Source: Candidatus Micrarchaeota archaeon (GTDB lineage: Archaea; Micrarchaeota; Micrarchaeia; Anstonellales; Bilamarchaeaceae). Taken from it: a DNA stretch of 64,000 nucleotides. How positions within the stretch are numbered: the first letter of the stretch is position 1; each line of letters opens with the position of its first letter. Of the stretch, positions 1 through 64,000 are shown piece after piece. A model generated the notes under the pieces. It saw only the letters and a list, made by a program, of their open reading frames with translations. It did not search any database and was not told the origin of the DNA. The stretch covers positions 22,172 through 86,171 of the forward strand of contig JBBSVN010000010.1 of assembly GCA_038046765.1 (NCBI GenBank), read 5' to 3'. The translations under genes and the position numbers were made by a program.

Positions 1-614
1 TTTCAATCGGGTGCTTTCAGAGTATGGCTGATGAAATCGATTCGAGTGTATGCTCAAATCTTGGGGTTGATGCAGTTCGAAGAAGAACTGGCGGAGGCGC
101 AGTTTATCATGATAATTTAGGTGAAATTACCTATAGTGTAATTGCTCCTCAAAATATGTTCCCGTCAAACATTATTGAAAGCTACAAAATCATTTGCGGA
201 TGGATCATAGATAGTTTATCTCTACTTAATATTCAAGCGCAGTTCGTTCCGATAAATGATATTGTAAGCGGTGGGAAGAAAATTTCAGGAAATGCGCAGA
301 CAAGACGTGGCGGAGTTTTATTGCAGCATGGCACTATTCTTTACGATGTCGATGTTAAGAAGATGTTTTCACTATTAAAAGTTCCTAATGAAAAAATCAG
401 AGATAAAATGATTGCGACAGTTGAAGAACGGGTTACTAGCATAAAAAGAATAAAACCAGAAATTACAAGAGATGCTCTTTACCAAGCTTTAGTTAAAGGA
501 TTTATTAATGGTAAATCGTTCAGCTTTGGTTCTTTAACTGGGGAAGAAATTTCTCGTGCAAAAGAATTAGCAGAAACTAGGTACTCAAATAAAGAATGGA
601 ATTTTTCAAGATAA
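1..614 (+). CDS. lplA: Lipoate-protein ligase A family protein (5'-truncated by window edge)
   Basis: Motifs RRxTGGGAVYHD, KKISGNAQ, LQHGT; frame is open to the window start (SIGCFQS precedes the Met at 24). Confidence 0.88.
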   Translation, partial: SIGCFQSMADEIDSSVCSNLGVDAVRRRTGGGAVYHDNLGEITYSVIAPQNMFPSNIIESYKIICGWIIDSLSLLNIQAQFVPINDIVSGGKKISGNAQTRRGGVLLQHGTILYDVDVKKMFSLLKVPNEKIRDKMIATVEERVTSIKRIKPEITRDALYQALVKGFINGKSFSFGSLTGEEISRAKELAETRYSNKEWNFSR

Positions 615-679
615 ACTTCTATTTCGTTGTATTTTTCGCTTTCCGTTTTTTTTAAATGTTTGCCATTAAATAAATATTT

Positions 680-1096
680 ATGAACATCTTAAAAATATTT
701 TTAGGACTAGGATTAGTGATGGGCTTTGTGATGGCTCTAAGCGGAATCGCTTTTGCAGATGCAGTACCAGCAGTTTATTTGACCAACCCTCAAAATAACA
801 CAAATGGAACAGCAAACCCAGTAGATTTGCACTTTTTTGCAAATGATGTTGAAGACTCAACATTAACGTGCTATTTGTATGTTACTGATGAACTTTCTAG
901 CCTTGGATGGAACCCTGCTAACTATGTCTTTATTCATAGACAAACTATGAACAACGTACCTGTAAATCAAGTAAGTTACTTTACGTATACATTCCCATCG
1001 GCAGGTAGTTACGAATGGACGATTAGATGCGATGACTCATTTGGTAATCAAAAGTGGGCTGACTGGTTTGTAAGATCTGTTCATGTACAATCATAA
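680..1096 (+). CDS. Secreted small beta-rich (Ig-like) protein
   Basis: Signal peptide ending AFA; LTCYLY...GSYEWTIRCDDS pattern typical of archaeal surface Ig-like domains. Confidence 0.55.
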   Translation: MNILKIFLGLGLVMGFVMALSGIAFADAVPAVYLTNPQNNTNGTANPVDLHFFANDVEDSTLTCYLYVTDELSSLGWNPANYVFIHRQTMNNVPVNQVSYFTYTFPSAGSYEWTIRCDDSFGNQKWADWFVRSVHVQS

Positions 1097-1168
1097 TATT
1101 CTACATTTATTTTCTTTTTCTTTTTTTAATATCTTTATAAAAACGTTATTTTGGTTATCTTTGCCAAC

Positions 1169-1203
1169 TATATCCTAAACAATAACGTTAAAGTTTACGA
1201 TAT
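1169..1203. repeat. 35-bp palindromic direct repeat, upstream copy flanking ATPase 1234..2532
   Basis: TATATCCTAAACAATAACGTTAAAGTTTACGATAT identical to 2558-2592; imperfect similarity extends over 1165-1220 / 2554-2609. Confidence 0.95.
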
Positions 1204-1233
1204 GATTATAAACTATTACGTTTATATCTATTT

Positions 1234-2532
1234 ATGGAGAATGCACAACTGATGGAAATCCTCTTAGATTGGAATATCTGGAGAAAAGAAATTTATACGG
1301 GTATAGAACGAACTGATCAACTAGGAAAAATCGAAAAATTAGCTTCTTCAGAGCAGGTTACTGTTATCTCTGGCCCAAGAAGAGCTGGAAAATCTACGAT
1401 CATGCTTCAATACTTAAAATCCCTGCTTTCAAAAGGCATAAAAAAAGAACAAACGTTATTTGTTAATTTTGAGGATTCACGTTTCATTAATCTTGATGTG
1501 AACACTTTAAACAAATTATATGCTATCTATAAACAAAATATAAATCCTTCATCAAAGTCCTACATTTTTCTTGATGAAGTTCAAAAAGTTCTATCCTGGG
1601 AGCGCTTTGTGCGTGGATTACATGAAAGAAAGGAAGCAAATCTTTTTGTATCTGGTTCCAACTCGCAATTGCTAAGTTCGGAATACGGGACTTCGCTAAC
1701 TGGCAGGCACTTAGACTTAGAGATTTATCCTCTTTCTTTTAAAGAGTTTTTATCTTTTAATTCTATTAGTGTAGCTGACAACCTAGATTACGTCTCAAAA
1801 AGAGACACTCTCAAAAACTTATTTAACGAGTATCTTACTTATGGTGGTTTTCCGAAAGTTGTTCTTGAAAAAGAAAATAAAAAGGAATTACTTAAGACAT
1901 ACTTCGAGGATATCCTTTTTAAGGATATAATAAATAAATACAAGGTTCGGGAAAGCGAAAAGTTAAGCACACTTGCATATTACTATCTAAGTAATATTTC
2001 TTCTGCGCATACGATTAATAGTATAAGCAAGTTCATTCCTCTTTCTAATGATACACTTGATCGTTTTTCACAATATCTTAACCAAGCTTATTTACTATTT
2101 TTTGTTCCCAAATTTTCAACTTCTTTAAAAGAGCAAGCTATAAATGCAAAAAAAGTATATGCAATTGATACTGGTTTAAAAAATATGGCAGGTTTTAAGC
2201 ATAATGAAGACTTTGGAAAATTACTTGAAAATCTTGTTTTCCTTGAACTTAAAAGGCAAAAGAAAGAAATTTATTACTGGAAAGATCGTTATGATTACGA
2301 AGTGGATTTTGTTATTAAACAAGGTCTTAAGCCAAGTAATCTGATCCAGGTTTGCTGGGATTTATCAAATGAGAAGGTTAAGCAAAGAGAAACGCGATCA
2401 TTAGAACGGGCAATGGAAGAATACAAGTTAAATGAAGGCACAATAATTACGCAAGACTACGAGGGTGAAGAAAATATTGGCGGTAAAAAAATACTATATA
2501 AATCAGCAGTTAAATGGTTTTTAGGTATTTAA
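1234..2532 (+). CDS. AAA_14/DUF4143-type ATP-binding protein with C-terminal PD-(D/E)xK-like domain
   Basis: Walker A GPRRAGKS, Walker B IFLDEVQ, VSGS, GGFP, KKVYAIDTG, LLENLV, YEVDFV...IQV. Confidence 0.9.
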   Translation: MENAQLMEILLDWNIWRKEIYTGIERTDQLGKIEKLASSEQVTVISGPRRAGKSTIMLQYLKSLLSKGIKKEQTLFVNFEDSRFINLDVNTLNKLYAIYKQNINPSSKSYIFLDEVQKVLSWERFVRGLHERKEANLFVSGSNSQLLSSEYGTSLTGRHLDLEIYPLSFKEFLSFNSISVADNLDYVSKRDTLKNLFNEYLTYGGFPKVVLEKENKKELLKTYFEDILFKDIINKYKVRESEKLSTLAYYYLSNISSAHTINSISKFIPLSNDTLDRFSQYLNQAYLLFFVPKFSTSLKEQAINAKKVYAIDTGLKNMAGFKHNEDFGKLLENLVFLELKRQKKEIYYWKDRYDYEVDFVIKQGLKPSNLIQVCWDLSNEKVKQRETRSLERAMEEYKLNEGTIITQDYEGEENIGGKKILYKSAVKWFLGI

Positions 2533-2557
2533 CACAAAAAACGCCATACCTATCAAG

Positions 2558-2592
2558 TATATCCTAAACAATAACGTTAAAGTTTACGATAT
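2558..2592. repeat. 35-bp palindromic direct repeat, downstream copy
   Basis: Exact match to 1169-1203, 25 nt after the ATPase stop codon. Confidence 0.95.
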
Positions 2593-2644
2593 ACTTAGTA
2601 ACTATAACGCTAAAAATAAAATAAACGAATAAAAAGTAATATTT

Positions 2645-2902
2645 ATGCAACTTAAAATCCGTGTCCACCCAAATTCAATAAAATTTCGAATCCTTGAGAA
2701 GGAAGATGTTCTTCACGTTTACTTAGAGAGTGAACCCGAGAAAAACAAGGCAAATCTAGAATTAATAAAAAAACTCACAAAGCTTTTTGACACAGAAGTA
2801 ACTCTGGTCTCTGGATTAAAAAGCAGAGATAAAACGGTAAATATAAATATCTTGGAAGATGAGTGGAACACTATAAAACAAAAATTACTTGAAAAAAGGT
2901 GA
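2645..2902 (+). CDS. DUF167 (YggU) family protein
   Basis: IRVHPNS...PEKNKANLELIK...LVSGLKSRDK pattern, 85 aa. Confidence 0.85.
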   Translation: MQLKIRVHPNSIKFRILEKEDVLHVYLESEPEKNKANLELIKKLTKLFDTEVTLVSGLKSRDKTVNINILEDEWNTIKQKLLEKR

Positions 2903-2906
2903 ACAT

Positions 2907-3251
2907 ATGTTTATTTTTCAGTATGCATATACATCAAAACCCGAAGATTTATCAGTCAAGAAAGCACCTAAGGAATTAGTTAAAGATATGATAAAATTGG
3001 CACAATCTTCTACGTCTATAGTTTCTATAAATAGTCTTAAGGAAAGACAAAAAGATTTGGAAAAAGCAATTAAAGACTTAAACGCATTAATGAATACAAA
3101 AAACGAATTCGGGATTAATCCAAATAAGCCTATAAATGACATCATGCTAAAAGCAATGGCCGAACTTGTCCTTGCGTCAAGCCAAAATCAGGGAATGATT
3201 CGTGAACTTGAAAGAAAGACAAACGCTAAAGCGAAATTTTCAAAAAAATAA
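2907..3251 (+). CDS. Hypothetical helical protein
   Basis: ORF with GGTGA RBS just before ATG 2907; basic C-terminus. Confidence 0.5.
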   Translation: MFIFQYAYTSKPEDLSVKKAPKELVKDMIKLAQSSTSIVSINSLKERQKDLEKAIKDLNALMNTKNEFGINPNKPINDIMLKAMAELVLASSQNQGMIRELERKTNAKAKFSKK

Positions 3252-3254
3252 AAT

Positions 3255-4958
3255 CTAGCAGGTAAATATAAAAATCAATTTATCCTTCTCTTTTTTGTCT
3301 AACCTGCAAAATCCAAATCTTTCAAACTGTATCATATCTCCAATATCTAAATTCATGCAATCTGATTCACAGTATCCTTTTACAATTTCTAAACTATTCG
3401 GAATGTAGTTTTTATTTTCATCCACTAATTCTTTTGGAACCATAATTTCGCAATCTATTTTACTTTCTTCGCTTACCCACTGGATTTTCTTCTCAACCAT
3501 CGCATCTGGCATTTGTTCAACGGTAAGTTCTTTTTCTGATGTTATTAGTTTCGCATTGGACAAATCTTTTAGTCTAAATATCTCATTTTTCTTTAAACTT
3601 TCTGCATCGCTACTACTAATGTAAAGTGTATCATTTACTTTTATTTCTCTAAATCCGTAATCGGCTGATGGGTGCAATTTGATTTTAACATCGGTTTCTT
3701 TAGCATTTTTTATTTTCATTTTAACTGGATTACTTACAAAGAAATAATGCTTTGAAGTTGGTTCAATAAGTTTCTTATTTTCAACCAATAATCGTTCCCA
3801 AGTGGGTTCGCTTTCAACTTTACTTAAACCAAAAGAAAGTACAAAGTTCTTAATTGCTTGAGGTATTATTCCTCTTCTTCTTAGTGCAACCAGTGTTGGC
3901 AATCTCGGGTCATCCCAGCCCAAAACTTTTCCTTCTTTTACTAGCGGAACTAGTAAACGTTTGCTAATTGGAGCACCTTTAATTGCGAGCCTTGAAAACC
4001 CGATCATTTTTGGTGCAATTAAATCAAGTGCAGTAAATATAGCTTGATAGAGTTCATCTCGTAGTTCATATTCTTTTGAGCGCATTGGGTGAGTCGTTCC
4101 TTCAATTAAATCCATTATGCAAACAGCTAAATCATATCCAGGCCAAACTCTGTACTTTTCTGCTTGACGATAATGTTTTGCAATAATTATTCTTGCGAGC
4201 ATTGGATCTCGCATTACGGTGTTCAGTGCGCTTAAATTTCCTCTAAATCTAAGTATTGCATCTCCTTCGTTGTATTTGCCATTAAGCATATCTTTCCAGC
4301 GTAAGAGGTTGTCTTTTGGTTTTAACCCGTGGCATGCGCAAGGTTTCATTTCTTCTCTTAATTTACTTATTGTTTCTTGCTTGCAAGTACAAACATATGC
4401 CTTTTCTTTGGAAATAAGTTTTTCTGCGTATTCATAAATTTCTTGGATATGGTCGCTAGTATAATTTTCTTCGTCCCATTTTATCCCAAGCCAGGTTATT
4501 CCCTCTTTTATCCCTTCTACGTATTCTTGCGATTCTTTTTCGGGATTGGTGTCATCAAATCTTAAAACAAGTTTTCCTTGGTAATTTCGGGTAATTTCAT
4601 TAACTAAACATAATGCTTTAGCGTGTCCTATATGGGAGTATCCGCTAGGTTCAGGGGCAAATCTAGTTACAACTTTTCCAATCTCTGCTCCTTCTACTTC
4701 GAGTTCTTTTTTCTCCTCCTTCTTTTTCTCTTCAAAGTGATAATTTTTAAGTTCCTCCTCTACTGCTTCTTTGGAAAGCTTGTTTATTTCAGAAACGATT
4801 GCGTTTATTTTCTGCATTGTCCCTTTCATGTCTGTTTTGCAATCCGGCACTTCGCCTATAACCTTGCCTACAACCGAGCCTGCGCTGGCTTTTCCAAAAT
4901 CATGTGCATTCTTTAGTGCGTGTTTACGAATAATTTGGTCTAAATTAGTAGAAGTCAT
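3255..4958 (-). CDS. gltX: Glutamyl-tRNA synthetase (archaeal type)
   Basis: RFAPEPSG..HIGH, RFDDTNP, ISKR, GWDDPRLPTL, QFERFGF. Confidence 0.97.
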   Translation of the reverse strand: MTSTNLDQIIRKHALKNAHDFGKASAGSVVGKVIGEVPDCKTDMKGTMQKINAIVSEINKLSKEAVEEELKNYHFEEKKKEEKKELEVEGAEIGKVVTRFAPEPSGYSHIGHAKALCLVNEITRNYQGKLVLRFDDTNPEKESQEYVEGIKEGITWLGIKWDEENYTSDHIQEIYEYAEKLISKEKAYVCTCKQETISKLREEMKPCACHGLKPKDNLLRWKDMLNGKYNEGDAILRFRGNLSALNTVMRDPMLARIIIAKHYRQAEKYRVWPGYDLAVCIMDLIEGTTHPMRSKEYELRDELYQAIFTALDLIAPKMIGFSRLAIKGAPISKRLLVPLVKEGKVLGWDDPRLPTLVALRRRGIIPQAIKNFVLSFGLSKVESEPTWERLLVENKKLIEPTSKHYFFVSNPVKMKIKNAKETDVKIKLHPSADYGFREIKVNDTLYISSSDAESLKKNEIFRLKDLSNAKLITSEKELTVEQMPDAMVEKKIQWVSEESKIDCEIMVPKELVDENKNYIPNSLEIVKGYCESDCMNLDIGDMIQFERFGFCRLDKKEKDKLIFIFTC

Positions 4959-4983
4959 AACTAAGATAATAAATGGAAATACT

Positions 4984-5913
4984 TTAAATCAGTTCTTCTT
5001 GAGTTATTTCGTGTGCAATACGTAATACTGTCCTTACAATTTTTTCTCCTGCGAATTTTTTATATATTGCATCGAATCTCGCGTTTTCAATTCGCGCTTC
5101 AAGTTCCTTTGTTCGGTCTTCCGGGCTTACTGAAGCACTTTGTAATATTACTATAGTTTCTGGTGATTCCAATCTTAATTTACCTATGAATTCCAAGCCT
5201 TCTGGCAAATAGATTCCATCGGAACCCCGTCTTTTGCCCGCTTCACTGTCTTTAGTCCAATCTAAATCGATAATTATTATATCTGGTTTTGCTAATCTTG
5301 AAATTCTTAGTGCCTCATCAACATCTTCTATCCTTCTTTGACTTACGATTCTAACTTGGTCATATAACTTTTCATGATAAAAATCAACGATGGACGTCTC
5401 ATCATCAAATATTGCAATTTTTGCTTGCATTAATTTTCTTCTTATTTGACTAGCAGCTAATTCTAAATCTTCTATTCTTTCAAAAACCAGATCAAATAAT
5501 CTTCTTTCAATATTATTTAACTTAATTTCTCCCTGTTCTATTGCAACTATTACTGTTGCTGGATGCTCAGATCTAATCATTCTAGCTAAGTCTGTTGCCG
5601 GGTTATGTGCTCCTAGTACAAAATTAGTTGTAGTTAATAAAATTGAAGGTAAATGTGTGCGAAACTTTGTGTTTGCTTGCAGGACTGTATCGCAAAATTC
5701 GCCGTTAACTAGTTTCATATGTTTTTTCAGTTTCCCCTTTCTTTCTGGACTAAATGTGTGAGAGCCTTCAACCAATACTGCTGTAGGTTTTTCCCACTGT
5801 TCTCTGGCTCCAACGTGTTTTTCCCTTAAATTATTTAGACGATGAGCAAGCTCGGGTGTGTACATTTGACCAGATATCCTTTTACCGGTTCTTATGGGAG
5901 TTCCTAAGCTCAT
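4984..5913 (-). CDS. Orphan protein with C-terminal response-regulator receiver-like domain
   Basis: IAIFDDE...PDIIIIDLDW...GLEFI...VILQSAS...YKK; ATG 5913 lies about 25-30 nt from a TTTAAA box. Confidence 0.6.
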   Translation of the reverse strand: MSLGTPIRTGKRISGQMYTPELAHRLNNLREKHVGAREQWEKPTAVLVEGSHTFSPERKGKLKKHMKLVNGEFCDTVLQANTKFRTHLPSILLTTTNFVLGAHNPATDLARMIRSEHPATVIVAIEQGEIKLNNIERRLFDLVFERIEDLELAASQIRRKLMQAKIAIFDDETSIVDFYHEKLYDQVRIVSQRRIEDVDEALRISRLAKPDIIIIDLDWTKDSEAGKRRGSDGIYLPEGLEFIGKLRLESPETIVILQSASVSPEDRTKELEARIENARFDAIYKKFAGEKIVRTVLRIAHEITQEELI

Positions 5914-6049
5914 ACAAGAATATATCTTCACAAGATGTTTTAAATCTATCTAATTTGTGTTTTTTAATGGTTTATTGCATAAATTAGAAACTCGATACGA
6001 AACACTAAATATGTAATACAAAACACAAAATAATCAGATATAAAAAATT

Positions 6050-6211
6050 TGGGGTCACTGTGATTTTCAAACCAGAAGAAAAATTTCTTTTGGTGGTTTT
6101 TGAACACAGATCAAAGCCTTTTTCTTTTCTACACTACTTTTGCCATACGCAAATGCATTGACAAAAGTAGCAACCCGAAGGCCTCAGTCTACCAGGTTAG
6201 CCCATGACCCC
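6050..6211 (-). tRNA. tRNA-Pro(CGG) with two introns (54 nt at 37/38: 6173-6120; 35 nt at 59/60: 6098-6064)
   Basis: Acceptor GGGGTCA/TGACCCC+A, anticodon stem AGGCC/GGCTT with TT-CGG-G|A loop, T-arm CTGTG-TTCAAA|T-CACAG; 73-nt cloverleaf after removing both hairpin-forming inserts. Confidence 0.92.
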
Positions 6212-6344
6212 TTAATTGTAATTATATCTAATTATGTTGCCTAATACTTTAAAAATTACTTGGAAACCAATGCATATTATCTCTAATCCTGTCATTATTA
6301 GTGTAACAATATGTTTTTATACTTATTTGTGTATATAATATTGT

Positions 6345-7559
6345 ATGCAGCAGATACTAAAGCAAGTTCGCTTGTGGGATAAATCTCGTGAGCTTAGGCC
6401 ATCTATATTTGAAAGACCAAATGCAATATTGCCTAGCCGTGCAAAAAAACTAATTCATATGAAAACATTTAATGCGTTTTTCGATTCTTGGGTTGTCCCA
6501 GCTGCACTTTCTTTGAATCCTTATTTTGTAGCTGATATTAATTTACTCCTGGCTAAGCTTAGACGCAACGCTTTAGAGCCTAGAAATCTGGAGGTTCTAA
6601 CTGGTGATCGGGTTGTTGATTTTGAACTTCTTTCAATTTATCTTGCAATTCGGGTTATGTTGGATCACACCGACTCTCTTGCTAGAAATCCGCTTAAAGA
6701 TATGGATTTTATTTCAATTAATATCTTAAATTCTCTAAAATCATCTGGGGGCATTCCCTTAACTAATCAACAATTGGTTCAGTCTTTTGACCGAATTTCT
6801 TTTTTAGATCAGAATATTCAAGCCGTATTATATTCATATCTTGTAGAACCCGTTCTTAGGGGAGTTGTAAAATCTAATTCGCCTATTGCAAATGAAGTTC
6901 TTGATACTATCGCTACTTTTGTACGCTCAAAGGTCGATGGAGATATCTCATTTATTCTAAGTTATCCATTTTTTGGTGGATTTCGTTCTCGCCTTGTTGC
7001 AATTTTAGGTCCAGATGTAAAAAATAGTTTTTACGTAAGCCAGGATATTCTTGCACAAGTTTCTTCTTTTAGCGGTGAAAAACTTGGACATGTTACTGCT
7101 CTAGGTGATAAATTAAACGAAGAACATATTGCAATGATTCTTATGTACCCTTGGGAAGCGTGTCATATTGAAAAAGCACTTGAAATGCAGAATCGAGGGA
7201 TTAACGTTGTTGCTCCTGTGGGTACGATTCTTATAGATGAATTAGAATTTGCTCTATTTCGTTGGGTAAAAGGTACTACATTGCATAAATCCCAAGACAA
7301 ATCTTTGTGGCATATGTACGGAAAGTTAATTCGAACTTGTCATGATCGGGGAATTGTCATTGGCGATGTTGCTGGCAGAAATGTAATCTGGACTGGCAAT
7401 GATTTAGTACCATTAGATTTTGAACATACCTGGTTTATGCCATCCACATTTCCAGTAAATGCTCAAAATCGCTTAGTGCACTTTTCCAGAATAGAAGAAG
7501 AACTACGAGAAGCCCCTACACTATTTCGTTCTTTTATTCGTGGTTACTCGGGCATCTAA
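6345..7559 (+). CDS. Orphan protein with C-terminal protein-kinase-like (Kdo/RIO-like) domain
   Basis: HDRGIVIGDVAGRNVIW...LDFEH catalytic-loop and DFG-like motifs. Confidence 0.6.
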   Translation: MQQILKQVRLWDKSRELRPSIFERPNAILPSRAKKLIHMKTFNAFFDSWVVPAALSLNPYFVADINLLLAKLRRNALEPRNLEVLTGDRVVDFELLSIYLAIRVMLDHTDSLARNPLKDMDFISINILNSLKSSGGIPLTNQQLVQSFDRISFLDQNIQAVLYSYLVEPVLRGVVKSNSPIANEVLDTIATFVRSKVDGDISFILSYPFFGGFRSRLVAILGPDVKNSFYVSQDILAQVSSFSGEKLGHVTALGDKLNEEHIAMILMYPWEACHIEKALEMQNRGINVVAPVGTILIDELEFALFRWVKGTTLHKSQDKSLWHMYGKLIRTCHDRGIVIGDVAGRNVIWTGNDLVPLDFEHTWFMPSTFPVNAQNRLVHFSRIEEELREAPTLFRSFIRGYSGI

Positions 7560-8224
7560 CCTTCAAAATATTTCCTAAATTTAGCCGTAACGGTTAATTT
7601 TGAAGTTCTGCCTGCCTTTTGGGTCTTTACAAATTCATTTTCAACCAATTCGCGAACGTCATCGTAAATTTGTGGGCCAATTTTTTTAACAAGTTCAGAT
7701 TTCAATATTCCGTCATGTTTGGAAATAAATGCTAAAGTTCTAAGTGCATGTTTACTAAGCGCACTGTCCTGTGCAAACTGTTTTACGCGTACTAAATACT
7801 GATTTCTCACGCGCATTCCATATTTATTTTCAATTTGAATTATTTCTATTGCGCTTGCTTTTTCATCGTATTCTTTCTTAAGTTCTTGCATTAGATTTTG
7901 CAGGTACCCCATTGCACCTATCCCTGTTAATTTTCTTAGTTCTTCAAGGGATAGTTCTCGCCCTGATAAAAATAAGGCAGCTTCAACTACTCTTTTTTCG
8001 GAGAGTTCTACGATTGGGTTAGCCCCAGTTAGTGTTGTTTGCATTCTCTGTTTTTCAATCTGGGTTTGTTCCTGGATTTCTTTGTCTTCATCCTGTTTAT
8101 CTCCCTGCTCAAGTTCATCTGATCCAGTCTCGGTTTCTATATCTTCTGTTTCTTCTAAGTTCTCCTCTTTATCTTCTAGAGTTTGTTCGCTTGTTTCTTC
8201 GCTAATTTCTTCTTCGCCTTCCAT
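7556..8224 (-). CDS. scpB: SMC-Scp complex subunit ScpB
   Basis: VVEAALF, LSKHALRTLAFI, VTAKFRKYF; acidic N-terminal tail. Confidence 0.88.
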   Translation of the reverse strand: MEGEEEISEETSEQTLEDKEENLEETEDIETETGSDELEQGDKQDEDKEIQEQTQIEKQRMQTTLTGANPIVELSEKRVVEAALFLSGRELSLEELRKLTGIGAMGYLQNLMQELKKEYDEKASAIEIIQIENKYGMRVRNQYLVRVKQFAQDSALSKHALRTLAFISKHDGILKSELVKKIGPQIYDDVRELVENEFVKTQKAGRTSKLTVTAKFRKYFEG

Positions 8225-8239
8225 GAAAATTACCCTTGA

Positions 8240-8779
8240 TTATCCTTTAGTGTACTTTTTTAACTGTTTTGTAAAATCAATCTTATCTGATTTTTTTATT
8301 TTTCCTTTTATTATGTCCAGCATAAATTTTATACTGCTTTCTATGTTTCTTTTTCCAGTGTCTATGTCATAAATTTTTGATTTGTAATTATCTAGTGCTT
8401 TTTGTGTGCAATAATCAAGCATTTCACAAAGTAGATTGTCATCTATTTTCTGATTAGAGTATCCTCTTTTTTGCATTCTTCTTTTTAATAATCCGGGTTC
8501 GGTTCTAAGTACAAAAACAATGTTCGCAGGAAGACTAATCTCACATAATAAGTGATTTTCAATTATTATATCCTTTCCGTTCTTATTTTTTTCTTTAATT
8601 ATTTGAAGTAGTTTTCTTCTTAGTTTCAATACGTCTACTTCTTTATCTTTCGTGATTTTTTTCACATCTATTAGTTCGTAGCCTAGTCTTTTTGTAAGTA
8701 CCTTAGCAATAGTTGACTTTCCTGTTGCAGGAGTTCCTGTTATTATAATTAATTTTTCAGTACTCATAATATTTTTCAT
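8240..8779 (-). CDS. Adenylate kinase, AK6/Fap7 family
   Basis: ITGTPATGKST, IIENH, VLRT..LKRRMQKRGYS..KI..N...E. Confidence 0.85.
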   Translation of the reverse strand: MKNIMSTEKLIIITGTPATGKSTIAKVLTKRLGYELIDVKKITKDKEVDVLKLRRKLLQIIKEKNKNGKDIIIENHLLCEISLPANIVFVLRTEPGLLKRRMQKRGYSNQKIDDNLLCEMLDYCTQKALDNYKSKIYDIDTGKRNIESSIKFMLDIIKGKIKKSDKIDFTKQLKKYTKG

Positions 8780-8782
8780 GTT

Positions 8783-9676
8783 TTAACCTGCACTTTCAAT
8801 TATTTCTTTAAATAAAAAATAACTCTGCAATCCGCTTATTCTTACGATATAATAATTTCCTTCTATTCTAGTTTCTATAGCGTTGTATGCCTGCGGAGAA
8901 TTGTAATAAATTTGATTGTCTATAGCTTTTTTTACTACTATTTGCTTATTTTTATCAAAGTAAATTTCGATTGTTGGAGTTCCTTTAATTCCAATTGATT
9001 GTCCATAAATTAAATCATTTTCAATTTTTTGAAGAGTTTGGTTATTATCATAGCAATTGCTAAATTTATTTATGTCCAAGTTAAGTAGTCCTGCATATTT
9101 TTTGAATATGTTATCTGCTGCCCTTGGAACTACAATAATCCATTCTGAAGATCTGTCGTATAATAAATTATGCATTTGCCAAAATTCTCCCTGTTCGTTT
9201 GCACATCTGGCTGCCTTTGCAGATTGTAGTGCCTTATCATGAAAATCAAGCGGAAAATCCTTATAATATATTACTACTTTGTTCAGGCTCACATAGTTTC
9301 TTATTATTAGTTTTTCCACATCGCTATAATACGAATTACAAAAAGGACACTGAAAATCGCTAAAAACTACTATTTTTATAGGGGCATTTACATTGCCTAA
9401 ATATATTGCATTTTTGTCATCAAAAAGACCATTACCGTCGGAATAATTTAAAGTAAAGTTTTCAGAATAGTTATCTGTTTGGTTAAACTTATTTTGACTT
9501 GGTTTAGATAATAAAATCATCGTTCCTAAGAATAAAACCTCCAAGATAATTAGAAATATTATTGCATATATTAATTTTGTACCTATTGACATTATCTCTT
9601 CTTTAGTAGTTTTGGTTCTGCCTAAGTTTGGCTCTTGCAACTGTTTCTTTTTTATTTTTGAATTTTTATCTGTCAT
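8783..9676 (-). CDS. Membrane-anchored DsbA-family thiol-disulfide oxidoreductase
   Basis: FSDFQCPFC, DFPL..H..A..AA.CA.EQG.FW, GTPT cis-Pro loop, N-terminal TM. Confidence 0.9.
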   Translation of the reverse strand: MTDKNSKIKKKQLQEPNLGRTKTTKEEIMSIGTKLIYAIIFLIILEVLFLGTMILLSKPSQNKFNQTDNYSENFTLNYSDGNGLFDDKNAIYLGNVNAPIKIVVFSDFQCPFCNSYYSDVEKLIIRNYVSLNKVVIYYKDFPLDFHDKALQSAKAARCANEQGEFWQMHNLLYDRSSEWIIVVPRAADNIFKKYAGLLNLDINKFSNCYDNNQTLQKIENDLIYGQSIGIKGTPTIEIYFDKNKQIVVKKAIDNQIYYNSPQAYNAIETRIEGNYYIVRISGLQSYFLFKEIIESAG

Positions 9677-9678
9677 AG

Positions 9679-10035
9679 CTATAAAACCTTTGCTAATTTT
9701 GAAAGATAATTTTTTGCAAAAACTAATGCAGATTTACCCTTTTCGCTAAGTATGTAATATTTTCTTCTTTCTTCGAAAGCTGATTCTATAAGTTTCTCTT
9801 CTTCAAGTTTATATAAGACTACATATATCATTATTTTATTTGGTTTAAATGAAAATTTTTCTTCAATTTCACTATCAAGTGCATAAGCATATGCCTTTTT
9901 TCTGGCTTTTATTATTGAAAGTATTGCAAGCCATATGTTACCGTAGCTAAGTGAGTGAACAAGTCTTCTGATTGTTTTTAAGTCATACTCTTTTTCAAGT
10001 TTTATTTCATTTGTGCCCTTACCTTTGATTCGCAT
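9679..10035 (-). CDS. PadR-family transcriptional regulator
   Basis: YAY.L...I....F.P..I.IYVVLYKLE...LI....RRKYY.LSEKG. Confidence 0.85.
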   Translation of the reverse strand: MRIKGKGTNEIKLEKEYDLKTIRRLVHSLSYGNIWLAILSIIKARKKAYAYALDSEIEEKFSFKPNKIMIYVVLYKLEEEKLIESAFEERRKYYILSEKGKSALVFAKNYLSKLAKVL

Positions 10036-10096
10036 GCAATTCTTATTGGTGTTAAATTTAAAAAGCTGCTATGGTATAGATTTCCATTCGGTATAG

Positions 10097-11326
10097 TTGA
10101 AGGTAAATTCAATGACTTTAAAATTATTTTTAGTTCTATCTGTTTTAGCTATTTTCTCCACCTTGTCTTTTGCAACTATTAATCTTGATGATTTTTTCTT
10201 TAGTTTGCCACTTATAATAATTATCGTTGTCATATCTTTTGCTCTTCTATATATGCTAAGCCAGATGATTAATTCTCCTGCATTAAATGCTTGGGTAAAA
10301 ACAGAAATCAGGGAACTTATAATTGGTGCGATACTTTTTGGGATCGTATATGTCCTCTTTTTTAGTCCAAGTGTGCTAGGAACCGGAAAGGATATTTTTG
10401 GTATAATTATTGGTAAACCAAATTACGGTTCTGATGCTTCAGCATTTCTTTCTACAATGATTAATACTTATGCAAAGCAAGCATACATTGACGATCTTAA
10501 GGCATCTTATTTGATTGGTTTACAGTCTGCTTATTCAACATCGCTCGCAGCGAGTTTGTTTATAATTGGGTTTAACACCGGAGGAACTCCTTACTCTGGT
10601 TACAGCGCATTTTCAACATTCTTAAGTCAGGCAACATACGGTCTTACAAATGTAATTTTCATTTATTCTGCTTTAGCCGTTTTACTGGATTTCTTCCTAT
10701 TTTCAATCCCAAAACTAATTTTTGTAGCATTTGCATTTAGGTTCATTCCATTTACGCGGCAGATGGGAAATACGCTAATCGCGATTATGCTTGCTGCTTA
10801 TGTAGTTTTCCCATTCTCAATATTACTAGTCCAGGAACTTCATACATTAATAAGCCCATTTCCAACTCCAACAATTACGCGATTTAATGAGTTTGAATTT
10901 GGCCTTCCAGCAGGAATGAGTTTTGTTTGCAGTAAAACCACCGGAATTCCAATACGATTTATGCTTGCATTTTTTGGTGAAATCGGTTTCTCACTAGGCC
11001 CGTGTATTATTGTAGGTATCGCAACACTTGGTTATGGTTTTTGGCCATGCTTTTTGAATTTGGCAGACTGGGTTTTTCCGCTTGTAACCTCTATTGCCAG
11101 TCTTTACTTTAATGCTCAGGTTGCGCTCTCGACATTTTCCGTAAGTGATAATTCCGATGTAATATTTGCGATACTAAAACCATTTTTAATGGCAGTTAAT
11201 AATCTGGTTGTAATTACTTATCTTGATCTGATAATCATTTCAACTTTGACTTATATCAGTGCAAAGAGTTTCTCCGCGGCATTAGGAGGGGAATATTTCT
11301 TACCCGCAGTTTCGAGGCTGGTCTAA
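10097..11326 (+). CDS. Polytopic membrane protein, CedA/VirB6-like paralog 1
   Basis: YML..INSPALNAWVKTE; RFIPFTRQMGNTLIA..YVVFP; C-terminal SAALGGE. Confidence 0.6.
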   Translation: MKVNSMTLKLFLVLSVLAIFSTLSFATINLDDFFFSLPLIIIIVVISFALLYMLSQMINSPALNAWVKTEIRELIIGAILFGIVYVLFFSPSVLGTGKDIFGIIIGKPNYGSDASAFLSTMINTYAKQAYIDDLKASYLIGLQSAYSTSLAASLFIIGFNTGGTPYSGYSAFSTFLSQATYGLTNVIFIYSALAVLLDFFLFSIPKLIFVAFAFRFIPFTRQMGNTLIAIMLAAYVVFPFSILLVQELHTLISPFPTPTITRFNEFEFGLPAGMSFVCSKTTGIPIRFMLAFFGEIGFSLGPCIIVGIATLGYGFWPCFLNLADWVFPLVTSIASLYFNAQVALSTFSVSDNSDVIFAILKPFLMAVNNLVVITYLDLIIISTLTYISAKSFSAALGGEYFLPAVSRLV

Positions 11327-12438
11327 TGTCTTGCTTATGTGATTCTGCTTACTTAGAAAAAAATATGATCGCTTCAGCAAGTGACAAATTGCACAACAAA
11401 AAATTCATCTTTTTAATCGCGTTCTTTATATTCTCGATCTTGCCAAATCTGTCTTTTGCAGATGGCTTAACTTCATGCAGTTTAAACTACATTGATATTG
11501 CAAATAGTGGGATGGGCGCTTACATAGGCGTATCATTTATGCTTATGGTCATTTTACTTATTTTAGCATATCTATTTGGTACGATGACACAAAATGCAAA
11601 TCTTCTTGCATTCTACAAAGATGAGCTTTATCATGTATTATTTTCAGCAATACTCTTAGTGTGCATAAGCGGCATATTCTACTTTTCATGCGTTTCACTA
11701 AGTGCGTTTTTAGATTTTACACTTACCCAGCTTGGATCAAGCGCTTGTTATAGCGGTGTCGAAGCCCCTTCTACTGTTGCAAGTTGCTATTTTTCAGGTA
11801 TCGAAGTCAGACTTAGAACATTTGTTTCACAAGGGATAAAACAAAGCCTGCAAAATGAGATGGAATCAACTGTAATGCTTATGATAAATAATCCTATTAC
11901 TGGTTCGACATATATGCCATTAACTGCATACAAAAAAGCATATGCATCTCAATTTGACATGGTTGTAAATAGCTTTGTCATGCCTGCTTTAGTGAGTATT
12001 ACTATGCAAAAAACATTGATCAAAATTTCTTCCGCTCTAGTTCCGTGGCTCGTTGCTATAGCATTTTTTTTAAGGGTGTTTATGCCAACAAGACAAATGG
12101 GAAATATGCTTATTGCAGTTGGTCTTGCGCTTTATATTGTTCTTCCGACAATGTACGCAGTAAACGGTGCGATGGACGAATTGATATTTAAAGATTGCAA
12201 TAGTTATAGGAGTTTAGTGGCGGATGAAGTTATGGGTGGAATTACACGAAGTGTTACTGGAACTGGTCCAAATCAGCAAGTGCAACCAGTTGTTGATGCA
12301 TCAGCATGCACTTCAAACACGAGCTTTTGGATAATCGCGAGCAGCATGCCACAGGCATTTTTCCTGCCAAATTTAACTCTCGCTCTTGTAATTACCTTTA
12401 TCGCAGGTATAAATAAAGCACTAAAAACAATTGGTTGA
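11326..12438 (+). CDS. Polytopic membrane protein, CedA/VirB6-like paralog 2
   Basis: AYLFG...LLAFYKDELYHVLFSAIL; RVFMPTRQMGNMLIA..YIVLP. Confidence 0.6.
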   Translation: MSCLCDSAYLEKNMIASASDKLHNKKFIFLIAFFIFSILPNLSFADGLTSCSLNYIDIANSGMGAYIGVSFMLMVILLILAYLFGTMTQNANLLAFYKDELYHVLFSAILLVCISGIFYFSCVSLSAFLDFTLTQLGSSACYSGVEAPSTVASCYFSGIEVRLRTFVSQGIKQSLQNEMESTVMLMINNPITGSTYMPLTAYKKAYASQFDMVVNSFVMPALVSITMQKTLIKISSALVPWLVAIAFFLRVFMPTRQMGNMLIAVGLALYIVLPTMYAVNGAMDELIFKDCNSYRSLVADEVMGGITRSVTGTGPNQQVQPVVDASACTSNTSFWIIASSMPQAFFLPNLTLALVITFIAGINKALKTIG

Positions 12439-12439
12439 C

Positions 12440-14722
12440 ATGAAAAAAATATTACTACTGTTATTAATTTCATTTGTGCTCTTTGCGAGTTTTACTTATG
12501 CTTTAGCTCCATCCGCAAATGTTGCAGCAGTAGATAGAGCAACTTCCAATTCTTCATTTGATCTGTTAAAAGACTGGCGTGCAATATCTCTAGCTGTAAC
12601 AATGCTTGTAATTGTAATAATCGCAATCGCTTACGCTGTTGGACATGGGTTTGAAATTCCTGAATTAAAAGCATGGGCTGCAACAGAGCTCGCTCAGGCG
12701 GTCGCCACTATATTAATTATTGTTGCATTTGTAGGAGTAATTACTTTTCTTGACGGCATAACCGTTCAGATTATACAAAATTCCAATTTGCCATTTACAT
12801 GTACTAATTCACAAAATTGCGCAGTACTAACCGCAACCAGCTATTTAGATAGTTTAATCGATGTTGCAAATTCACAGGTGCTTGACCGGATAAAAGACAG
12901 CATTACAGCAGGCAGGACTGCCGGGTATAGGGGAGGAATGTATGCGACACAACTTATTTTTCCAATTCCATTATTACAAATATCCGCTTCAGGGTCTGCT
13001 GCAGCAGGTTATGTTTTAGACCTAGAGCGAAATATGCTTCTTATTGAAAACCTTGGAAACCTAATCTCTATTCTTTCATCACAGCGATTTTTTATTTCAC
13101 AGATTTCATACAATGTTGCTCCAGTAATTCTTGTACTTGGTATAATTGCGCGTTCATTCTTTTTTACAAGAAAATTAGGTGGGCTTCTAATTGCGATGGC
13201 AATAGGTATTATGTATGTACTTCCGCTTATGTATGTTGCCAATTGGATTACACTAAATATTACTCTTTTTGGAGATTCTATAATTACACCTGTTGCGCAG
13301 GATTGTCCCTTGTCATGTACTATTCTCCCGCCAAAGTTCTATTCTGGCAATCAGCCAATACAATCCAAAACAAATCTCCTTGGTTTTTATGGGATAACTA
13401 CAAACCCGGCAGTTAATCAAATAAATCCCGCCATTGCTATCGCTACGCAAACTCAGTTAAATCAAATGCAGGATTTAGAAGACGGATATTTGCAAACATT
13501 AACAATTAATGGCCGAACTGCTTATTCATGTGAAGTCGCAGCAGGCGGACCAGTTACACCAAAACAGCCTATTTTTAATGGTGTTGTTACTGGAGGTTTG
13601 CAAGATGTTATATCTGATAATTCTGATAATTCTGATAATTCTGATACTTTTTCCTCTAATAAAAAAGTTGCATTATTTATTCCAGGAGGTTCTGGAACAG
13701 GAGGCAGCGGATCGGGAGGTTCAGGAAACAGCAATCCATGCGGACAATGTCCTTCTAATCAAATTTGTGATAGTTCTGGGTCGCGTCCAGTTTGTGTTCC
13801 AGACCCAACTCCAAGTGGTTCTGGTATCGGTAGTTCTGGTTATTGTCCATACGCATGCAGGGAATTACCTTACCCATACAATCAACAATGTACGGGGGTC
13901 GTAGAAATAAATAATAAAAACCAAACTGCAGCACAGACAAGAACTGCATGCAGCAATTTACCTGTGGTTTGTAAAGTAATCCGTTATGTAAATCCTAAAA
14001 ATCCTTACTTTGATAATGATGGAATTCCAAACACTGCTGATGATTATGTACTTGATCAATATTCTCCAAACTATCAAAGACCTGCTGGTGTTGCAGCAAC
14101 TTCTTTAGTTGTACCAACATGTCCAGTGCAATGCCGAACAACTCCTCCTTTAGCAAATAACTGTATTAATAGTCAATCTGCTTCGATTACATTTAACGGT
14201 CAAACCAGAACTTATAACGGGCAATGTACTTCTGCACAAACCTTCTGTTTGTTTACGGAAAAAGCTAATGGAGTAATTCTAGGAAATGCCCCGACTGCAT
14301 GCAAAACTCCTCAGGCATCACCAGCGCAAATGGCAAATAATTTGGCATGCGTTTCCAGTTTAGTCGCAACACAATCATGTAAATATGTAATCCCTGGAGA
14401 AAGTTTAACTGATAGTGGCATATGCGATAAATGTATTTTTGTTCCTAAAGAATTTACTTTTGATCCGCCTATTTATCAGGACTGTTCAGCAAGGTGCGGT
14501 CAAGGCAATGCCGGTCCTCCATTAATTAATCCAGCAGAATTTTCAAGAAGAACACAGCAGTGGATGGTTGGCAGACCGGAAATTGTTTCAGTTTCAGCGC
14601 TCATGTTCCCAGCTTATGTTTTGCCACTACTCGACATACTTGTAGTTTTAATGTTTATCCGTTCATTTTCATCAATCTTGGGTGGAGATATTGAAATCCC
14701 GGGATTAGCTAAAATATTATAA
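12440..14722 (+). CDS. CedA/VirB6-like paralog 3 with large Cys-rich extracellular insertion
   Basis: AYAVG..FEIPELKAWAATE; RSFFFTRKLGGLLIA..YVLP; SSILGGD; insert of over 400 aa with repeated CPxxC. Confidence 0.6.
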   Translation: MKKILLLLLISFVLFASFTYALAPSANVAAVDRATSNSSFDLLKDWRAISLAVTMLVIVIIAIAYAVGHGFEIPELKAWAATELAQAVATILIIVAFVGVITFLDGITVQIIQNSNLPFTCTNSQNCAVLTATSYLDSLIDVANSQVLDRIKDSITAGRTAGYRGGMYATQLIFPIPLLQISASGSAAAGYVLDLERNMLLIENLGNLISILSSQRFFISQISYNVAPVILVLGIIARSFFFTRKLGGLLIAMAIGIMYVLPLMYVANWITLNITLFGDSIITPVAQDCPLSCTILPPKFYSGNQPIQSKTNLLGFYGITTNPAVNQINPAIAIATQTQLNQMQDLEDGYLQTLTINGRTAYSCEVAAGGPVTPKQPIFNGVVTGGLQDVISDNSDNSDNSDTFSSNKKVALFIPGGSGTGGSGSGGSGNSNPCGQCPSNQICDSSGSRPVCVPDPTPSGSGIGSSGYCPYACRELPYPYNQQCTGVVEINNKNQTAAQTRTACSNLPVVCKVIRYVNPKNPYFDNDGIPNTADDYVLDQYSPNYQRPAGVAATSLVVPTCPVQCRTTPPLANNCINSQSASITFNGQTRTYNGQCTSAQTFCLFTEKANGVILGNAPTACKTPQASPAQMANNLACVSSLVATQSCKYVIPGESLTDSGICDKCIFVPKEFTFDPPIYQDCSARCGQGNAGPPLINPAEFSRRTQQWMVGRPEIVSVSALMFPAYVLPLLDILVVLMFIRSFSSILGGDIEIPGLAKIL
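13613..13648 (+). repeat. In-frame 9-bp tandem repeat (TCTGATAAT x3 + variant) encoding SDN-SDN-SDN-SDT
   Basis: Read directly from the sequence. Confidence 0.9.
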
Positions 14723-14748
14723 TTGATAAATGGTTTATGTGAACCTCT

Positions 14749-15792
14749 ATGAAAAAATTAAATTTATTTGCTTTCATTTTTGCGTTTGTTGCAATGCTCG
14801 CAATATCTACAGTTAGTTTTGCCGCCCCTCCTGCACCAAACCAATTTGACGCAAGCGGTAATTGGGTATCTACTGCTGCAATTGCCTTAATCGCAAGTGC
14901 TGCACTACTCGCCCTTATTTACATGGTCGGGCATGGGTTTGAAATAAACGAACTAAAAATGCTTGCAAACGAGGAGCTTTATCAGCTTGTTGTTACAATC
15001 GTAATCATCGGACTTCTTCTAGGAAGTACGAGTATACTAAATTCATTCTCATCAACATTTGCCCCAAGCGGTGCTACTAATTTTCAGGATGCTGCAATTT
15101 CTGCAGTACGAGCGAATCTTGCTGATCATCAGAGCATATATAATAATCTTAAGTCATTTAGTGTAGAGCTTGGAAAAGAATCTTCAAAAAGTTATTTTTG
15201 CAGTTTGCAAGGTGTAGGATTTTATGTAAGTCCTTGCAGTGCATTTAGCTCAATTTCGCCATCAGTTTCGCTCGCATTTCAAATTTTATCAGCTTCAATA
15301 GCTGAGTTAAATTCCCTTGACACTTTACTTAACTTTGCTAAAACTTATGGTTTTGCTGTTCTGCTTCCATTTGGAATTTTACTTCGGACATTAAAATTTA
15401 CTCGGGGCGCAGGCGGATTATTTTTAGGTCTTGCAGTTTCACTTTACATTGTTCTCCCATTATTAGTTATTTTTATGGATGTCTTACTAAATCCAGCTAC
15501 GGGTTATAATCCAACTGCATTTGGAATTCAGATACGTGCGCTTCCAATTCCGGAGTGCGATGAAACAAGTTTTGGCACGGTAACTGGAGGCATTTCCTAT
15601 GATAATTACGATGCGGCAGTAGGTACATTCCAATCGCTTTTAAACAATGTCAAAACTTACATTTACTATGCCTTAGTTCGTGGGACAATGTTGCTTGTAG
15701 TTTCATTGTTAGGTTTCTTTTCCGCGTTTAGGGCAATTTCAAAAGTAGCAGGAGCTGAAGTTGATATATCCAGTTTGATGAGGATAAGTTAA
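14749..15792 (+). CDS. Polytopic membrane protein, CedA/VirB6-like paralog 4
   Basis: IYMVGHGFEINELKMLANEELYQ; RTLKFTRGAGGLFLG..YIVLP; SKVAGAE. Confidence 0.6.
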   Translation: MKKLNLFAFIFAFVAMLAISTVSFAAPPAPNQFDASGNWVSTAAIALIASAALLALIYMVGHGFEINELKMLANEELYQLVVTIVIIGLLLGSTSILNSFSSTFAPSGATNFQDAAISAVRANLADHQSIYNNLKSFSVELGKESSKSYFCSLQGVGFYVSPCSAFSSISPSVSLAFQILSASIAELNSLDTLLNFAKTYGFAVLLPFGILLRTLKFTRGAGGLFLGLAVSLYIVLPLLVIFMDVLLNPATGYNPTAFGIQIRALPIPECDETSFGTVTGGISYDNYDAAVGTFQSLLNNVKTYIYYALVRGTMLLVVSLLGFFSAFRAISKVAGAEVDISSLMRIS

Positions 15793-15798
15793 TGATTA

Positions 15799-15886
15799 GC
15801 AATGAGCATTGGGCAATGGGCATTGGGCAACGTACAGTTAGTTTCGTAGCCCACAGCTCAAGGCTCAAACGCCCAAGGCTCAAGGC
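15799..15886. repeat. Intergenic inverted heptamer-repeat element
   Basis: AATGAGC ATTGGGC AATGGGC ATTGGGC facing GCCCACA GCTCAAG GCTCAAA GCCCAAG GCTCAAG. Confidence 0.8.
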
Positions 15887-15897
15887 AAAGTGATATT

Positions 15898-17031
15898 ATG
15901 GTATTAGCAAACATCTGTGCGCAAGGCGCTCAAAGTACGGTTGCATCGTTCATCTATCCATTAGTATTATCTGTTTCAGTTTTCGCAGCAATCGTAATCG
16001 GTTTAGCATACATGTTAGGTCAGTCAATAAACAATCCAAAAGTTACACTCTGGGCTAAAACAGAAGCTGTGCAATTGGTCGTTTCTGCAATTGCCGCAGT
16101 AATTATTTTACAATCCGTGGGTGTATTTTGTACAATTGATGCGATGTCAATTTATCAACTTTTTAATGTCCCGCCCCCACAAATTCCGCAGGTAGCTGGC
16201 CAGCCGCAGTCATCTATTTCGATTTATAATGCAGCAGAACTTTATCTTGTTACGGGAGGTTCTTACGTAAAAAGTGTAGCTGATAGCGCGAGGTATCATC
16301 TTGGCGGATATAATATGCTCCAGTCATTTGGAAGAAATCTTTGTCTTGGTAGTACTACTTCACCCGTTTCTGGATTTTTAAACATAATCTTTTGTCTTTA
16401 TGGAAACGGAATAATTGGTGGCGGCAGTAGCAGTGCTGGAATTGGTACTGGCACAAGTATACGTCCTGATTCTGGATACGGGTTTCTTTCAGCGGCAGTT
16501 GGTTTTGCATTTAACTCTGCACTGTTTTCTTACGTTTCTATTTTGAACTATTTATTTATTTTTAAATATATTTTTAGCGGGTTTGTTTTATTCTTTTTGC
16601 CACTAGGTATTTTCTTTAGATCATTTCCATACCTAAGAGGATTTGGTTCATTATTGATGTCTGTTTCAATTGCGTTTCTGTTTGTTTATCCACTGATGCT
16701 TGCGTTCTTTTACATTGATATTGGAGCAACAAATTCGATACTCGCTCCAAAGAATTCTCCAGCTTTATTATACTCATCTGATTCGCCAGGAAAAGTAGGG
16801 ATTGCAGCAGTTACTGGTTTTAAAAATAGCATTTATGATGATGTGTTTGACAAACCCTCTTCAAATAATGGTGAACAAAGTTTCGAAGTTCTTAAGTTAA
16901 CAGGAAATGCATTTTTAGTTGGGGTTTTTATTCCAAGTTTAGCTCTTTTAAGTGCAGCTGCAGCAGTTTCTTATATTAACAGATTCCTAGGTGAAGAAGT
17001 AGATTTAAGTAGGATAGTTCAGATAGTTTAG
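15898..17031 (+). CDS. Polytopic membrane protein, CedA/VirB6-like paralog 5
   Basis: AYMLGQSINNPKVTLWAKTEAVQ; RSFPYLRGFGSLL..FVYP; RFLGEE. Confidence 0.6.
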   Translation: MVLANICAQGAQSTVASFIYPLVLSVSVFAAIVIGLAYMLGQSINNPKVTLWAKTEAVQLVVSAIAAVIILQSVGVFCTIDAMSIYQLFNVPPPQIPQVAGQPQSSISIYNAAELYLVTGGSYVKSVADSARYHLGGYNMLQSFGRNLCLGSTTSPVSGFLNIIFCLYGNGIIGGGSSSAGIGTGTSIRPDSGYGFLSAAVGFAFNSALFSYVSILNYLFIFKYIFSGFVLFFLPLGIFFRSFPYLRGFGSLLMSVSIAFLFVYPLMLAFFYIDIGATNSILAPKNSPALLYSSDSPGKVGIAAVTGFKNSIYDDVFDKPSSNNGEQSFEVLKLTGNAFLVGVFIPSLALLSAAAAVSYINRFLGEEVDLSRIVQIV

Positions 17032-17054
17032 CAATTATAATATGTGATTTATCT

Positions 17055-18125
17055 ATGCCAAATCCAATTTGTTCCGGTTTCATGTGCAATTTCGAACCTT
17101 CTATGCTTGGGGGTTTAGCTCCCGATATGCAATGGTTTGTAATTGCCTTAACTGCCTCAATATTAATTGTAATAATTCACGCAACAATACTCGCATTTTC
17201 ACGTGCGCTTAATATGAATGAACTAGAACGCTATGCAAAATCAGAAATTTTAAATGCGGTTGCCACTTCTTTAATGGTAATATTTTTAGTTTCAACACTT
17301 GGTGCTATGGAGAGTTTTGCACTAAACTCTTTTCTTGGGTGCGGTCCTGGTGGAACTAATTGCCCAACATTAACTTGCGGGGGATCACCAGTACAAATTA
17401 GTGACCTTAAATCATCAGTTGATTTACTTAAGTGCAGACTTAGTGATAAGGCCGCTGGTTTTGCGCAAGTTCAACAACAGATTATACAAACTTCGGTAAG
17501 TGGAAATCCATTTAGTGTTTTTAACAGATTACAATTCTATCTGGGACTAATGGGTGTGCCAATATTTTCCGGACAATACGTTACTGCATGGTTTAAGGAA
17601 GCAGAAACATATCGTTTACTTAATAGTTTTATTACTACATTTTTAATTGGTTCAAATACTTTAATTGTAGCTGCTGAATACGTAAAAAATAACATGCTTT
17701 CATTCTATCTTCCAGTTGGACTGCTACTAAGGGCATTTCCTTATACAAGAGGCATAGGTGCATTCTTTATTGCACTAGCTTTAGGGATGTACTTTGTTTA
17801 TCCTGTTTTATACATAATAACTGATCCTGGGTTTGTAAAACCCAGTTACACTCCTTCACAAGCTCCTCCAGCTAGTGGCCTTTGTTACCCAACATTTAGT
17901 TCAATTAGTTTTGCGGTTTCTTCACAAAATACTCTTTCCCCATCAGGTGGCAGTACTGATTTATCTGCTAGTGCGCTTGCTAGTGATTTATCTCAGGTTT
18001 ACACATCATTATTACTTCAGCCGTTTATTGTATTTGCCATGACAATGGTGTTTGTCAGATACGCAACATACATTTTTGGTGGCGAGCCAGCCGATATTTT
18101 AAGAGCAGTTGCAAAAGTGGTTTAA
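17055..18125 (+). CDS. Polytopic membrane protein, CedA/VirB6-like paralog 6
   Basis: RALNMNELERYAKSE; RAFPYTRGIGAFFIA..YFVYP; IFGGE. Confidence 0.6.
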   Translation: MPNPICSGFMCNFEPSMLGGLAPDMQWFVIALTASILIVIIHATILAFSRALNMNELERYAKSEILNAVATSLMVIFLVSTLGAMESFALNSFLGCGPGGTNCPTLTCGGSPVQISDLKSSVDLLKCRLSDKAAGFAQVQQQIIQTSVSGNPFSVFNRLQFYLGLMGVPIFSGQYVTAWFKEAETYRLLNSFITTFLIGSNTLIVAAEYVKNNMLSFYLPVGLLLRAFPYTRGIGAFFIALALGMYFVYPVLYIITDPGFVKPSYTPSQAPPASGLCYPTFSSISFAVSSQNTLSPSGGSTDLSASALASDLSQVYTSLLLQPFIVFAMTMVFVRYATYIFGGEPADILRAVAKVV

Positions 18126-18178
18126 TATGAAAAAATCAAATAAAAATAATTTGAAGGAAATCAGTTTAAGGTGTTAAA

Positions 18179-19057
18179 ATGCAGAACAATCCTTCACTAT
18201 TAAGTACAGGTAAAATAAAAAACAAAATCTATATGGTAAGAGATAAACAAGTAATGCTTGATTCTGACCTTGCAGAACTTTATAATGTCCCGACTAAAGT
18301 ATTAAATCAAGCGGTTAAGAGAAGCATCCAAAGATTTCCTATAGATTTTATGTTCCAAATATCAAAAAATGAATTTGAAGGTTTGAAGTCACAATTTGTG
18401 ACCTCAAGTTGGGGTGGTAGAAGAAATTTACCATACGCTTTTACAGAACAAGGGGTAGCTATGCTATCTGGAGTTTTGAAAAGTGATACTGCAATAAGGA
18501 TAAGTATTGAAATAATAAACGCATTTATTCGAATGAGAAAATTTATGTTCTCAAATGCCAACATATTTTATAGATTGGACATTGTGGAAAAAAAGCAAAT
18601 AGAACATGATCAAAAATTTGATCAGGTATTTGACGCAATACAAAGTAAAGATATCAAACCTGAAAAAGGAATATTTTTCGATGGACAGATATTTGACGCA
18701 TACAAATTTCTTTCAGATTTAATTAGAACTGCTCAAACATCTTTGGTTCTAGTTGACAATTATATCGATGATTCAGTTTTGACGCTTTTTAGCAAGAGAA
18801 ATAAAAATGTACAAGTTACAATATTTACTAAAGAGATTTCTAAACAATTACATCTTGACTTAACTAAATACAATTCACAGTATCCAATTATTAAAGTAGT
18901 AGAGTTTAATCAGTCTCATGATCGGTTCCTTATAATTGATAATAAAGAAGTTTACCATATCGGTGCTTCACTAAAAGATTTGGGTAAAAAATGGTTTGCA
19001 TTTTCAAAGTTTGACAAAGACGTACTTAATATACTTGATAAGCTGGCGATAAAATGA
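18179..19057 (+). CDS. ORF6N DNA-binding domain protein with C-terminal PLD-like domain
   Basis: QVMLDSDLAELY.V.TK.LNQAVKR..RFP.DFMFQ; PYAFTEQGVAMLS; SHDRFLIID..YHIGASLKD. Confidence 0.88.
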   Translation: MQNNPSLLSTGKIKNKIYMVRDKQVMLDSDLAELYNVPTKVLNQAVKRSIQRFPIDFMFQISKNEFEGLKSQFVTSSWGGRRNLPYAFTEQGVAMLSGVLKSDTAIRISIEIINAFIRMRKFMFSNANIFYRLDIVEKKQIEHDQKFDQVFDAIQSKDIKPEKGIFFDGQIFDAYKFLSDLIRTAQTSLVLVDNYIDDSVLTLFSKRNKNVQVTIFTKEISKQLHLDLTKYNSQYPIIKVVEFNQSHDRFLIIDNKEVYHIGASLKDLGKKWFAFSKFDKDVLNILDKLAIK

Positions 19058-22000
19058 AAAACATAAATTTTGGTTTATTTACGATACTCGGAATTCTTCT
19101 TTTCGTATTCATTAGCGGTTGCACTGTAAAACAAAATGCAACAATTGGCTGTTGTGTAATTGATACAACTAACCCAAACAGTCCAACTTGTAAAAGCTTA
19201 AAAGGAACTACATCTGCAGGAATTGCTTTAGTTAATACTAATTCATGCAATACAAATCTTGGAACTTGTAACATTACTATTGGTATTACGCCTCAAACAG
19301 GATCGCAATCCGGAGTTAATACTCAGGATAATAATTATCAAACCACAACAGTAAATGCGCCAATATGTTCTAATCGTGCATTTACCTGTATTTCCGATAG
19401 TTGTTTTGCACAAGTCTGCGGTCCATTTAAGTATCAGCCACAACCCGTTCCAAGTTTAAGCGATACAGTTACATTTAGTAAATCGGGCAGTTCAAGTTAT
19501 TCATTTAATTCAAATCGTGCGCCACTTTCAATAAATCTTTACGGGACAACGTGTTTAGTAGTTCCTGCAAATGAAACTTTAAAAAACGTTCTTGAAAACT
19601 CTAAAGGAAGCGCAGTAAACATTTTTAGGTTTGGAATTGGTAACACTTTTGAAGAATTTGAAACCTACAGATACTTGTTCCCATTTACTGATACTGCATG
19701 CAATATTAATACATTTTCAACAAATGTAAAAGACCGTTACTTAAATTACATGCTTAGTCCAACTGAATTCCAGAACATGAAAAGTGATTCTGGACGGCTA
19801 AGCGGATCTGGGTGGCGTAATACTGGAACTGGCGGTGCTCCGGTGCAAGTAACATATCCATGGCAAAGAGTTGCAACAGATAATTTCTGCCCCCAGACAA
19901 CTGTTTCTCCATTTTTAGGTTCAATAAATAACTTCAAAGGAAGCGATGGAATAAATTATAAATTCAATTCATCAGTCTGGAGTTCTGTTTACCAGCCAAG
20001 TATAAGAAACCCCCCTACACAATCTCCCCCATCTACATTTTCGCGAGCACTTGATAAAACATTTTACCGGAATTTCCTTCCATTAATTTACGAAGATGAT
20101 ATGGCTCAAGGAATAACCAGCGCGTCTGGCCCAGTCCCAGCTCCATTTGAATGCTCAAGTCCAATTGAATGCAGTTCTGGATATTGTAATTTCGTTGATT
20201 ATAGCCGGAATCTATGCAAGAAAACTTCGGGTAGTTCTACTACCTGGGTTGAATGCGGATGCAATTCTTTAGGTCTATCCTGCTTTGGAGGAACAACAAC
20301 ATTTAGTTACCTTCCTGGTGTTGGAAAACCAAATTCTGCAGCTGATTTGAATGCTTATATTAATGCATATACGAGTGCGAACTTAAACGATCCTAATTCG
20401 CAGCCACAAGATTTCTATTCTAAAAATAATCCTATTCTTACACTTAACTATGCTGGTGTTCAGCCTAGTTGCAGTGGTTTTCTTACTAGTTTAGTAGCTG
20501 GTGTACAAATAGTTGAAGATCAAGGAACATGTGTTATTGCAGATGATGGGATTGCAACTTGTACGCTTAGCGCTGGTTATAATGGAAATGATGAACAAAC
20601 AGAAAGTCTCACTTCAAGAGGCCCGGCAACAGTCCGTGTAAAAAATCTCAATTCGTTTTCTTTCCCAAAAGGAATCCAATTATTTGGTGAAATTAAAACG
20701 GGCGGTTATGTTGGTTATACTCTTTTATCTGAGCAACAATTGCAAGCTAGCGATTTTGGACGAAGATGCGGACCACTAACTAACGGAGTAGATTATGTGA
20801 TTAAGCAACCAAACAAGATACAGTACGGTAGGAATACTGGTCAACCATCAGATTACGAAGAACCTGATAGCAATGGCCCAGTTAGTAATGCATATGCTGT
20901 TGGGACAATAATTCGGCCGCCACCAGCACAAGAAACATCGCCTCCTGCATGGCTTAATAGTGATGATAGTACTTTTGCGGATGTTATTCTATTTACAGGA
21001 GCGCAAAGCCTAAAAACTTCACCAAGTAGTTGCGATGATGAAGGGGGATGGGATCATTATATTTATGCTCAACAATATATTTTCTTAAAAGCAAATAATG
21101 GTAAAATCGGGACATGTGATTTAGACTCTAATTCTCCAGGTTTGCCTGTTACAAAATCATTTGGCTGGTGCGAAGCATGCAGTTATGCGACGCTTTCTAA
21201 ACAAATTGTGACTTCATCTGCTGCAGCTTATAATCCCTCTGCAATTACCTACAGCAGGAATTTTGAAAATCCCCAAACGCAGACAAAAGTTACTCCTCTT
21301 CTTTCGAATGGAAATCCAACCAAGTATCGGTCAGCAGTAAGTAATCCTGTTGAACCATATCTGGAGCAAAAGCAGGATAAATATTTGCAAGAAGGAGTTC
21401 TTCCTGTTTTTGATTTGTCTGATCAAGGCAATTGGGTTTCTAAAACCGCAATGTTAAATCCGCAAGATCCTTCGCAGTCAGCTTCTGACGGTGCTTTGAT
21501 ATCTGCGAATTTATTTAGTAATTATATGGATGCATACCCCTACATAAAAAATAATGTCGGACCTTCCATGGTTATTGTTGGGAATATAAGTCTTAGTCAA
21601 CTTTCCGGTTCAAGTTTACCCTCTTCAATCGTTTTTAGACAAGTAAGAAGACCAAGCGCTCAAACTATTTATGATTTACAAGTTGAGGGTGTTGGGCCAA
21701 ATTTCATCTTTGATGAAACCCGCAATACTGTATCTAATCCCAACCCACCCGTAGATACCAGGTCATCAACCCAAATAGAAAACATTCCTGTAGGAAATTA
21801 TATTTATAAAATACAGGTTGATAAATCAGTTACAGTTGTTCCATGTCTATCTGGCCCTCCAAAACCGTATACTGAATCTTTTAATGTCCAAATAAACATT
21901 TTAGATCTTAATAATAACCAAGTTTCACCTACAATAAATCGTCCAATTCCAGTTAGTATACCTAACAATTGCCCAATTGTTGCCCTAACTGGTCCATCAA

Positions 22001-23388
22001 CTACTGTGCAAATCCCAGTTGTTCCGTTCTTAACTATATTTAAAGAAAGAATTGATTCAGCAAAGTTAGCCTGCTCAAAATGCTTACTTGGTTTTAGAAT
22101 TTTAAATAATAATTTGCAAGGGTCGACTAGAAGAGTTGCTGATATTGCAACTTTAAACGCAGTCGATGCATACGATCTTAGTCAAAAATCAGATACAACT
22201 AAAACAATCCTGGACAAAATTGATTTTGTCGCATACAGTTTCTATCCGGATGAATACACGCAGGAAGATAATAGTTTATGTGGAAGTACTGCAAACAATC
22301 AAAATATAATTTCACAGTTAGAAAATCTTTCAAGGACTACGCTTTACGATTCTGGCAAGCTTTCACTTATAAGCGACTTTTCAATAAACTCTGCTGATTC
22401 GCTTTGCTGGAGCGATGCACAAAAACAAAACTTTATTTCTTATATGCTAACAAAACAAAGAACGCTTTCAAGTGCGGGATTAATGGGTGTAATATATTCT
22501 GATGTTTCCGGATTAAAATCAGGCGGGACACCTTATACAAACACAAATGCATTTTGTGATCTTAATTCGGGTAGTAAATCATTTGTTGCTGACCCTCCTG
22601 TTACTGTTTATACTAAAATTTATACTAGTCCATCTGTTACTTGTGAAGAATGCAATGAATTAGATTACACACTTGGAAAATGCAATTCTGCTGATACTAG
22701 TCCTGTTCCAAGAAGCGAATTATGCGATAACAATGTTGCCTGTACTTTGCCAAATAGTGCTACACGAAGTCCTACAACACAATTTAAATGTCCTGAAAAA
22801 ACAATTCCAGACCCATGCGTTCCATGTTCGAGTGTTCAAAATAGTTTAGATTGTAAAATCTATAGAAGCGATGGAACTGTTAATCAGGTACCTTATGACA
22901 TTAATACACTTAATGATTTATCCGCAGATGTTATCGCAAGTATTCCTCGTCAAACAAACAGTGTTTGCTGTCTTTTAGAAACTAATTCGCAAGCTAGCTC
23001 GGGTGCAGCTGGGGGAGTTCAACAACCAGCTACCCGAAGCTATACTTATGTAAAACAAACTGCTGCTGGAAGAAACGTTGCGCCAATTGTTTTTTCAGTT
23101 TCTGGAGACCCGGCTGATGATTGCGGTATTCCGGATTCAAGTAGTATCGGTTCTAATATCTGCGGTTCTGCAACTCCAATTAAAAATTATCAGATAAGTT
23201 GTACTCTTGTTGATAATAGTGCAGTTGTAAATCCATTAGCTGGCGGGAGTGGAACGGGTGTTATTAATCCGGCTGGGGGCGGAAGCCCACCTACTCCTGG
23301 CCCAGGCGGTGGAGGGGGAATAATTTCTCCGGGTGCTGGCGGAAGCGGAGGTAGCAGTGGAAATGCTGGTGGAAGTGGAGGGAACTAA
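19054..23388 (+). CDS. Very large Cys-rich surface protein (lipoprotein-like), Gly/Pro-rich C-terminal tail
   Basis: ISGC lipobox-like motif, numerous paired Cys, S/T/N/P-rich, 1444 aa. Confidence 0.75.
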   Translation: MKNINFGLFTILGILLFVFISGCTVKQNATIGCCVIDTTNPNSPTCKSLKGTTSAGIALVNTNSCNTNLGTCNITIGITPQTGSQSGVNTQDNNYQTTTVNAPICSNRAFTCISDSCFAQVCGPFKYQPQPVPSLSDTVTFSKSGSSSYSFNSNRAPLSINLYGTTCLVVPANETLKNVLENSKGSAVNIFRFGIGNTFEEFETYRYLFPFTDTACNINTFSTNVKDRYLNYMLSPTEFQNMKSDSGRLSGSGWRNTGTGGAPVQVTYPWQRVATDNFCPQTTVSPFLGSINNFKGSDGINYKFNSSVWSSVYQPSIRNPPTQSPPSTFSRALDKTFYRNFLPLIYEDDMAQGITSASGPVPAPFECSSPIECSSGYCNFVDYSRNLCKKTSGSSTTWVECGCNSLGLSCFGGTTTFSYLPGVGKPNSAADLNAYINAYTSANLNDPNSQPQDFYSKNNPILTLNYAGVQPSCSGFLTSLVAGVQIVEDQGTCVIADDGIATCTLSAGYNGNDEQTESLTSRGPATVRVKNLNSFSFPKGIQLFGEIKTGGYVGYTLLSEQQLQASDFGRRCGPLTNGVDYVIKQPNKIQYGRNTGQPSDYEEPDSNGPVSNAYAVGTIIRPPPAQETSPPAWLNSDDSTFADVILFTGAQSLKTSPSSCDDEGGWDHYIYAQQYIFLKANNGKIGTCDLDSNSPGLPVTKSFGWCEACSYATLSKQIVTSSAAAYNPSAITYSRNFENPQTQTKVTPLLSNGNPTKYRSAVSNPVEPYLEQKQDKYLQEGVLPVFDLSDQGNWVSKTAMLNPQDPSQSASDGALISANLFSNYMDAYPYIKNNVGPSMVIVGNISLSQLSGSSLPSSIVFRQVRRPSAQTIYDLQVEGVGPNFIFDETRNTVSNPNPPVDTRSSTQIENIPVGNYIYKIQVDKSVTVVPCLSGPPKPYTESFNVQINILDLNNNQVSPTINRPIPVSIPNNCPIVALTGPSTTVQIPVVPFLTIFKERIDSAKLACSKCLLGFRILNNNLQGSTRRVADIATLNAVDAYDLSQKSDTTKTILDKIDFVAYSFYPDEYTQEDNSLCGSTANNQNIISQLENLSRTTLYDSGKLSLISDFSINSADSLCWSDAQKQNFISYMLTKQRTLSSAGLMGVIYSDVSGLKSGGTPYTNTNAFCDLNSGSKSFVADPPVTVYTKIYTSPSVTCEECNELDYTLGKCNSADTSPVPRSELCDNNVACTLPNSATRSPTTQFKCPEKTIPDPCVPCSSVQNSLDCKIYRSDGTVNQVPYDINTLNDLSADVIASIPRQTNSVCCLLETNSQASSGAAGGVQQPATRSYTYVKQTAAGRNVAPIVFSVSGDPADDCGIPDSSSIGSNICGSATPIKNYQISCTLVDNSAVVNPLAGGSGTGVINPAGGGSPPTPGPGGGGGIISPGAGGSGGSSGNAGGSGGN

Positions 23389-23458
23389 ATTTATATTCTT
23401 TTAGTTTGATAACTTTACAATCTTATAATCTTATCTTAGGAATTACTTAAGAGGTGCG

Positions 23459-24769
23459 TTGATAATGACTAGAAACTTAGTTCATTTTGGTATAAATAAT
23501 ACTAAGAGAGCAGAAATAGTGAGTCGTTCAGAATCAAATTCGCCTAATTTTAGAATTAAATCCGTTTTAAGAAAACTTGCTCTTGCGTCAAAATTAGCCG
23601 TAGCAACTATTTTTGGTATTTCTGCAATATCCGCATGTAGTGAAACTCCTGCCAATTCTTCAATGAACGATCCTAAAGATGGTTCACAACAAAACATAGA
23701 TGCCGCAATAAATGATGGGTCACAAAGCAAGGATGCAATCTCAATTGACAGATATTTAGATGGCCAGCAAGCAATCGATAGTAATCCGAACGATAGACAA
23801 ATTTCTATTGATGGCAGTCAATCTAATGATCTCAATAATTCTTGGCCGCTTTCTTTTAATTTTTGCCATAATGTAACTGTTACTAACCCATCTAATAATC
23901 CAACCCTCGAGATCTTAGCCATGGATATTCTCGCAGCGAATTTCACACAGACAAAAGCAGATATGGCTGATATGCAAATGCATCCTGGAACGTGCGCAAA
24001 CCCCGATACATCTAGACAAATGCCCATATCACCCGAACTTTTTGCGCCAAATCAGTTAAGAGATGACAATGGTAATTATAAAATATGGTTCAGATTTAAT
24101 TTACTTTCTTTCGATTTTCCAGTATCTCTAGCCATATACCATGGTGACCCCTTAGTAAACAATAATGTACGTCCTAGCTCTGTTTTCGTAAATTTATATG
24201 CAGCAGCTAATGGTATAAACTGGACTTCCATTCTAGGAACATCTATATTACCCTGTGCTAATGATAATACTGCTCGTACCTGCTTTTCTGGGCGCATAAG
24301 TGTGCTTTCCACCCCTATTAATCCTAACTTAAATGGTAGAATTCTTGAAGCAAGAACTTTTGGCATGAATGGAAGTTCGATGATCTTTGGCATAAGTGAT
24401 TTTGGGGGTGGATATACTTATGACGCAGGATACGCATCCAGTATTTTTGTAATAGGTAATTCTCTACAGGCAAGCGATGGCACTGGAATTTCAATGCAAA
24501 GCGGGTTACAAAGACCTCAAAATGCATGGACTCTAACAAGTATTGCGTTTCCCAATAATGCTATGGTTCAGGCAACTGACGAAAATAGTAATCTAGTTAG
24601 TATATCCTCAAATCTGCCTCGCCCCTCAAATGGAATAACGCGTCCTAATCAAATGATTTTTATTGCTGAACCTCAAAGCTCTGGTGGGCAGCAAGGATCC
24701 TTTCTTTACGTAAGGAGTAGGTTCATATCCTCTGCCTCAGTAAGCGTGGGTCCAGAACTAACAAAATAG
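23459..24769 (+). CDS. Lipoprotein-like protein with DGS linker repeats and DUF2341-like domain
   Basis: ISAC lipobox after a long N-region; W...F...VTVTN...KADMAD...IWFR...IYHGDP. Confidence 0.55.
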   Translation: MIMTRNLVHFGINNTKRAEIVSRSESNSPNFRIKSVLRKLALASKLAVATIFGISAISACSETPANSSMNDPKDGSQQNIDAAINDGSQSKDAISIDRYLDGQQAIDSNPNDRQISIDGSQSNDLNNSWPLSFNFCHNVTVTNPSNNPTLEILAMDILAANFTQTKADMADMQMHPGTCANPDTSRQMPISPELFAPNQLRDDNGNYKIWFRFNLLSFDFPVSLAIYHGDPLVNNNVRPSSVFVNLYAAANGINWTSILGTSILPCANDNTARTCFSGRISVLSTPINPNLNGRILEARTFGMNGSSMIFGISDFGGGYTYDAGYASSIFVIGNSLQASDGTGISMQSGLQRPQNAWTLTSIAFPNNAMVQATDENSNLVSISSNLPRPSNGITRPNQMIFIAEPQSSGGQQGSFLYVRSRFISSASVSVGPELTK

Positions 24770-24776
24770 TAACTGT

Positions 24777-24793
24777 ATTCCAGTAACTGGAAT
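24777..24793. terminator. Hairpin between convergent genes
   Basis: ATTCCAG-TAA-CTGGAAT in the 31-nt gap between convergent stops. Confidence 0.4.
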
Positions 24794-24800
24794 GTTTATT

Positions 24801-25604
24801 TTATTTAACTTTCAAAGAATTATTTATTTCCTTTAATTTGTCTATATAATATTGTTCTGATTCGTATGAAAATCTAAACTTTCCCTCGCTTTCTAAAAAT
24901 CTGCTTGCTTCAATTACCCACTGCCGTAATTTAATAAAATAAGTTGTATCTTGGATTGTCTCGCCATCTTTTAGATAAGGTTTAGTATTATTGATAAAAA
25001 CAATTCCTATCGATCTTAACTCTAATTCGCTTAATCTTTTATTTGTTCCATCACGTACTATTTCTAAAGGACAAGAATAAATTCCATACATTAAATCTGG
25101 TATAGCTGGTTTTACTAATTGTGTTCCATCTGCCAGTAACATCTCATCATAAGTCCAAGCTCCAACTCCCCATTTTAATTTTGGATTTCCTCCCCATATT
25201 ACGTGCGCATTGTTTGCCATGTTTCCGTTACCATCTGTGTTTAATCTTCTGATAAATTCAGAGTCATTAATACTCATCGGTGCAGAAAGTGCCTTAGGCG
25301 TTCCAGATTCAAATGGGTGCACATGACCACTATTAACATTGTCGCAATCTCTATATCCAATTCGTGTTTCACCACCTTTTCCAAGTCTTACTTCTAAGAT
25401 TTTTGGATAAATAATACTTCCTGTTTTTGGATCATATTTCTTTTCAAAAATAAAGCCAGTTTCGTTTGGAATATTTTTTGTAGCTTCCCGGATTACTGAT
25501 TCAGCAAGCGTCTGGCAAATAATCACTCTTCTGATTGCTCGTACTGAGTATGCTGCTCTTCTAGCTATCGGAATTAATGTTCTTAGATATAAGTTGTCTG
25601 ACAT
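24801..25604 (-). CDS. JAB/MPN-like domain protein
   Basis: PNETGF...GHVHP...PMSIND (JAMM E-HxH-SxxD with longer spacer). Confidence 0.55.
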   Translation of the reverse strand: MSDNLYLRTLIPIARRAAYSVRAIRRVIICQTLAESVIREATKNIPNETGFIFEKKYDPKTGSIIYPKILEVRLGKGGETRIGYRDCDNVNSGHVHPFESGTPKALSAPMSINDSEFIRRLNTDGNGNMANNAHVIWGGNPKLKWGVGAWTYDEMLLADGTQLVKPAIPDLMYGIYSCPLEIVRDGTNKRLSELELRSIGIVFINNTKPYLKDGETIQDTTYFIKLRQWVIEASRFLESEGKFRFSYESEQYYIDKLKEINNSLKVK

Positions 25605-25616
25605 AATAAATCAGCA

Positions 25617-27218
25617 TTACGCCACAGCAAATAATGGCGGTATTCGCATTTCAATAATAATTGCTTGTGCTTTTTTCTTCCCTTCTTCTCCTTTTTCGCT
25701 TAGTCTTTGCAGAATTCTATGTGTGAGTTCTCCTCTTTTATTTATTATGCTTAAAGTCCAGCCTGCTACTTCAAGATCCTCTTCTGTGCCTTTTTGGAGA
25801 ATTAATTCTGCTGTTCTTTTTACTGCTTCTTTATCATCAAACTCTTTGTAAACATACATGCTTAATGCCGGATAATTATCTTCTAATTCTGCAGCTTTCT
25901 TTAATAATTTTTGAGCAGTCAACATGTCCTTATTTTCTTTGTATTTTTTACCTAGGTATATTGCTAAATTTGCATAAATTATTTTAGCTTCTTCTACGCA
26001 TCCTCTTTCTAAAAGGATTTCTGCACAAGAAAATGCTTTTTCGAAATCTACATTTTCATAAATCTTTGCTGCAAATATAATTGCTTCATCTGTACCTAAT
26101 TCAAATGCCACATCCGCGCATTTTTGTTTGTAATTCCAGTAACTAGATTTAAGATATGAAAAATTTACGTTTCCTAAAAATTCGGCAGCTTCTTTTATCT
26201 TTTCTAAATCTTTTCCTGCTTCGTTTAAACGTACAGCAAACTCAACTAATTTTTCTTCCTCTACTTTTGTCAGTGCCTGTTTTTTTGTTTTCATGTATTC
26301 TAATAATTTTAATATTCCAGAGTTATCAATTATCTGGGGTAAAAATTTGTCCAAATCCCAGATTAAATCCAGCGTTGCTTTGTATTTATCATCTTCTGTT
26401 CTTCCATATTTTTCAATAACATGTATTACTCCTTCGATTGTACCAGTAGAAATTGCGTAAAAAAATCGTAAATTATTTGTTAATTTAATTGTGGAATCAT
26501 CTTGCTCATACTTTCCAGTTGTGTCAAATCTTGCATAAAATTTAATTCTGTCTGATGCATCAACAAGTAGACCTCTGCATCTAACAACTTCTTCGTGCAT
26601 TCCAAGTTTCTCATAAATTCTCATGCCAAAATATTCTTTTTCTCCTTTCTCTTCCATTTGTAAAAGTGACATCATTCCTCTTCCAATTCCTTCTGTGCCA
26701 ACTTCTGCTGCTGACAAAAACATTCTGTGTTGTTGATGCGCTTCTGTCCATTCTGTTTCAGGTTTTGGACTTACTTTTATGCTTTGTTTCCCGCTTAAAT
26801 GATCTGCAACAAGTTTTGCTGTGTTTGGACTTTCTTTAATAAGTGCCATTGCTGCCAAATATTTTCCATATGAACCAAATGATTCTAATCTATCACAAGG
26901 AGTGCGCATTTCTTGGCTCATACCGTCTATTGCGAGAACTCGGAGTTTGGCATAACTTGATTCGTTAGTGTCTCTTTGTTCTACATCTTTAACAAATGCC
27001 CTAGCTTCTTTTACAAGCCCGTTTTCTATAAGAACATCAACTGCTCGAATATGGCTAATTTCTCTTAGTTTTGTTGATAACTCAATTACTTCAAGTATCC
27101 TATGAACTCGAGCTGCAGCATCTACTTTACCTTCTGAATGATACGTTTCAAACGCTCTTCTGTAATCTCCTTTATCTTCAAAAGCTTTTCCAAAGTTGCG
27201 AGTAATAGTTCTTGTCAT
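25617..27218 (-). CDS. Alpha-helical repeat (TPR-like) orphan protein
   Basis: 533 aa, repeated amphipathic A/E/K helices such as FEKAFSCAEILLERGCVEEAK. Confidence 0.55.
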   Translation of the reverse strand: MTRTITRNFGKAFEDKGDYRRAFETYHSEGKVDAAARVHRILEVIELSTKLREISHIRAVDVLIENGLVKEARAFVKDVEQRDTNESSYAKLRVLAIDGMSQEMRTPCDRLESFGSYGKYLAAMALIKESPNTAKLVADHLSGKQSIKVSPKPETEWTEAHQQHRMFLSAAEVGTEGIGRGMMSLLQMEEKGEKEYFGMRIYEKLGMHEEVVRCRGLLVDASDRIKFYARFDTTGKYEQDDSTIKLTNNLRFFYAISTGTIEGVIHVIEKYGRTEDDKYKATLDLIWDLDKFLPQIIDNSGILKLLEYMKTKKQALTKVEEEKLVEFAVRLNEAGKDLEKIKEAAEFLGNVNFSYLKSSYWNYKQKCADVAFELGTDEAIIFAAKIYENVDFEKAFSCAEILLERGCVEEAKIIYANLAIYLGKKYKENKDMLTAQKLLKKAAELEDNYPALSMYVYKEFDDKEAVKRTAELILQKGTEEDLEVAGWTLSIINKRGELTHRILQRLSEKGEEGKKKAQAIIIEMRIPPLFAVA

Positions 27219-27340
27219 AATACTATTGCCTCAAACGAGTTTAAATAACTTTCTATCATCTTTTATAACATAATCTTTCAAATTATCAACTATTTTCACT
27301 TATTTAAAGCTTTAATAACATTTCGCTCCATTATAAATTT

Positions 27341-28072
27341 ATGAATCCAATTTCAAGAGAACGAGTAATCATCGAAGCTTCAGCCCGCGTACTTACAAGT
27401 CGATATCACAAGGATTTACCATTTGAAAAAGCAGTCAATTTAGTAGAAAGAAATCGTGCTTTAGATAAACCGGCATTGTATGCTGGAGCAAATAAAAACA
27501 TTGCAGATTTTCTTGCTACTGGGTGTAAAATGGGTGTTTTTGTAGATCCAATGTACTCTCAAACCCGTCCATCTTCTGGTCAAACTAATTTACAATTATT
27601 TTTAGAAAATTTTAGGTCTTCTCTTTCGATGATTGAAGGAGCAACAAATCCTACGATAAAGGAAGAAGGTAACATAAAAAAACGATCTGGAAAGTGGATT
27701 ATGCGTTTTTATTTCCATAAAGAAGAACGAACTGTTGCTTGTTATGGCTCAAGTATAACTAGTCTTGGGGTTATGAGTGAGCCACCCGAATTAGAATCCG
27801 GAGTAACTCATTATACTACAGTTCATTTTCCTAGCGAGTGGAGAGAAAGTTTTACTCATCCGCATTTACTTTCTCTGGTTGTTCCTGGTGGTCATCTTGA
27901 AACATGGCATCCGCATACGGTACAACCAATGCTAGACTTATATAAATTTGAGCTATTACATAGAAACGGATCTAATGATCAAATTAAGGCAATGCACGGA
28001 GAGCTTACTGTTAATGGTGTTTCCCTTTACAATACACTTTTTGAATATGCTATTTTTAGGAAAAATGCGTAA
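27341..28072 (+). CDS. Hypothetical protein
   Basis: 243-aa ORF with upstream AT-rich promoter-like region; no recognised motif. Confidence 0.55.
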   Translation: MNPISRERVIIEASARVLTSRYHKDLPFEKAVNLVERNRALDKPALYAGANKNIADFLATGCKMGVFVDPMYSQTRPSSGQTNLQLFLENFRSSLSMIEGATNPTIKEEGNIKKRSGKWIMRFYFHKEERTVACYGSSITSLGVMSEPPELESGVTHYTTVHFPSEWRESFTHPHLLSLVVPGGHLETWHPHTVQPMLDLYKFELLHRNGSNDQIKAMHGELTVNGVSLYNTLFEYAIFRKNA

Positions 28073-28073
28073 A

Positions 28074-28105
28074 ATATCGAAACATTTATAAATAAGTTTT
28101 GATAT
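28074..28105. promoter_or_regulatory. Inverted repeat enclosing TATA box of the mazEF-like operon
   Basis: ATATCGAAAC / GTTTTGATAT (9/10) flanking TTTATAAATA. Confidence 0.5.
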
Positions 28106-28131
28106 GAATTAATATGAAAAAGTAGGTTTAG

Positions 28132-28413
28132 GTGAATAATTTGTACGAACACGTATCTATAATCGGTGAAAGAGGTCAAATTACAATTCCAAAAGACATT
28201 CGGGAAGTTGAAGGACTTAAAGAAAAAGATAGAGTAATAATTAAAATTGAAGATAATAAAATAGTTATCGAAAAAATCACTACTGTTCAAAAGAAAAAAC
28301 AAATTGAGTTACTAAAAGAAGGGTACAAGAAACTTGGTAAATTGTCCCTTGAAATAACAAAAGAATTTGAACATGCTGATAAAAGTGCAAACAGGTTTTT
28401 AGATGATTATTAA
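28132..28413 (+). CDS. AbrB/MazE/SpoVT-family antitoxin
   Basis: IGERGQITIPKDIR..GLKEKD.V; overlaps the toxin start. Confidence 0.85.
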   Translation: MNNLYEHVSIIGERGQITIPKDIREVEGLKEKDRVIIKIEDNKIVIEKITTVQKKKQIELLKEGYKKLGKLSLEITKEFEHADKSANRFLDDY

Positions 28414-28750
28414 ACGTGGCGATGTAATTCGAGCTGACCTTGAACCAGTAAAAGGTTCAGAACAAGGTAAAATTAGACCCTGTTTAGTAATCCAAAATGA
28501 CATTGGTAATTCCTTTAGTACAACAACAATAATTGCTCCGCTTACATCACGGATCGAAAATGAAGATTATCCATTTGTAGTTTTTGTAAAAGCTGGTGAA
28601 GGTGGGCTCCCAAAAGATAGCCTAGTTTTACTTAATCAAATAAGAACTATTTCAATGGAGAATCGGATTTTAGATAAATTAGGTTCACTATCAAACGAGA
28701 CGATGAAAAAAGTTGACAATGCTTTAAAAGTTAGTTTGTCTTTGGATTAA
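28403..28750 (+). CDS. mazF: PemK/MazF-family endoribonuclease toxin
   Basis: RGDV..ADLEPVKGSEQGKIRPCLVIQND..N..S.T.I.APLTS; QIRTI. Confidence 0.93.
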   Translation: MIIKRGDVIRADLEPVKGSEQGKIRPCLVIQNDIGNSFSTTTIIAPLTSRIENEDYPFVVFVKAGEGGLPKDSLVLLNQIRTISMENRILDKLGSLSNETMKKVDNALKVSLSLD

Positions 28751-28769
28751 TCAATTAATAGCAATCAAC

Positions 28770-28830
28770 TTTGAGCCTTAAGCTGCGAATTCATATTTAT
28801 TTGCTCATTGCCCAAAGCTCACTGCTCAAT
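28770..28830. repeat. Second heptamer-repeat element, reverse orientation relative to 15799-15886
   Basis: TTTGAGCCTTAAGCTG ... GCTCATT GCCCAAA GCTCACT GCTCAAT. Confidence 0.75.
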
Positions 28831-28877
28831 AGTTAATATCGCTACCTTTAAAAACCTAAAGCGAGTTTTCACTTTTT

Positions 28878-31800
28878 ATGAATGCAAAATCAATCTTCTT
28901 CCTATTGTTTGTATGTTTTGTTAGTTTATCTGGTTTAGCTTTTTCTCTTCCACCTGCTCCAACAGGTGGCGCATCGGTAACTTCGTGCAATGTTTGTGAA
29001 GATTTATCTTCGTATCAATCTTCATACATGAATCTCATTCCTAATGAACAAACTTACAGCATTAATGTTGGGTTTTCTTCAGGAGCGCAGCGATTACCTG
29101 TTGGTAATGCACCAATAATGGTAAGAATAACGCCTCAGGCTGCAGGTGCGCAACAAGGCTCTGGAGTAAGTGCAAATGCAGGAAATGCTGGTGATGGTGG
29201 AATAACACAACAACCACAACAAAGGTTTGTTCGTATATATACTAATTCGCAAGGAATTGCAAATTTTGATTTTAGTACTTATAGTGATAGTTGTAATAAT
29301 TACGAATTTTTCTATTGTTATTCTTCACGAAGTTGCGGGTTTGCAAATTGTTTGGCTGTTTTAGGAATTAATCCAACTACTTACGCAAGTGTCGATGCTG
29401 TTCCTCTAGCTCGAGGTGCAAGTGCTGCATCTGGAACACAAAGTCCGCTTAGGGTATTATCTTCGTCTGCTAAATATTCCTATTGTCCACCGCCTCCAGG
29501 ATTAGGTACAAATGGTCAGGTTCCTGCATTTTGTCTTGCCTTAGTTTTAATTTTTGCATTACTTGGTGGTGCAATGTACGTTGGCGGAAGAAATCCGTTT
29601 ATGATGTTCGATTTTAGCGCTCCAAGGTTAAGTAAACATATAAGGTACAGTGCAAGCGGAAGAAGTTTTAGTGTTGAGCCACTTAATGCGGCTAAGGCTG
29701 TTAGTACGGGAGCTAAACTTGCAACTAGTGCTGGACGAGATGATGTAAAAAAAGCTGAAAAAGGAAATCTTATTGGACAATTTAAGGGTCTAGCAGATAA
29801 AGTTAATATGGTACTTCCAACAGAACGAGGAAGTCAACTAAGGCAAAAAGCAAAAGATGCCAGAGAAGCTATGCGAACTGCTCCTACTGCTGATTCTTCT
29901 TCATCAATTTCAAACAGACTTGGAAGGTCGCTTGGTGATGCCGTTAATTTAGGTAAAGGAATGCCTATATTTTCAATTGGTGATAAAGCCAAATCTACTT
30001 TTGCTAGTGGCTTAGAGACAGGTGGAGACATATCAAAGAAACTTGGAATACCATCTATAGTTGGAAAATTTTTAGGAGTTGCAGGTGGTTTTCTTGGTGC
30101 ATTTATCGCAGGAACATCAATCGGTATGCTCGTTTTAGATTTAGTTCGTTCAATGAAAGATGTTGGAAATGCATGGAACGCACATGGTAGTACAAAAGAA
30201 GCAGTAGAAGCTATGCAAGCAAGAACCTGCTTTGGACAATACTGCTATGAACAAAAAATTAAGACTGAACCTATGCTTGATAAAGACGGAAAACCAGTTC
30301 TAGGAAAAGAAGGTTTACCTATGCAAGTTCCTGTTTTAGATAAAAATGGACAGCCTCAGGTACTTTCTGTTCAATGGTATAATGGAAGTAAAAAAGTTAA
30401 TGAATATGATATGCTACTTGATTCAAAAGGTAAATCTGTACTAGGCACTGATGGCAAACCTGTTTTAATATCTAATATTCCTTCCGTTGTTAAAAACGAA
30501 ATGCTTCTAGATAGAAACTTTAAATTCGAGCGATTATTCGCAACTTTGCAAAAAGTAACTGCCGGTGAAATACGAGATCATAAACAAGCAGCTATGGAAA
30601 AGTTTGAATCATTCGTAGATGTTGATCCTAAGAAATTTGTTGCTTCAGTGCAGGCAGTTTCAAAAGAACTTAAAGCAAAGGTTGCTGCACTAGAAAAATT
30701 ACCTCAAGATACGCAAACCAAGGAAAAGATTGCTGAACTTAAATCTGTAGTTGCAAAAATAGATGTGGTAATTTCGCAGTCAAAAGGTAATTATGACTTA
30801 GCTTCAGTTAAGTTTGGCTTATTAGGCACAGAATTCAAGGATGCATTAACTAAATCGATTGGTTTTGAATTTACTGGTAAAAAATCTGTAGTTTCCTTAT
30901 CAGCTGAACTTGATTCTAAGTTAGATGAACTTAAGAAATTACCTGCGACCGCAGAAACTACTTCAAAAATTGCAGAACTTAATACACTTATTTCAAAAGT
31001 CAATGGGGTCATATCGGAATCAAAAGGTAATTTAGATTTAGCTTCAACTAAATTAGATTCACTGGGTGCTGGTTTTAAGGATTCTTTAACTCAATCTCTT
31101 GGTTCAGAACGTGGAGAAAAATTACTTCTTACAATGGAAGCAGCTGCTACAAAAGGAGCTTTAGAAATTGGTGCAGTAAGTACAATTAAAGAAAATATAT
31201 CTTTCAAATTAAATAATCTAGCTGCTGATGGGAAATTAGATTCTAAGGAATTAAAAGAACTTAAAACAGAATTAGTCCAAGCAGAAAAATCTGGAGATTA
31301 CAGTAAAGTAACTGCAATCGTTTGCGGAATGGAATCAAACACATCTCAAAAATCTGCGTTAGTTAGTGCAGTAGGAGAAAAAGCTGCAGAATTTTTAATT
31401 AGTGATGCAAGTACATTAAAAAATGCTCAGGCAACAATTGCGAAAGTCGAAACACTGCTTGCAGCAATTCCAGCAAAACAAATTGATAAATTAGATTTAG
31501 ACGACTTGAAAAAATTAGTTGATGAAAAGAAATACGACCAAATTTTAGAGTACGTTGCAAAGCCATCTAATAATTACAAACTTCAAGGTTTGGCAGTTGA
31601 AACAGAAGGAGCTAAAGTTGCTGTTGTTACTTTTGATTCCAAGGATGTTTCATCTGGTAAAATTTCTCTAAACGGTGCCAAGGAATTTGACTTCGTAGTT
31701 TCTTCAAAATCTCTTAGTGCAACAGAGAAAGTTGAATATGGTAAAAAAGCAGAAGCACTTGCAGAAGCTCTTTCAACACTTCCAGCTGAACAAAGAACTG

Positions 31801-33611
31801 AATATGGTTTAGACAAAATAATTAATGCATTAGCTAGTGGCAATGCGGACAGTGTACAACAAGCATTTTACTCTGCCAAACTTCCAAAAGACCTAAATGA
31901 TAAACTTGAAGAAGGATTATCTTCTGCCAGAGCAAGTACATACGTTGCAGAAATAAATAAAAATGTCAAAGACTTACCTTCATCTGTTTTTGCTGCAATC
32001 GAGTTAAATCGTGCAATTGAAGATGGTAACTTTAATAATTTTTCAAAAATAATGACTGCCAGATCAAACAATGCATTTACCGAGTCCCTTATGCAGTTTT
32101 CCTATACTAATCGTGAACTAGTTGCTGATTTGACATCAGTAAAACTTAGTGAACACTTAGTAATGTCAGCTCAGCAAAATGAAGACTTATTAAAGAAAAT
32201 GAATGTTCAATTAGAATCCTTTGGTGCTGACGCAAATAAATACCAGGGAATTAGTTCAAAATATCTTGGTAAAGCCGGAGATGAATTTACAGAAGTTGTT
32301 CGTGATGCAAGTCCAGAAAAACTTTTAGAACTTAGTATGAAATATGAAAAAGACAAACAACTACTTTCAGCCGATGCTTCAAAATATGGTCTTAAACCAG
32401 AAGAGTTTAAACGAGACTTATCTGCAATGTACTCATTATCGTTAGGTTTAGAAGAAACCTATCAAAGAAACAAATCTGCTGCTGATGGAATATACATGCA
32501 AGGAATGACTTTTGTTGCTCCTTCGTTAGCTGCACAGGAAATTCTAAGTGCAACAATGCCAAAAGCACCAACAGTACCAACTTACAATGATTCAACTAAA
32601 ATGCGCGATGTTTTAGAACACGCAGCAGACAGCGTTGAATTAGCAGAGCGTGATAGGTTAAGATTCCAGGCACAGCTTAGTGCGAGTTTAGTTAATCCTA
32701 AGATTGACTTTTCGATATTCCAAATTTCACCTGGTGCAGCAACACAAATTCCTCCTGCTGTTCAGAGGGATTATTATCGTGATATTGGGAGTTATTATGA
32801 TAAAGTTGCAAATGGAAATGAAAGTAAGTATTCTGAAAATTTTGCAACTCTAGGAAAAATAATGGGGCAGCTCGCAGAAGAAAAAAATCCTGAAAGAGCC
32901 AAGGAATTAATTGTTTGTGCAAGAGCTATTGCAAATAATACTGGTACTGCCGATACATATTATCAATATGCCGAAAGAGCAGATCCTGACAAACCAGGTT
33001 ATTTAGAAGGTTTTAATCGTTCAAGAAGAATTGCTGAAGCTAGAGATACTGCTCAGACTGATGCTCTAAAATCTTTACCTAAAAAAGATATTGATGAGTT
33101 TACTAAAAATACTTTTTCAGGAGATTTAATCCCTTCTTATGAAACAACCAATCCGGTAGAAAAAAAGAAGAATGACGAATTCCGTAAAGATGTACTATCT
33201 AAAATAAAGGGGGGCACTACTGATGAAAAAATTGAGTTTATGGTAAAATATTCTAAAGATGATGTCGTTGATAAATTTTTATTAGAACATAATGCTACTT
33301 TATCTAAGGAAGGTAAAAAACCTGAAGTAGTTTCCTATGAAAAAGTGCTTGGAGAATTTGCTATCTGGGAAACAAAAGAAAGTGCTGCTGTTGAAATGAT
33401 GAAAGCTTCAAAAGATAAGAAATCTCCAGAATTGCAACCATTCGAACCTCCTAAATTTTCATTCCTTGATCAGGATAAATACAAATCGATAAGGACTGCA
33501 TCGGAACGTTCTTATTCATCAGAAGAATACAAAGACATATATGATATAGGAACTTCAGGTAGTAGAGGAATGCGTTACGATCCAATACTAAAACGCATGG
33601 TTTATGAATAG
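28878..33611 (+). CDS. 1577-aa membrane protein: signal peptide, Cys-rich ectodomain, TM, Gly-rich hydrophobic segment, long helical region with internal repeats
   Basis: Signal peptide ending AFS; TM FCLALVLIFALLGGAMYV; DxxGxP repeats; duplication with 80-aa period. Confidence 0.75.
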   Translation: MNAKSIFFLLFVCFVSLSGLAFSLPPAPTGGASVTSCNVCEDLSSYQSSYMNLIPNEQTYSINVGFSSGAQRLPVGNAPIMVRITPQAAGAQQGSGVSANAGNAGDGGITQQPQQRFVRIYTNSQGIANFDFSTYSDSCNNYEFFYCYSSRSCGFANCLAVLGINPTTYASVDAVPLARGASAASGTQSPLRVLSSSAKYSYCPPPPGLGTNGQVPAFCLALVLIFALLGGAMYVGGRNPFMMFDFSAPRLSKHIRYSASGRSFSVEPLNAAKAVSTGAKLATSAGRDDVKKAEKGNLIGQFKGLADKVNMVLPTERGSQLRQKAKDAREAMRTAPTADSSSSISNRLGRSLGDAVNLGKGMPIFSIGDKAKSTFASGLETGGDISKKLGIPSIVGKFLGVAGGFLGAFIAGTSIGMLVLDLVRSMKDVGNAWNAHGSTKEAVEAMQARTCFGQYCYEQKIKTEPMLDKDGKPVLGKEGLPMQVPVLDKNGQPQVLSVQWYNGSKKVNEYDMLLDSKGKSVLGTDGKPVLISNIPSVVKNEMLLDRNFKFERLFATLQKVTAGEIRDHKQAAMEKFESFVDVDPKKFVASVQAVSKELKAKVAALEKLPQDTQTKEKIAELKSVVAKIDVVISQSKGNYDLASVKFGLLGTEFKDALTKSIGFEFTGKKSVVSLSAELDSKLDELKKLPATAETTSKIAELNTLISKVNGVISESKGNLDLASTKLDSLGAGFKDSLTQSLGSERGEKLLLTMEAAATKGALEIGAVSTIKENISFKLNNLAADGKLDSKELKELKTELVQAEKSGDYSKVTAIVCGMESNTSQKSALVSAVGEKAAEFLISDASTLKNAQATIAKVETLLAAIPAKQIDKLDLDDLKKLVDEKKYDQILEYVAKPSNNYKLQGLAVETEGAKVAVVTFDSKDVSSGKISLNGAKEFDFVVSSKSLSATEKVEYGKKAEALAEALSTLPAEQRTEYGLDKIINALASGNADSVQQAFYSAKLPKDLNDKLEEGLSSARASTYVAEINKNVKDLPSSVFAAIELNRAIEDGNFNNFSKIMTARSNNAFTESLMQFSYTNRELVADLTSVKLSEHLVMSAQQNEDLLKKMNVQLESFGADANKYQGISSKYLGKAGDEFTEVVRDASPEKLLELSMKYEKDKQLLSADASKYGLKPEEFKRDLSAMYSLSLGLEETYQRNKSAADGIYMQGMTFVAPSLAAQEILSATMPKAPTVPTYNDSTKMRDVLEHAADSVELAERDRLRFQAQLSASLVNPKIDFSIFQISPGAATQIPPAVQRDYYRDIGSYYDKVANGNESKYSENFATLGKIMGQLAEEKNPERAKELIVCARAIANNTGTADTYYQYAERADPDKPGYLEGFNRSRRIAEARDTAQTDALKSLPKKDIDEFTKNTFSGDLIPSYETTNPVEKKKNDEFRKDVLSKIKGGTTDEKIEFMVKYSKDDVVDKFLLEHNATLSKEGKKPEVVSYEKVLGEFAIWETKESAAVEMMKASKDKKSPELQPFEPPKFSFLDQDKYKSIRTASERSYSSEEYKDIYDIGTSGSRGMRYDPILKRMVYE

Positions 33612-33623
33612 TCTAAATTCGTA

Positions 33624-34193
33624 ATGCTTTTAACCCCTCCCTCCATAATATATAACATGCAAAAACTAAAATTTAGTAGAAGTAAAATACTTACGGCTGT
33701 TTCATTAGCCTTTCTTTTAACTAGTTGTAAAAATAAAAGCGAAAACTTAAAAACTTCTGATGCGTCAGCTATTCCTGATGGTGCAATTATGGGAGATGAA
33801 GGAAAATTAAAAGGCTTGGTGCCGAAAAAGACATCAAATCTAGAAGGACTTACGCCAGAAGTAAGGGAATTTACGATTACAATAAGAGATATGCTCAAAT
33901 CCTTAGATAATTTAGCAAAGAATCCAAATCCAAAATTAAAGAAAATGAATACTGAACTTTCTAACCTAGAAGATAGAATCGAGAAAACACCCGTAACAGA
34001 TAAACCTACGTTGATTAAACTGATGGCAGAACTTAAAAGTTACGAAAAAAAAATAAAAGAGCAGGCTGAAAAAGGAAGCGAAGGAGACAAAGCGCGTTAT
34101 CAGTTAATGAGGGGAAAATTTCATGAAATGGGTCGTGATCTCACACTTAAAATAGCAGAATCAAACCGAAGAAAAGATATACTTAAAAATTGA
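33624..34193 (+). CDS. Lipoprotein-like coiled-coil orphan (start probably at MQKLK)
   Basis: LLTSC lipobox; helical, Lys/Glu-rich. Confidence 0.55.
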   Translation: MLLTPPSIIYNMQKLKFSRSKILTAVSLAFLLTSCKNKSENLKTSDASAIPDGAIMGDEGKLKGLVPKKTSNLEGLTPEVREFTITIRDMLKSLDNLAKNPNPKLKKMNTELSNLEDRIEKTPVTDKPTLIKLMAELKSYEKKIKEQAEKGSEGDKARYQLMRGKFHEMGRDLTLKIAESNRRKDILKN

Positions 34194-34197
34194 AAAA

Positions 34198-35502
34198 CTA
34201 GTCCATAATTCCTGAGCTTTTAAGAATTGGACTGGATTTATTAAAAAATCGTACGGCAAATGGATCCGAACTAATCGTCATGCTAAGTTTCGCGTACTTT
34301 TCAGGGTTTGACTGTAATTCATTAAGAAAAACCATTATTGGTCTTGCAGCTCGGATATCTGCGCGTTCATAATTCTTATCTTTTAATTCCATAGATAAAA
34401 GGGAAATCTGGATCGTCTCATTTTTAGTTAATTCTAATGAAGGCGTATTTGAAAAAAGTTCCCTGCGGTCAAATGCCTTGTTGAAAAAACCAGCTCCGAA
34501 TACTGCATCGACAGAATCTCTCATTTTAGTAATGTCTCCTTTACTTAACGCATCTTTAGCTCCGGGAATTTTTTCAATTATTGCATAAACTGTTCCAGCA
34601 ACTGGATAAACCATATCTCCTGAAACTCTGGATTCTTCCAATGTTGCTCTTCCTTCATTTAATGCGGTTGGGATGCTGCTACTTGAAGCAAGGCCACGTG
34701 CTCTAACTGCACGGTCAAGCTCGGCATGAGTTAATTCATGAACTAGTGTTCCTTTAAGCAAATTTGGATTTTGGCGTATTTCACCTAGATCAACTATAAT
34801 CGTGCCGCGTTTGTCCTCTCCGTAAGCGATGTTTTGATAAACTGCCTGACCCCTTACTTCTCCAGAAGGTACAATTTTGATTAAAGGCAAATCTTTTGAT
34901 AACGAATTAAAATCAGGGGATTTAGTTGCAAGATATGAAGCGGCGGCTGCTAGTTCTTGTTGTGCAAACATAATAATTTGTTGATCAGTCCCAGTTTTCA
35001 AATAAGACAAATCTCTTTCAGGCACCTTTAATCTAGAAACTTTTTCTCCCTCAATTATTGTTGCAGTTGGCTTTTTAGATTCAATTAGTTTATCAACAAA
35101 ACTTTTCAATTCTTTACTGCCTTGTTGGTATTCTGCCCAACCTTGTTCTTTGTTTTCTGGTATAATTCCATACTTTGAAGTTATGCTATACATTTGTTCC
35201 ATCTGGGACAAATTCAATAACTTTCCACTTTTTTTCAAAGACACCCGGTAAAAATCCATTTCAATTTTTAATGCTACAAATGGGCTAGTACTCGCTAATT
35301 CCCTAAATATTTCTTTTTTTACTTCGCTCTTTAAATCGCCTGATTTTTTAGATTGGTCGATTGCACGGCTAATTGCATCCTGCTTTGATTGATCTGATAA
35401 TGTTGCACCATATTTTCGATAGTTGTCCATTACAGTAGAAACAATTTTTTGTGCTTCTTCTTGTAATTTATTTAAGGGAGTAGAAATTTCTTTTTCAACC
35501 AT
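34198..35502 (-). CDS. Zincin-like metallopeptidase domain protein
   Basis: LVHELTH...LNEGRA (HExxH plus downstream E). Confidence 0.6.
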   Translation of the reverse strand: MVEKEISTPLNKLQEEAQKIVSTVMDNYRKYGATLSDQSKQDAISRAIDQSKKSGDLKSEVKKEIFRELASTSPFVALKIEMDFYRVSLKKSGKLLNLSQMEQMYSITSKYGIIPENKEQGWAEYQQGSKELKSFVDKLIESKKPTATIIEGEKVSRLKVPERDLSYLKTGTDQQIIMFAQQELAAAASYLATKSPDFNSLSKDLPLIKIVPSGEVRGQAVYQNIAYGEDKRGTIIVDLGEIRQNPNLLKGTLVHELTHAELDRAVRARGLASSSSIPTALNEGRATLEESRVSGDMVYPVAGTVYAIIEKIPGAKDALSKGDITKMRDSVDAVFGAGFFNKAFDRRELFSNTPSLELTKNETIQISLLSMELKDKNYERADIRAARPIMVFLNELQSNPEKYAKLSMTISSDPFAVRFFNKSSPILKSSGIMD

Positions 35503-35589
35503 ATTAATATAAATGTGTTAATAATTAAAAGATAGCTTATCTAAAAAGATTATACAAAGTAAATTAAATCTCTGCTAGCATTATTTCTT

Positions 35590-37335
35590 ATGCAAATATT
35601 ATGTAAACCCATCATTTTTATATTATTTTTGTTCATTCTTAGCTCCACATCATTTTCCGATAATACGTTTAGTAGGTTAAGGTTCGTAGCTACAAATCAG
35701 TTCTCTGCCCCTTTAGAAAATGTTTCATTTTTTCTGCAGTGTAATGTTGATTCTTCACCAATGCCAATATTTCCGATGAATGGCAAAACTTTTATCTGCC
35801 AGTCAAATAAAGCGGGTATTTGTGACCCTGGTGCATGTTTTGCCTGTTCTGCAAATTCTACTGCGACAGTTTACGCAGATTATTATGGTGAAGAAGTTTC
35901 CCAGTCAATAATTCGCTGGCAAGGATACCGCTATTATACGGACTGTTACGCTATAACTGCTCCTGCAAATACACTTTCCCCATTTATCTTTAGAGATTAT
36001 GAGCTTATTATACAATTAAGGGATCAGAATAGTGATTATGTAAAAGGAGCAAATATAATTGTGAGTTCCCTAAATTATTTTTATGCAACATGCCAGACTG
36101 ATGAAGTCGGTGAATGTATACTATATAATGTTCCTCAAGGTACCAGCTACAATGTAAAAGCAACTTACAATGATGCACAGATTGGGGATTCTTTTGCGCT
36201 AAATGATAACAAGATCCTTAAACTAATAATTAATATTAAGCCAAAGTTATATAATTTAGAATTTAGGTTCTTTGATAAAAATAATAAACCAGTAAGTGGA
36301 TTTGAACTTTTTGTATATTCCAATACTAAGTCCGCCTATCTGATTAATATAAAATCTACCAAAGTTAAAGAACTTGTTCAGATGTCTAAAGGAGATTCAA
36401 TAAGTTATATCGCAAAATACCAGAATAATACCATAAAAACTGAAACATTCACAGCCGATTCAGATAAAAATATTTCCATCATCTTAAGCTGCGAATTATG
36501 CAATGATGGAGTTTGTAAATTGTCTTGTGCATTGCCAGCAATTCCTCAAGCAATCAATAATTCTAGTACTACTGAAGTTAATATTTCAATAAATAGTTCC
36601 CTAAATATAACCCAAAATAACATTTCCTTAGATGATTTCCTATACATCATAAATAAAATTGACTTACTTGTCCAAAAGGAAAAACAGAAAAAGCCTAAGC
36701 TAAAACTAGTTTTTGTACCCATTGGATATAATGAAACAGATTACGAAGATTTTAAACAGATCGCCCAAGTCTCAGTTGACCGTTTTCTTGAAGTTAGTCC
36801 ATTAAGGGAATGCAGTAATCCTAGAGATACTGTTGATATCATTCTTATTAACTTAAGTTCTTGCAATATAAACGGCTGCTCAGAAATTTGCGATGATGGG
36901 ACTTTAAATAATTGTCAGGTTCTTGTTCAAAAATGTGTAAAGGAGAATGTTCAAAAATACGACAAAATCATTGGTTTATGCGAGGGAAATTCTTGTGGTA
37001 GCCTTTCTGATGCAGGATGTGCAAATCAAATTCCAGGAGTTAGTGCTGTATTAAATACTCAAAATAGTTTGACTATTTCAAAGAAAAGAGTAACTCATGA
37101 ATTAGGGCACATTTTTGGATTATCTCACATAAAATCAAAAGATGGTTTGAATGGATGTATTGATGATGAACAGGGAGCATGTATCGATCCAAATGGTTCT
37201 GATTGTAGTTTGTCTGCAGAAGAAATCTCAAAAAATATTATGGCTTATTGCCCAATTAGAGAAACGTATGGACCTGCAGGATATCGCTATCTTAAAAATA
37301 TTGTACTTTACAACTATACAAAGGTGTGTAAATGA
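35590..37335 (+). CDS. Secreted metzincin-like metalloprotease with N-terminal beta-sandwich domains
   Basis: Signal peptide; HELGHIFGLSH; Met-turn NIMAY. Confidence 0.75.
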   Translation: MQILCKPIIFILFLFILSSTSFSDNTFSRLRFVATNQFSAPLENVSFFLQCNVDSSPMPIFPMNGKTFICQSNKAGICDPGACFACSANSTATVYADYYGEEVSQSIIRWQGYRYYTDCYAITAPANTLSPFIFRDYELIIQLRDQNSDYVKGANIIVSSLNYFYATCQTDEVGECILYNVPQGTSYNVKATYNDAQIGDSFALNDNKILKLIINIKPKLYNLEFRFFDKNNKPVSGFELFVYSNTKSAYLINIKSTKVKELVQMSKGDSISYIAKYQNNTIKTETFTADSDKNISIILSCELCNDGVCKLSCALPAIPQAINNSSTTEVNISINSSLNITQNNISLDDFLYIINKIDLLVQKEKQKKPKLKLVFVPIGYNETDYEDFKQIAQVSVDRFLEVSPLRECSNPRDTVDIILINLSSCNINGCSEICDDGTLNNCQVLVQKCVKENVQKYDKIIGLCEGNSCGSLSDAGCANQIPGVSAVLNTQNSLTISKKRVTHELGHIFGLSHIKSKDGLNGCIDDEQGACIDPNGSDCSLSAEEISKNIMAYCPIRETYGPAGYRYLKNIVLYNYTKVCK

Positions 37336-37883
37336 AAAATATTCTTTTAATACTTTTCTTTGTCGGTCTTACTTCTTTAATTTATTCTCAAATTTATGAT
37401 TTAAGTTTGCTTATTTATAAAAATGATAGCGCAAAAATAGTTGATATATCTATATCTGATTTTGAGCCTGGCCCATTTCCAACTAGTCTAAATAATAATT
37501 ATCATTTTGAAATTATTGATACGGAAAATAAAATTATTTTTAATCAACCCTTCACAATGAGATTTGTTGTTTATCCAGACCCTTATGAAGATGGAACTGC
37601 AAGGGCTCAAGTAATCAATCTAAATCAAACTTATAGTTTTTGGAGATTACCCTACTTCCAAAATGCAAAAACAATTCAGCTTTATCATGAAAATAAAAAA
37701 ATCTGGGAATACAATGTCGAATACCTTTCTAATAAAACCTCACCCACCTTCCCAGAAAAACGATCTGGAGTTATGGGGGTTATAAATAACAATATTCTTT
37801 TGGTTCTTTCCGGTTTATGTTTGGCTTTCTTAGCTATCCTTGCTTTGGCTTTCTTAGTTTACAAAAAAGTTTTGAAAAAGTGA
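37332..37883 (+). CDS. Secreted protein with C-terminal membrane anchor
   Basis: Signal peptide, C-terminal TM plus KKVLKK; overlaps protease stop. Confidence 0.6.
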   Translation: MKNILLILFFVGLTSLIYSQIYDLSLLIYKNDSAKIVDISISDFEPGPFPTSLNNNYHFEIIDTENKIIFNQPFTMRFVVYPDPYEDGTARAQVINLNQTYSFWRLPYFQNAKTIQLYHENKKIWEYNVEYLSNKTSPTFPEKRSGVMGVINNNILLVLSGLCLAFLAILALAFLVYKKVLKK

Positions 37884-37887
37884 TACT

Positions 37888-38223
37888 ATGAAGACGCAAA
37901 TTTTCCTGTTTACAATCTTATTTTTGACTTTACTCGGTTGCACTCAAACTCCCCAGGGCAAAAACTGTGGGACTGATAAAGAGTGCCTCAAGTCAGCCTT
38001 TACAAGTTGTGAGCAAGCGTATGGAAAATGGGTTGGTAAAAACGGAAATATCGGCATTCAAATTTTAAACAACTCTTCAGACAGTTGCAAAATTATATTT
38101 TTGGTTATGGACAGTAATCTGGAAATATCCAATAAAAGTATAAATTGCAGTTTTTCCCCCTCTAAAAATTTCTCGATTGTAGAAGATTGCAACGGTGAAT
38201 TAAAAACTTTGCTTAGTAATTAA
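37888..38223 (+). CDS. Small Cys-containing lipoprotein-like protein
   Basis: LLGC lipobox; CGTDKEC motif. Confidence 0.6.
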   Translation: MKTQIFLFTILFLTLLGCTQTPQGKNCGTDKECLKSAFTSCEQAYGKWVGKNGNIGIQILNNSSDSCKIIFLVMDSNLEISNKSINCSFSPSKNFSIVEDCNGELKTLLSN

Positions 38224-38240
38224 AACTAAGGTAAATATTT

Positions 38241-38576
38241 ATGGGCATTCTAGACATCTTCAAAACAATGCTAAAGGGAAATTCTAATTCCAACAAAGGT
38301 CAAAAACAAAAATGTCCAAATTGCGGCGAAATTCTATTTCTAAACCAAGAACGTTGCGAAAAATGCGGAATCAGAGTAAAATCAATGTTTAGGATGTCAT
38401 GTCCTAAATGCAAAAATTTAAACGAACTTGATGCAAAAAAATGCACTAAATGCAAATACGATTTTGAAGCAGAGTTTGCAAGGGCAGCTAGGACATTCTT
38501 TGTCTGTCCCATTTGTGGTTATAAAAGTGAAGCATACTTGACAGAATGTCCTGCTTGCAGTACGAGATTTGGCTAG
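38241..38576 (+). CDS. Double zinc ribbon protein
   Basis: Six CxxC pairs in 111 aa. Confidence 0.8.
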   Translation: MGILDIFKTMLKGNSNSNKGQKQKCPNCGEILFLNQERCEKCGIRVKSMFRMSCPKCKNLNELDAKKCTKCKYDFEAEFARAARTFFVCPICGYKSEAYLTECPACSTRFG

Positions 38577-38649
38577 TCACTATTTATTGTCCAATGTTAG
38601 TCCTTTTTATTATTTCTCATTCCTTTATCTATAATATCAATTTGATCAA

Positions 38650-39231
38650 GTGATACTCATGCCTGAAGGAGCATTTAAGATGGAAGAAACCCACAAGAAG
38701 AAAATGGAAGAACATAAACGTAAGTTCACTTATCTTCTTGACGAAGATCATACCGAAGTCAAACGCCTTAGCTTAGAAGATTTAGAAGAAGCCGTAAAAA
38801 TAATGCGAAAGTGCGCTTTTGATGTAACTGATACTGATGTAAAAACAATAATTGTTTATAACAATAGTTTTGGATGCTATGTCAACAGGATGCTAATTGG
38901 TGTTGGTTTATCTTGGCCTGCACATCTTAATTTAGACCAAAAAATCTTAACTGCAGGAGAGCCAAATGCGATATACTTAGAAGACCCAGCCGTATTGCTC
39001 GCTTACGAAGGTCGTGGATTAAGGCGAGTTTTATTACATGAACGGGAAAACGAAGGTAAAAAACTTAATTTAAAATACTCTATTGCATACTTAGCTGAAA
39101 ATATCGAAAAAGGGACTTCTATAGAAGAATCCATTAAAGAAGGCGGTTCGCAATTAGAAAAACTCTACTTATCCGAAGGCTACAAATTTTTTAGGACCGA
39201 TCGCGGGATTATGGCATTAAAAGAATTGTAA
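38650..39231 (+). CDS. GNAT-like acetyltransferase
   Basis: AVLLAYEGRGLRRVLL (motif A-like), LYLSEGYK. Confidence 0.6.
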   Translation: MILMPEGAFKMEETHKKKMEEHKRKFTYLLDEDHTEVKRLSLEDLEEAVKIMRKCAFDVTDTDVKTIIVYNNSFGCYVNRMLIGVGLSWPAHLNLDQKILTAGEPNAIYLEDPAVLLAYEGRGLRRVLLHERENEGKKLNLKYSIAYLAENIEKGTSIEESIKEGGSQLEKLYLSEGYKFFRTDRGIMALKEL

Positions 39232-39233
39232 TT

Positions 39234-41042
39234 TTGGTTGACTTATTTAAACTTTATCCAATATATAGTATCATGAAATTTTCTTATGTTTGTTTATTTA
39301 CGCTACTTATTGTGTCATTATCTACTGCGATATCTTGCAATGGGATTGCATCTAATTTCGCCCCGTCAGTTGTAGCCGATAATCGAACTGCTATTGGCGA
39401 ATTATTCAATATGTCTGTTCGAGTATCACAAGGTACTGGGAATATTTATTTTACAATTGATCCTGAAGTTGGATTAACAACTCAGTTCTCTGCATTATCT
39501 GCAATAAGATACGCTTATTCGATATCCAATGTATCAAACCAAAGCTGTGATACTTTTGTAACATTAAGTCGTTCGGAAGGTGTTGAATCAGTAGATGGTC
39601 CAAGTGCAGGATTAAATCTGGCAGTGCTAACTTACGCTGCACTAAATAACGAGCCTGTACGAAGCGATACTGTATTAACTGGAGCAATAAGTAAATATGG
39701 TAATGCATTACCTGTTGGCGGACTTTTTGAAAAATCAAAAGCAGCTGCATTAAGCGGGGCAAAATATTTTGCAGCACCACTTGATAGTCTTACAACAAGA
39801 ATAATTCTGCTACCAATTGAAAAAAAATACAATATCCAAATCGTTAATATAAAAACTGCTAAAGAGGCCATAGACTTTTTAGTTAATGGAAAATTGCCGC
39901 AAGAGAGTTCGCTGTTCGATGCAACGGGGGTATCTCCTCCTGATATTAACGCTTCTACGGTAAGCGGTATAGAAAATTTCAAACAACTTGCCCTAAACAT
40001 GGTTTCACTCAATAATGATTCTATATCTAATTTTAAGTATTCTGACAAATATGCAAATGCAATAAAATCTGGATTTAATTTAACTATAAAAAAAGAAGAA
40101 CTTTTACTAAACAAAGGTTACTTCTTTACTGCTGCTAATGATGCATTTCTAAATTATATCGGCCTCGAAACCATAAATGGTTATTATTCTGGAGATTACG
40201 TAAACATCCGGGAAACAAAAAAAGAAATTAATAATTGTATCTCTTCCATTCCAGTTATTCCCAAGACCCTTAAGAACTACGAATTCGTAATCGGTTCAGA
40301 ATTAAGAAAAGGGTGGGCAGAAGAAAAAATACAAAGTACCGAACCAGGGATTCTAGAAGAAGAAAAATACTTCAATTATAATGATCTTATGTATGCTAAA
40401 GCCTGGTGTATTGTTTCATCTTCAATAATAGATGCCGTACCAGTTCAAAACTCACCTGAACAAATCTATGTTAATGAATCTTTATGGCAAGATTTATCAA
40501 AGAAAAGGCTGGATTACGTAGAAAAAATAAATTCCACAAATGGTGAATTTAAAAGAAGAAAAACGGTTGCAGAAAACCTTTACAATCAAGGTAAATACGG
40601 TGCATCTGTCTTTGAATCGCAATATCTTATTAATTACTACGCCTTAGATTATTTGTCTAATGATTCACTTACTAATACTAATGCAGTTAACACATCCACT
40701 CTATTCTCTTATTATACAACTTCACTGTGGGCAAAAGTATATGCGTCCCATGCAGAGTTTATCTATCAGACTAGTGATGATAAAAATGAAGCGATTAAAC
40801 TTTTATCCTATTCTAAATCCTTAAATGACCTAAATGAGGCACTATTAGATGCTCAAAAGATTAACAATTCCATAAATTCTACAGGTTCTAGTTTACAAAA
40901 TAATTTACAATCTCCTGAAGATAGTTTATACAAATATCTTATTTTCGGTGTCTTATTTATTTTAATAATCATCGTACTATTATACATCCAGTCCAGACCA
41001 AAAAAACAATCTGAAGCTCCAAGATACTACAAAAAGAAGTGA
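39234..41042 (+). CDS. Membrane-anchored archaeal S16 (Lon-like) serine protease
   Basis: VDGPSAG, LTGAI...PVGGLFEK Ser-Lys dyad; signal peptide and C-terminal TM; no ATPase domain. Confidence 0.85.
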   Translation: MVDLFKLYPIYSIMKFSYVCLFTLLIVSLSTAISCNGIASNFAPSVVADNRTAIGELFNMSVRVSQGTGNIYFTIDPEVGLTTQFSALSAIRYAYSISNVSNQSCDTFVTLSRSEGVESVDGPSAGLNLAVLTYAALNNEPVRSDTVLTGAISKYGNALPVGGLFEKSKAAALSGAKYFAAPLDSLTTRIILLPIEKKYNIQIVNIKTAKEAIDFLVNGKLPQESSLFDATGVSPPDINASTVSGIENFKQLALNMVSLNNDSISNFKYSDKYANAIKSGFNLTIKKEELLLNKGYFFTAANDAFLNYIGLETINGYYSGDYVNIRETKKEINNCISSIPVIPKTLKNYEFVIGSELRKGWAEEKIQSTEPGILEEEKYFNYNDLMYAKAWCIVSSSIIDAVPVQNSPEQIYVNESLWQDLSKKRLDYVEKINSTNGEFKRRKTVAENLYNQGKYGASVFESQYLINYYALDYLSNDSLTNTNAVNTSTLFSYYTTSLWAKVYASHAEFIYQTSDDKNEAIKLLSYSKSLNDLNEALLDAQKINNSINSTGSSLQNNLQSPEDSLYKYLIFGVLFILIIIVLLYIQSRPKKQSEAPRYYKKK

Positions 41043-41046
41043 AAAT

Positions 41047-41859
41047 ATGCAAACTTTAACTGATGGTGTGTACTTAGAAAATGCAGTCGAATTTGAATGT
41101 AAAAAGCTAGAGCTTGAAATAAAATATGCTATTTCCAAATCCTCTTCATCTGAAAAAGCGCAGTTCTTTGAATCAGAACTTCTAGAACTTAATCAAAAAA
41201 TTACTAAGAATTCAGAAAAATTTTCCAAACAATTAAAAGAAATCGCTCCTTTACCAAATTATAATCGAATCAAACAGCTTTCCGAATTTTTAAAAGCTAA
41301 TCATGACAAGTTACTTTTAAGTTTAAAGCAAAAAGCTGGTACAGAGTATGAATTTTTGACTGAGTTTTTAAATCTTCTTAAGAAAAATAGCGATAATAAA
41401 AAAGAAATAGCCAAACTTAACTTAATTTTTGCGAAGCTTGGTTCGGAAGATAAAAATCGGATATCCTCTATTTTGTCTTTAGGATCCATCGAATCAACGG
41501 TGGAATTTTTTGCCGAAGAGAAAACAAAACTGCTACTAAAAAAAATCTTTGCAAGACTCTTTGATACTAGTGCTGAAGCATTCATTATAATAAACGGGAA
41601 AAAATTCTGGTTCGATGCCCTATTAAAAGATAAATTTAATGATAACCTAAATCAGATAAAGATATTCTCAACTAAAATGCAAGTTTTATCAGCCCAAAAG
41701 CAAAGAGGCGAACTTGATGAAGAAAAAGATAAAGAATTCTCATCTTTACAAGAAAATTATCTTAAACTTTTAAAAGAACAAGATGAACTTTTAAAGGATT
41801 TTAATGAAGAGTATAACTTTGCCTCAACATCTGAAGTTAAAGTTGCTGCTGTAGCATAA
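41047..41859 (+). CDS. Hypothetical coiled-coil protein
   Basis: 270-aa K/E/L-rich ORF directly after the protease. Confidence 0.55.
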   Translation: MQTLTDGVYLENAVEFECKKLELEIKYAISKSSSSEKAQFFESELLELNQKITKNSEKFSKQLKEIAPLPNYNRIKQLSEFLKANHDKLLLSLKQKAGTEYEFLTEFLNLLKKNSDNKKEIAKLNLIFAKLGSEDKNRISSILSLGSIESTVEFFAEEKTKLLLKKIFARLFDTSAEAFIIINGKKFWFDALLKDKFNDNLNQIKIFSTKMQVLSAQKQRGELDEEKDKEFSSLQENYLKLLKEQDELLKDFNEEYNFASTSEVKVAAVA

Positions 41860-41878
41860 TTCATTTTGCTCCTAATTT

Positions 41879-43438
41879 TCATAAATTCTTCTTAACATAA
41901 GGCCCAGCCCTTTTATACCCTAGTTTAAAGTAGTATTCTCGAACTCCAGTTCCTGCAATTATTACCATCTTGGTTTTTCCAAATTCTTCTTTTGCAATTT
42001 TTTCTGCCATTTCTAATAATTCCCTTCCTAGTCCTTTATGCTGTGCTTTTTTGGTTTCCCTTTTTCCAACGTCTAATTCCTGGCCATAAATATGTAATTC
42101 ACGTATAAGTGCTGTTTTACTATCTATTTCTTTTCTATGACTTTTACCCGGTATTCTTAATCGCAAAAACCCTGCAATAATTGAGTCATCCTTGTTTTCA
42201 AACGAAAGAAATATTTCCTTACCTAAGCTAGCCTCATAATCCATTCTTTTAATCTCAAAATCTGCTGATTTAAAGTCCATTTTATTTAGGCCGATTTCTC
42301 GGTATCTGATTTCTTTTGGAACTATTCCCTTCTCGCGCATCTTGGATTCAACCATTTCTCTTAGGTTGCTCTTTTTCACTCCCTCGGCAATATTTGTTGC
42401 TGGAATGTCTCTTTGTATTCGCATTACTCTTACGTATTTTGGGATATATCTATAAAATTCTGAAATTATTTCTGCTGCCTGTTCGCTTGTATATGGCGTA
42501 TACTTTCCTTGGTGCATCATCGTATATAACTCTGTTTTTGGTATTACTAATGTCGGATAAATCTTTAGCATGTCTGGTTTAAAATCAGGATTTTCAAAAA
42601 CTTTCTTTACCATTTCTATGTCCTTTTCCCTGTTTGAACCAGGCTGGCCGGGCATTAGGTGATACACGATTTTGAAGCAGGCATCTTTAAGATTTTTTGT
42701 AGATTCAACAACATGTTTTGTCAAGTGTCCTCTTTTAGTTATCTTATAAATTTCATCATCTGGGTTTTGAACACCAAGTTCAATTCTTGTAGCACCAAAT
42801 TCAAGTATTTCGTCAATATGTTTTGTAGTACATACATCTGGTCTGGTTTCTATTGTTAAGCCTACTATCCTATGCTCGGCAGTTTCATTTATTTTTTTTG
42901 CATTTTTTATGTTTGTGCTTTTTTTGCAGTTACAAGCATCATAAATATTTTTTATAAAATAATTCTTGTATTCTTCGTCCATTGCTAAAAATGTTCCTCC
43001 CATTACTATTACTTCGCATTTATCTGTGCTGTGCCCACCAATATTAAACTGATTCAGTCTCATTTTAACCTGCTTGTACGGGTCAAATCCGTTATCTATC
43101 GAACGACGCGCCGCGGGTTCATCGCCCGTATAACTTTTAGCAGCCCTTCCGGTAAATGGGCAAAATATGCACTTATACAAGCATGATTTTTCCGGTTTAA
43201 TCATTACTGCAACTGGTGTTACACCAGAAAGCGTTCGCATTGGCTTTTTTAGAAGTTTAAAATTAGTAATTATTTTTCTTTCTTTTATTCTTTCTATGAT
43301 TTCGCTATTCTTTAATACTTGTTTTAATTTAAACTTCCTTGCAACCTCATTTTTTAAGACTTTAAGGTTTTTTCCTCCGTTTTGTAATTTGTCGATTATA
43401 TAATCTATCGCTTCTTCGTTATTCATATAAATACACAA
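41879..43438 (-). CDS. elp3: tRNA uridine(34) acetyltransferase Elp3
   Basis: RTLSGVTPVAVM, CxxxxCxxC, MGGTF, IETRPD, LKIYPTLV, QHKGLG, GVREYY. Confidence 0.96.
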   Translation of the reverse strand: MCIYMNNEEAIDYIIDKLQNGGKNLKVLKNEVARKFKLKQVLKNSEIIERIKERKIITNFKLLKKPMRTLSGVTPVAVMIKPEKSCLYKCIFCPFTGRAAKSYTGDEPAARRSIDNGFDPYKQVKMRLNQFNIGGHSTDKCEVIVMGGTFLAMDEEYKNYFIKNIYDACNCKKSTNIKNAKKINETAEHRIVGLTIETRPDVCTTKHIDEILEFGATRIELGVQNPDDEIYKITKRGHLTKHVVESTKNLKDACFKIVYHLMPGQPGSNREKDIEMVKKVFENPDFKPDMLKIYPTLVIPKTELYTMMHQGKYTPYTSEQAAEIISEFYRYIPKYVRVMRIQRDIPATNIAEGVKKSNLREMVESKMREKGIVPKEIRYREIGLNKMDFKSADFEIKRMDYEASLGKEIFLSFENKDDSIIAGFLRLRIPGKSHRKEIDSKTALIRELHIYGQELDVGKRETKKAQHKGLGRELLEMAEKIAKEEFGKTKMVIIAGTGVREYYFKLGYKRAGPYVKKNL

Positions 43439-43475
43439 ATTTTAAAATAAATTTTTAAAATATCTCATTAAAAAA

Positions 43476-44285
43476 TTAAAATAAATTCGAAAGCAGGCCT
43501 GCAAACGAGTAAACTATGTTTTCAAAGAATGGGAATATTAATACTCCGTTGTTGGTTGCTTTGTAATCTGCTAATATATCTGTCCTTACGTTTAATGTAA
43601 TGTTTGTATCCTTCTGGATAAGTGAGCTTGCCTTTGATTTAACCTTTAATGTGACCTTATAACTCTCTTCTTCTCTATTAGTTATTTCGTAAAATACTGT
43701 CTTTGTGCTTTGTGCTGCAACGTAAACTGGTTTTTTGTACTCCCATCTTTTTATTCCTTCACTTGATACTTCAAATACATCTGCTGCTGAACCTTTATTT
43801 GTTATTGTTATTACATACCTGGCTGGCTGGTCTGGCCCAACCGTTATCTCTGTGGGTGTTATAGACGTTTCTAAAACATCCTTCGTTATTTGTACTCTGA
43901 CTTTAAAACTGACATTATTTAATTGCTCCCCGTAATTTTGATCAATGGTCGTTATTTCTGCACTATATACTCCTTCTTTTGCATTTTCATCAGCAGTTAT
44001 TTCTACTTGCAAGGGATTACCATATATTTTACTATTTTTTGCTTTCCAGTTTGGGGGTAACGCGGTTACGACGGCCTGGTCATATTGGCCTCCTTTGTCA
44101 AATTTTCCCCCTGTTATAACTTTTGGTTCGATGCTTACAAATATCGTTTGACCCGGCCCAATTTTACCTAAGTCTATTGTTTCTGCGCCTTTTAATTGTG
44201 CCTTTATCGGCTGAATTAGTTCTATTGCAAAACTTACTGAAAATAATAAAACGAAGATTGCCAGAAATGTTGTATATTTATTCAT
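43476..44285 (-). CDS. Secreted Ig-like (NEW3-like) surface protein
   Basis: Signal peptide SFA; LPPNW, ITADENAKEGVY, ITITNKGSAADVF. Confidence 0.6.
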   Translation of the reverse strand: MNKYTTFLAIFVLLFSVSFAIELIQPIKAQLKGAETIDLGKIGPGQTIFVSIEPKVITGGKFDKGGQYDQAVVTALPPNWKAKNSKIYGNPLQVEITADENAKEGVYSAEITTIDQNYGEQLNNVSFKVRVQITKDVLETSITPTEITVGPDQPARYVITITNKGSAADVFEVSSEGIKRWEYKKPVYVAAQSTKTVFYEITNREEESYKVTLKVKSKASSLIQKDTNITLNVRTDILADYKATNNGVLIFPFFENIVYSFAGLLSNLF

Positions 44286-44340
44286 GTCTTATTATCGCTA
44301 ATAAATATTAAAAAGCCGCTCTTTGTTAGTTCTTTGTTAA

Positions 44341-45318
44341 TTATTGCCTTAATGGATTAAGCATCCGTTCTTCTATTACGCAAATGAATGTACTTTTTCC
44401 TATAATCCCTGCAAACTTAGTCTTAATTTCGCTCATAAAATTATGTAGTTCGACATTGTCCCTTACAATTATGTCTAGTTCAATATCGTGGCTTCCGATC
44501 GTCTTGTTTAGAAAAATCAGGTCATCATTTTCTATACAAAATTGCAGAAATTGTTTTTCTTTTTCTGGTGTAATACTTCTAAAGTTAATTAATAATTTGT
44601 AATAATTAAATCCTAATTTTCTGGCATCAAACCATGCAGTGTAGCCTAAGATGTACTCCTTCTCTATAAGTTTTTTTATTCGGTATTGTACTGCATCTGG
44701 AGTTAATTCTACTTTACTAGCTAGTTCAACTGTCGTAGTTCGCGCGTTCTGATAGAGTAAAGACAATATTTTCATATCTGTCTTGTCTGGTTTTTCTACA
44801 TTCACAATTTTCTCTAGTGGGAGCTCGGGGTGGCGTTCGCTTTCTAATGCCTTATTCCATGATAAATATGTTTGATAGATGGTTGTTGCTATTGTTTTCT
44901 CTACTATTTTTTCACCAAATCTTGCAGTCATTATTGCTGCTGCCTTTTCTACTTCGATTTCGTCTTGCGCTACTATTCGCCAAAGAACATCATATTCGCC
45001 TTCGCAAATCGTTCCCCATAAAGTTCTAGGATATTCCTCAAAAAGCGTGAGTACATTTTCCTCGGTTTTTTTATCCATGCCGTGGAATTTGAAATAAAGG
45101 CGATACCCTTTAAGCCCTAATTTAGCGAGGTTTACATCTGCAAAAAGTAGTGAAATTAGGCCTGATTCTTTAAGTTGGGTTAATCTTCGCTCTACTGCAC
45201 TGCTAGATAATTTTAGTTTCTCACCAAGCTTTGTGAAGCTTTCGCGTGAATTAAGATAAAGTAACGTTAGAAGTTGTTTGTCTTTTTTGTCTAGTTTAGT
45301 TGTGTTACTAGTCATCAC
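44341..45318 (-). CDS. Tandem Lrp/AsnC-family transcriptional regulator
   Basis: Two HTH units (LDKKDKQLL..NSR; DKTDMKIL..NAR..V.YRIKKL). Confidence 0.9.
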   Translation of the reverse strand: MMTSNTTKLDKKDKQLLTLLYLNSRESFTKLGEKLKLSSSAVERRLTQLKESGLISLLFADVNLAKLGLKGYRLYFKFHGMDKKTEENVLTLFEEYPRTLWGTICEGEYDVLWRIVAQDEIEVEKAAAIMTARFGEKIVEKTIATTIYQTYLSWNKALESERHPELPLEKIVNVEKPDKTDMKILSLLYQNARTTTVELASKVELTPDAVQYRIKKLIEKEYILGYTAWFDARKLGFNYYKLLINFRSITPEKEKQFLQFCIENDDLIFLNKTIGSHDIELDIIVRDNVELHNFMSEIKTKFAGIIGKSTFICVIEERMLNPLRQ

Positions 45319-45793
45319 TTAATATCGCCTCCTCTTCCCCTTTTGAAAATACATAGTAGTCCTTATTTTTCAAGTCCGTCAAGATAATTTTTAATTCTAT
45401 ATTAGAAACTATCTCTGTTTTTTTGCACATTAAAAGAAAACTTGCTAAACTTATGGCTACAAGTCCCTCTTTTTCTGCTTTTTCTAGTGCCTTTTTATCA
45501 TCAATAAGTAAAATTCCATTTTTTTCTTTGGCAAGTTTAATACAAGCCATTTCTCCTTTACCGAATGTTTGGTTACTGCTAATTTCCATTGGAATAACTA
45601 GAATTTTAGATATATTCTCCTTGTCATAGCTAAAAAGATAAGCTACACTCATAAAAAAAGGACTCTTTTGAATTTCTTCTAATACCTGAATAGGGGCTAA
45701 AATTTGTTCAATTTCAAAAAGTCTGAAAATAAGTTCAATTCTATTTATTTTAAGCATGCTACTGATAAAACCCGTGTCAACAACTACTATCAT
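45308..45793 (-). CDS. PIN-domain toxin (DUF3368-like)
   Basis: VVVDT, V.EEI, GKGEMACI.LA, LLIDDKKA. Confidence 0.82.
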   Translation of the reverse strand: MIVVVDTGFISSMLKINRIELIFRLFEIEQILAPIQVLEEIQKSPFFMSVAYLFSYDKENISKILVIPMEISSNQTFGKGEMACIKLAKEKNGILLIDDKKALEKAEKEGLVAISLASFLLMCKKTEIVSNIELKIILTDLKNKDYYVFSKGEEEAILSDD

Positions 45794-46123
45794 TTATTTC
45801 GCCTTTTTTATCGCCTTTAAAGCCAGATTTGCTCGTTTTTTTACTTCTTCTGTAGTTTCATGTTTCCACAATTTTCTTTCCACAAGAATTTTTTTCATTT
45901 CATCATAAGACACGTCAGTTATTTCTGCAGCCCTACCGGTTGAAATCTTATTTTCTTTATACAGTTCCAAAGCTATTGCTGTTCTTACATCTCTTCTTAC
46001 TGCTAGATATGCCCTTATTGCATCTCTTAAGAATTCGCTAGTGCTTGAATAAAGACCTGTTTTTGGTATTGCCTCAATTTCTTCTTTCATTAACGGAGGT
46101 AAAGTAAAACTTTCAACTGCCAT
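45794..46123 (-). CDS. RHH/UPF0175-family antitoxin
   Basis: GLYSSTSEFLRDAIR; ALELYKENKISTGRAAEI. Confidence 0.82.
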   Translation of the reverse strand: MAVESFTLPPLMKEEIEAIPKTGLYSSTSEFLRDAIRAYLAVRRDVRTAIALELYKENKISTGRAAEITDVSYDEMKKILVERKLWKHETTEEVKKRANLALKAIKKAK

Positions 46124-46238
46124 AATATCACCTAGATATTACTTAGATAATATATTTAATAAAACTTTCGCTAAACTCTGTTTTATCTTATAAAATTTAT
46201 TTATCCTAAAATATTTATATATTTTTCGGTTTATTTGC

Positions 46239-46263
46239 GTTTTTTAATGAAAGATAATAAATA
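46239..46263 (+). promoter_or_regulatory. BRE/TATA-like promoter, identical 25-nt copy at 49163-49187
   Basis: GTTTTTTAATGAAAGATAATAAATA upstream of 46284. Confidence 0.65.
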
Positions 46264-46283
46264 TATTGAATGTTTAGTTATAA

Positions 46284-47147
46284 TTGGTGATAATGATGGT
46301 AAACGAAACTGAAATTAGAAGTTTGATTGAAGATTTAGGTACAGTTCCTTATGAAATGAGAGAACCAATTGAACAAAAAATTCTAGAAATGGGTGCACCA
46401 GTTGTTTCATTACTACTTGATTATATAAAAAGAAATTATGCTCATCCAGAAAAATCATCAGCAAGTCATGCTAAAATCTTAGGTGAGTTCAGAAAAAAAG
46501 GCATTGTTCAAGCTACTAGTGCTTTGCTTGAACTATTAGATATTTTGCCATTTGAAAAATCAGTTCATGTTCGTCATGTTCTTGACTATTTAGAAACTTG
46601 GGCGATGCGTTGTGAAGAATTAACTCAAGAGAAGCTTTTACCCATCTTAAAGCGAGCATCAGATCGTCTACATAAAGATGTTGATCCAATTATGTATGCA
46701 CATGACGATGCGGGTAAAACAATATTCCATATTACATTTTCCTTAGGTCTGCGTGGGAATATTGATGTTTTACCTATTTATATGGAAGCCTGGGGACAAC
46801 ACCTTTTTGCATCTTGTAATTCTAGTCTTCAGGAAAGATGTGTAAATGTTTTAGGTTCCATCATCAAGAGAAGTTCGCCAGAAGAGGTTATGAAATACAA
46901 AGATCAAATCGAAAAATTTATTCAAAGGTTAGAAATTCTTGTACTTGAAGATAGTGTATTACCATCTGATACAATTTTTTTATCTGAATTTGAAAGGACT
47001 AAGCAGGTGGTAAAAGAAAAATTTCAATCCTCATCAGTCAATCCTCTAGCAAAAGATGGCGAAACACTAGATGCAAAACATTTAACTGCTAGACCCGTTG
47101 CAGGAGGTGGGCAAGCTCCTCACGTTGCAAGGAGGATGTTTAGATAA
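46284..47147 (+). CDS. HEAT-like repeat orphan with basic disordered C-tail
   Basis: IRSLIEDL...ILEMGAPVVSLLL...AKILGE; ends ARPVAGGGQAPHVARRMFR. Confidence 0.55.
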   Translation: MVIMMVNETEIRSLIEDLGTVPYEMREPIEQKILEMGAPVVSLLLDYIKRNYAHPEKSSASHAKILGEFRKKGIVQATSALLELLDILPFEKSVHVRHVLDYLETWAMRCEELTQEKLLPILKRASDRLHKDVDPIMYAHDDAGKTIFHITFSLGLRGNIDVLPIYMEAWGQHLFASCNSSLQERCVNVLGSIIKRSSPEEVMKYKDQIEKFIQRLEILVLEDSVLPSDTIFLSEFERTKQVVKEKFQSSSVNPLAKDGETLDAKHLTARPVAGGGQAPHVARRMFR

Positions 47148-47201
47148 TTTTCCTATTTGTTTCCTTTCTTTTTTAGTTCAAAATTAAAAATTATTTAACT
47201 G

Positions 47202-47828
47202 GTGATAATCATGTCAAAACTTAAACAAAAAATTGCATCCTCGCTTCTATGTACTGCAATTATTGTTGCACCTAAGTTCAGCGAAGCAGAAATCTTAAAA
47301 GAAGCTAAAATTGGTGCTGTTGTTGGTACTAATACTAATGGCAGATCTGTTTTTACAGGAGTAAATTCACAAGTAAATCTGAATATTGGACCTAACACTA
47401 GTTTTACTGTTGAAGGCGGTCCTAGTATCGATAATTTACAAAATGCTGATTTTCAAAAAGGGAAAATTGCAATTTCTCATCGCGAGTTTGGCTTCAGAGT
47501 TAAACGCGATTTAAGTTTTGGAAACAAAGGCTCGTTTGGTGCTTTTTTTGATTCTCATTTTTTAACTTTCGGCATCGATAAGGGTCTTTTCAATGGAGGC
47601 GCAGTATTCACATTAAATAAAGGGTTTAATTTTAAGAGTTTATCCATACTTCCTGAATTTTTTGTTACTGCTGGGTTTAATTCAAATGAAATTGGTTCAG
47701 ACTTAAGTTTATCTGTTCCTATATCTAAACATTTTTCATTAGATGGTTTAGTTATTTTCTCATTAATTCGAGAAAGTGGTACCATCGGTACAGTTAATGC
47801 ATCAGTTTCTTTTAATTATATTTTCTAA
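47202..47828 (+). CDS. Signal-peptide protein with amphipathic beta-strands and terminal Y-x-F (beta-barrel-like)
   Basis: Signal ending SEA; alternating strands; C-terminus VNASVSFNYIF. Confidence 0.5.
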   Translation: MIIMSKLKQKIASSLLCTAIIVAPKFSEAEILKEAKIGAVVGTNTNGRSVFTGVNSQVNLNIGPNTSFTVEGGPSIDNLQNADFQKGKIAISHREFGFRVKRDLSFGNKGSFGAFFDSHFLTFGIDKGLFNGGAVFTLNKGFNFKSLSILPEFFVTAGFNSNEIGSDLSLSVPISKHFSLDGLVIFSLIRESGTIGTVNASVSFNYIF

Positions 47829-47889
47829 TATTTTTCTTTTCTTTTTCCTTCAATAATCTACATTTTAATTAGAAGCTTCATTTGTTTTT

Positions 47890-48411
47890 TTATTCTTTAT
47901 GAAATTTCTTTTTGTCCTTGTTAATTTGGGCTTTTGAAGCAAACTTTCCATAAGGTGTTTCCTTCACCTTGCTTTTATCAATTAGTTTATCCTTATGTAA
48001 AATTATTGTATTTCCATAATATCCAAGCAATTTGGCTATTTTCTTTGCCCTAAAAGTTTTTTTGTTTAAATTTCTTTCAATCCTTTTTTTCAAGTCTATT
48101 CTCTTACTGATTATTCCATTTACAATATGCACTGTCTGTGATGGCCTAGGGTTAATTCCAAAAAAATTTTCTGCAGTAGCACAACTATAATAAAATTCTT
48201 TAGTTTTAAGGAACATTCGAACAGTTTTGGACAATATTGCTAATGGTTTTTCAATAAACCAAGCATCTCTTTCTTCTTTACTTGGTATATAATATATTCC
48301 TTTAAATGGTGTTGGAAATATATCTAAACTCGCGCTCATATTCTTTATTTCTTTTGAAGTTAAACCTTCTTCTAGTAATTGTTTGTAACTTATAATTTGT
48401 TTAGGCAACAT
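47890..48411 (-). CDS. AbiEi-like putative antitoxin
   Basis: FKGIYYIP...YYSCATA..FFG..P..VHIVN; overlaps AbiEii stop; very basic. Confidence 0.55.
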   Translation of the reverse strand: MLPKQIISYKQLLEEGLTSKEIKNMSASLDIFPTPFKGIYYIPSKEERDAWFIEKPLAILSKTVRMFLKTKEFYYSCATAENFFGINPRPSQTVHIVNGIISKRIDLKKRIERNLNKKTFRAKKIAKLLGYYGNTIILHKDKLIDKSKVKETPYGKFASKAQINKDKKKFHKE

Positions 48412-48994
48412 GATTAATTACCTCTATAAATTCTATGTATTGTTTTTCTTCTAACATTAAATCCTTTAACTCCTCTAAATTCAGTGGGGCACCACACATC
48501 TTTATAATTTTTTTAATTTCTCCTAGGTCTTTTTTCAAGTAATTTAAAATCATAAAAATATCATACAAATCTCTTGCTTCTTTTCTTGAGGCATAACTGA
48601 TATTTTTTAGTTCTAACAAGTCTTCTAAAGAGGCTACCTTGATGTTGTTGTTTCCGATTGCTTTATCTTCGACTCTTTTAATTTCTGTTTCAGGACTAAA
48701 AATTTCTATTTTTATGCTAGTGTCTTCAAATTGAATTACAAATTGATTTCTATACGCGCTTCTAAGGGTCTGATATCCTTTTTTGCTTAGCTTTCCTTTA
48801 AGTTCATTTTTTAGTTTTATTTCATCTTCTTTTGTAGTTGGAACAAAGTCTAAATCTATACTTATCCTGTGTTTTAGATAAAAAAGAGCTAAAGCTGTTC
48901 CACCTACAAGTATTAGCTTGTCATCTGTGCATTCAGCTACATCCTCTATTATTTCGAGTATTTTTTTGTACTTTAAATAAAGCCTTTCATCCAT
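48401..48994 (-). CDS. AbiEii/AbiGii nucleotidyltransferase toxin
   Basis: LVGGTALALFYLKHRISIDLDF, ASLEDL..LK, R..ARDLYDI. Confidence 0.88.
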   Translation of the reverse strand: MDERLYLKYKKILEIIEDVAECTDDKLILVGGTALALFYLKHRISIDLDFVPTTKEDEIKLKNELKGKLSKKGYQTLRSAYRNQFVIQFEDTSIKIEIFSPETEIKRVEDKAIGNNNIKVASLEDLLELKNISYASRKEARDLYDIFMILNYLKKDLGEIKKIIKMCGAPLNLEELKDLMLEEKQYIEFIEVINHVA

Positions 48995-49032
48995 ATTTGT
49001 ATTTCTATCCGAACATTTATATACGTTTGCAC

Positions 49033-49055
49033 TAGGTTAAACTTTCTTTAACCTA
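49033..49055. promoter_or_regulatory. 9-bp inverted repeat next to the abiE promoter
   Basis: TAGGTTAAA-CTTTC-TTTAACCTA just upstream of a minus-strand TATATAAA box. Confidence 0.55.
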
Positions 49056-49162
49056 ATAATATTATAATCGTTTGACTAATTTTCTTTCGATGTTGTCTTT
49101 TCCTAGTTAATATTTTTTTCCAATTATCCAAATAAATAGCTATTTTCTTTCGGTTTTCTTCT

Positions 49163-49187
49163 GTTTTTTAATGAAAGATAATAAATA
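49163..49187 (+). promoter_or_regulatory. Second copy of 25-nt promoter element
   Basis: Identical to 46239-46263. Confidence 0.65.
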
Positions 49188-49237
49188 ATCTGATTGCATG
49201 TTATATTTAGTGATAAAATTAGTAAAACTGATAAGAG

Positions 49238-49963
49238 GTGGGAATTATGGCTGATGTTTTAACTAATAAAGAAACCAACAAAGACGAAAAATTTGTTAAT
49301 TGGGGAACAAACTGGGCAACAGTACTCCCTGAACTAATTGGAGAAGACCTAAAACAAAAAATTTACGATAATACTCTATTCAATCTTATGGGAGATCTAA
49401 AAGGAAAAACAATACTAGATTATGGTTCTGGTCCAGCAGTTATTGCATCTAGGGCAAAAAAAATCGGTGCAGATGTAAAAGTATTTGATATTTCATCAGA
49501 AATGCTAAAGGCATCTGCAAATAAAATTGGCATATACAATGTTTATCATAAAATTGATGAAATACCTAGCAATCATTTTGACGTTGTCCTGTGCAATCTG
49601 GTTGTATGTATAGTTCCAGAAGAAGCTGAAGTTGCAAGAATTGCTCTTAATCTAAGATTAGCTCTTAAGGAAGATGGGGTAACTTACATTGGTTTTTGCA
49701 ATCCAAAAATTTTCAATGTTCCAGAATCCATAATTGACTATCGAATGCAAACTGGTAGGAAATATGCTGAATGCCATCAATATCAAAAAATCAAAAAAGA
49801 AGGCGGTTACAAAATTGTTGAAATGCATAGACCAACAGAATGGTACGAAACAATTTTCAAGAGTGTTGGGCTAAATGTTACATCCGTTCATCTGACTCCA
49901 AGTTATGACTTAAATGGAAGGCAAATTAATGATTTTGTTATCCTAGAAGTTAGAAAAAATTAG
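49238..49963 (+). CDS. Class I SAM-dependent methyltransferase
   Basis: ILDYGSGP, FDISSEML, FDVVLCNLV, LKEDG. Confidence 0.85.
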   Translation: MGIMADVLTNKETNKDEKFVNWGTNWATVLPELIGEDLKQKIYDNTLFNLMGDLKGKTILDYGSGPAVIASRAKKIGADVKVFDISSEMLKASANKIGIYNVYHKIDEIPSNHFDVVLCNLVVCIVPEEAEVARIALNLRLALKEDGVTYIGFCNPKIFNVPESIIDYRMQTGRKYAECHQYQKIKKEGGYKIVEMHRPTEWYETIFKSVGLNVTSVHLTPSYDLNGRQINDFVILEVRKN

Positions 49964-49973
49964 GTGATTTATT

Positions 49974-50345
49974 ATGAAAATGAAAGTCGGACAAAAGGAA
50001 AAAATGAGTATCGCTAAATGCAGTTTTGTCAGGCATGCTTTATTTGGATCTGCTCTGTTAGTTTCTGCTGCAAGTGGGTGTGAAAGTAGAAAGAGTGAAG
50101 AACCAGAAAATATGACACAGATGACTTTTCTTAACGGTGCAAAAATCTCAGGATGTATGTTTAAGGCAGATAAGAAAAATCCACTTGAGAAAGATGAGCT
50201 TGCGATACATATTGTCTTGTCAGATGAAGTGCCTGCTGGAGATACTCTAGCTGTGCGTAACATAAGTTCTCAATTAGGGGTAGTTCAAATCAACGGATTT
50301 GGGGCAAATCGAAAATTAAAATTTCCGAAATGTAACAGAGAATAA
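49974..50345 (+). CDS. Lipoprotein-like orphan
   Basis: GGTGA RBS; ASGC lipobox after extended N-region. Confidence 0.5.
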   Translation: MKMKVGQKEKMSIAKCSFVRHALFGSALLVSAASGCESRKSEEPENMTQMTFLNGAKISGCMFKADKKNPLEKDELAIHIVLSDEVPAGDTLAVRNISSQLGVVQINGFGANRKLKFPKCNRE

Positions 50346-50369
50346 TAATGCTGCAAGGGGTGGATAAAA

Positions 50370-51680
50370 ATGCTAAATGTATTAAAAACAAAACTGTCAG
50401 ATTATTTCGAGTTTGCCAAGCATAAAGCTAATTTCAAAACTGAAATTTTAGCTGGTATTTCTACATTCTTGGCACTATCCTACATTTTCATTGTAAATCC
50501 TGCAATATTAGGTGAAGCCGGTATGGCTAAGGGTTTTGTTTTCTTTGCCACAGTATTTGCCTCTTGTATTGTAACTTTAGCTATGGGGTTATACGCAAAG
50601 AAGCCCCTAGTTTTAGCTCCTGGTTTGGAGATGAATGGTTATATTGCATTTTTTGTAATTGGCGCGCTAGGTTTTAGTTGGCAGGGAGCTTTAGGTGCAG
50701 TATTCTGGGAAGGGGTTTTATGTATCCTGTTTACTTTGCACGAAATGAGAGTAAGGATAATCAAGGCAGTTCCTGCGAGTATGAAAGCTGGTTTATCATT
50801 AAGCGTCGGCGTATTTGTCGCAATAATCGGTTTAAAGGTTTCTAATATTTTACTATATCAAGGAATTGTCCTATCTGGAATAGGTGCGCTCCTTTCAAAA
50901 GAAGCCTTGGTTGTTTATTTTGGGCTAGCTGTTATTTTGATACTTGAGAGATTGAAGATAACTGGCTCGGTTTTAATCAGTATAATTCTTGCTACTTTGC
51001 TTGCTTATTACTTCGGTTTAGGGGTAAAGCCTGAAGAAGTATCATTGCTTTCTCAAGGATGGCTTGATGGCTTTTTGAAGTTTGATTTAGGAGTCATCTT
51101 AGATCCAAGAATGTGGAGTATTATTCTCACGCTTTTTGTAATTGATTTTTATGGTAGTATTGCTAAGTTCATTGGATTAACCAGGAACACTTCCATAGTA
51201 GATGAAAAGGGGGACATGCCGCAGATAAAAGAAGCTATGCTCGTTGATGGAGCGGGTACTATAATCGGCGCGGGAGCTGGAACAAGTAGCATAATCACAT
51301 ATGTAGAAAGCGCGGTCGGTATAGGTGCTGGCGGAAGAACCGGATTGACTGCAGTAGTTTGCGGCTTACTTATGTTGTCATTCCTTTTATTACCGAACCT
51401 AGTAGGATTAGTACCTGTTATATCTGCTGCTGGTGCGCTATTATTTGTCGGATTAACTCTTATGCCTTCTAGAAAAGAACTTACAACATACTCAAATGTT
51501 GAGAAAGCGTCTATTCTTGCAATGGCGCTTACAGTATTATTTACATTTGCATTAGACAAAGCTATGCTGATTGGTTTTGGAACTTATATTATTGGCTCAG
51601 TTCTAGCTGGTAAATCAAAGCAAGTTGACATCTATTTGGTTATTTCAACTGCATTAATTTTGCTTGCATTAGTGTTTTAG
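50370..51680 (+). CDS. NCS2/AzgA-like nucleobase (purine) permease
   Basis: TEILAGISTFL..YI.IVNP.IL; LAPG; TYVESAVGIGAGGRTGLTA. Confidence 0.9.
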   Translation: MLNVLKTKLSDYFEFAKHKANFKTEILAGISTFLALSYIFIVNPAILGEAGMAKGFVFFATVFASCIVTLAMGLYAKKPLVLAPGLEMNGYIAFFVIGALGFSWQGALGAVFWEGVLCILFTLHEMRVRIIKAVPASMKAGLSLSVGVFVAIIGLKVSNILLYQGIVLSGIGALLSKEALVVYFGLAVILILERLKITGSVLISIILATLLAYYFGLGVKPEEVSLLSQGWLDGFLKFDLGVILDPRMWSIILTLFVIDFYGSIAKFIGLTRNTSIVDEKGDMPQIKEAMLVDGAGTIIGAGAGTSSIITYVESAVGIGAGGRTGLTAVVCGLLMLSFLLLPNLVGLVPVISAAGALLFVGLTLMPSRKELTTYSNVEKASILAMALTVLFTFALDKAMLIGFGTYIIGSVLAGKSKQVDIYLVISTALILLALVF

Positions 51681-51718
51681 CAGGTGTAATTATTTTTCTT
51701 TCTTTTCTTATTAAAATA

Positions 51719-51795
51719 TTACATTTTAGTAAATCCATTCGTCAAGATGTATACATTATAGTAAATCAATTTGCTAAAATGTAATAAATTAGCTA
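51719..51795. repeat. 77-bp direct repeat (two tandem 32-bp palindromes), downstream copy of ATPase 51804..53009
   Basis: 71/77 identical to 53042-53118. Confidence 0.95.
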
Positions 51796-51803
51796 GTTTT
51801 TGC

Positions 51804-53009
51804 CTATTTTTTATCTTTTTCTACTAAACCAACCATAAACAGAGGTCTTTTCATTTCTTCGATTACTCCAGGATGCGTTAATATAATCTGTTTCTTTGCT
51901 TTAAAACCTTTAAACTGGCTTGCGCTTTTATTTACTCCGCCTATTTCAAAAACAGTTTCCCCAATCAAATAATCAGGTATCTTTTCTCCTCTTTCTGATT
52001 TTAAATAGTTTATTTCAAAATCAAGATTCTGTATCGCTTCAGCAAAAAAATCTTCTCTTATTGCGCCTATGCATTCATCGTAATTTTTATAAAGCAGACG
52101 ATAAGGTAATGCAAGCAGTATCTTAGGTTCCTTTAGGACATTTGTTCCTTTAGGAAAAATGCATCTTAAAACAAATGTTTTTTCAAGCACTGTAGCATAT
52201 TTCTCTACCTTATACTTTGTTGAGCCAATATTTTTTGCAACATTTGTGTAGCTAGTATCTTCAACAGATGATTTACCAAGAAATGAGATCATTTTTCTTA
52301 CTTCTACAGCTTCTTCAGAAGTTACCCTCCCGCCTAAAACTAAATCATTTCTTATAATTGTTTCTAGGATGTTGAAAAATAAAGATATTGTTTCTATTTT
52401 TCCCATCGTAAAAGGATAATTCCTTCCTTTTAAGTATAATTCAAAAAGAGGTTCTAGGTGTAAAATTTTTCCATAATATTTTTTTGCGATTTCCATATCC
52501 GCTAAATCTTCAATGTTGAACTTTGGCAAAATTTCATCTTTTTCAAAATAAATAAATTCCCTAAATGAAAACGGGTGTACCTTTATTATCCTCATTCTTC
52601 TTGAAAGGTCTGCAGATAACTCATGAAGGGAAATCGAAGAAGAACTAGTGCAAACTACGTTTATTTTTAAAAAGTCATAAATTCTTTTTAATTCAACTTC
52701 AAAGTTTGGATAGTTGTGTATTTCATCTATAAATAGTAATTTTGTATCTTTTTCTTCCAGCTCCTTTGCTAGTTCAAATAAATTAGTATCGATACCACCT
52801 GTTTCCAAAGATACATAAAAAGAAGATTCAGTTTCGTATAAAAGCTGCTTTAGTATAGTTGTTTTTCCAGCCCCCCTTGATCCGATCAATGCGATAAATG
52901 TTCTTTCTGGCAGGTATTTTTTAATGTCTTCATAAACAAATCTTTTTTTTGTATATGTTACACCTTCTGCTCGTGCTTTAGCATTTAGTTCATTTAGTAT
53001 CGGTTGCAT
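51804..53009 (-). CDS. AAA_14-type ATP-binding protein with C-terminal PD-(D/E)xK-like domain
   Basis: Walker A GSRGAGKT, Walker B LFIDEIH, ADLSRR, PFSFREF, IPDYL...FEIGG. Confidence 0.88.
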   Translation of the reverse strand: MQPILNELNAKARAEGVTYTKKRFVYEDIKKYLPERTFIALIGSRGAGKTTILKQLLYETESSFYVSLETGGIDTNLFELAKELEEKDTKLLFIDEIHNYPNFEVELKRIYDFLKINVVCTSSSSISLHELSADLSRRMRIIKVHPFSFREFIYFEKDEILPKFNIEDLADMEIAKKYYGKILHLEPLFELYLKGRNYPFTMGKIETISLFFNILETIIRNDLVLGGRVTSEEAVEVRKMISFLGKSSVEDTSYTNVAKNIGSTKYKVEKYATVLEKTFVLRCIFPKGTNVLKEPKILLALPYRLLYKNYDECIGAIREDFFAEAIQNLDFEINYLKSERGEKIPDYLIGETVFEIGGVNKSASQFKGFKAKKQIILTHPGVIEEMKRPLFMVGLVEKDKK

Positions 53010-53041
53010 AATCTATAAACAGCACAACAATATTTAAATCT

Positions 53042-53118
53042 TTACATTTTAGTAAATCCATTTTCCAAGATGCATACATTATAGTAAATTAATTTTCTAA
53101 AATGTAATAAATTAGCTA
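53042..53118. repeat. 77-bp direct repeat, upstream copy
   Basis: Matches 51719-51795; sits between the herA stop and the ATPase TATA box. Confidence 0.95.
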
Positions 53119-53119
53119 A

Positions 53120-54631
53120 TTATAAGAATGCTTCAACCTGTTTCTCCTTTTTTACCTTAGTTTCTTCAAACCTTTTAGCCATATCTCTAAGTGGTGCGCC
53201 TTTTTCTCGCTTAACTGATTTTCGTTGTCTAACTGATAAGAAAATCGGGTGATTAACTGCTTCTCCAACAACAATTGCTTCGCCCGTCTTTAATCCCGTA
53301 ATGCTCTTAGCAACCGTTGAATCAATACCCTCGCTACTCATTTGAATGTGATCTAAATCATTTGGGTTAGTTACACGTAAAATAATGTGCGTAGCGCACT
53401 GCGAAAGTGCAGTTGTACTTAAATTAACTGGACGCTGAGAGATTAAGCAAAGTGAAGCGCCAAATTTTCTTCCTTCTCGCGCGATCGTTTCAATTATACT
53501 TCTTGAAATTGCTTCGCTAGCTTCTGCTTTTTCACGTGCAAAGTTATGCGCTTCTTCAATAAGTAATAAAAATGGCGGAATCCTTTCTTTTTTCCTTAAA
53601 TTAAATAACTTTCTTCCAAGTAAAGAAACTAAAATTTGTTTTTTTCTTAAGCTATCAACGCTTGAAAAATCTAAAATTAAAAGTTTACCTGGCACAACCT
53701 GTTTTATTAGGCTTGGATTTTGTTCATCCTTAGAAATAAATCTGTATCTATGAATTTCACGAAGCGCCCTTTTCAATGTTTTTTTGACAACATCTGTTGA
53801 TATATCACTATCATCAATAGCTGCAATGAGTTCGGAAAATCCGTAGTTTACTTCATGCTCTCGCTTACACTGCTGCATTGCATATCGTAAAAGTTCTTTT
53901 TGTGGCGGGGATAAATTTGGTAACCACTCTTCAAGCATTTCTGGGGCGATTTTTGAAAGTGGAATACGCATGTCTTTTACATCAACTATTTCGGTATTGG
54001 ATCCGTACTTTTGGTCATACTTAAATCCAATGTATTCGCCGTGCATATCGATTACGATTGTTGCAATTCTACCTTCGCCTTCTTTAATTTCTAAAAGTTC
54101 TTCCATTAAAACTGATGATAAATGTGATTTACCTGCCCCAGACATTGCTAATATCGCTAAGTGCTTCTGAAGTAGCCTCGTCAAATCAATATTCGCTAGC
54201 GTATCATGATGTTGTAAGTTTCCTAAATAAAGTCCGTCCGCAGAAAATCCCAAGAAATTCTTTAGAATTTCTGATTCGCATATCTCAACTTCATTTCCAG
54301 GCGAGGGCGGAAGATAACATCTGGTAAATTTACTCTCATCTTTAGCACCAAGTACTCGAACTTCCGCTACAGAATAATCCCAGTTTGTTGTAGGAAAATC
54401 CATTTTTATACTACCCTGGTTCTCATAAGTGGAAATCGTTTCAGCCCGTTCAAAATAACGATTTGATCTATATATCTCTTTAATCATTCCAAATATTATT
54501 CCATTCTCGTTTTTTGTCTGAACGTATTGTCCTTTTTTGACATTTGATTTAGAATTAGTAATGACGAAAGCAAATTCACTAGTCGAAGGAGATTCTTCTG
54601 TTGAAACTACTGTACCTATTGCATGTGACAT
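53120..54631 (-). CDS. herA: HerA-family ATPase/helicase
   Basis: N-terminal HAS-barrel-like region, HLAILAMSGAGKS, DMHGEY, IEEAHNF, REGRKFG, SQRP. Confidence 0.88.
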   Translation of the reverse strand: MSHAIGTVVSTEESPSTSEFAFVITNSKSNVKKGQYVQTKNENGIIFGMIKEIYRSNRYFERAETISTYENQGSIKMDFPTTNWDYSVAEVRVLGAKDESKFTRCYLPPSPGNEVEICESEILKNFLGFSADGLYLGNLQHHDTLANIDLTRLLQKHLAILAMSGAGKSHLSSVLMEELLEIKEGEGRIATIVIDMHGEYIGFKYDQKYGSNTEIVDVKDMRIPLSKIAPEMLEEWLPNLSPPQKELLRYAMQQCKREHEVNYGFSELIAAIDDSDISTDVVKKTLKRALREIHRYRFISKDEQNPSLIKQVVPGKLLILDFSSVDSLRKKQILVSLLGRKLFNLRKKERIPPFLLLIEEAHNFAREKAEASEAISRSIIETIAREGRKFGASLCLISQRPVNLSTTALSQCATHIILRVTNPNDLDHIQMSSEGIDSTVAKSITGLKTGEAIVVGEAVNHPIFLSVRQRKSVKREKGAPLRDMAKRFEETKVKKEKQVEAFL

Positions 54632-54663
54632 ACTTGGTTTAAGCAGCTAAGTTTAATATTCCT

Positions 54664-55191
54664 TTACTGAAAACTCGTCCGACTAATCTTCACAAAAATT
54701 GGTTTCTGATTCTTTTTATCAACGTACGCTAGAACTAATTCTTTTCGAAGGTTATTTGCTATTTCCATTTCCTTTTCGATATCGCTAAGTTTTGCCTTTC
54801 CACTTGAATCAATAACCTTAACTAAGTATTTTGTCCGATCTTCGCCTGGTCTAAAACCTTTTTGGTAAACTCTAAAATACGCGCTATCTTCAAGATTAAG
54901 CCTTGCAATAAATCCATTATCCCTAAAGTATCTAAGAATTGCATATTTTTCCTGTGCGAGTTTATCCTTCTTTAGAAATTTCCAAAGCTCATCTTTATCA
55001 AGTTCCAAGACTCCTTTTTCAGTAAAGTAAATTGCTTCTAGAAAAGTTAGTTTGTTTTCATCGTAAAGTAATCCGCCTAAATCCTGAATTTTTGATATAA
55101 TTTGCGTATCATTTATTTTTAAAATATAATTTTTCTTGTCTAGTTCTAAGTTTTTCGAATTCTTCATGTTTTTACCCCTATATTTAATCAA
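54664..55191 (-). CDS. endA: tRNA-splicing endonuclease subunit, probably non-catalytic
   Basis: LTFLEAIY, RDNGFI, FRVY..G, KYLVKV, RKELVLAYVD; Arg at the expected catalytic His position. Confidence 0.78.
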   Translation of the reverse strand: MIKYRGKNMKNSKNLELDKKNYILKINDTQIISKIQDLGGLLYDENKLTFLEAIYFTEKGVLELDKDELWKFLKKDKLAQEKYAILRYFRDNGFIARLNLEDSAYFRVYQKGFRPGEDRTKYLVKVIDSSGKAKLSDIEKEMEIANNLRKELVLAYVDKKNQKPIFVKISRTSFQ

Positions 55192-55225
55192 TTAAAATAA
55201 AAAAAAGAAAATTTAAAATGATGTT

Positions 55226-55633
55226 TTAAAAGAATCTGTTTGATAGTACAATCGATGCGCCTATTGCGATCATTGCTACTAATTGATATACTGAAAATAT
55301 CGTGTATGTCATACTAGATCGTTTTTCAAACAATACGCTTGAGAAGTTTGTTGTTGCAATAAATCCAGCCCACAATAAGACTCCTATTAATGCACCATAC
55401 AATGCTCCAGTTATTCTAAATTGCTCTAAAACTATTGCTAGTACAAATGTCTGTACTACGGACATAACGGTCATAAGGAAATATGTTTTACCTGTGTCAC
55501 TTTTTTTAACTTCTGATTCCTTCATCTTTAATTCTTTCATCCATTGTTTTCCAAAAACTGATGGGGAATACCATATCATACCTATAACAATTGATACTAC
55601 TGTTCCGATAATTACCGATATTGCATTAATCAT
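55226..55633 (-). CDS. DUF1761 family membrane protein
   Basis: IGMIWYSP.VFGKQWM; four TMs. Confidence 0.8.
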   Translation of the reverse strand: MINAISVIIGTVVSIVIGMIWYSPSVFGKQWMKELKMKESEVKKSDTGKTYFLMTVMSVVQTFVLAIVLEQFRITGALYGALIGVLLWAGFIATTNFSSVLFEKRSSMTYTIFSVYQLVAMIAIGASIVLSNRFF

Positions 55634-55646
55634 ATTTTTTACTCAC

Positions 55647-57416
55647 CTACAATCTAAATTTTATGAATATCAAATAAAGAATAACTACGCTTGTTAATAG
55701 CACTATTGGAGCTACAATCTTTGCAACTGCAACAACTGCATTAACTGTTGAAACCAGTTCTATTGATTGTTTTGCCCCTATTACTTTTATATCTATCCAT
55801 TTTTTATCTGCATAAAACTTTGCTTTGCTTATATCTTTGTTTGCTTTTAGTGTAAGTTCTTTTATCGTATGCAGTAATTCAACGCTTTCTTTTGCGGGGT
55901 TTAAAACTCCCTTAACTACGTTTGCCTGGTGAGTGTCGGTTGTGAAAACGGCTGCATGCCATTTCTCTTTCATGTGTTTTCCAATCGACTCCATTTCCTT
56001 AATTATTTTTTCCCTAAATTCGGGGGTAATTCCATTTGAGTCTAGCCAAATCATTACGTACTTTGGTTTTGTACTTATTATTGCAACTTTTATTCCGGCT
56101 TTACCAAACTCGTTAAATGTTACGCTAGTTTGTGATACTCCAATTTCAAGTTCGCTTTTTTCTAGCTTCTTATTTATTGCCTCATCTACTGCCCCCATGT
56201 AATTAAATCCTATTTCGCTTCCCGCTTCAAAGCTCACTACTTCTCCAGTTTCTGCATTATGCTGATCTACAACTGTCGCTTCCTTGTAAATTGCCTGTGC
56301 TTGTTGTATCATTGCTAAACCTAATCCAAAATGTACATCTTCGGTTACAAGAGGTGCACGAGTTAAACTTATGAATGCGTTATTATCAAAACAAAGTGCT
56401 TCTGCAGAGCATTCTTTTTGTTTGCCAATTGCTAAACTCACGTTAGTCTTCTCATACTTTGCCTGGCCTAGAATTTCTTTACACATTTTAAGTATTTTTT
56501 CAATTTCAGTTGCTGCTACTGGATTTAAGTCGTGAGTAACTGTTGGATGAAAAACAAATGTTGTCGCATTATATTCTTTAGATAATTTATCTGATAATAA
56601 ATAACTAAACTCACTTCCCCCTAAGTTTCCAAATGGTCCAAAATGAACATAAGGAGATACAAAAAGTACCTTGTCGTTTTCTCTTTGAAATGAATAAACT
56701 GAAATTAATGTCTTAACGTTTTCTCCTAGGTTGTCCATAGTCTTTTCCATATTGTTGTCCTTGTAGAGCCACTGTGCAACTATTAATGAAAATGCGTCTG
56801 TGCTGTTTATTCCAAAGCTTCTTCTCATTGGTGCGTTTACAATCATAAAAAATATGTACAAACCTAGTAGAAGTAGAAATGCTGCAAAATAAAACCTAAA
56901 GAGGTAGCCTCCTAAGTCCGATGAAAAAGAATTCCTGGAAAAGTTTATGAAAAACATCAGGTGAAAGAATAGCTGCAGGACTGCAAAAAGAAAACTTCTG
57001 AATTTTAAAATAAATATTAGTTTTGCAATTGCGTACCATAAAACAAAAACAAGTGCTGCTCCTATAATTATTATTATCTGTCCGTAAATCGCATCATATT
57101 TGGATACAAAAAATCCAGCGAGGTATGTTATTGCGTATATTATTTCTCCAGCTAACGCCGTAACCAATATCCTTCTAAAAAACATCTTTCTTAGCATGAT
57201 TTTTATAACTGTTGCTGTAAGTAGTGATGGCAAGGCAACTAATAAAATTCCATCTATAAATCCATTTGTCAGTATGTTTAGTCCACTGTAAGTCTGGACA
57301 TCTATTAAAATTCCAAAAATTATTCCAAGTAAGACTATTGCTACAATTAAGTACTTTGAACTTGGAAGTGAATGAAAATAATCTGTAATGCTTAATGCTT
57401 TTTCTACGTTTCCCAT
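55647..57416 (-). CDS. DUF2070 family archaeal membrane protein
   Basis: N-terminal TMs; HFGPFGNLGGS, DQHN, TTDTH. Confidence 0.88.
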   Translation of the reverse strand: MGNVEKALSITDYFHSLPSSKYLIVAIVLLGIIFGILIDVQTYSGLNILTNGFIDGILLVALPSLLTATVIKIMLRKMFFRRILVTALAGEIIYAITYLAGFFVSKYDAIYGQIIIIIGAALVFVLWYAIAKLIFILKFRSFLFAVLQLFFHLMFFINFSRNSFSSDLGGYLFRFYFAAFLLLLGLYIFFMIVNAPMRRSFGINSTDAFSLIVAQWLYKDNNMEKTMDNLGENVKTLISVYSFQRENDKVLFVSPYVHFGPFGNLGGSEFSYLLSDKLSKEYNATTFVFHPTVTHDLNPVAATEIEKILKMCKEILGQAKYEKTNVSLAIGKQKECSAEALCFDNNAFISLTRAPLVTEDVHFGLGLAMIQQAQAIYKEATVVDQHNAETGEVVSFEAGSEIGFNYMGAVDEAINKKLEKSELEIGVSQTSVTFNEFGKAGIKVAIISTKPKYVMIWLDSNGITPEFREKIIKEMESIGKHMKEKWHAAVFTTDTHQANVVKGVLNPAKESVELLHTIKELTLKANKDISKAKFYADKKWIDIKVIGAKQSIELVSTVNAVVAVAKIVAPIVLLTSVVILYLIFIKFRL

Positions 57417-57449
57417 ACCTTTTATTTACTTCCCCTACATATTTAAACT

Positions 57450-58172
57450 ATGATAATCTGTCCAAAATGTGGTATTACTAATGATAAGGTTCAATTTGTA
57501 AATGCTTTTTGCATAAACTGTACTAAAGAAACGGTTAATGTTACTTGTCAGGAAAAATTCGAGTATCAAAAATGTAAATTCTGCGACAATGTTTTTTTCC
57601 GAGGAAAATGGGTTCCTTGGGATGCAAAAACCGAACATGAAATGGAAAAATCTATCCTTAGCAAATGCAAATACAAAGATGGTATAATTCGTGGTACTTA
57701 CGATCGGGCACATTCTCTTGCTGTATTATATCTTAATGTCGCAAGAGAACAAGTTCGCGTTGAGCGAAAAATTGAAGTTGAGGTCAAAATTTCTACTTGT
57801 GTCGATTGTTCAAGAATGTCTGGGGGATATTTTGAAGCTATAATTCAGCTTCGTGGGAACAAAGATAAGATTGAAAAAAATATTAAGCGGCTTCAAGTCT
57901 TGCTTGGAAAACAAGTTGTTAAAATTGACCAGCTTAAGGAAGGAGTTGACCTTTATGTAATGTCAACAAGGGAAACTGGAGCTGCTTTATCAAAAGCGCG
58001 GTTACCATTTAATACTTCTAAAAGCTTATACGGCGAAAAACAGGGAAAAAGAATCTATCGAACTACTTTTGCAGTAAGACTTGCTGACCCGGTTAAAAAA
58101 GAAATACCAGTAGAAGAAACGATACAAGAAACTAATCCAGAAGATGATGGAGACAATGATGACGAAGATTAA
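57450..58172 (+). CDS. nmd3: 60S ribosomal export protein NMD3 homolog
   Basis: Four CxxC pairs; CSRMSGGYFEAIIQLR; GVDLY; YRTT. Confidence 0.9.
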   Translation: MIICPKCGITNDKVQFVNAFCINCTKETVNVTCQEKFEYQKCKFCDNVFFRGKWVPWDAKTEHEMEKSILSKCKYKDGIIRGTYDRAHSLAVLYLNVAREQVRVERKIEVEVKISTCVDCSRMSGGYFEAIIQLRGNKDKIEKNIKRLQVLLGKQVVKIDQLKEGVDLYVMSTRETGAALSKARLPFNTSKSLYGEKQGKRIYRTTFAVRLADPVKKEIPVEETIQETNPEDDGDNDDED

Positions 58173-58188
58173 GATAAAAACGATTAAT

Positions 58189-58281
58189 TGTGTCTATTTC
58201 TTCAACCCGAGTTTATGATCTCTGTTCTGATCTTCTGTTGCACAGACTAAAAACTCTGATTGCACTTTATCCGGAGAGACC
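58189..58281 (-). ncRNA. Candidate structured RNA of unknown class
   Basis: Stem CAAUC.GAGUUU/AAACUC.GGUUG capped by two hairpins, outer GUCU/AGAC followed by ACA; TATAAAA at 58307-58301. Confidence 0.35.
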
Positions 58282-58316
58282 AAAGAAAAGGTAACTATTA
58301 TTTTATATCCTAAAGT

Positions 58317-59543
58317 TTATGCCATCTTTAGTTGTGCTCTTGCTGCTGCAAGTTCATTTGGCATTATTTTCTCTTCTATCTGATCCAAAATTGATGCAGT
58401 AAGAACTAGTTTAGTAGCATTCTGCACAGCAACCGAACTATTAGAAACAGAAAAACTACTCGATTTAGCGCTATTAGTTTTAACTTCAACTCCGTTCGTT
58501 AAAGGTGCTAGAAAAACAGGTGCATAATCTTTAACAGATTGTTTAAATTCAACTGTTCCAGATAATTTTATTGGATCTACGCTATGTAAAGCACATAAAT
58601 AAACTGCATTATCTAAAATATCGCTGGTTCTTAAGTTAATTTCTTTATTTAGTTTCACTTCTTTTTCACTAAGTTCTTCTTTCTTTTCTTTTTCCTCTTT
58701 TTTAGAAATATTTCCTTTTGCCTTCTCTTCTTCTAATTCTCTTTTTGCAGTTTCAATTGTCTCCTGTTTTTTAATAAATTCTTTCTTAAAAAGGTCAAAT
58801 TTAGAAGTAACTCCAAAGCTTTCAACAAGGTCTTTTATATGCTGAACTATGCTTTGCTGTGCCATTTGCATGACAAATGTTGCATCTAGTGCGGTAGCTT
58901 CTGCCTCTTTTCTTAATGAAAGTGTTGATGCATCAAGGAAACTATTTGCTAAAGCAAGTGCACCTGCTGAAAATCCAGCGATTTTTGCAGCACTAAAAAT
59001 ATCTTCTTTTTCTTTTTCATTTCTTGCAAGAGCTCCTCTATAAATCGCATAACTTTTTTGAGCTTCTACGTCCTCTCCAAGATTTGCTTTTCTTGATTTT
59101 AAAATTGAAACCCTTTCTTTTGTTACATCATCTCCTTTCTTTCCTTTTATCGCAACGTCTTCTCTTTGTTGGTCATCTTTAGCCTTACGAGCCCGTGCTT
59201 CTTCTTGACGCATATTTTCTTCTACTGATTTAATAAATGATTCCCATAATTTAGCATCAAAATGCGCACCGTCAAGTACTGCAATGGTTATTGCTTTAAA
59301 TGCCTCTGAATCCTTTTGTTTGGTTTGAATTAGACGACTTGATGCCTGTTCGTAGGTTTCTCCTTTTTGTGTTTTATTTTCGTGAAGAAACGCATCTAGT
59401 TTTTTATCAGAAGTAGAAATATTTTGATGAGAAAGTTCGGTTGTTCTATCGCTTATAGCTAACCTAAATTTTTTTTCTTCTCTTTTTAATTCTTCTACCG
59501 AGTTTGAAGTTTCTGAATCTTTACCTTTAAAAGACATTGCCAT
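58317..59543 (-). CDS. Hypothetical charged coiled-coil protein
   Basis: 408-aa K/E-rich ORF with one Ala-rich hydrophobic segment. Confidence 0.55.
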   Translation of the reverse strand: MAMSFKGKDSETSNSVEELKREEKKFRLAISDRTTELSHQNISTSDKKLDAFLHENKTQKGETYEQASSRLIQTKQKDSEAFKAITIAVLDGAHFDAKLWESFIKSVEENMRQEEARARKAKDDQQREDVAIKGKKGDDVTKERVSILKSRKANLGEDVEAQKSYAIYRGALARNEKEKEDIFSAAKIAGFSAGALALANSFLDASTLSLRKEAEATALDATFVMQMAQQSIVQHIKDLVESFGVTSKFDLFKKEFIKKQETIETAKRELEEEKAKGNISKKEEKEKKEELSEKEVKLNKEINLRTSDILDNAVYLCALHSVDPIKLSGTVEFKQSVKDYAPVFLAPLTNGVEVKTNSAKSSSFSVSNSSVAVQNATKLVLTASILDQIEEKIMPNELAAARAQLKMA

Positions 59544-59587
59544 GATAAAAATTAGAAGATTTAATTTAAAAAGCTACTCCTATAAAA

Positions 59588-60298
59588 TTAGAGTTTTGCA
59601 AGTGTATCCGCAACTATTCTTCTAGTAGGTTCCGAATCTCCCTGTAGCTTACCTTTAGACAATAAATACCCAATATCTAGAACAGGAACTCCTTCCTTTA
59701 TTTCACCATTTAGTGCATCTAAGGGAATAATTGTAAATTGAACATAGTCACCTACTTGAGGGTCTTTTCCTTTCTCTACTACTACTTTAACAAAATTTAG
59801 ATCTTTTCCGTAATAACTCTCTAGTAAACTTAAGTCAATGCCTTTAGCTAGACTCTTACCTTCTAAATTTACATTAAATATTTTAGGTGCACCACCATTA
59901 GCGCACTCTGAGTTTTTACAGATTGTCACTAAACCGTTTAATCCTATTGAACGAACATTAACTAGATATGTAAAACGATCTGAACTGTCCAAGCCATCTG
60001 CGATAATTTTAGAATCTTTCTTCATTTCAGCTTCTAGTTTCTTTATTTCAGTTACACCTACTTTTGGTAGTGCTTCTAGTTTTTCTCTAATGCCTGGATC
60101 ATGTCTTAAAGTAGTAGTTTTATTATTCAAAGCAACAGTAATCTTTCCTTTCTCCTCAGCCCTAGCAGTTCCGGATAAAGAACCTAATAATAATGAAGTA
60201 GTAAGTAGTTTAACTAATGGTCTTTTTGCTACGGCTAATGCGCGTTGCATTCTTGAAGTTTTAATTCCTTGACCTTCTAGTTTTTTCATATCTCCCAC
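59588..60298 (-). CDS. Orphan exported protein with extended signal peptide (ARA cleavage site)
   Basis: Long basic N-region, then LLTTSLLLGSLSGTARA-EE. Confidence 0.55.
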   Translation of the reverse strand: MGDMKKLEGQGIKTSRMQRALAVAKRPLVKLLTTSLLLGSLSGTARAEEKGKITVALNNKTTTLRHDPGIREKLEALPKVGVTEIKKLEAEMKKDSKIIADGLDSSDRFTYLVNVRSIGLNGLVTICKNSECANGGAPKIFNVNLEGKSLAKGIDLSLLESYYGKDLNFVKVVVEKGKDPQVGDYVQFTIIPLDALNGEIKEGVPVLDIGYLLSKGKLQGDSEPTRRIVADTLAKL

Positions 60299-60412
60299 AT
60301 CTTACTTAGTTAAACATACTGCCTCATAACTCTATATAAAGATTTGCTTTTTGGTTGAAAGTGACGTAATTTAGTTTAGCGAAAGACGTAATGTAATATT
60401 TTTAGTACCTTA

Positions 60413-61090
60413 TCATTTTATATCAAATATTTTATCAGATAAAAATAACTCAGACCTAAGTTCTTTTAAGAACAGTCTTAAAAATTTGTTTCTCTGCTTA
60501 GCCATTTCACGAGCTGTTTTAGTATGTAATCTATCAGGTATCTTAAGCAAACGTTCGTAAAAAAGATCTAGGGGATAACTAGAAGCATCAGCTTCCCTAT
60601 TTTCACAAAAAGGATCTAAAGGGTGATAAAATGACCGTTTCATCTGTCCAGCAGAAGAAAACGTCCTCATTATTGAAATTGCACCAGTGGCTTCAAGTCC
60701 ATCCGCATCTTGCAATATTTTTGATTCTGAAAGTGTGGGTAAAACTCCTTTTGAAAAGGAACATTCCAAGATGCATATTTTAATTCTTTCTATTTTTTCC
60801 TGTTCAAAACCCATTTCAGAGAGTATCTTCTCTGCAAATTTGGCACTTTCTCCCTGAGATTTATGCTTTTCAGGATGATTTTTTTGATATACAACTAAAT
60901 CGTGAAATAGGGCAGCCGGAACAAGAATATCGAGGTCTCCACCTTCTTGTTGCGCAATAACCTCTACATTCAGTAAAACCCTATAAGCATGTTCAAAATC
61001 ATGAGATACATCTTCCATTGCAATTTTATTCTTTGCAATTTTAATTAAATTTTCTCTTAAAGTTGAATCCATAATATCATCGTTTTTCAT
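60413..61090 (-). CDS. HD-domain phosphohydrolase (YedJ-like)
   Basis: SHDFEHAYRV, AALFHD, ILQDAD.L.A.GA. Confidence 0.88.
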   Translation of the reverse strand: MKNDDIMDSTLRENLIKIAKNKIAMEDVSHDFEHAYRVLLNVEVIAQQEGGDLDILVPAALFHDLVVYQKNHPEKHKSQGESAKFAEKILSEMGFEQEKIERIKICILECSFSKGVLPTLSESKILQDADGLEATGAISIMRTFSSAGQMKRSFYHPLDPFCENREADASSYPLDLFYERLLKIPDRLHTKTAREMAKQRNKFLRLFLKELRSELFLSDKIFDIK

Positions 61091-61772
61091 TTTTTCTTGA
61101 TATTATCATCACTAGTATTGGAGAAATATGATATAAACTACCATTAAAAATACTATCTAGAAAACCCCCAAAAGGCAATCGGATAAACGATGAACCAACT
61201 TCTTCCAAATGCCCATTGGTATGTTTAATAATCTCCCTCCACTTTGAATAAGTCCATAAATTCTCATCGCCCCTAAGCGTAGAAGAACGACAAAAAAAGG
61301 TCGGAACAGAAAAAACACACCTTTTAGCTACCCTCAGACATTCATTTATCATCTGAGCTATTTGGGCAGGTTCAAAATGTTCTAATACTCCATGAGAAAA
61401 AGCTAATTCAAAATAATCATTCTTATATGGCAAATCAAATAGACTAACGTTTGCATAATTTACTCTTCCACTAAAATAACGATTTAGGGACTTTGCAATT
61501 TCTAGAATCCCTGGATCATTATCTATAGCGGTTACTTCATAGCCTTGTCTATTTAGTATTACTGAATTAATCGAAGAACCACAGCCTGCTTCAACAATTT
61601 TACTTCCAATAGGGGCATGTTTTCTAACATAACGAAATAGGAAATTACTTGCTACACGCTTCTGTTTTAGGTATTCATCAGGTCCTCCAAAGCAATCAAT
61701 TCTATCTGAATAATAATCTGACCATGAAGTCAACTTATTCTTATTCTCCCTTTTTTGTTTAGGTAGTATCAT
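61077..61772 (-). CDS. Class I SAM-dependent methyltransferase
   Basis: IVEAGCGS, AIDND, LFDLPY, SHGVLEHF. Confidence 0.85.
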   Translation of the reverse strand: MILPKQKRENKNKLTSWSDYYSDRIDCFGGPDEYLKQKRVASNFLFRYVRKHAPIGSKIVEAGCGSSINSVILNRQGYEVTAIDNDPGILEIAKSLNRYFSGRVNYANVSLFDLPYKNDYFELAFSHGVLEHFEPAQIAQMINECLRVAKRCVFSVPTFFCRSSTLRGDENLWTYSKWREIIKHTNGHLEEVGSSFIRLPFGGFLDSIFNGSLYHISPILVMIISRKNEKR

Positions 61773-62037
61773 CCTTCTTCACCTTTTACATTTTAATTAA
61801 TCATTTACCATACCACGTATTTATACTTTTCTTAACAAAAAATGGATAAATAATCATTAAATATATAAATAAATGTAAAACTTTTACAAAAAATCAGGCA
61901 CTTTTTGTGTAATTTATACATTTAAATGTTATAAAAAACGTCTGAAATTGATTTTAGATCTGGAATGCATGGACACTTCAAACAAAAAATCGCTCGAATA
62001 AGCGAAGTTTTTTAATTGTAAAATCATTTAGTAAAGC

Positions 62038-64000
62038 ATGCCAGAACCATCTAGGGAAGAACAATTAATTACTGTAGCTAAACTTAGGTTAGAGCAAGAC
62101 GAAAAAGCTAAGAAAGCTGCAGATGCAATATATAAACAATACAAAAAAGACAAAGCAAATAGAGATTTTGTAATTCTTTTAAAGACGTTTTATAAAGTGT
62201 TAAGGAATCCAGAAAAAGCCTTTGAAATAGAAGAGACGGATTATATCATCGGTCCAGCTTGGAACCGATCAAAAATTGAAATTTTTCAAAAAATAGATTT
62301 AATAGACAAGGCGATAAAAGCAGGCGCAATAAATCAACTGGAAAATACAGTATACCGAAATGAGTTTAATAAAATAAAATCGGATTTTCATTTTACTATC
62401 GGGGAAATATTTCTTAAAGAAACTAACTTAAGCAAAGCTGAGTTTCATTTTGAAAAAGCTACTGAAACCTTAATGGAAAAAAGATATTTGGATAGTTACA
62501 GAATCTTTGTATTATACTATTGTAAAAACAACACACGAAAGGCATTTGCATTATTAGATAAACTTGCAAAAAAGTTTCCAGATAAAAATGATTATTGGAA
62601 CTTACTAAGAGCAGACTTTCTTATTAAGATAAAGGCTTATAAAAAAGCGTTAATAATTCTTGCAAAAGTAAAAGATTATCCTTACGTTAAGAGTTTTAGA
62701 CTAGGTATTGCTTACTTGGGTCTTAATAATTTTAAAAATGCAGTTAAACATCTGAGATATTACAGGATTAACCCGAATAAATTGTACTCATACCCGCCGG
62801 ATTTAGGACCCTTGCCTTTATTCCAGGGTGTCAAATATTCAACATATCAACATCTGTCAAATTTCGTTGAGCATAACGAATTAATGAATTTAGGACTATT
62901 CATAATATTTGTTGCAAATAAATATTACAAAAATGCGTTTGAATTACTATCAAAAACATCTGTAACTTCGAACTCGCCATTTTATTACGAGTTTCTGAAC
63001 TTACAAGGCATTATGTATTATGGCAAAGGGTATTATCGCTTTGCATTGGAGTCTTTTGAAGAAGCAATAAAACACTTGGGCAAAAGAACAGATTTACTTT
63101 TTAGTCGTGCAGTAGTACTATCAACTCTTAAGGATAAAGATAAAGCAATAAAAGACTTAGAAAAAGTCTGTAAAGATTTAGGTACAGTAATTCCTGCAAA
63201 GGATGAAATTGAAAATTTATTAAAGGATCCGAAATTCCTAATGGAATTAAGCTTCAAAAGCCCATTTTTCATTAAAGAAGAACGTAATGCCAGTTCGGAT
63301 ATTCAGGCAAACGAAGAATCAAAACATAATCCAATAGATAGAAGGAAACAATTTATTCTATTTGATATTATGGATTCTTTTGATATACCATACTCAAAAC
63401 ATTCTAAATTTGAGGAAATAGGAATAAGAAGATATGATGAAGGAAACTATGATTATGAAGAAGGAGAATATGCAAATGCGATATTAAGTTATGGAAGTGC
63501 ATTAGAAATCAATCCAAATATACAGGAGGCATATTTTAATCGTGCACTTGCTATTTTTATGGATGGCGATAGTAAAAAATCCCTGTCTGATTTTGATGAG
63601 TTTTTAAATATAAACAAAAAAGATTATCGCGCATATAACAACAGAGCCTGTATGTATATAGAGGAAAAAGAGTATAAAAAAGCAGAATGCGACTTAAAAG
63701 CTGCAATCGAAATCTGTCCAGATAATCCTTTGATACTTCATAACTTAGGTTTAGTACATTTTTACTTAGAAAAAGATGATTCATTAGAAAAATCTTTAGA
63801 ATATTTTTCCAAAGTAATAGATGTAAAACCAGATTTTTTAGCTAAAACATACTCAGTAAGAGCTCAGGTTTATGAAAAACTAGGGAAAACGTCTGAAGCA
63901 TTAAGCGATTATAATACGGCAATAGCACATGACTCATCAAATGAGTGGTACCAGGAACTTAGAGATAAAATTAACAAACCAGAAGAAAAACCTAAAGAAG
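62038..64000 (+). CDS. TPR-repeat protein (3'-truncated by window edge; absent from the ORF track)
   Basis: Open frame from ATG 62038 to window end; TPR motifs ALEINPNIQEAYFNRA, AYNNRA, HNLG. Confidence 0.85.
   Translation, partial: MPEPSREEQLITVAKLRLEQDEKAKKAADAIYKQYKKDKANRDFVILLKTFYKVLRNPEKAFEIEETDYIIGPAWNRSKIEIFQKIDLIDKAIKAGAINQLENTVYRNEFNKIKSDFHFTIGEIFLKETNLSKAEFHFEKATETLMEKRYLDSYRIFVLYYCKNNTRKAFALLDKLAKKFPDKNDYWNLLRADFLIKIKAYKKALIILAKVKDYPYVKSFRLGIAYLGLNNFKNAVKHLRYYRINPNKLYSYPPDLGPLPLFQGVKYSTYQHLSNFVEHNELMNLGLFIIFVANKYYKNAFELLSKTSVTSNSPFYYEFLNLQGIMYYGKGYYRFALESFEEAIKHLGKRTDLLFSRAVVLSTLKDKDKAIKDLEKVCKDLGTVIPAKDEIENLLKDPKFLMELSFKSPFFIKEERNASSDIQANEESKHNPIDRRKQFILFDIMDSFDIPYSKHSKFEEIGIRRYDEGNYDYEEGEYANAILSYGSALEINPNIQEAYFNRALAIFMDGDSKKSLSDFDEFLNINKKDYRAYNNRACMYIEEKEYKKAECDLKAAIEICPDNPLILHNLGLVHFYLEKDDSLEKSLEYFSKVIDVKPDFLAKTYSVRAQVYEKLGKTSEALSDYNTAIAHDSSNEWYQELRDKINKPEEKPKE

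Follow-up and report, generated by a model that had tools for sequence, protein, structure and literature searches.

Promoter-abutting direct repeats around single ATPase genes in a Micrarchaeota genome are candidate cognate operators

Results

The ATPase gene and its surroundings

The window analyzed was a 64,000-nt stretch of DNA from a Candidatus Micrarchaeota archaeon (contig C10, positions 22172-86171), whose 1.5-Mb genome has 34% G+C and is assembled in 20 contigs. A gene coding for a 432-aa ATPase was located on the forward strand at 1234-2532, among ordinary neighbors (lipoate ligase, a small secreted protein, a DUF167 protein and GluRS). Profile matches assigned an AAA_14 domain (residues 40-173; 125.3 bits against a Pfam cut-off of 27) and a DUF4143 domain (residues 230-374; 81.9 bits against a cut-off of 28.1) to this protein, which corresponds to COG1373 and to the PADLOC class PDC-S01, the profile of which was matched over positions 9-407 of 412 (E 8.6e-125). 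As a member of PDC-S01 the ATPase is a candidate defence protein with a putative antiviral role. A sequence search of the PDB with the protein gave 0 matches, and no match to the Pfam ORC/Cdc6 profile was obtained, placing it outside the Orc1/Cdc6 sequence family.

The Walker A and B motifs were intact, with G47, G52, K53, D114 and E115 invariant across 30 homologues, as were E356 and D358 in the C-terminal domain. With the same number of homologues as input, a structure model of high quality was obtained (pLDDT 91.7, pTM 0.91), in which an NTPase, a helical domain and a winged helix (residues ~19-321) are predicted to be followed by a C-terminal restriction-endonuclease-like domain. Residues 19-321 of the model superposed best on the archaeal ATPases 2qen (Z 17.7) and 2fna (Z 17.2), and also on the NTPase/helical/winged-helix core of STAND proteins. 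The superposition on Orc1/Cdc6 structures (2qby, 2v1u, 1fnn) was weaker and limited to the AAA+ part (Z 12.7-13.4), with fold matches to CED-4 and NLR proteins on a par with it. According to the model, the C-terminal 100 residues make up the nuclease-like domain of DUF4143, a family that has been listed with such a domain (PMC3424549). The match to Mrr_cat was weak (17.8 bits, below the cut-off of 21), and the third PD-(D/E)xK motif reads QVC in the clade of the 432-aa ATPase and EVK in one paralogue.

A direct repeat on both sides of the gene

Self-comparison of the window revealed identical 35-nt cores at 1169-1203 and 2558-2592, spaced 1389 nt apart, as the first-pass annotation of this DNA had reported. 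The cores are part of longer, 56-nt copies at 1165-1220 and 2554-2609 that are 89% identical, with five of the six differences falling in the right end. Dyad scoring of the upstream copy, which we read as an operator, located a 34-nt dyad at 1170-1203 of the type TATCS-N22-SGATA; this dyad had likewise been seen at first pass, and 14 of its 17 arm positions are complementary. Among 400 length-matched intergenic segments, no more than 2.2% matched or exceeded it. Two further elements had been proposed. A degenerate half-site about 33 bp on coincides with the right end of the 56-nt repeat, its weaker part, and could not be set apart as a site of its own, and an inverted half-site at 1142-1150 was not upheld, the 9-mer there matching the dyad centre at chance level only (E 0.79). 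Neither do such repeats commonly occur next to unrelated genes across the genome: with up to three mismatches allowed, the 35-mer has exactly two occurrences in the 1.5 Mb (0 in the control), and no third copy of the 56-mer was found in the genome above short matches at chance level.

The upstream copy lies directly at a predicted promoter. A TATA-like box (TTATAAA) at 1206-1212 on the forward strand, predicted from established archaeal promoter geometry, begins 2 nt past the repeat core and lies 25 nt ahead of the ATG, a spacing that fits a leaderless transcript. The downstream copy begins 21 nt past the stop codon, and its TATA-like part is degenerate. Both copies fold better than shuffled sequences (z -3.9 and -2.0), as do the copies of a second repeat pair at 51.7/53.0 kb (z -5.0 and -3.5). 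Folding is expected of any palindrome, and readings based on RNA structure are weak; a search of 600-3400 against Rfam gave 0 matches at E up to 1.

A second cassette in the window and further cassettes in the genome

The second pair, which the first-pass annotation had described as a different repeat flanking another ATPase, was found to be real and to measure 77 nt, with 92% identity between copies. It surrounds a 401-aa ATPase gene on the reverse strand (51804-53009). Self-comparison placed the upstream copy at 53042-53118, ending a few nt short of a TATA-like box, and the downstream copy at 51719-51795, with three 14-nt half-sites (two direct and 33 nt apart, one inverted). Pfam profiles assigned AAA_14 to this protein above the cut-off, while DUF4143 remained below it (23.7 bits against 28.1). 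The 401-aa ATPase belongs to a divergent subfamily, six of whose eight members in the tree are repeat-flanked. Across an order-wide sample of the subfamily, 10/29 genes had a repeat, and four of these repeats were of operator type (L217, L223, L224, L227) and align with the operators of the cassettes in the genome studied here.

A scan was performed on 1191 ORFs, none overlapping and each 150 aa or longer, in which a direct repeat was sought between the two flanks of each ORF and scores of at least 26 were taken. This returned 12 ORFs, including the 432-aa ATPase gene, with the next best scoring 19. Eleven of the 12 are ATPase and winged-helix genes from two unrelated families. The first is AAA_14 (11 genes with strong matches in the genome, 8 of them repeat-flanked) and the second combines SLFN_AlbA_2, HATPase_c_4 and a C-terminal winged helix (Schlafen/GHKL; 4 genes, 3 of them flanked). 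The generality suspected at first pass was thus borne out, with a different repeat pair at each of the flanked genes (11 of 15 ATPase/winged-helix genes). The twelfth ORF is unrelated and codes for 173 aa, with a repeat that resembles part of a tandem gene duplication.

The 11 repeats all differ in sequence, around paralogues that are 22-46% identical, and searches of the genome for third copies of any of them gave only short matches at chance level. Their geometry is fixed. In all 11 cases a TATA-like box follows the upstream copy after 2-5 nt, at about 25-30 nt from the ATG, and the downstream copy starts 0-33 nt past the stop codon or overlaps it. When scored for a dyad or a direct sub-repeat, five of the 11 repeats ranked at or above the 98th percentile of intergenic controls, and two (those of C4a and C5) displayed no internal symmetry. 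Paralogue C4a has a half-site resembling that of its nearest paralogue, C10b. Among the genes without a repeat, sharing of motifs between upstream and downstream flanks did not differ from that in mismatched pairs.

Repeat type follows the protein

Upstream dyads of the TATCS-N22-SGATA type were present in five of the 12 closest homologues (the gene itself, L015, L016, L131 and L075) and in 0/77 other AAA_14 genes, with the pattern having been chosen after four of the five cases were in view. All five dyads have the same length, 32 nt, in a search that permitted spacers of 6-30. Of these five genes, only the one in the window and L016 have a downstream copy too. Matches to a loose form of the pattern were at chance level genome-wide (8 at N22 versus 1-8 at other spacings). 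One possible solo site of this type is at C6:29455-29486.

Fourteen of the 29 Schlafen-family ORFs tested in family relatives were flanked (E up to 0.001), and 10 of 27 scored above the 99th percentile of mismatched upstream/downstream pairs. Ten cassettes have repeats composed of two tandem and two inverted half-sites (TGGCA, AGGAAC or TGGAAA), approximately one helical turn apart. The proteins of these cassettes form one clade (support 96/97) in which all ten are flanked, and 6/18 of the Schlafen proteins outside the clade have repeats, which are of other kinds. Together with the distribution of the AAA_14 dyad, this supports an inheritance of site type along with the protein. The ten loci have no neighbor genes in common, one weak pair excepted. 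Operators were alignable across cassettes of different genera (A1, A2, A4, A5), and sister cassettes have homologous sites in spite of differing genomic contexts. In sister Schlafen cassettes (60% and 55% protein identity) the repeats can be aligned with invariant half-sites, and the spacers differ between sisters and are identical within a cassette, a pattern that, as judged from the sequences, indicates concerted evolution of the two copies. Since repeat type follows protein phylogeny, the repeats are not random target duplications.

These sites could also be structured DNA or RNA hairpins, similar to attC or to terminators, which a recombinase of the host or of a third party would recognise in place of the encoded protein. 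The folding of the copies beyond that of shuffled sequences is in line with such a reading, and the use of one layout around two unrelated families could indicate a common outside agent. However, half-sites in tandem, spaced by about one helical turn, and words specific to a clade fit a protein on duplex DNA, the upstream copy lies outside the predicted transcript and Rfam returned nothing; we consider hairpin recognition highly unlikely.

Solo sites and an apparent empty site

Sequence data from another sample of the same study (run X3) contained a 1899-nt contig that covers 690-1098 of the window and then 2554-3977. The two blocks are separated by 66 letters, partly masked as repeat, which is the length of 1099-1164. 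This spacing implies that the 1389-nt unit is absent and that one repeat copy is left, making the contig an apparent empty site. The contig comes from a k=31 assembly with approximately 10x depth, has coverage gaps beside both repeat copies and was not flagged as a joint, so the assembler may have taken a wrong path within the 35-nt repeat. Contigs of the ATPase gene are also present in run X3 at similar depth. The aligned piece starts from 2554, has a single mismatch elsewhere and seems to have the right-hand variant at repeat position 4, which favors a real allele in X3 and is unlike the product of a crossover inside the identical core. Three other runs (X4, X5, X6) gave short scattered contigs only, and gaps in their coverage of the window are uninformative.

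A solo array of four half-sites was found elsewhere in the genome studied here (G000, C8:51942-51979), where a hypothetical gene and a MiaB-like gene converge at their 3' ends, and an array of inverted order was found at C5:29218-29258 upstream of an unknown 452-aa ORF; a reversed-genome control gave 0 four-half-site arrays. The repeat contains the end of the ORF in five cassettes (C2, L101, L103, L112, L223), which fits a circularly permuted unit and a circular form with one site. The number of matches to the ATPase query ranged from 0 to 38 per related genome. The GluRS neighborhood has no conserved counterpart in 29 family-level relatives, of which the nearest is 65% identical, so that synteny offered no comparison with an empty site, and among the 27 loci of metagenome orthologues the best was 50% identical, with none close enough to test recent mobility.

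One way to obtain such alleles is an insertion directed by the protein, in which the cassette has no site of its own and the protein binds a matching chromosomal site as its landing pad; the cuts to the two sides of the bound site would be staggered, and filling them in would duplicate the whole site. This would account for repeat boundaries that nearly coincide with those of the dyads or arrays, for the X3 contig with its one copy of seemingly right-hand type throughout, and for a solo site where no promoter is expected, and the family does have a nuclease-like tail. On the other hand, a specificity of 20-30 nt finds no chance target in 1.5 Mb, so that the pads would have to come from earlier cassettes, and homologues lacking the downstream copy still display the upstream site at the promoter. 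The activity would moreover be needed in two unrelated protein families, and the third catalytic motif reads QVC in this ATPase against EVK in the paralogue. Such directed insertion is rather unlikely. A cruciform-cutting model for the duplication of palindromes was considered and set aside as unnecessary for repeats that are not palindromic.

The downstream copy is facultative

The first-pass annotation had each paralogue travelling with its own cognate sites and had treated close homologues without flanking repeats as evidence against this. Site type does track protein clade, but the downstream copy is not fixed, and most homologues were found to lack the pair: a flanking repeat was detected in 13 of 85 AAA_14 genes of relatives (E up to 0.001; at least 40 nt long in five of them). 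None of the 19 genes tested was flanked in genome G024, which has 38 matches to the query, and a single one was among approximately 18 metagenome homologues. The downstream copy is absent from L013, L014, L015, L075 and L129-L131. As most close homologues keep the upstream site alone, the downstream copy is facultative.

Flanking repeats of a second class were recognized from sequence in L155 and L222, where the copies resemble duplicated coding ends, with the differences in L155 at third positions. These pairs fit a generic target duplication and count against an operator reading. If applied to all cassettes, a generic insertion with long target duplication would make the repeat an ordinary host sequence unrelated to the protein, and the direct repeats of more than 30 bp, the lack of an adjoining mobility gene and the one-copy contig of X3 are what it predicts. 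It does not, however, predict that repeat type tracks protein clade over genomes and contexts (with homologous repeats in four groups), that the repeats are enriched in dyads or sub-repeats relative to intergenic controls, or that the upstream copy always abuts a TATA box. We regard it as very unlikely as a general explanation, and it could hold at most for the coding-end class.

Differences between the two copies were also analyzed for signs of selection. In L120, seven of the nine central spacer positions differ between copies and the half-sites are kept, and L016 displays the same by eye, half-sites being retained while spacers diverged. Using a word-based test whose marking is too permissive in AT-rich DNA, differences were depleted in the repeated words of eight Schlafen pairs (18 observed versus 24.8 expected; P 0.003) and not in seven AAA_14 pairs (21 observed versus 21.6 expected; P 0.47). 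Selection on the downstream copy is thus not supported for AAA_14 as a group, and for one pair at least (L120) the sequences suggest that both copies are under selection.

Retention of half-sites in both copies while spacers diverge (L120, L016), together with the constant geometry, would also be expected of a purely regulatory pair, in which both operators work, by looping across the gene or as a roadblock against read-through into a toxic gene, and in which no mobility is involved. However, spacers are the same within most pairs and differ between sisters, which selection for binding leaves unexplained. Most homologues do without the downstream copy, and a regulatory role has no place for the solo sites and the X3 empty-site contig. 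To this explanation, too, we assign a very low probability.

Discussion

On balance, we lean towards reading the repeat as the cognate operator of the gene it surrounds, duplicated at both ends of a one-gene cassette. The module would consist of an operator, a TATA box with a leaderless ORF and a second operator copy, with the ORF coding for a predicted STAND/Orc-like ATPase that has a winged helix and a nuclease-like tail. Binding of the operator by the 432-aa ATPase is inferred from the conservation of the site within the clade, its position at the TATA box and the modelled winged helix. Given that the upstream copy abuts the BRE/TATA position, the protein most likely represses its own promoter. 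The operator would be a feature of the promoter across the clade that was duplicated behind the gene in a subset of members, giving these cassettes their direct-repeat ends.

Direct-repeat ends of this kind would allow recombination between the copies, removing the gene and leaving one solo operator, and the resulting circle with one operator might re-enter at a solo site by a single crossover, or else through a protein-directed event. These steps of loss and gain are drawn from one X3 contig and the solo sites. The layout seems to permit the loss and regain of a gene as a unit, and it either arose or is propagated in the unrelated Schlafen/GHKL/winged-helix family as well, of the same archaeal lineage.

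The operator reading is supported by the fact that 11 of the 12 flanked ORFs fall in two families, by the fixed geometry of their repeats and by the differing genomic contexts. Against it counts that in STAND NTPases the usual role of the winged helix is oligomerisation and not DNA binding, that most relatives have no pair (13/85 flanked genes in relatives, 0/19 in G024 and 1 of about 18 in the metagenomes) and that the repeats of C4a and C5 have no internal symmetry. A bolder interpretation is that the cassettes are autonomous one-gene mobile elements of a novel type, in which the ATPase or the Schlafen/GHKL protein recognises both arrays and is itself responsible for excising and re-inserting, or even replicating, a 1.3-kb circle with one array. 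We consider this quite unlikely; if true, the very common defence candidate PDC-S01 would at root represent a selfish element with sequence-specific ends, either a minimal replicon or a transposon.

If the repeats are cognate sites, each cassette gives the DNA ligand of its protein, and dozens of natural variants are at hand for a recognition code. Cognate repeats would also explain the swings in copy number among tiny DPANN genomes and would suggest that populations gain and lose single defence genes through a simple form of recombination. The use of the same layout by the unrelated Schlafen/GHKL family points to a common rule for one-gene modules. In its available text, PMC12988326 places PDC-S01 fourth by frequency among the defence candidates of prokaryotes, with an enrichment in archaea, and describes validation as pending for most such candidates. 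In the accessible passages of the full-text literature on DUF4143, COG1373, AAA_14 and PDC-S01, no account of the regulation or spread of PDC-S01 was found.

Comparison with known systems

Several known systems combine a gene with sites on one or both of its sides, and the cassettes described here share a part of their features with each. The initiator genes of P1 and mini-F plasmids have their own iteron arrays both upstream, where they overlap the promoter and mediate autorepression, and downstream. An NTPase gene with putative sites of its own on both sides is a functional analogy to these replicons, but the ATPase cassettes are chromosomal, measure 1.3-1.4 kb, have near-identical direct copies and show no sign of replication. 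Archaeal Orc1/Cdc6 proteins recognise dyad-like origin recognition boxes of about 20-35 bp that are repeated beside the gene. The 432-aa ATPase resembles them in its AAA+ module, its winged helix and the dyad-like sites by the gene, and differs in its additional nuclease-like domain, in sites that flank a gene and not an unwinding element and in having better fold matches in 2qen and 2fna.

In the immunity region of lambdoid phages, the repressor gene lies between the OL and OR operator arrays and is swapped as a specificity module. The bracketing of a gene by two arrays of putative cognate sites is analogous, although the lambdoid region belongs to a phage, has several genes and inverted promoter-operator regions, and contains no direct duplicates. 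Integron cassettes consist of a single ORF with one attC site (an imperfect palindrome of about 60-140 nt and variable sequence), move through a circular intermediate and need IntI and attI. The archaeal cassettes share with them the single-ORF unit, a palindromic site of variable sequence and a putative circular form with one site. Unlike integron cassettes, they have the same site on both sides and a promoter each, and no integrase was seen in the neighborhoods inspected.

The closest precedent in print concerns restriction-modification genes, for which insertion with long target duplication was described by Furuta, Abe and Kobayashi (2010; PMC2853133). In the available text of that paper, these genes are bounded by unique direct repeats of more than 30 bp with no linked integrase or transposase, the empty allele has one copy, and excision and amplification via the repeats are proposed; the repeat is taken as host target sequence, and no archaeal case passed the screen. 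The unit of the 432-aa ATPase resembles the systems described there in its size (1389 nt, less than 20 kb) and in its repeats (35 nt exact, 56 nt at 89%). It differs from them, as far as the text available describes them, in that the archaeal repeat is structured, abuts a promoter and is of a type inherited with the protein across genomes. For the operator class, this co-inheritance of repeat and protein contradicts the target-sequence account as given in that text. The system had been called possibly undescribed at first pass, a label to be qualified given that long direct repeats around restriction-modification genes, which are defence genes too, were already in print (PMC2853133).

Genomic neighbourhood and clustering of the cassettes

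In the second ATPase cassette of the window, the upstream repeat directly adjoins the start of a gene for a HerA-type helicase (DUF87 plus HAS barrel; 53120-54631, minus strand). On the other side, 39 nt separate the downstream repeat from the end of a xanthine/uracil-type permease gene. Elsewhere in the window, summed contig depth was several-fold higher over a stretch of approximately 41 nt (3289-3329) at the 3' end of GluRS in all four sequencing runs compared. This stretch was flanked by loose ends on both sides, with an A>G at 3309 common to all four runs, a combination suggestive of a short element also carried by other organisms in the same samples.

ATPase and Schlafen-type cassettes in related genomes were often adjacent, forming rows of two or three on either strand (L015, L027, L191 and other loci). 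This adjacency hints at hot spots for insertion or at small islands.

Solo and reordered sites

Within the Candidatus Micrarchaeota archaeon genome itself, contig C8 carries a solo array made up of four GGCA/TGCC half-sites (51942-51979; L230). Its 38-nt span equals that of the array that flanks the Schlafen-type gene of contig C7, and it lies in the 56 nt that separate two convergent genes, one of which codes for a MiaB-like radical-SAM enzyme. Another array (C5:29218-29258; L229) carries its half-sites in reverse order, TGCC TGCC GGCA GGCA, which is the order found at locus L099. It lies upstream of an ORF of 452 aa that had no Pfam match, at a distance of approximately 94 nt. In addition, a 32-nt dyad of the TATCGG...CCGATA type, also present in the homologues L075 and L131, occurs at C6:29455-29486, between convergent genes that are 458 nt apart and with no gene for an ATPase close by. 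This dyad may be a further solo site, but the loose pattern occurs at chance frequency genome-wide.

Flanking repeats of other kinds

Only one non-ATPase ORF (173 aa; C4:83681-84540) displayed a strong flanking repeat. This 64-nt repeat contains a start codon and a stretch resembling a ribosome-binding site, and it therefore probably belongs to a tandem gene duplication. Two AAA_14 genes in related genomes, L155 (G019:C14) and L222 (G034:C13), are flanked by repeats of 67 and 70 nt, respectively, that look like duplicated ends of the coding sequence; the L155 copies differ mostly at every third position. These two repeats form a second repeat class, distinct from the operator type. Finally, a Schlafen-type gene in a third relative (L110; G056:C1) is bracketed by a G+C-rich 131-nt repeat (1244-1374 and 2919-3049; 95% identical) lying approximately 70-85 nt from the gene ends. 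Compared to the half-site arrays, this repeat is far longer and different in kind.

Follow-up and report, generated by a model that had tools for sequence, protein, structure and literature searches.

Six tandem VirB6/CedA-like paralogs as probable subunits of a chromosomal T4SS-derived apparatus in Micrarchaeota

Introduction

VirB6-like channel proteins serve archaeal DNA import, namely, CedA and CedE in the Ced system of the Sulfolobales and TedA in the Ted system of the Thermoproteales. In the R388 machine, TrwI is a homo-pentamer that forms the stalk base with TrwJ/VirB5, while the rvh T4SS of the Rickettsiales carries tandem VirB6 paralogs, RvhB6a-e. According to published accounts of the two archaeal systems, both Ced and Ted import DNA (PMC9905601, PMC11868833). 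One of these accounts proposes a CedA-CedE hetero-oligomer in Saccharolobus (PMC11868833), and the other likens the N-terminal hairpin of CedA to the pilin CedA1 (PMC9905601).

Here we describe six tandem genes for membrane proteins in a window of 64,000 nucleotides from a Candidatus Micrarchaeota archaeon (GCA_038046765.1, contig JBBSVN010000010.1). The array resembles the rvh T4SS in its tandem, diverged VirB6-like genes, its large soluble extensions, and its occurrence in a host-dependent organism with a reduced genome. However, rvh is bacterial and diderm, has about five copies, and represents an independent expansion. The array also resembles the MPF-FATA-like T4SS of Patescibacteria, described as near-universal and chromosomal in these ultra-small episymbionts and as having VirB4 and VirB2-like pilins (PMC12102498). 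That system is bacterial, and the part of its description available to us reports no six-fold VirB6 array (PMC12102498).

Results

The array spans positions 10097 to 18125 of the window and consists of six plus-strand ORFs encoding paralogous membrane proteins (p1 to p6; Table 1). The genes are tightly packed, neighbours overlapping by as much as 8 nt or lying up to 105 nt apart, and the start of p2 overlaps the stop of p1. The co-orientation and close spacing claimed in an earlier sequence-only reading of this DNA are thus borne out by the ORF coordinates. The start of p1 is probably the ATG at 10112 (404 amino acids [aa]) rather than the TTG at 10097; the database copy, P0002, has 404 aa. 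Hydropathy indicated about five membrane helices in each protein. In the sole RNA run that touched the array, RNA cover was absent over most of it, which is uninformative on expression.

Table 1. Positions of the array genes, the downstream giant gene, and the partner genes and candidates found elsewhere
Feature	Position	Strand	Basis or remark
p1, position-1 VirB6/CedA-like paralog	10097-11326	+	ORF, family alignment; 409 aa from TTG 10097
p2, position-2 paralog	11326-12438	+	ORF, family alignment, tree; 370 aa
p3, position-3 paralog	12431-14722	+	ORF, family alignment; 763 aa
p4, position-4 paralog	14749-15792	+	ORF, CedA/CedE profiles, AF2 model; 347 aa
p5, position-5 paralog	15898-17031	+	ORF, family alignment, tree; 377 aa
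p6, position-6 paralog	17055-18125	+	ORF, family alignment, tree; 356 aa
Giant secreted protein, 1444 aa, 49 Cys	19054-23388	+	Homologs syntenic with array
CedB/VirB4-like ATPase	Contig 2, 61311-62942		DUF87, AAA_10, and P-loop_TraG domains
CedB/VirB4-like ATPase	Contig 4, 73525-74961		DUF87, AAA_10, and P-loop_TraG domains
VirB2-type pilin of a relative	L048, 4875-5303		Above both Pfam cut-offs
Weak pilin candidate, own genome	Contig 12, 34649-34906		T4SS_pilin E 2.4e-3; Mbov_0395 pilin-like family E 5.9e-4
Weak pilin candidate, own genome	Contig 2, 51693-52073		Neighbour-derived profile E 3e-14

The paralogs were as diverged as the sequence-only reading had held: in a MAFFT alignment of all six, p2 to p6 were 18 to 24% identical to p1. 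Six columns were invariant (E70, R215, R221, G224, V237, and P239 in p1 numbering). The last five of these underlie the central motif R..F.TR..G......V.P, which had been noticed from the sequence alone and which the alignment confirmed. E70 is the glutamate of a proposed N-terminal motif, of which only this residue held throughout; the tyrosine was found in five of the six proteins and the glycine in four. The C-terminal motif assigned to five genes stood in that number only in the form G[GAE][ED] (LGGE, LGGD, AGAE, LGEE, and FGGE), and p2 lacks it. When p3 and the contig-4 copies were left out of the profile, it recovered p3 (E 6.9e-35) and seven further paralogs from the same genome (E 2e-17 to 6e-32), so the similarity among the paralogs is beyond chance. 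In total, this genome carries 13 family ORFs, six of which form a second array on contig 4.

The largest paralog, p3, holds 26 Cys and has an insert of ∼450 aa (approximately nucleotides 13250 to 14590) that separates the last membrane helix from the fourth and is predicted to be extracellular. Position-3 proteins of related arrays are likewise enlarged (600 to 1100 aa). A predicted complex of p4 with p5 scored 0.25 against a mark of 0.32 (36-row alignments each), a value that speaks neither way on binding.

The family was present in 111 of 121 Micrarchaeota genomes. Within the phylum the array was conserved: 35 of the 38 loci fetched had exactly six genes, the remaining 3 being truncated at contig ends, and the order of the six was fixed. 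In a tree of 223 array proteins labelled by array position, the label needed 11 changes (minimum, 6; shuffled mean, 144), the position-1 and position-6 clades were monophyletic, and the nearest relatives followed taxonomic family. Because each array position is orthologous between genomes across the phylum, the expansion is old, in agreement with the sequence-only reading.

That reading had also proposed a likeness to CedA and VirB6 from the motifs alone. Against the NCBIfam CedA model (NF041796), p4 matched at E 7.4e-4 (19.2 bits) over residues 163 to 246, and against CedE it matched at E 2.5e-3 over the same residues. By these profile scores, p4 is the most CedA-like of the six paralogs. Across the phylum, the CedA model matched 43 of the 121 genomes at E ≤ 0.05 (best, E 8.3e-7 and 27.4 bits), and it matched none of the 10 genomes in this sample that lack the family; among 14 control genomes it matched 2, one of them Sulfolobus. 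Of the 53 matches listed, nearly all, among them the 10 best, fell at about positions 53 to 247 of the 259 in the profile, with a concentration at about 100 to 200. One weak match (E 0.017) was to profile positions 6 to 38 in a frame with two stops. All 30 matches that could be checked within the fetched loci lay inside family ORFs, 23 of them at position 4, and the matches covered the most conserved part of the family, that is, the third helix, the R..F.TR..G loop, and the fourth helix. When scanned singly, 1 of 28 family members matched CedA at E ≤ 0.01. No genome among the 121 reached the curated CedA cut-off of 330 bits, and since both p4 (19.2 bits) and the best match in the phylum (27.4 bits) fall so far below it, the family is, as judged by profile scores, not a CedA ortholog.

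Other profile searches gave little. At E ≤ 1, none of p1 to p6 matched Pfam TrbL/VirB6 (PF04610; gathering score, 25.9 bits). Over the 121 genomes, this model had no match above its cut-off and 8 weak ones, none of which was shown to lie within an array; three lay outside known arrays and one in a genome without the family. Nothing in Pfam came near a cut-off for p1 to p6, the best match being that of p4 residues 292 to 332 to TrbC/VirB2 (E 1.3e-3; 19.4 bits versus a cut-off of 27.9). A PDB sequence search with the six-paralog profile returned only AcrZ (E 0.2). Alignment by hhalign of the family with a TrwI-type profile was not significant (probability 0.7%, 19 columns), although that profile is narrow, with 62 sequences comprising R388 TrwI, A. 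fabrum VirB6, and 60 TrwI-like homologs that are 51 to 92% identical to TrwI. The pilin and family profiles aligned over 52 columns (P 7e-4; probability, 26%), and the pilin profile matched the N termini of two contig-4 paralogs (E 2e-14 and 8e-9), a hint that the N-terminal hairpin of the family resembles a pilin.

The AF2 model of p4 (pLDDT 77.9) has long predicted helices at residues 35 to 63, 67 to 104, 164 to 214, 216 to 247, and 284 to 333. Foldseek ranked TrwI/VirB6 first to third for this model (8rtd_L, E 0.019, probability 0.99), in keeping with the proposed VirB6 likeness, at TM-scores of 0.32 to 0.40 (TrwI, 0.32/0.38). VIA-align superposed p4 on TrwI/VirB6 with Z of 8.7 to 9.0 over 231 to 236 of 261 residues; the unrelated helical protein IncA reaches Z 8.8 against the same model, and the value of about 9 for TrwI is not above such a level. 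As modelled, p4 has TrwI/VirB6 of R388 as its best long structural match, with modest scores. The likeness of the family to CedA/VirB6 is supported, each test being weak singly; it is carried mainly by context and by repeated weak profile matches, and no single match is strong.

The context came from the partner genes. The sequence-only reading had noted no ATPase or pilin gene adjacent to the array; this holds in the window but not in sister families, where one operon joins the six genes to a preceding gene for a VirB2-type pilin, a directly following one for a CedB/VirB4-like ATPase, and two genes for VirB4-N-domain-like proteins. Six or fewer genes downstream lie the ATPase in 19 of 40 arrays and a VirB4-N-domain-like protein in 20 of 40. 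Both sister-family partner proteins combine a VirB3-like hairpin with a VirB4 N-domain, and the Foldseek top ten for the model of a 269-aa partner were all TrwK/VirB4. The VirB4-N-like family occurs in 111 of the 121 genomes and is absent from the same ten as the array family.

In the window's own genome, partner genes lie away from the array, on contigs 2, 4, and 12. A genome search for VirB4/CedB and pilins found ATPases on contigs 2 and 4 and weak pilin candidates on contigs 2 and 12 (Table 1). The contig-2 and contig-4 ATPases matched CedB at E 1.6e-22 and 1.3e-27, VirB4-like CD1110 at 1.8e-20 and 4.5e-25, and the system-ATPase profile at 1.9e-241 and 2.3e-148, respectively. CedB was the best match for two of the three ATPases scanned; for the third (L048), CedD (1.7e-18) stood just ahead of CedB (2.1e-18). 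A HerA at 53123-54631 was rejected as the partner ATPase, as it matched the system-ATPase profile at only 8.5e-10 and has the HAS barrel of an ordinary HerA. The pilin of a relative scored 30.0 bits against PF04956 (cut-off, 27.9) and 29.3 bits against PF18895 (cut-off, 26.6). Of a minimal T4SS set of VirB2, VirB4, and VirB6, the first two are present as pilin and ATPase, with the pilins of the window's own genome being weak candidates. No VirB5, VirB8, VirB9, or VirB10 was seen.

Downstream of the array lies a gene for a giant protein of 1444 aa with a single N-terminal hydrophobic segment and a Gly-rich tail (Table 1). It belongs to no Pfam or NCBIfam family, has no similarity to the p3 insert (BLASTP, E ≥ 2), and does not match a 1577-aa protein encoded at 28878. 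Of 40 arrays examined, 7 are followed by a homolog in the same orientation, and all seven come from members of the window's own order. The protein is probably a surface partner of such arrays, a link drawn by synteny only.

Discussion

We consider it likely that the six genes encode anciently diverged VirB6/CedA-like inner-membrane subunits of a chromosomal, T4SS-derived, Ced/Ted-like apparatus that is found in most of the Micrarchaeota searched. Like Ced and Ted, the array is archaeal and chromosomal and has about five membrane helices per subunit, and its partners are a CedB/VirB4-like ATPase and a VirB2/CedA1-like pilin. The family shares profile similarity with CedA over the third and fourth helices, and more than one paralog may act jointly, as proposed for CedA and CedE in the Ced account (PMC11868833). 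In contrast, it has six fixed paralogs where Ced and Ted have one or two, scores far under the CedA cut-off, and occurs in another phylum (DPANN), where nothing pointed to a UV or DNA-damage context. Further, it has large inserts, predicted to be extracellular, and a giant secreted protein as its probable partner, and its VirB4 is split into two N-domain proteins and a separate ATPase. TrwI/VirB6 of R388, the structural match of p4, occupies the middle of the inner-membrane complex beside VirB4; unlike it, the array has six different subunits, and it gives no sequence-profile match to TrwI.

With one copy of each, the six subunits would form a hetero-oligomeric channel or platform, with a pseudo-sixfold arrangement in a ring as a guess. 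The basic cytoplasmic loop and the C-terminal LGGE tail could dock the hexameric ATPase, and the pilin would be extracted and polymerised on the channel or platform. The Cys-rich insert of p3 and the 1444-aa protein would face outward, toward the host cell. DNA may be the cargo, moving inward by analogy with Ced and Ted, which is the least certain step. A bolder version, possible but tentative, is a VirB6-type ring with one of each subunit (1:1:1:1:1:1), a hetero-hexamer that would fit the six-fold ATPase and form the core of a conduit for host nucleic acids or building blocks, essential for episymbiosis. The resulting channel would lack symmetry, in contrast to the TrwI/VirB6 stalk base of R388, and the conduit would be the DPANN counterpart of the Patescibacteria T4SS.

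The same proteins, with the same ancestry, might move no DNA and instead form a pilus-assembly or adhesion platform or a conduit for RNA, nucleotides, lipids, or proteins. We regard this as unlikely, though as the most probable of the alternatives. The presence of the system in most genomes, which are of 0.6 to 1.6 Mb, is easier to reconcile with a role in lifestyle than with occasional DNA repair, and the large Cys-rich extracellular parts (the p3 insert and the 1444-aa protein) fit as well. Comparable chromosomal T4SS are given for 2,417 of 3,035 Patescibacteria assemblies (PMC12102498), and the T4SS-like tubes of one patescibacterium are tied to feeding on host RNA, as stated in a 2026 preprint (10.64898/2026.06.21.733656). 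Against it, the sole archaeal relatives described as tested, Ced and Ted, import DNA (PMC9905601, PMC11868833), and CedB and CedD rank first or nearly so among the matches of the ATPases; the present data discriminate no cargo.

The family could instead be a membrane complex peculiar to this lineage and without kinship to CedA or VirB6, serving, for instance, envelope or S-layer anchoring, with a likeness to CedA/VirB6 that arose by chance among helical membrane proteins; we hold this to be very unlikely. Every profile match is far under its curated cut-off, the TrbL model has no matches in the arrays, the hhalign comparison with the TrwI-type profile was not significant, and the fold scores are no better than those that unrelated helical bundles reach. 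However, chance does not explain why one region of the CedA profile is matched in 43 of the 121 genomes, always within the family where this could be checked. Nor does it account for the operon linkage with a CedB-like ATPase, a protein of VirB4 N-domain fold, and a VirB2 pilin that exceeds the Pfam cut-offs. The array family and the VirB4-N-like partner share one and the same phyletic pattern.

That the array is part of an integrated conjugative element, mobile DNA rather than core genome, is scarcely credible: an ORF6N-domain gene, of a type common in phage and mobile DNA, lies between the array and the giant gene, and toxin-antitoxin genes are frequent in the window, but 111 of 121 genomes carry the family, tree neighbours follow taxonomic family, the genes keep a fixed order, the annotated array neighbours include neither integrase nor relaxase, and G+C content is 0.35 to 0.39 versus 0.30 to 0.39 in the surroundings.

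As to how DPANN archaea obtain material from their hosts, the T4SS-derived, Ced/Ted-like apparatus favored here offers a concrete candidate machine, akin to conjugation and Ced/Ted systems and found in 111 of the 121 genomes surveyed from the Micrarchaeota. Proteins presently annotated as hypothetical can be given names as parts of it: six VirB6-like subunits with a pilin, a VirB4 that is split, and Cys-rich surface proteins of giant size. We found no published description of it in the literature, and a conjugation-like apparatus of Micrarchaeota seems to be without prior description. It would extend T4SS-derived systems to a third archaeal lineage and provide a natural case of a VirB6 channel made from six fixed paralogs, which bears on the stoichiometry of VirB6 relative to the hexameric ATPase. 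It also provides targets for cryo-ET, proteomics, and co-culture studies. If true, the hetero-hexameric conduit would be the long-sought cell-to-cell route by which Micrarchaeota obtain host nucleic acids or building blocks.

Six divergent membrane paralogs

The genome that carries the window is archaeal, with 1.5 Mb in 20 contigs and 89.7% completeness; Candidatus Micrarchaeota, the name borne by near relatives in public data, is Microcaldota in current NCBI usage. The array consists of six plus-strand ORFs, named p1 to p6 by position, of 409, 370, 763, 347, 377, and 356 residues, and their spacing ranges from an 8-nt overlap to a 105-nt gap. The true start of p1 is probably the ATG at 10112. 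In an alignment of the six, p2 to p6 were 18 to 24% identical to p1, and the invariant columns (E70, R215, R221, G224, V237, and P239 in p1 numbering) are those of the central motif and the N-terminal-motif glutamate named in the sequence-only reading of this DNA. The C-terminal motif that it placed in five paralogs does close five of the six, in the form G[GAE][ED] (p2 lacks it), and the array of paralogs is confirmed as described. Public database records label proteins of this type hypothetical.

Hydropathy, together with a p4 model from AlphaFold2 (pLDDT, 77.9; pTM, 0.70), predicts an N-terminal signal-like helix followed by two membrane helices, a loop of ∼100 residues with a beta-hairpin, two membrane helices linked by a basic R..F.TR..G loop, a variable loop, and a last membrane helix with a short tail. 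In p3, which has 26 cysteines in all, the variable loop is enlarged to an insert of some 450 residues. With the basic loop on the cytoplasmic side, where the positive-inside rule would put it, this insert would face outward.

Features of the window and of the rest of its genome
Contig	Coordinates	Strand	Feature
Window	1234-2532	+	AAA_14/DUF4143 ATPase
Window	8783-9676	-	Membrane-anchored DsbA/thioredoxin-like protein, just upstream of p1
Window	9679-10035	-	PadR-family regulator, just upstream of and divergent from p1
Window	10097-18125	+	Six-gene array, p1 to p6
Window	15793-15897		p4-p5 gap with short direct repeats gggcaatgggcattgggcaa and ctcaaggctcaaacgcccaaggctcaaggc
Window	18179-19057	+	ORF6N-domain protein, 292 aa (ORF6N E, 7.8e-34)
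Window	19054-23388	+	Giant Cys-rich secreted protein, 1444 aa
Window	28403-28750		MazF/PemK toxin, just upstream of the 1577-aa gene
Window	28878-33611	+	Second giant protein, 1577 aa
Window	48401-48994		AbiEii toxin
Window	51804-53009	-	AAA_14/DUF4143 ATPase
Window	53123-54631	-	HerA-type ATPase (HAS barrel plus DUF87)
2	51693-52073		Weak pilin candidate
2	60521-64211		N-domain protein, ATPase, zinc ribbon, coiled-coil protein
4	20308-28872		Second six-gene array
4	26594-27004	-	136-aa gene inserted between first and second paralogs of the second array
4	73226-75649		Second ATPase module
4	101849-102703		Second N-domain gene, adjoining the lone paralog
4	102725-103768		Lone 13th paralog
12	34649-34906		Weak pilin candidate
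16			Homolog of the 244-aa protein

Similarity to CedA and VirB6

None of p1 to p6 matched a Pfam family. Residues 163 to 246 of p4 weakly matched the NCBIfam models of CedA (E, 7.4e-4; 19.2 bits against a cut-off of 330) and its paralog CedE (E, 2.5e-3), and of 28 family members scanned singly only 1 matched CedA at E ≤ 0.01. Since the likeness was thin in single-protein scans, the CedA model was run, at E ≤ 0.05, on 121 phylum genomes translated in six frames and on 14 controls. It matched 43 of the 121 (best E, 8.3e-7; 27.4 bits) and none of the ten phylum genomes that lack the family; the only controls matched were Sulfolobus acidocaldarius and Bacillus subtilis. Of the 53 matches listed, almost all, the top 10 included, covered CedA positions ∼53 to 247 of 259, mostly ∼100 to 200, in frames of about 330 to 500 aa; the exception (E, 0.017; positions 6 to 38) was a 42-aa frame with two stops. 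Thirty of the 53 lie in fetched loci, and all 30 fell within ORFs matched by the family profile, 23 of them in the fourth array gene.

A Foldseek search of the PDB with the p4 model gave no match at E ≤ 0.001; the three best rows were TrwI, the VirB6 of plasmid R388 (E, 0.019 to 0.11; probability, 0.90 to 0.99; TM, 0.30 to 0.40). VIA-align aligned 231 to 236 of 261 residues to TrwI at Z 8.7 to 9.0, a range reached by unrelated helical proteins such as IncA (Z 8.8); no other match in the top rows of a wide search came near full length. The predicted structure agrees weakly with a CedA/VirB6 likeness. Against a narrow TrwI-type profile the family gave no significant hhalign match, and the Pfam TrbL model had no match within the arrays. 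These proteins are not CedA orthologs or Pfam TrbL members, and the family fits best as a remote branch of the VirB6/CedA superfamily. The question is decided by genomic context.

An operon with pilin and ATPase genes in sister families

We surveyed the neighbors of 40 arrays (38 fetched loci and both arrays of the window's genome). In 19 of them, all from three sister families, one co-oriented cluster comprises small proteins (∼120 to 170 aa), a membrane protein (∼244 aa), the six paralogs, a pair of ∼277-aa proteins paralogous to each other, an ATPase (∼505 aa), a ∼100-aa protein, a zinc-ribbon membrane protein, and a coiled-coil protein (∼245 aa). The small protein scored above the Pfam cut-offs for TrbC/VirB2 pilins (30.0 versus 27.9 bits) and T4SS_pilin (29.3 versus 26.6 bits). 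The ATPase has DUF87, AAA_10, and P-loop_TraG domains, and its highest scores were with CedB, CedD, and conjugation ATPases of the VirB4 type. In a model of the 277-aa protein (pLDDT, 85.7), a membrane hairpin of two helices leads into an alpha/beta domain. TrwK/VirB4 structures account for all ten of its top PDB matches (E, 3e-3 to 7e-2; probability, 0.93 to 1.00), and the protein appears to be a VirB3-plus-VirB4-N-domain segment separated from the ATPase. Together with the CedA-model matches in family ORFs, this operon supports the earlier proposal of CedA/VirB6-like paralogs.

The N-domain family occurs in 111 of the 121 genomes and is missing from exactly the ten without the array family; because these ten form whole taxonomic families, the pattern represents few independent events only. 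In the window's genome, partner genes lie elsewhere (see table). The HerA-type ATPase of the window is distinct from the CedB/VirB4-like ATPases and was rejected as the system's ATPase.

Directly upstream of the array, two loci (L025, genome G103; L026, genome G006) carry two tandem pilin-like genes (about 116 to 139 aa), one of each pair weakly matching the profile of the VirB6-like family (E, 3e-5 and 1e-6). A pilin profile also aligned to the first hairpin of the family (P, 7e-4), an alignment that counts only as a lead. The CedA N-terminus is reported to resemble the pilin CedA1 (PMC9905601); the L025 and L026 matches fit a common origin of pilin and channel N-terminus.

Distribution and age of the array

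The family profile matched 2,911 cluster representatives among 1.84 billion at E ≤ 0.001. Within the phylum, 111 of 121 genomes carry the family (the counts take in G029, an unpublished genome); copy numbers are about 13 to 15 per genome in the order to which the window belongs and about 4 to 9 in sister families. Of 38 loci fetched from 35 genomes, 35 had exactly six tandem co-oriented paralogs, and the other three were cut by contig ends. On a tree built from 222 proteins of 37 complete arrays and the lone 13th copy of the window's genome (223 in total), array position changed 11 times, against a minimum of 6 and a shuffled mean of 144, and positions 1 and 6 each formed one clade. Duplication into six copies, and the order of the genes, are therefore older than the split of these lineages. 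The two arrays of the window's genome group with two distinct array types that coexist in related genomes too, which fits a block duplication.

Surroundings of the array

In 7 of the 40 arrays, all of the window's type and from its own order, the array is instead followed by a giant Cys-rich secreted protein. The giant gene directly follows the array in related genomes, and the ORF6N-domain gene that parts it from p6 in the window therefore looks like an insertion. Next to parts that are Cys-rich and presumably extracellular, namely the p3 insert and the giant protein, a disulfide oxidoreductase may be meaningful; by neighbor clustering, the DsbA-like and PadR genes did not recur beside other arrays. 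Aquifer metatranscriptome contigs from one dataset matched p4, p5, p6, and the giant gene in part, with no mismatch and at a depth of 2 to 3.5, but only hint at transcription because the library may contain DNA.

The second giant protein has no Pfam family and several hydrophobic segments, and by BLASTP it is unrelated to the first. Defense or toxin-antitoxin genes are common in this small genome.

A candidate transfer system

A full-text search with few subscription journals and without supplements found no published account of the family or of a T4SS/Ced-like system in Micrarchaeota; the nearest item is a VirB4/TraG-like domain in nanohaloarchaeal giant proteins (PMC10266531). Our data directly support paralogy, membrane topology, the kept six-gene order, distant CedA similarity, and linkage of the array with pilin and split VirB4 genes. 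One of each subunit, p1 to p6, would form a hetero-oligomeric inner-membrane channel or platform, with the conserved basic loop and LGGE tail toward the ATPase; a pilin would be assembled on it, and the p3 insert and giant protein would make up the outer, host-facing part. The Ced system is a precedent for both hetero-oligomeric paralogs and divided VirB4 function: a CedA-CedE hetero-oligomer and a VirB4 function common to CedB and CedD have been proposed (PMC11868833). By analogy with Ced and Ted, imported DNA is suggested as the cargo; other host material is likewise suggested by analogy with the chromosomal T4SS of Patescibacteria (PMC12102498; preprint 10.64898/2026.06.21.733656).

Follow-up and report, generated by a model that had tools for sequence, protein, structure and literature searches.

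In mobile restriction-modification systems, expression is controlled by the C protein, a small and separate helix-turn-helix regulator, together with its C-box, in which two adjacent dyad operators lie by the core promoter; no second operator is found behind the gene. In the lac, gal and deo systems, looping repressors form loops that span 90–900 bp of control region, and the ORBs of archaeal Orc1/Cdc6 proteins frame an unwinding element, usually in inverted orientation and on one side of the gene. Terminal direct repeats are known from excisable units such as those bounded by LTRs, lox- or FRT-flanked segments and integron cassettes. Furthermore, restriction-modification genes have been reported to insert with a long target duplication (Furuta, Abe & Kobayashi, 2010; PMC2853133). 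Among the candidate defence systems of prokaryotes, PDC-S01 (AAA_14 + DUF4143) reportedly ranks fourth in frequency, and the same source describes most PDC-type candidates as still awaiting validation (PMC12988326).

Here, we describe a gene of this type from a Candidatus Micrarchaeota archaeon, which is framed on both sides by what appears to be its own operator. All coordinates refer to the window, i.e. the whole segment of 64,000 nucleotides that was analysed. The gene (51804..53009, minus strand) encodes an AAA_14 ATPase of 401 aa, which contains a winged helix and ends in a nuclease-like region resembling DUF4143, as judged from its ORF, Pfam matches and an AF2 model. It is enclosed by a direct repeat of 88 nt (51711-51798 and 53034-53121; 89% identical; 1323 nt from start to start), which corroborates the framing proposed in a preliminary description of this DNA; the shorter, 77-nt version of the repeat given there was re-measured as identical at 71 of 77 positions. 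The two adjacent, imperfect 15-2-15 dyads proposed for each copy were also borne out, with complementary arm positions of 10/15 and 13/15 in copy 1, the downstream one, and of 11/15 and 13/15 in copy 2, the upstream one. Their half-sites, with the consensus TACATTWTAGTAAAT and its complement, lie at 51720-51734, 51737-51751, 51752-51766 and 51769-51783 in the downstream (3') copy, and at 53043-53057, 53060-53074, 53075-53089 and 53092-53106 in the upstream (5') copy. With up to one mismatch, TACATTWTAGTAAAT is matched six times in the window, always within the repeat copies, and eight times genome-wide (6/8 within the copies), and the 88-nt repeat as a whole matches no third place in the 1.5-Mb genome. 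A lone exact half-site (G000:C16:18263) is located in a 27-nt gap within an operon and is taken as a chance occurrence.

The upstream copy (53034..53121, minus strand), with its two tandem imperfect dyads, terminates 21 nt short of the ATG. It reaches outwards to the stop codon of herA (53120) and inwards into a TATA-like box (TTTAAATA; 53031..53038, minus strand), which is found 22-29 nt before the ATG; given standard archaeal promoter geometry, this spacing implies a leaderless or near-leaderless mRNA. The downstream copy (51711..51798, minus strand) starts 5 nt past the stop codon and lies in the gap to the converging NCS2 permease gene, which ends at 51680. Operator, promoter, gene and second operator make up a cassette of 1411 bp between the ends of herA and the permease gene. 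Rfam yielded no match at E up to 1 in the region 51000-53800.

The AAA_14 domain of the encoded protein (PF13173; residues 37-152) scores 90.9 bits (E 8.4e-26), above the curated cut-off of 27 bits, and the Walker motif residues G43, G46, G48, K49 and T50 as well as D95 and E96 are invariant or nearly so in 19 homologues. DUF4143 (PF13635) matches residues 232-294 with 23.7 bits, below its curated cut-off of 28.1; this partial match covers profile positions 11-73 of 160, i.e. the winged-helix part. An hhalign comparison with ten canonical DUF4143 proteins aligned residues 34-379 over 323 columns at 99.9% probability, including the C-terminal nuclease-like part, and indicates that this region is homologous to canonical PD-(D/E)xK-like DUF4143 members. 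Within the predicted nuclease-like C-terminus, E319, D346, E355 and K361 are invariant in the 19 homologues. The AF2 model (pLDDT 89.6) shows the winged helix, consisting of three helices and two strands, at residues 231-299, and in fold comparisons it best matched DNA-bound Orc1/Cdc6 (top match 2qby), followed by DnaA, CED-4 and RuvB, with TM-scores of 0.25-0.43. A sequence search of solved structures with the 401-aa protein returned no relevant match, and no NCBIfam profile scored above its cut-off. PADLOC reports the protein as the candidate single-gene defence system PDC-S01 through a partial match (PDLC04787, E 2.5e-24, residues 21-281); the other AAA_14 paralogue in the window matches PDC-S01 with an E of 8.6e-125. 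The neighbours of the 401-aa gene (eight ORFs scanned) are herA, the NCS2 permease gene, EndA, DUF1761, DUF2070 and a methyltransferase.

This arrangement resembles each of the systems outlined above in part. As in C-box control, two adjacent dyads are found by the core promoter of a nuclease unit that is potentially toxic and passes from host to host, and the control travels with the gene, but here it is the ATPase/nuclease-like protein that bears the winged helix, and a second operator copy follows at the 3' end. With the lac, gal and deo repressors, it has in common two operator sets, a single (here predicted) oligomeric regulator and the enclosure of promoter-proximal DNA; by contrast, the arrays are equal, would enclose an entire 1.3-kb gene, and occur in copies that differ little over their 46-91 nt. 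An AAA+ plus winged-helix fold and paralogue-specific dyad repeats beside the protein's own gene are reminiscent of Orc1/Cdc6 and its ORBs, whereas here direct copies frame the gene, and nothing in our data speaks for a replication role. Dyad-built direct repeats that bound a small unit moving in one piece recall LTRs, lox/FRT segments and integron cassettes, but none of the eight neighbouring ORFs encodes a recombinase or reverse transcriptase, and no excision product is present in the contigs of four runs. The restriction-modification insertions likewise involve a nuclease-type gene, no integrase or transposase, and unique direct repeats of more than 30 bp that are read as a sign of mobility; as described there, however, the repeat is a pre-existing target that occurs once at the empty site (PMC2853133), and not the operator of the gene. 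An operator-gene-operator architecture is described nowhere in the article texts searched on DUF4143/COG1373/PDC-S01, DPANN and HATPase_c_4+AlbA_2.

The architecture is not restricted to this locus. When the upstream and downstream flanks of 1174 ORFs of at least 150 aa were compared by local score in an unbiased scan, the locus came out on top (score 69; median 12, 95th percentile 16), and 12 ORFs reached a score of at least 34: eight AAA_14 genes, three SLFN_AlbA_2+HATPase_c_4 genes and a 606-aa ORF without Pfam match. An enrichment of flanking repeats around family members, which had been put forward earlier as a check, is strong, with 11 of the 12 best results falling into two families. 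In the genome, 8 of 11 AAA_14/DUF4143 genes and 3 of 5 Schlafen-AlbA_2/HATPase_c_4/wHTH genes have the cassette form; both families join an NTPase, a nuclease-like domain and a wHTH, the latter located at the end or internally. The repeats of the 12 cassettes are 46-91 nt long, 82-95% identical and built of dyads, and their sequence differs gene by gene. Their upstream copies end 8-35 nt before the ATG, at a TATA-like box, and their downstream copies start about -32 to +32 nt from the stop codon; the cassettes hold no spare DNA and are of minimal unit size. Solo copies were found genome-wide for none of the 12 repeats. Each exists in exactly two copies, so that each protein has its only full site arrays at its own gene. 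A second cassette in the window (1165..2609, plus strand; repeat at 1165-1220 and 2554-2609, 56 nt, 89% identical), for instance, frames a 432-aa canonical AAA_14 + DUF4143 gene (1234-2532) with a repeat sequence unlike that of the cassette at 51-53 kb. The paralogues in this genome (G000) are at most 47% identical. Downstream neighbours are convergent in six and co-directional in six of the 12 cassettes, and without such an orientation pattern no single insulation scenario fits them all.

The idea that the repeat arose by misassembly or by chance has next to no credibility. The genome, a draft of 20 contigs, does come from metagenome assembly, but in two further studies both repeat/gene junctions are found on short contigs that show 0 differences (segments 51716-51866 and 52895-53194, and 51742-51913 and 53079-53229, respectively); a 14,795-nt contig from the probable source run, which is not independent, covers the whole stretch in question, also with 0 differences. 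The locus score of 69 against a genome median of 12 and the recurrence of the architecture at 11 further loci and in other genomes also argue against this idea, which we regard as refuted as far as contigs can show.

In relatives, the element is found with the gene even where the second copy is missing. Seven of ten homologues have no downstream copy, yet their upstream regions match the 88-nt operator with scores of 22-39; L006 scores 20, and the remaining two score 10-13.5, compared to 7-14 for the downstream regions of all ten. The same two-dyad element lies upstream of L077 and of orthologues in other genera, the latter without a downstream copy. Because it precedes orthologues that lack a second copy, the repeat is, on comparative grounds, the ATPase gene's own conserved operator, with dyads at the core promoter that are kept with the gene. 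The downstream copy is optional, a point absent from the preliminary description: most close orthologues carry the operator upstream only, and it is missing from 28 of the 30 paralogues of genome G034, which argues that it is not needed for basic function. The cassette form is found in 11 of 18 homologues from genomes of the same family or order, and in 2 of 7 homologues of the second family (Schlafen-AlbA_2/HATPase_c_4/wHTH). The final homologue census employed a wider window and inspection by eye, since first-in-frame start assignment can hide an upstream copy, as in the case of L029; other cassette-negative homologues may be affected. Two candidates, L023 and L183, were rejected as cassettes, their match being the C-terminal coding sequence of a tandem paralogue. 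For a tandem pair in G005, we also rejected the idea that gene B is transcribed from the downstream copy of gene A; gene B has dyads of its own, which are different, and its own TATA box.

Where both copies are present, they evolve in concert. Across genera, cassettes that are orthologous at 60-77% protein identity all retain both copies, and the differences between these cassettes, spacers included, are common to both copies of each locus. Divergence between copies is continuous, from 0 to 22%, and even over dyad and non-dyad positions; mismatches affect 104 of 1068 positions in recurring 6-mers, i.e. the dyads (9.7%), and 49 of 435 others (11.3%; p = 0.40), a comparison that is uninformative on dyad selection because most positions of the AT-rich repeats count as motif. 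The lack of a mismatch deficit in the dyads and the co-varying spacers fit homogenisation or re-duplication better than binding-site selection alone. A tree of 91 proteins shows at least 13 changes of repeat state.

The cassette also spreads as one piece. L020 (G016) and L029 (G018), from different taxonomic families, have an operator-gene-operator block in common with 74% DNA identity, which extends from the left edge of the 5' operator to the end of the 3' operator or ~35 nt beyond, and their outer flanks have no tblastx match in common. Their proteins are 77% identical, as opposed to 32% for DUF2070, a marker protein present in both genomes. Sequence comparison thus demonstrates that the cassette is inherited and horizontally exchanged as a whole unit. 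The nearest homologues of the 401-aa ATPase gene are found in unrelated genomic contexts. The one-gene cassette of the preliminary description gains support as a unit of transfer, but its excision, possibly as a circle, found no support: there are no solo copies and no short target duplications, and no contig of four runs contains a joint that skips the 1323 nt, which says little, as contigs drop rare variants.

Other traces of mobility were sought in the surroundings of the cassettes. The herA-NCS2 neighbourhood is kept in none of 15 relatives, all from other genera, whose HerA loci lack both the ATPase and NCS2 over a distance of 1.5 kb; an empty site is therefore not definable. At L189 (G034), the two congeners share the flanking genes, with two distinct genes of housekeeping type in between, but this region is rearranged and was rejected as a clean empty-site indel. 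A scan of metagenome contigs retrieved four related loci (34-57% identity), none of them at strain level and none with a downstream copy; a scan of viral contigs for the locus gave no match, and none of the RNA runs holds it. Across 23 cassettes, the longest word shared outside the repeats averages 4.5 nt, compared to 4.7 in mismatched pairs, and reaches 7 nt or more in only one. This, and the absence of a transposase among the eight neighbouring ORFs, led us to reject a transposon or insertion sequence; tyrosine or serine recombinases, reverse transcriptases and integron platforms were likewise not found among these ORFs. An integrase-mediated island with attL/attR sites was rejected as well, given a unit of a single gene, no integrase and no tRNA in the 64-kb window. 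Finally, an insertion with long target duplication is disfavoured, since orthologues in other genomes and contexts have the repeat conserved on their upstream side, and it is thus not a target unrelated to the inserted gene. This agrees with the earlier proposal that the repeat is too long and structured for a target-site duplication and is tied to the encoded protein.

The best reading of these data, which we hold with a little less confidence than would justify calling it probable, is that of a portable, autoregulated operator-gene-operator cassette whose product binds both ends. The 88-nt repeat would be an operator array of two tandem dyads with the half-site TACATTWTAGTAAAT, placed directly against the TATA box, and its likely ligand would be the protein's own winged helix; a second array, which in this genome and its order follows immediately after the stop codon, makes the gene a compact cassette. 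Dimers or oligomers of the AAA+/winged-helix/nuclease-like protein would most likely occupy both arrays, whereby occupancy of the 5' array would tune the gene's own promoter and that of the 3' array would bridge or block its other end. In this way, the product would set its gene's expression wherever the cassette lands, making it self-insulated, portable and autoregulated. Protein binding, repression, looping and insulation are what we infer here, and looping or binding of the repeats by the encoded protein is plausible. This reading does not explain by what mechanism operators were copied precisely, time and again, to the stop codons of many genes. It is somewhat unlikely that the copies are instead the ends of a one-gene mobile element, whose ATPase-nuclease would use the dyad arrays as recognition sites for cutting or recombination. 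The 1323-bp unit would then leave either in circular form or, after cuts at both edges of the operator, in linear form with long cohesive ends, and its re-insertion would rebuild the operator on both sides, as a donor-site rather than target-site duplication. This would be in line with the L020/L029 homology, which stops about the outer repeat edges between unrelated flanks, and with their 77% protein identity against 32% for the marker, with the unrelated contexts of the nearest homologues and the lack of spare DNA, with the at least 13 changes of repeat state, with the NTPase, nuclease-like and wHTH domains in both families and the retained E319, D346, E355 and K361, and with copies that stay 82-100% alike, spacers included, whatever the age of the cassette, as if reset with each move. 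However, near-identical copy pairs are found in no genome examined (paralogues in G000 are at most 47% identical), the repeats at the locus are already 11% diverged, and most family members lack the second copy; nor is there a solo repeat in the genome, a gene-skipping joint in the contigs of four runs, a short target duplication outside the repeats of 23 cassettes, or a viral contig match. An operator doubling as a recombination site would also be unprecedented for these domains. The more specific notion of a new autonomous one-gene element, in which the NTPase-nuclease-wHTH protein uses its own operator as a cut-and-join site, appears plainly unlikely. Staggered cuts at the edges of the dyad arrays, or resolved dyad cruciforms, would free the 1.3-kb unit with long cohesive ends, and insertion would then restore the operator on both sides.

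Two further explanations were considered. The downstream copy might be a functionless by-product of gene insertion or duplication, for example from a tandem or rolling-circle intermediate of slightly over unit length or from a long duplication at insertion, with gene conversion keeping the copies similar. We deem this quite improbable: the duplicated segment is always the operator, with the TATA box and the stop codon as its limits, and this in two unrelated families with over 20 independent cassettes between them, and a neutral relic would be expected to vanish by decay or by pop-out between direct repeats, whereas orthologous cassettes across genera all keep it. That the copy is optional, and that its divergence is continuous and alike at dyad and non-dyad positions, would be accounted for, and long direct repeats have been reported around restriction-modification nuclease genes without mobility genes (PMC2853133). 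Very improbable, in turn, is an integrated mini-replicon, with an Orc1/Cdc6-like initiator and dyad arrays as iteron- or ORB-like, also autoregulatory origin elements. The best structural matches, origin-DNA-bound Orc1/Cdc6 and DnaA, would suit such a role, as would paralogue-specific sites adjoining the gene and the minimal size of the unit, but the TM-scores are low (0.25-0.43), CED-4 and RuvB match too, and the second family has no AAA+ initiator fold. Moreover, the sites frame the gene in direct orientation and not an AT-rich unwinding element; circular or small contigs did not turn up, and L077 has no terminal overlap.

For dozens of individual proteins, the cassettes provide predicted cognate DNA sites of 46-91 nt, so that binding, cleavage, looping and specificity swaps are directly testable. 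If the copies are indeed the ends of a mobile element, this would be a new minimal one; and if the protein cuts and joins at its own operator, selfish mobility, instead of or besides defence, would explain the patchiness and large paralogue numbers of PDC-S01 and Schlafen-AlbA_2 genes. Under the favoured reading of a portable, autoregulated cassette, the operator-gene-operator form would represent a distinct packaging of a potentially toxic gene for changing genomic contexts, and that genes of an unrelated, Schlafen-type family are packaged in this way, too, suggests a general principle and not a peculiarity of one family.

The 401-aa ATPase gene between the herA and NCS2 permease genes (51804-53009, minus strand) is enclosed by an 88-nt direct repeat, the two copies of which (51711-51798 and 53034-53121) are 89% identical and lie 1323 nt apart from start to start. 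In the orientation of the gene, the upstream copy extends from the herA stop codon (53120) at its outer edge to a TTTAAATA box at its inner edge, 22-29 nt 5' of the ATG, and the downstream copy starts 5 nt past the stop codon and ends about 30 nt short of the end of the convergent permease gene. The insert between the ends of the two neighbours measures 1411 bp and contains no spare DNA. As reported in the preliminary description, the 77-nt core of the repeat is identical at 71/77 positions, and each copy holds two adjacent, imperfect 15-2-15 palindromes. These are built from the half-site TACATTWTAGTAAAT, and their arms are complementary at 10-13 of 15 positions. We consider the chance of an artefact negligible: the probable source run has a contig that covers the whole stretch with 0 differences, and both repeat/gene junctions recur, again with 0 differences, in short contigs of two other studies. 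The 88-nt repeat occupies only these two sites in the draft genome (1,515,479 nt); the locus (51000-53800) has no Rfam match, and no tRNA was found within the 64-kb window. One isolated exact 15-nt half-site, for which we estimate a chance expectation of roughly 0.1, is found elsewhere in the genome, in a gap of 27 nt that separates two co-directional genes (G000:C16:18263-18277).

The encoded protein matches Pfam AAA_14 (E 8.4e-26), with a sub-threshold DUF4143 match limited to residues 232-294. An alignment of 19 homologues shows that Walker A, Walker B, E319, D346, E355 and K361 are kept, and when profiles are compared, the match to 10 canonical AAA_14+DUF4143 proteins (99.9% probability, 323 columns) extends into the C-terminal nuclease-like part. 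In a confident AF2 model (pLDDT 89.6), the AAA+ core is accompanied by a winged helix (about residues 231-299) and, at the C-terminus, an α/β domain; the model's best fold matches, all with low TM-scores, are DNA-bound Orc1/Cdc6, DnaA, CED-4 and RuvB. PADLOC places the family in PDC-S01, a candidate for a defence system of one gene. According to PMC12988326, PDC-S01 ranks fourth in frequency among prokaryotic defence candidates, most of which still await validation.

Of the ten homologues compared, seven (loci L013, L014, L015, L081, L082, L083 and L087) lack a downstream copy but still carry two dyads of the form ..CATTTTAG-N-CTAAAATG.. directly 5' of a TATA-like box. Their similarity scores to the upstream copy of the window locus are 22-39, compared with 20 for L006 and 10-13.5 for L085 and L086; the same copy scores 7-14 against the downstream regions of all 10. 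L077 likewise has an upstream dyad element and no downstream copy. Because homologues without a downstream copy keep the dyads upstream of the TATA-like box, the 88-nt repeat is, to judge from these comparisons, a conserved cis-element that belongs to the gene and lies at its promoter, i.e. its putative operator, and the downstream copy is a variable addition. The duplication of an arbitrary target, already dismissed in the preliminary description, is therefore excluded. A different repeat with GGCGGTTCTGAGG, perhaps an outer one, perhaps a generic element of intergenic DNA, is found in two MAGs labelled Micrarchaeota, after the gene and about 290 nt upstream in L086 (2090-2162 and 3674-3745) and just past the stop codon in L082. 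In a tandem pair of AAA_14 paralogues from genome G005 (L190, G005:C3:153500-160500, at 2018-4643), only the first gene has both copies, the downstream one beginning within its stop codon. We rejected this copy as a promoter of the second gene, since other dyads and a TATA box, belonging to that gene, come after it.

A compact operator-promoter-gene-operator cassette of this form recurs within the genome. For the 1174 ORFs with complete flanks and a length of 150 aa or more, we aligned 250 nt outside and 30 nt inside each end, flank against flank (median score 12, 95th percentile 16, 99th percentile 33). The top 12 ORFs, scoring 34-69, comprise eight AAA_14 genes, three SLFN_AlbA_2+HATPase_c_4 genes and one 606-aa ORF. 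The proposed enrichment of flanking repeats around family members was thus borne out, with 8 of the 11 AAA_14 genes among these 12, as are 3 of the 5 SLFN_AlbA_2+HATPase_c_4 genes, which encode a C-terminal wHTH-like tail. The 13th ORF (score 33, G000:C15:26432-27494) was discarded: its match stems from the ribosome-binding site and start region that two tandem paralogues have in common, not from an operator cassette.

The repeats of the 12 cassettes span 46-91 nt, with copies 82-95% identical, and each cassette has its own sequence, of which no third copy exists in the genome. AAA_14 repeats mostly contain two dyads, and those of the second family (G000:C7:29648-31069, G000:C4:139187-140648 and G000:C4:184243-185701) four half-sites, two right ones followed by two left ones. 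In each of the 12 cassettes, the upstream copy stops at a TATA-like box, usually leaving the box outside, 8-44 nt before the assigned start; the downstream copy starts at about -8 to +32 nt relative to the stop. The 606-aa ORF (G000:C4:147991-149999), apparently rich in coiled coils and without Pfam or PADLOC match, has a 61-63-nt repeat at the same positions and may represent a third family with this packaging. The cassette is specific to NTPase/nuclease-like/wHTH proteins of two, perhaps three, families. The window holds a second example (1165-2609), in which the gene at 1234-2532, a canonical AAA_14+DUF4143 member, sits between the copies of a 56-nt repeat that are 89% identical. About 36 nt separate the downstream copy from the ATG of a co-directional neighbour, so that this copy might also act on that gene.

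In other genomes, where we used a wider search window and visual checks, the form is found in 11 of 18 homologues from the same family or order and in 2 of 7 second-family genes of relatives (L202, L204); L023 and L183 were rejected, their matches being coding sequence of tandem paralogues. Among the best AAA_14 genes of 26 other genomes of the phylum, one from each, it occurs in 2/26, not counting two non-abutting repeats and leaving out the negative result from unpublished G046. In genome G034, of about 1 Mb, AAA_14 is matched 47 times, in several cases by genes in tandem, and 2 of the 30 genes examined have the form. In the species-representative collection, none of the six nearest archaeal homologues (labelled Micrarchaeota, Iainarchaeum or 'archaeon') and none of the 68 testable archaeal and bacterial loci shows abutting copies; flank repeats scoring at least 24 occur at 7/68, 100-200 nt from at least one ORF end, and some look like generic intergenic repeats. 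Some bacterial homologues of about 40% identity (L098, L106, L108, L138, L153) have direct repeats of 49-106 nt, some of them hairpin-like and perhaps elements of the REP or MITE type. In a 91-protein tree, the form is present in 18/33 of the query-like clade (about 400 aa) versus 5/58 of the canonical clade; it changes state 13 times or more, where shuffling gives a mean of 20 and 0/500 shuffles come out as low. This count precedes recognition of the L029 upstream copy.

The operator is conserved along with the gene. Orthologous cassettes of different genera keep both copies (G000 C12/L016/L022, L024/L189 and L020/L029); L024 and L189 encode proteins 60% identical and have repeats about 90% identical. 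Differences between orthologues, spacers included, are common to both copies within each locus: the two copies evolve in concert. L020 and L029, from different taxonomic families (G016 and G018), share a block of 74% DNA identity. It begins at the upstream operator's left edge and closes with the downstream operator or about 35 nt past it; outside, there is no similarity and no tblastx match. Their proteins are 77% identical, compared with 32% for the DUF2070 membrane protein of the same genomes, the one marker used. The nearest homologues of the window's gene do not adjoin herA or NCS2. Because of this block-wise likeness and these other contexts, the whole block, exchanged between lineages, behaves as the unit of horizontal transfer.

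We infer that the encoded protein binds the dyads, and tentatively favour a portable, self-regulated unit with its product occupying both ends, in which the 5' array would mediate autoregulation at the TATA box and the 3' array would be a bridge, a roadblock or an insulator. Less probable, at somewhat under one chance in three, is a mobile element of one gene with the copies as its working ends: its nuclease would act there, and its insertion would rebuild the operator at both ends. The even likeness of the copies, spacers included, the lack of spare DNA and the transfer as a whole block speak for such an element; against it, no recent copy, solo site or excision product was found. The mobile or excisable cassette of the preliminary description gains support as regards block-wise transfer between lineages, but so far none as regards excision, of which the contigs contain no product. 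No contig skips the window's gene, no solo repeat occurs in the genome for the 12 cassettes, and the sequence just outside the repeats shows no short target duplication. The eight neighbouring ORFs scanned include neither an integrase nor a transposase, and we found no relative on a viral contig, no strain-level relative defining an empty site and no preference in neighbour-gene orientation. In a weak test, copy-to-copy mismatches were no rarer in dyad positions than elsewhere. One variable spot is the PvlArgDC-MarC region (L210, L215, L216), which holds an AAA_14 cassette in G034; in its two congeners, a 204-223-aa gene of no known function and a DHH/DHHA1 (RecJ-like) gene follow PvlArgDC, and only one of the two, G002, has the MarC flank.

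That the downstream copy is a functionless by-product, its likeness kept by gene conversion, strikes us as rather improbable. An integrated mini-replicon is very unlikely.

C-box control of restriction genes, Orc1/Cdc6-ORB pairs, looping repressors and LTR- or lox-like ends may each be seen as having one aspect in common with these cassettes. The nearest described phenomenon is the 'insertion with long target duplication' seen with restriction-modification genes (PMC2853133), in which the repeat is the target; a defining feature is absent here, because the repeat is instead the gene's own putative operator. Within the main-text portions available of the literature on DUF4143, COG1373/arCOG03167/PF13173, PDC-S01, flanking direct repeats in DPANN, and HATPase_c_4+AlbA_2, such cassettes are not described. 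Their practical value is high, since for many proteins of an abundant but uncharacterised family they predict the cognate DNA site.
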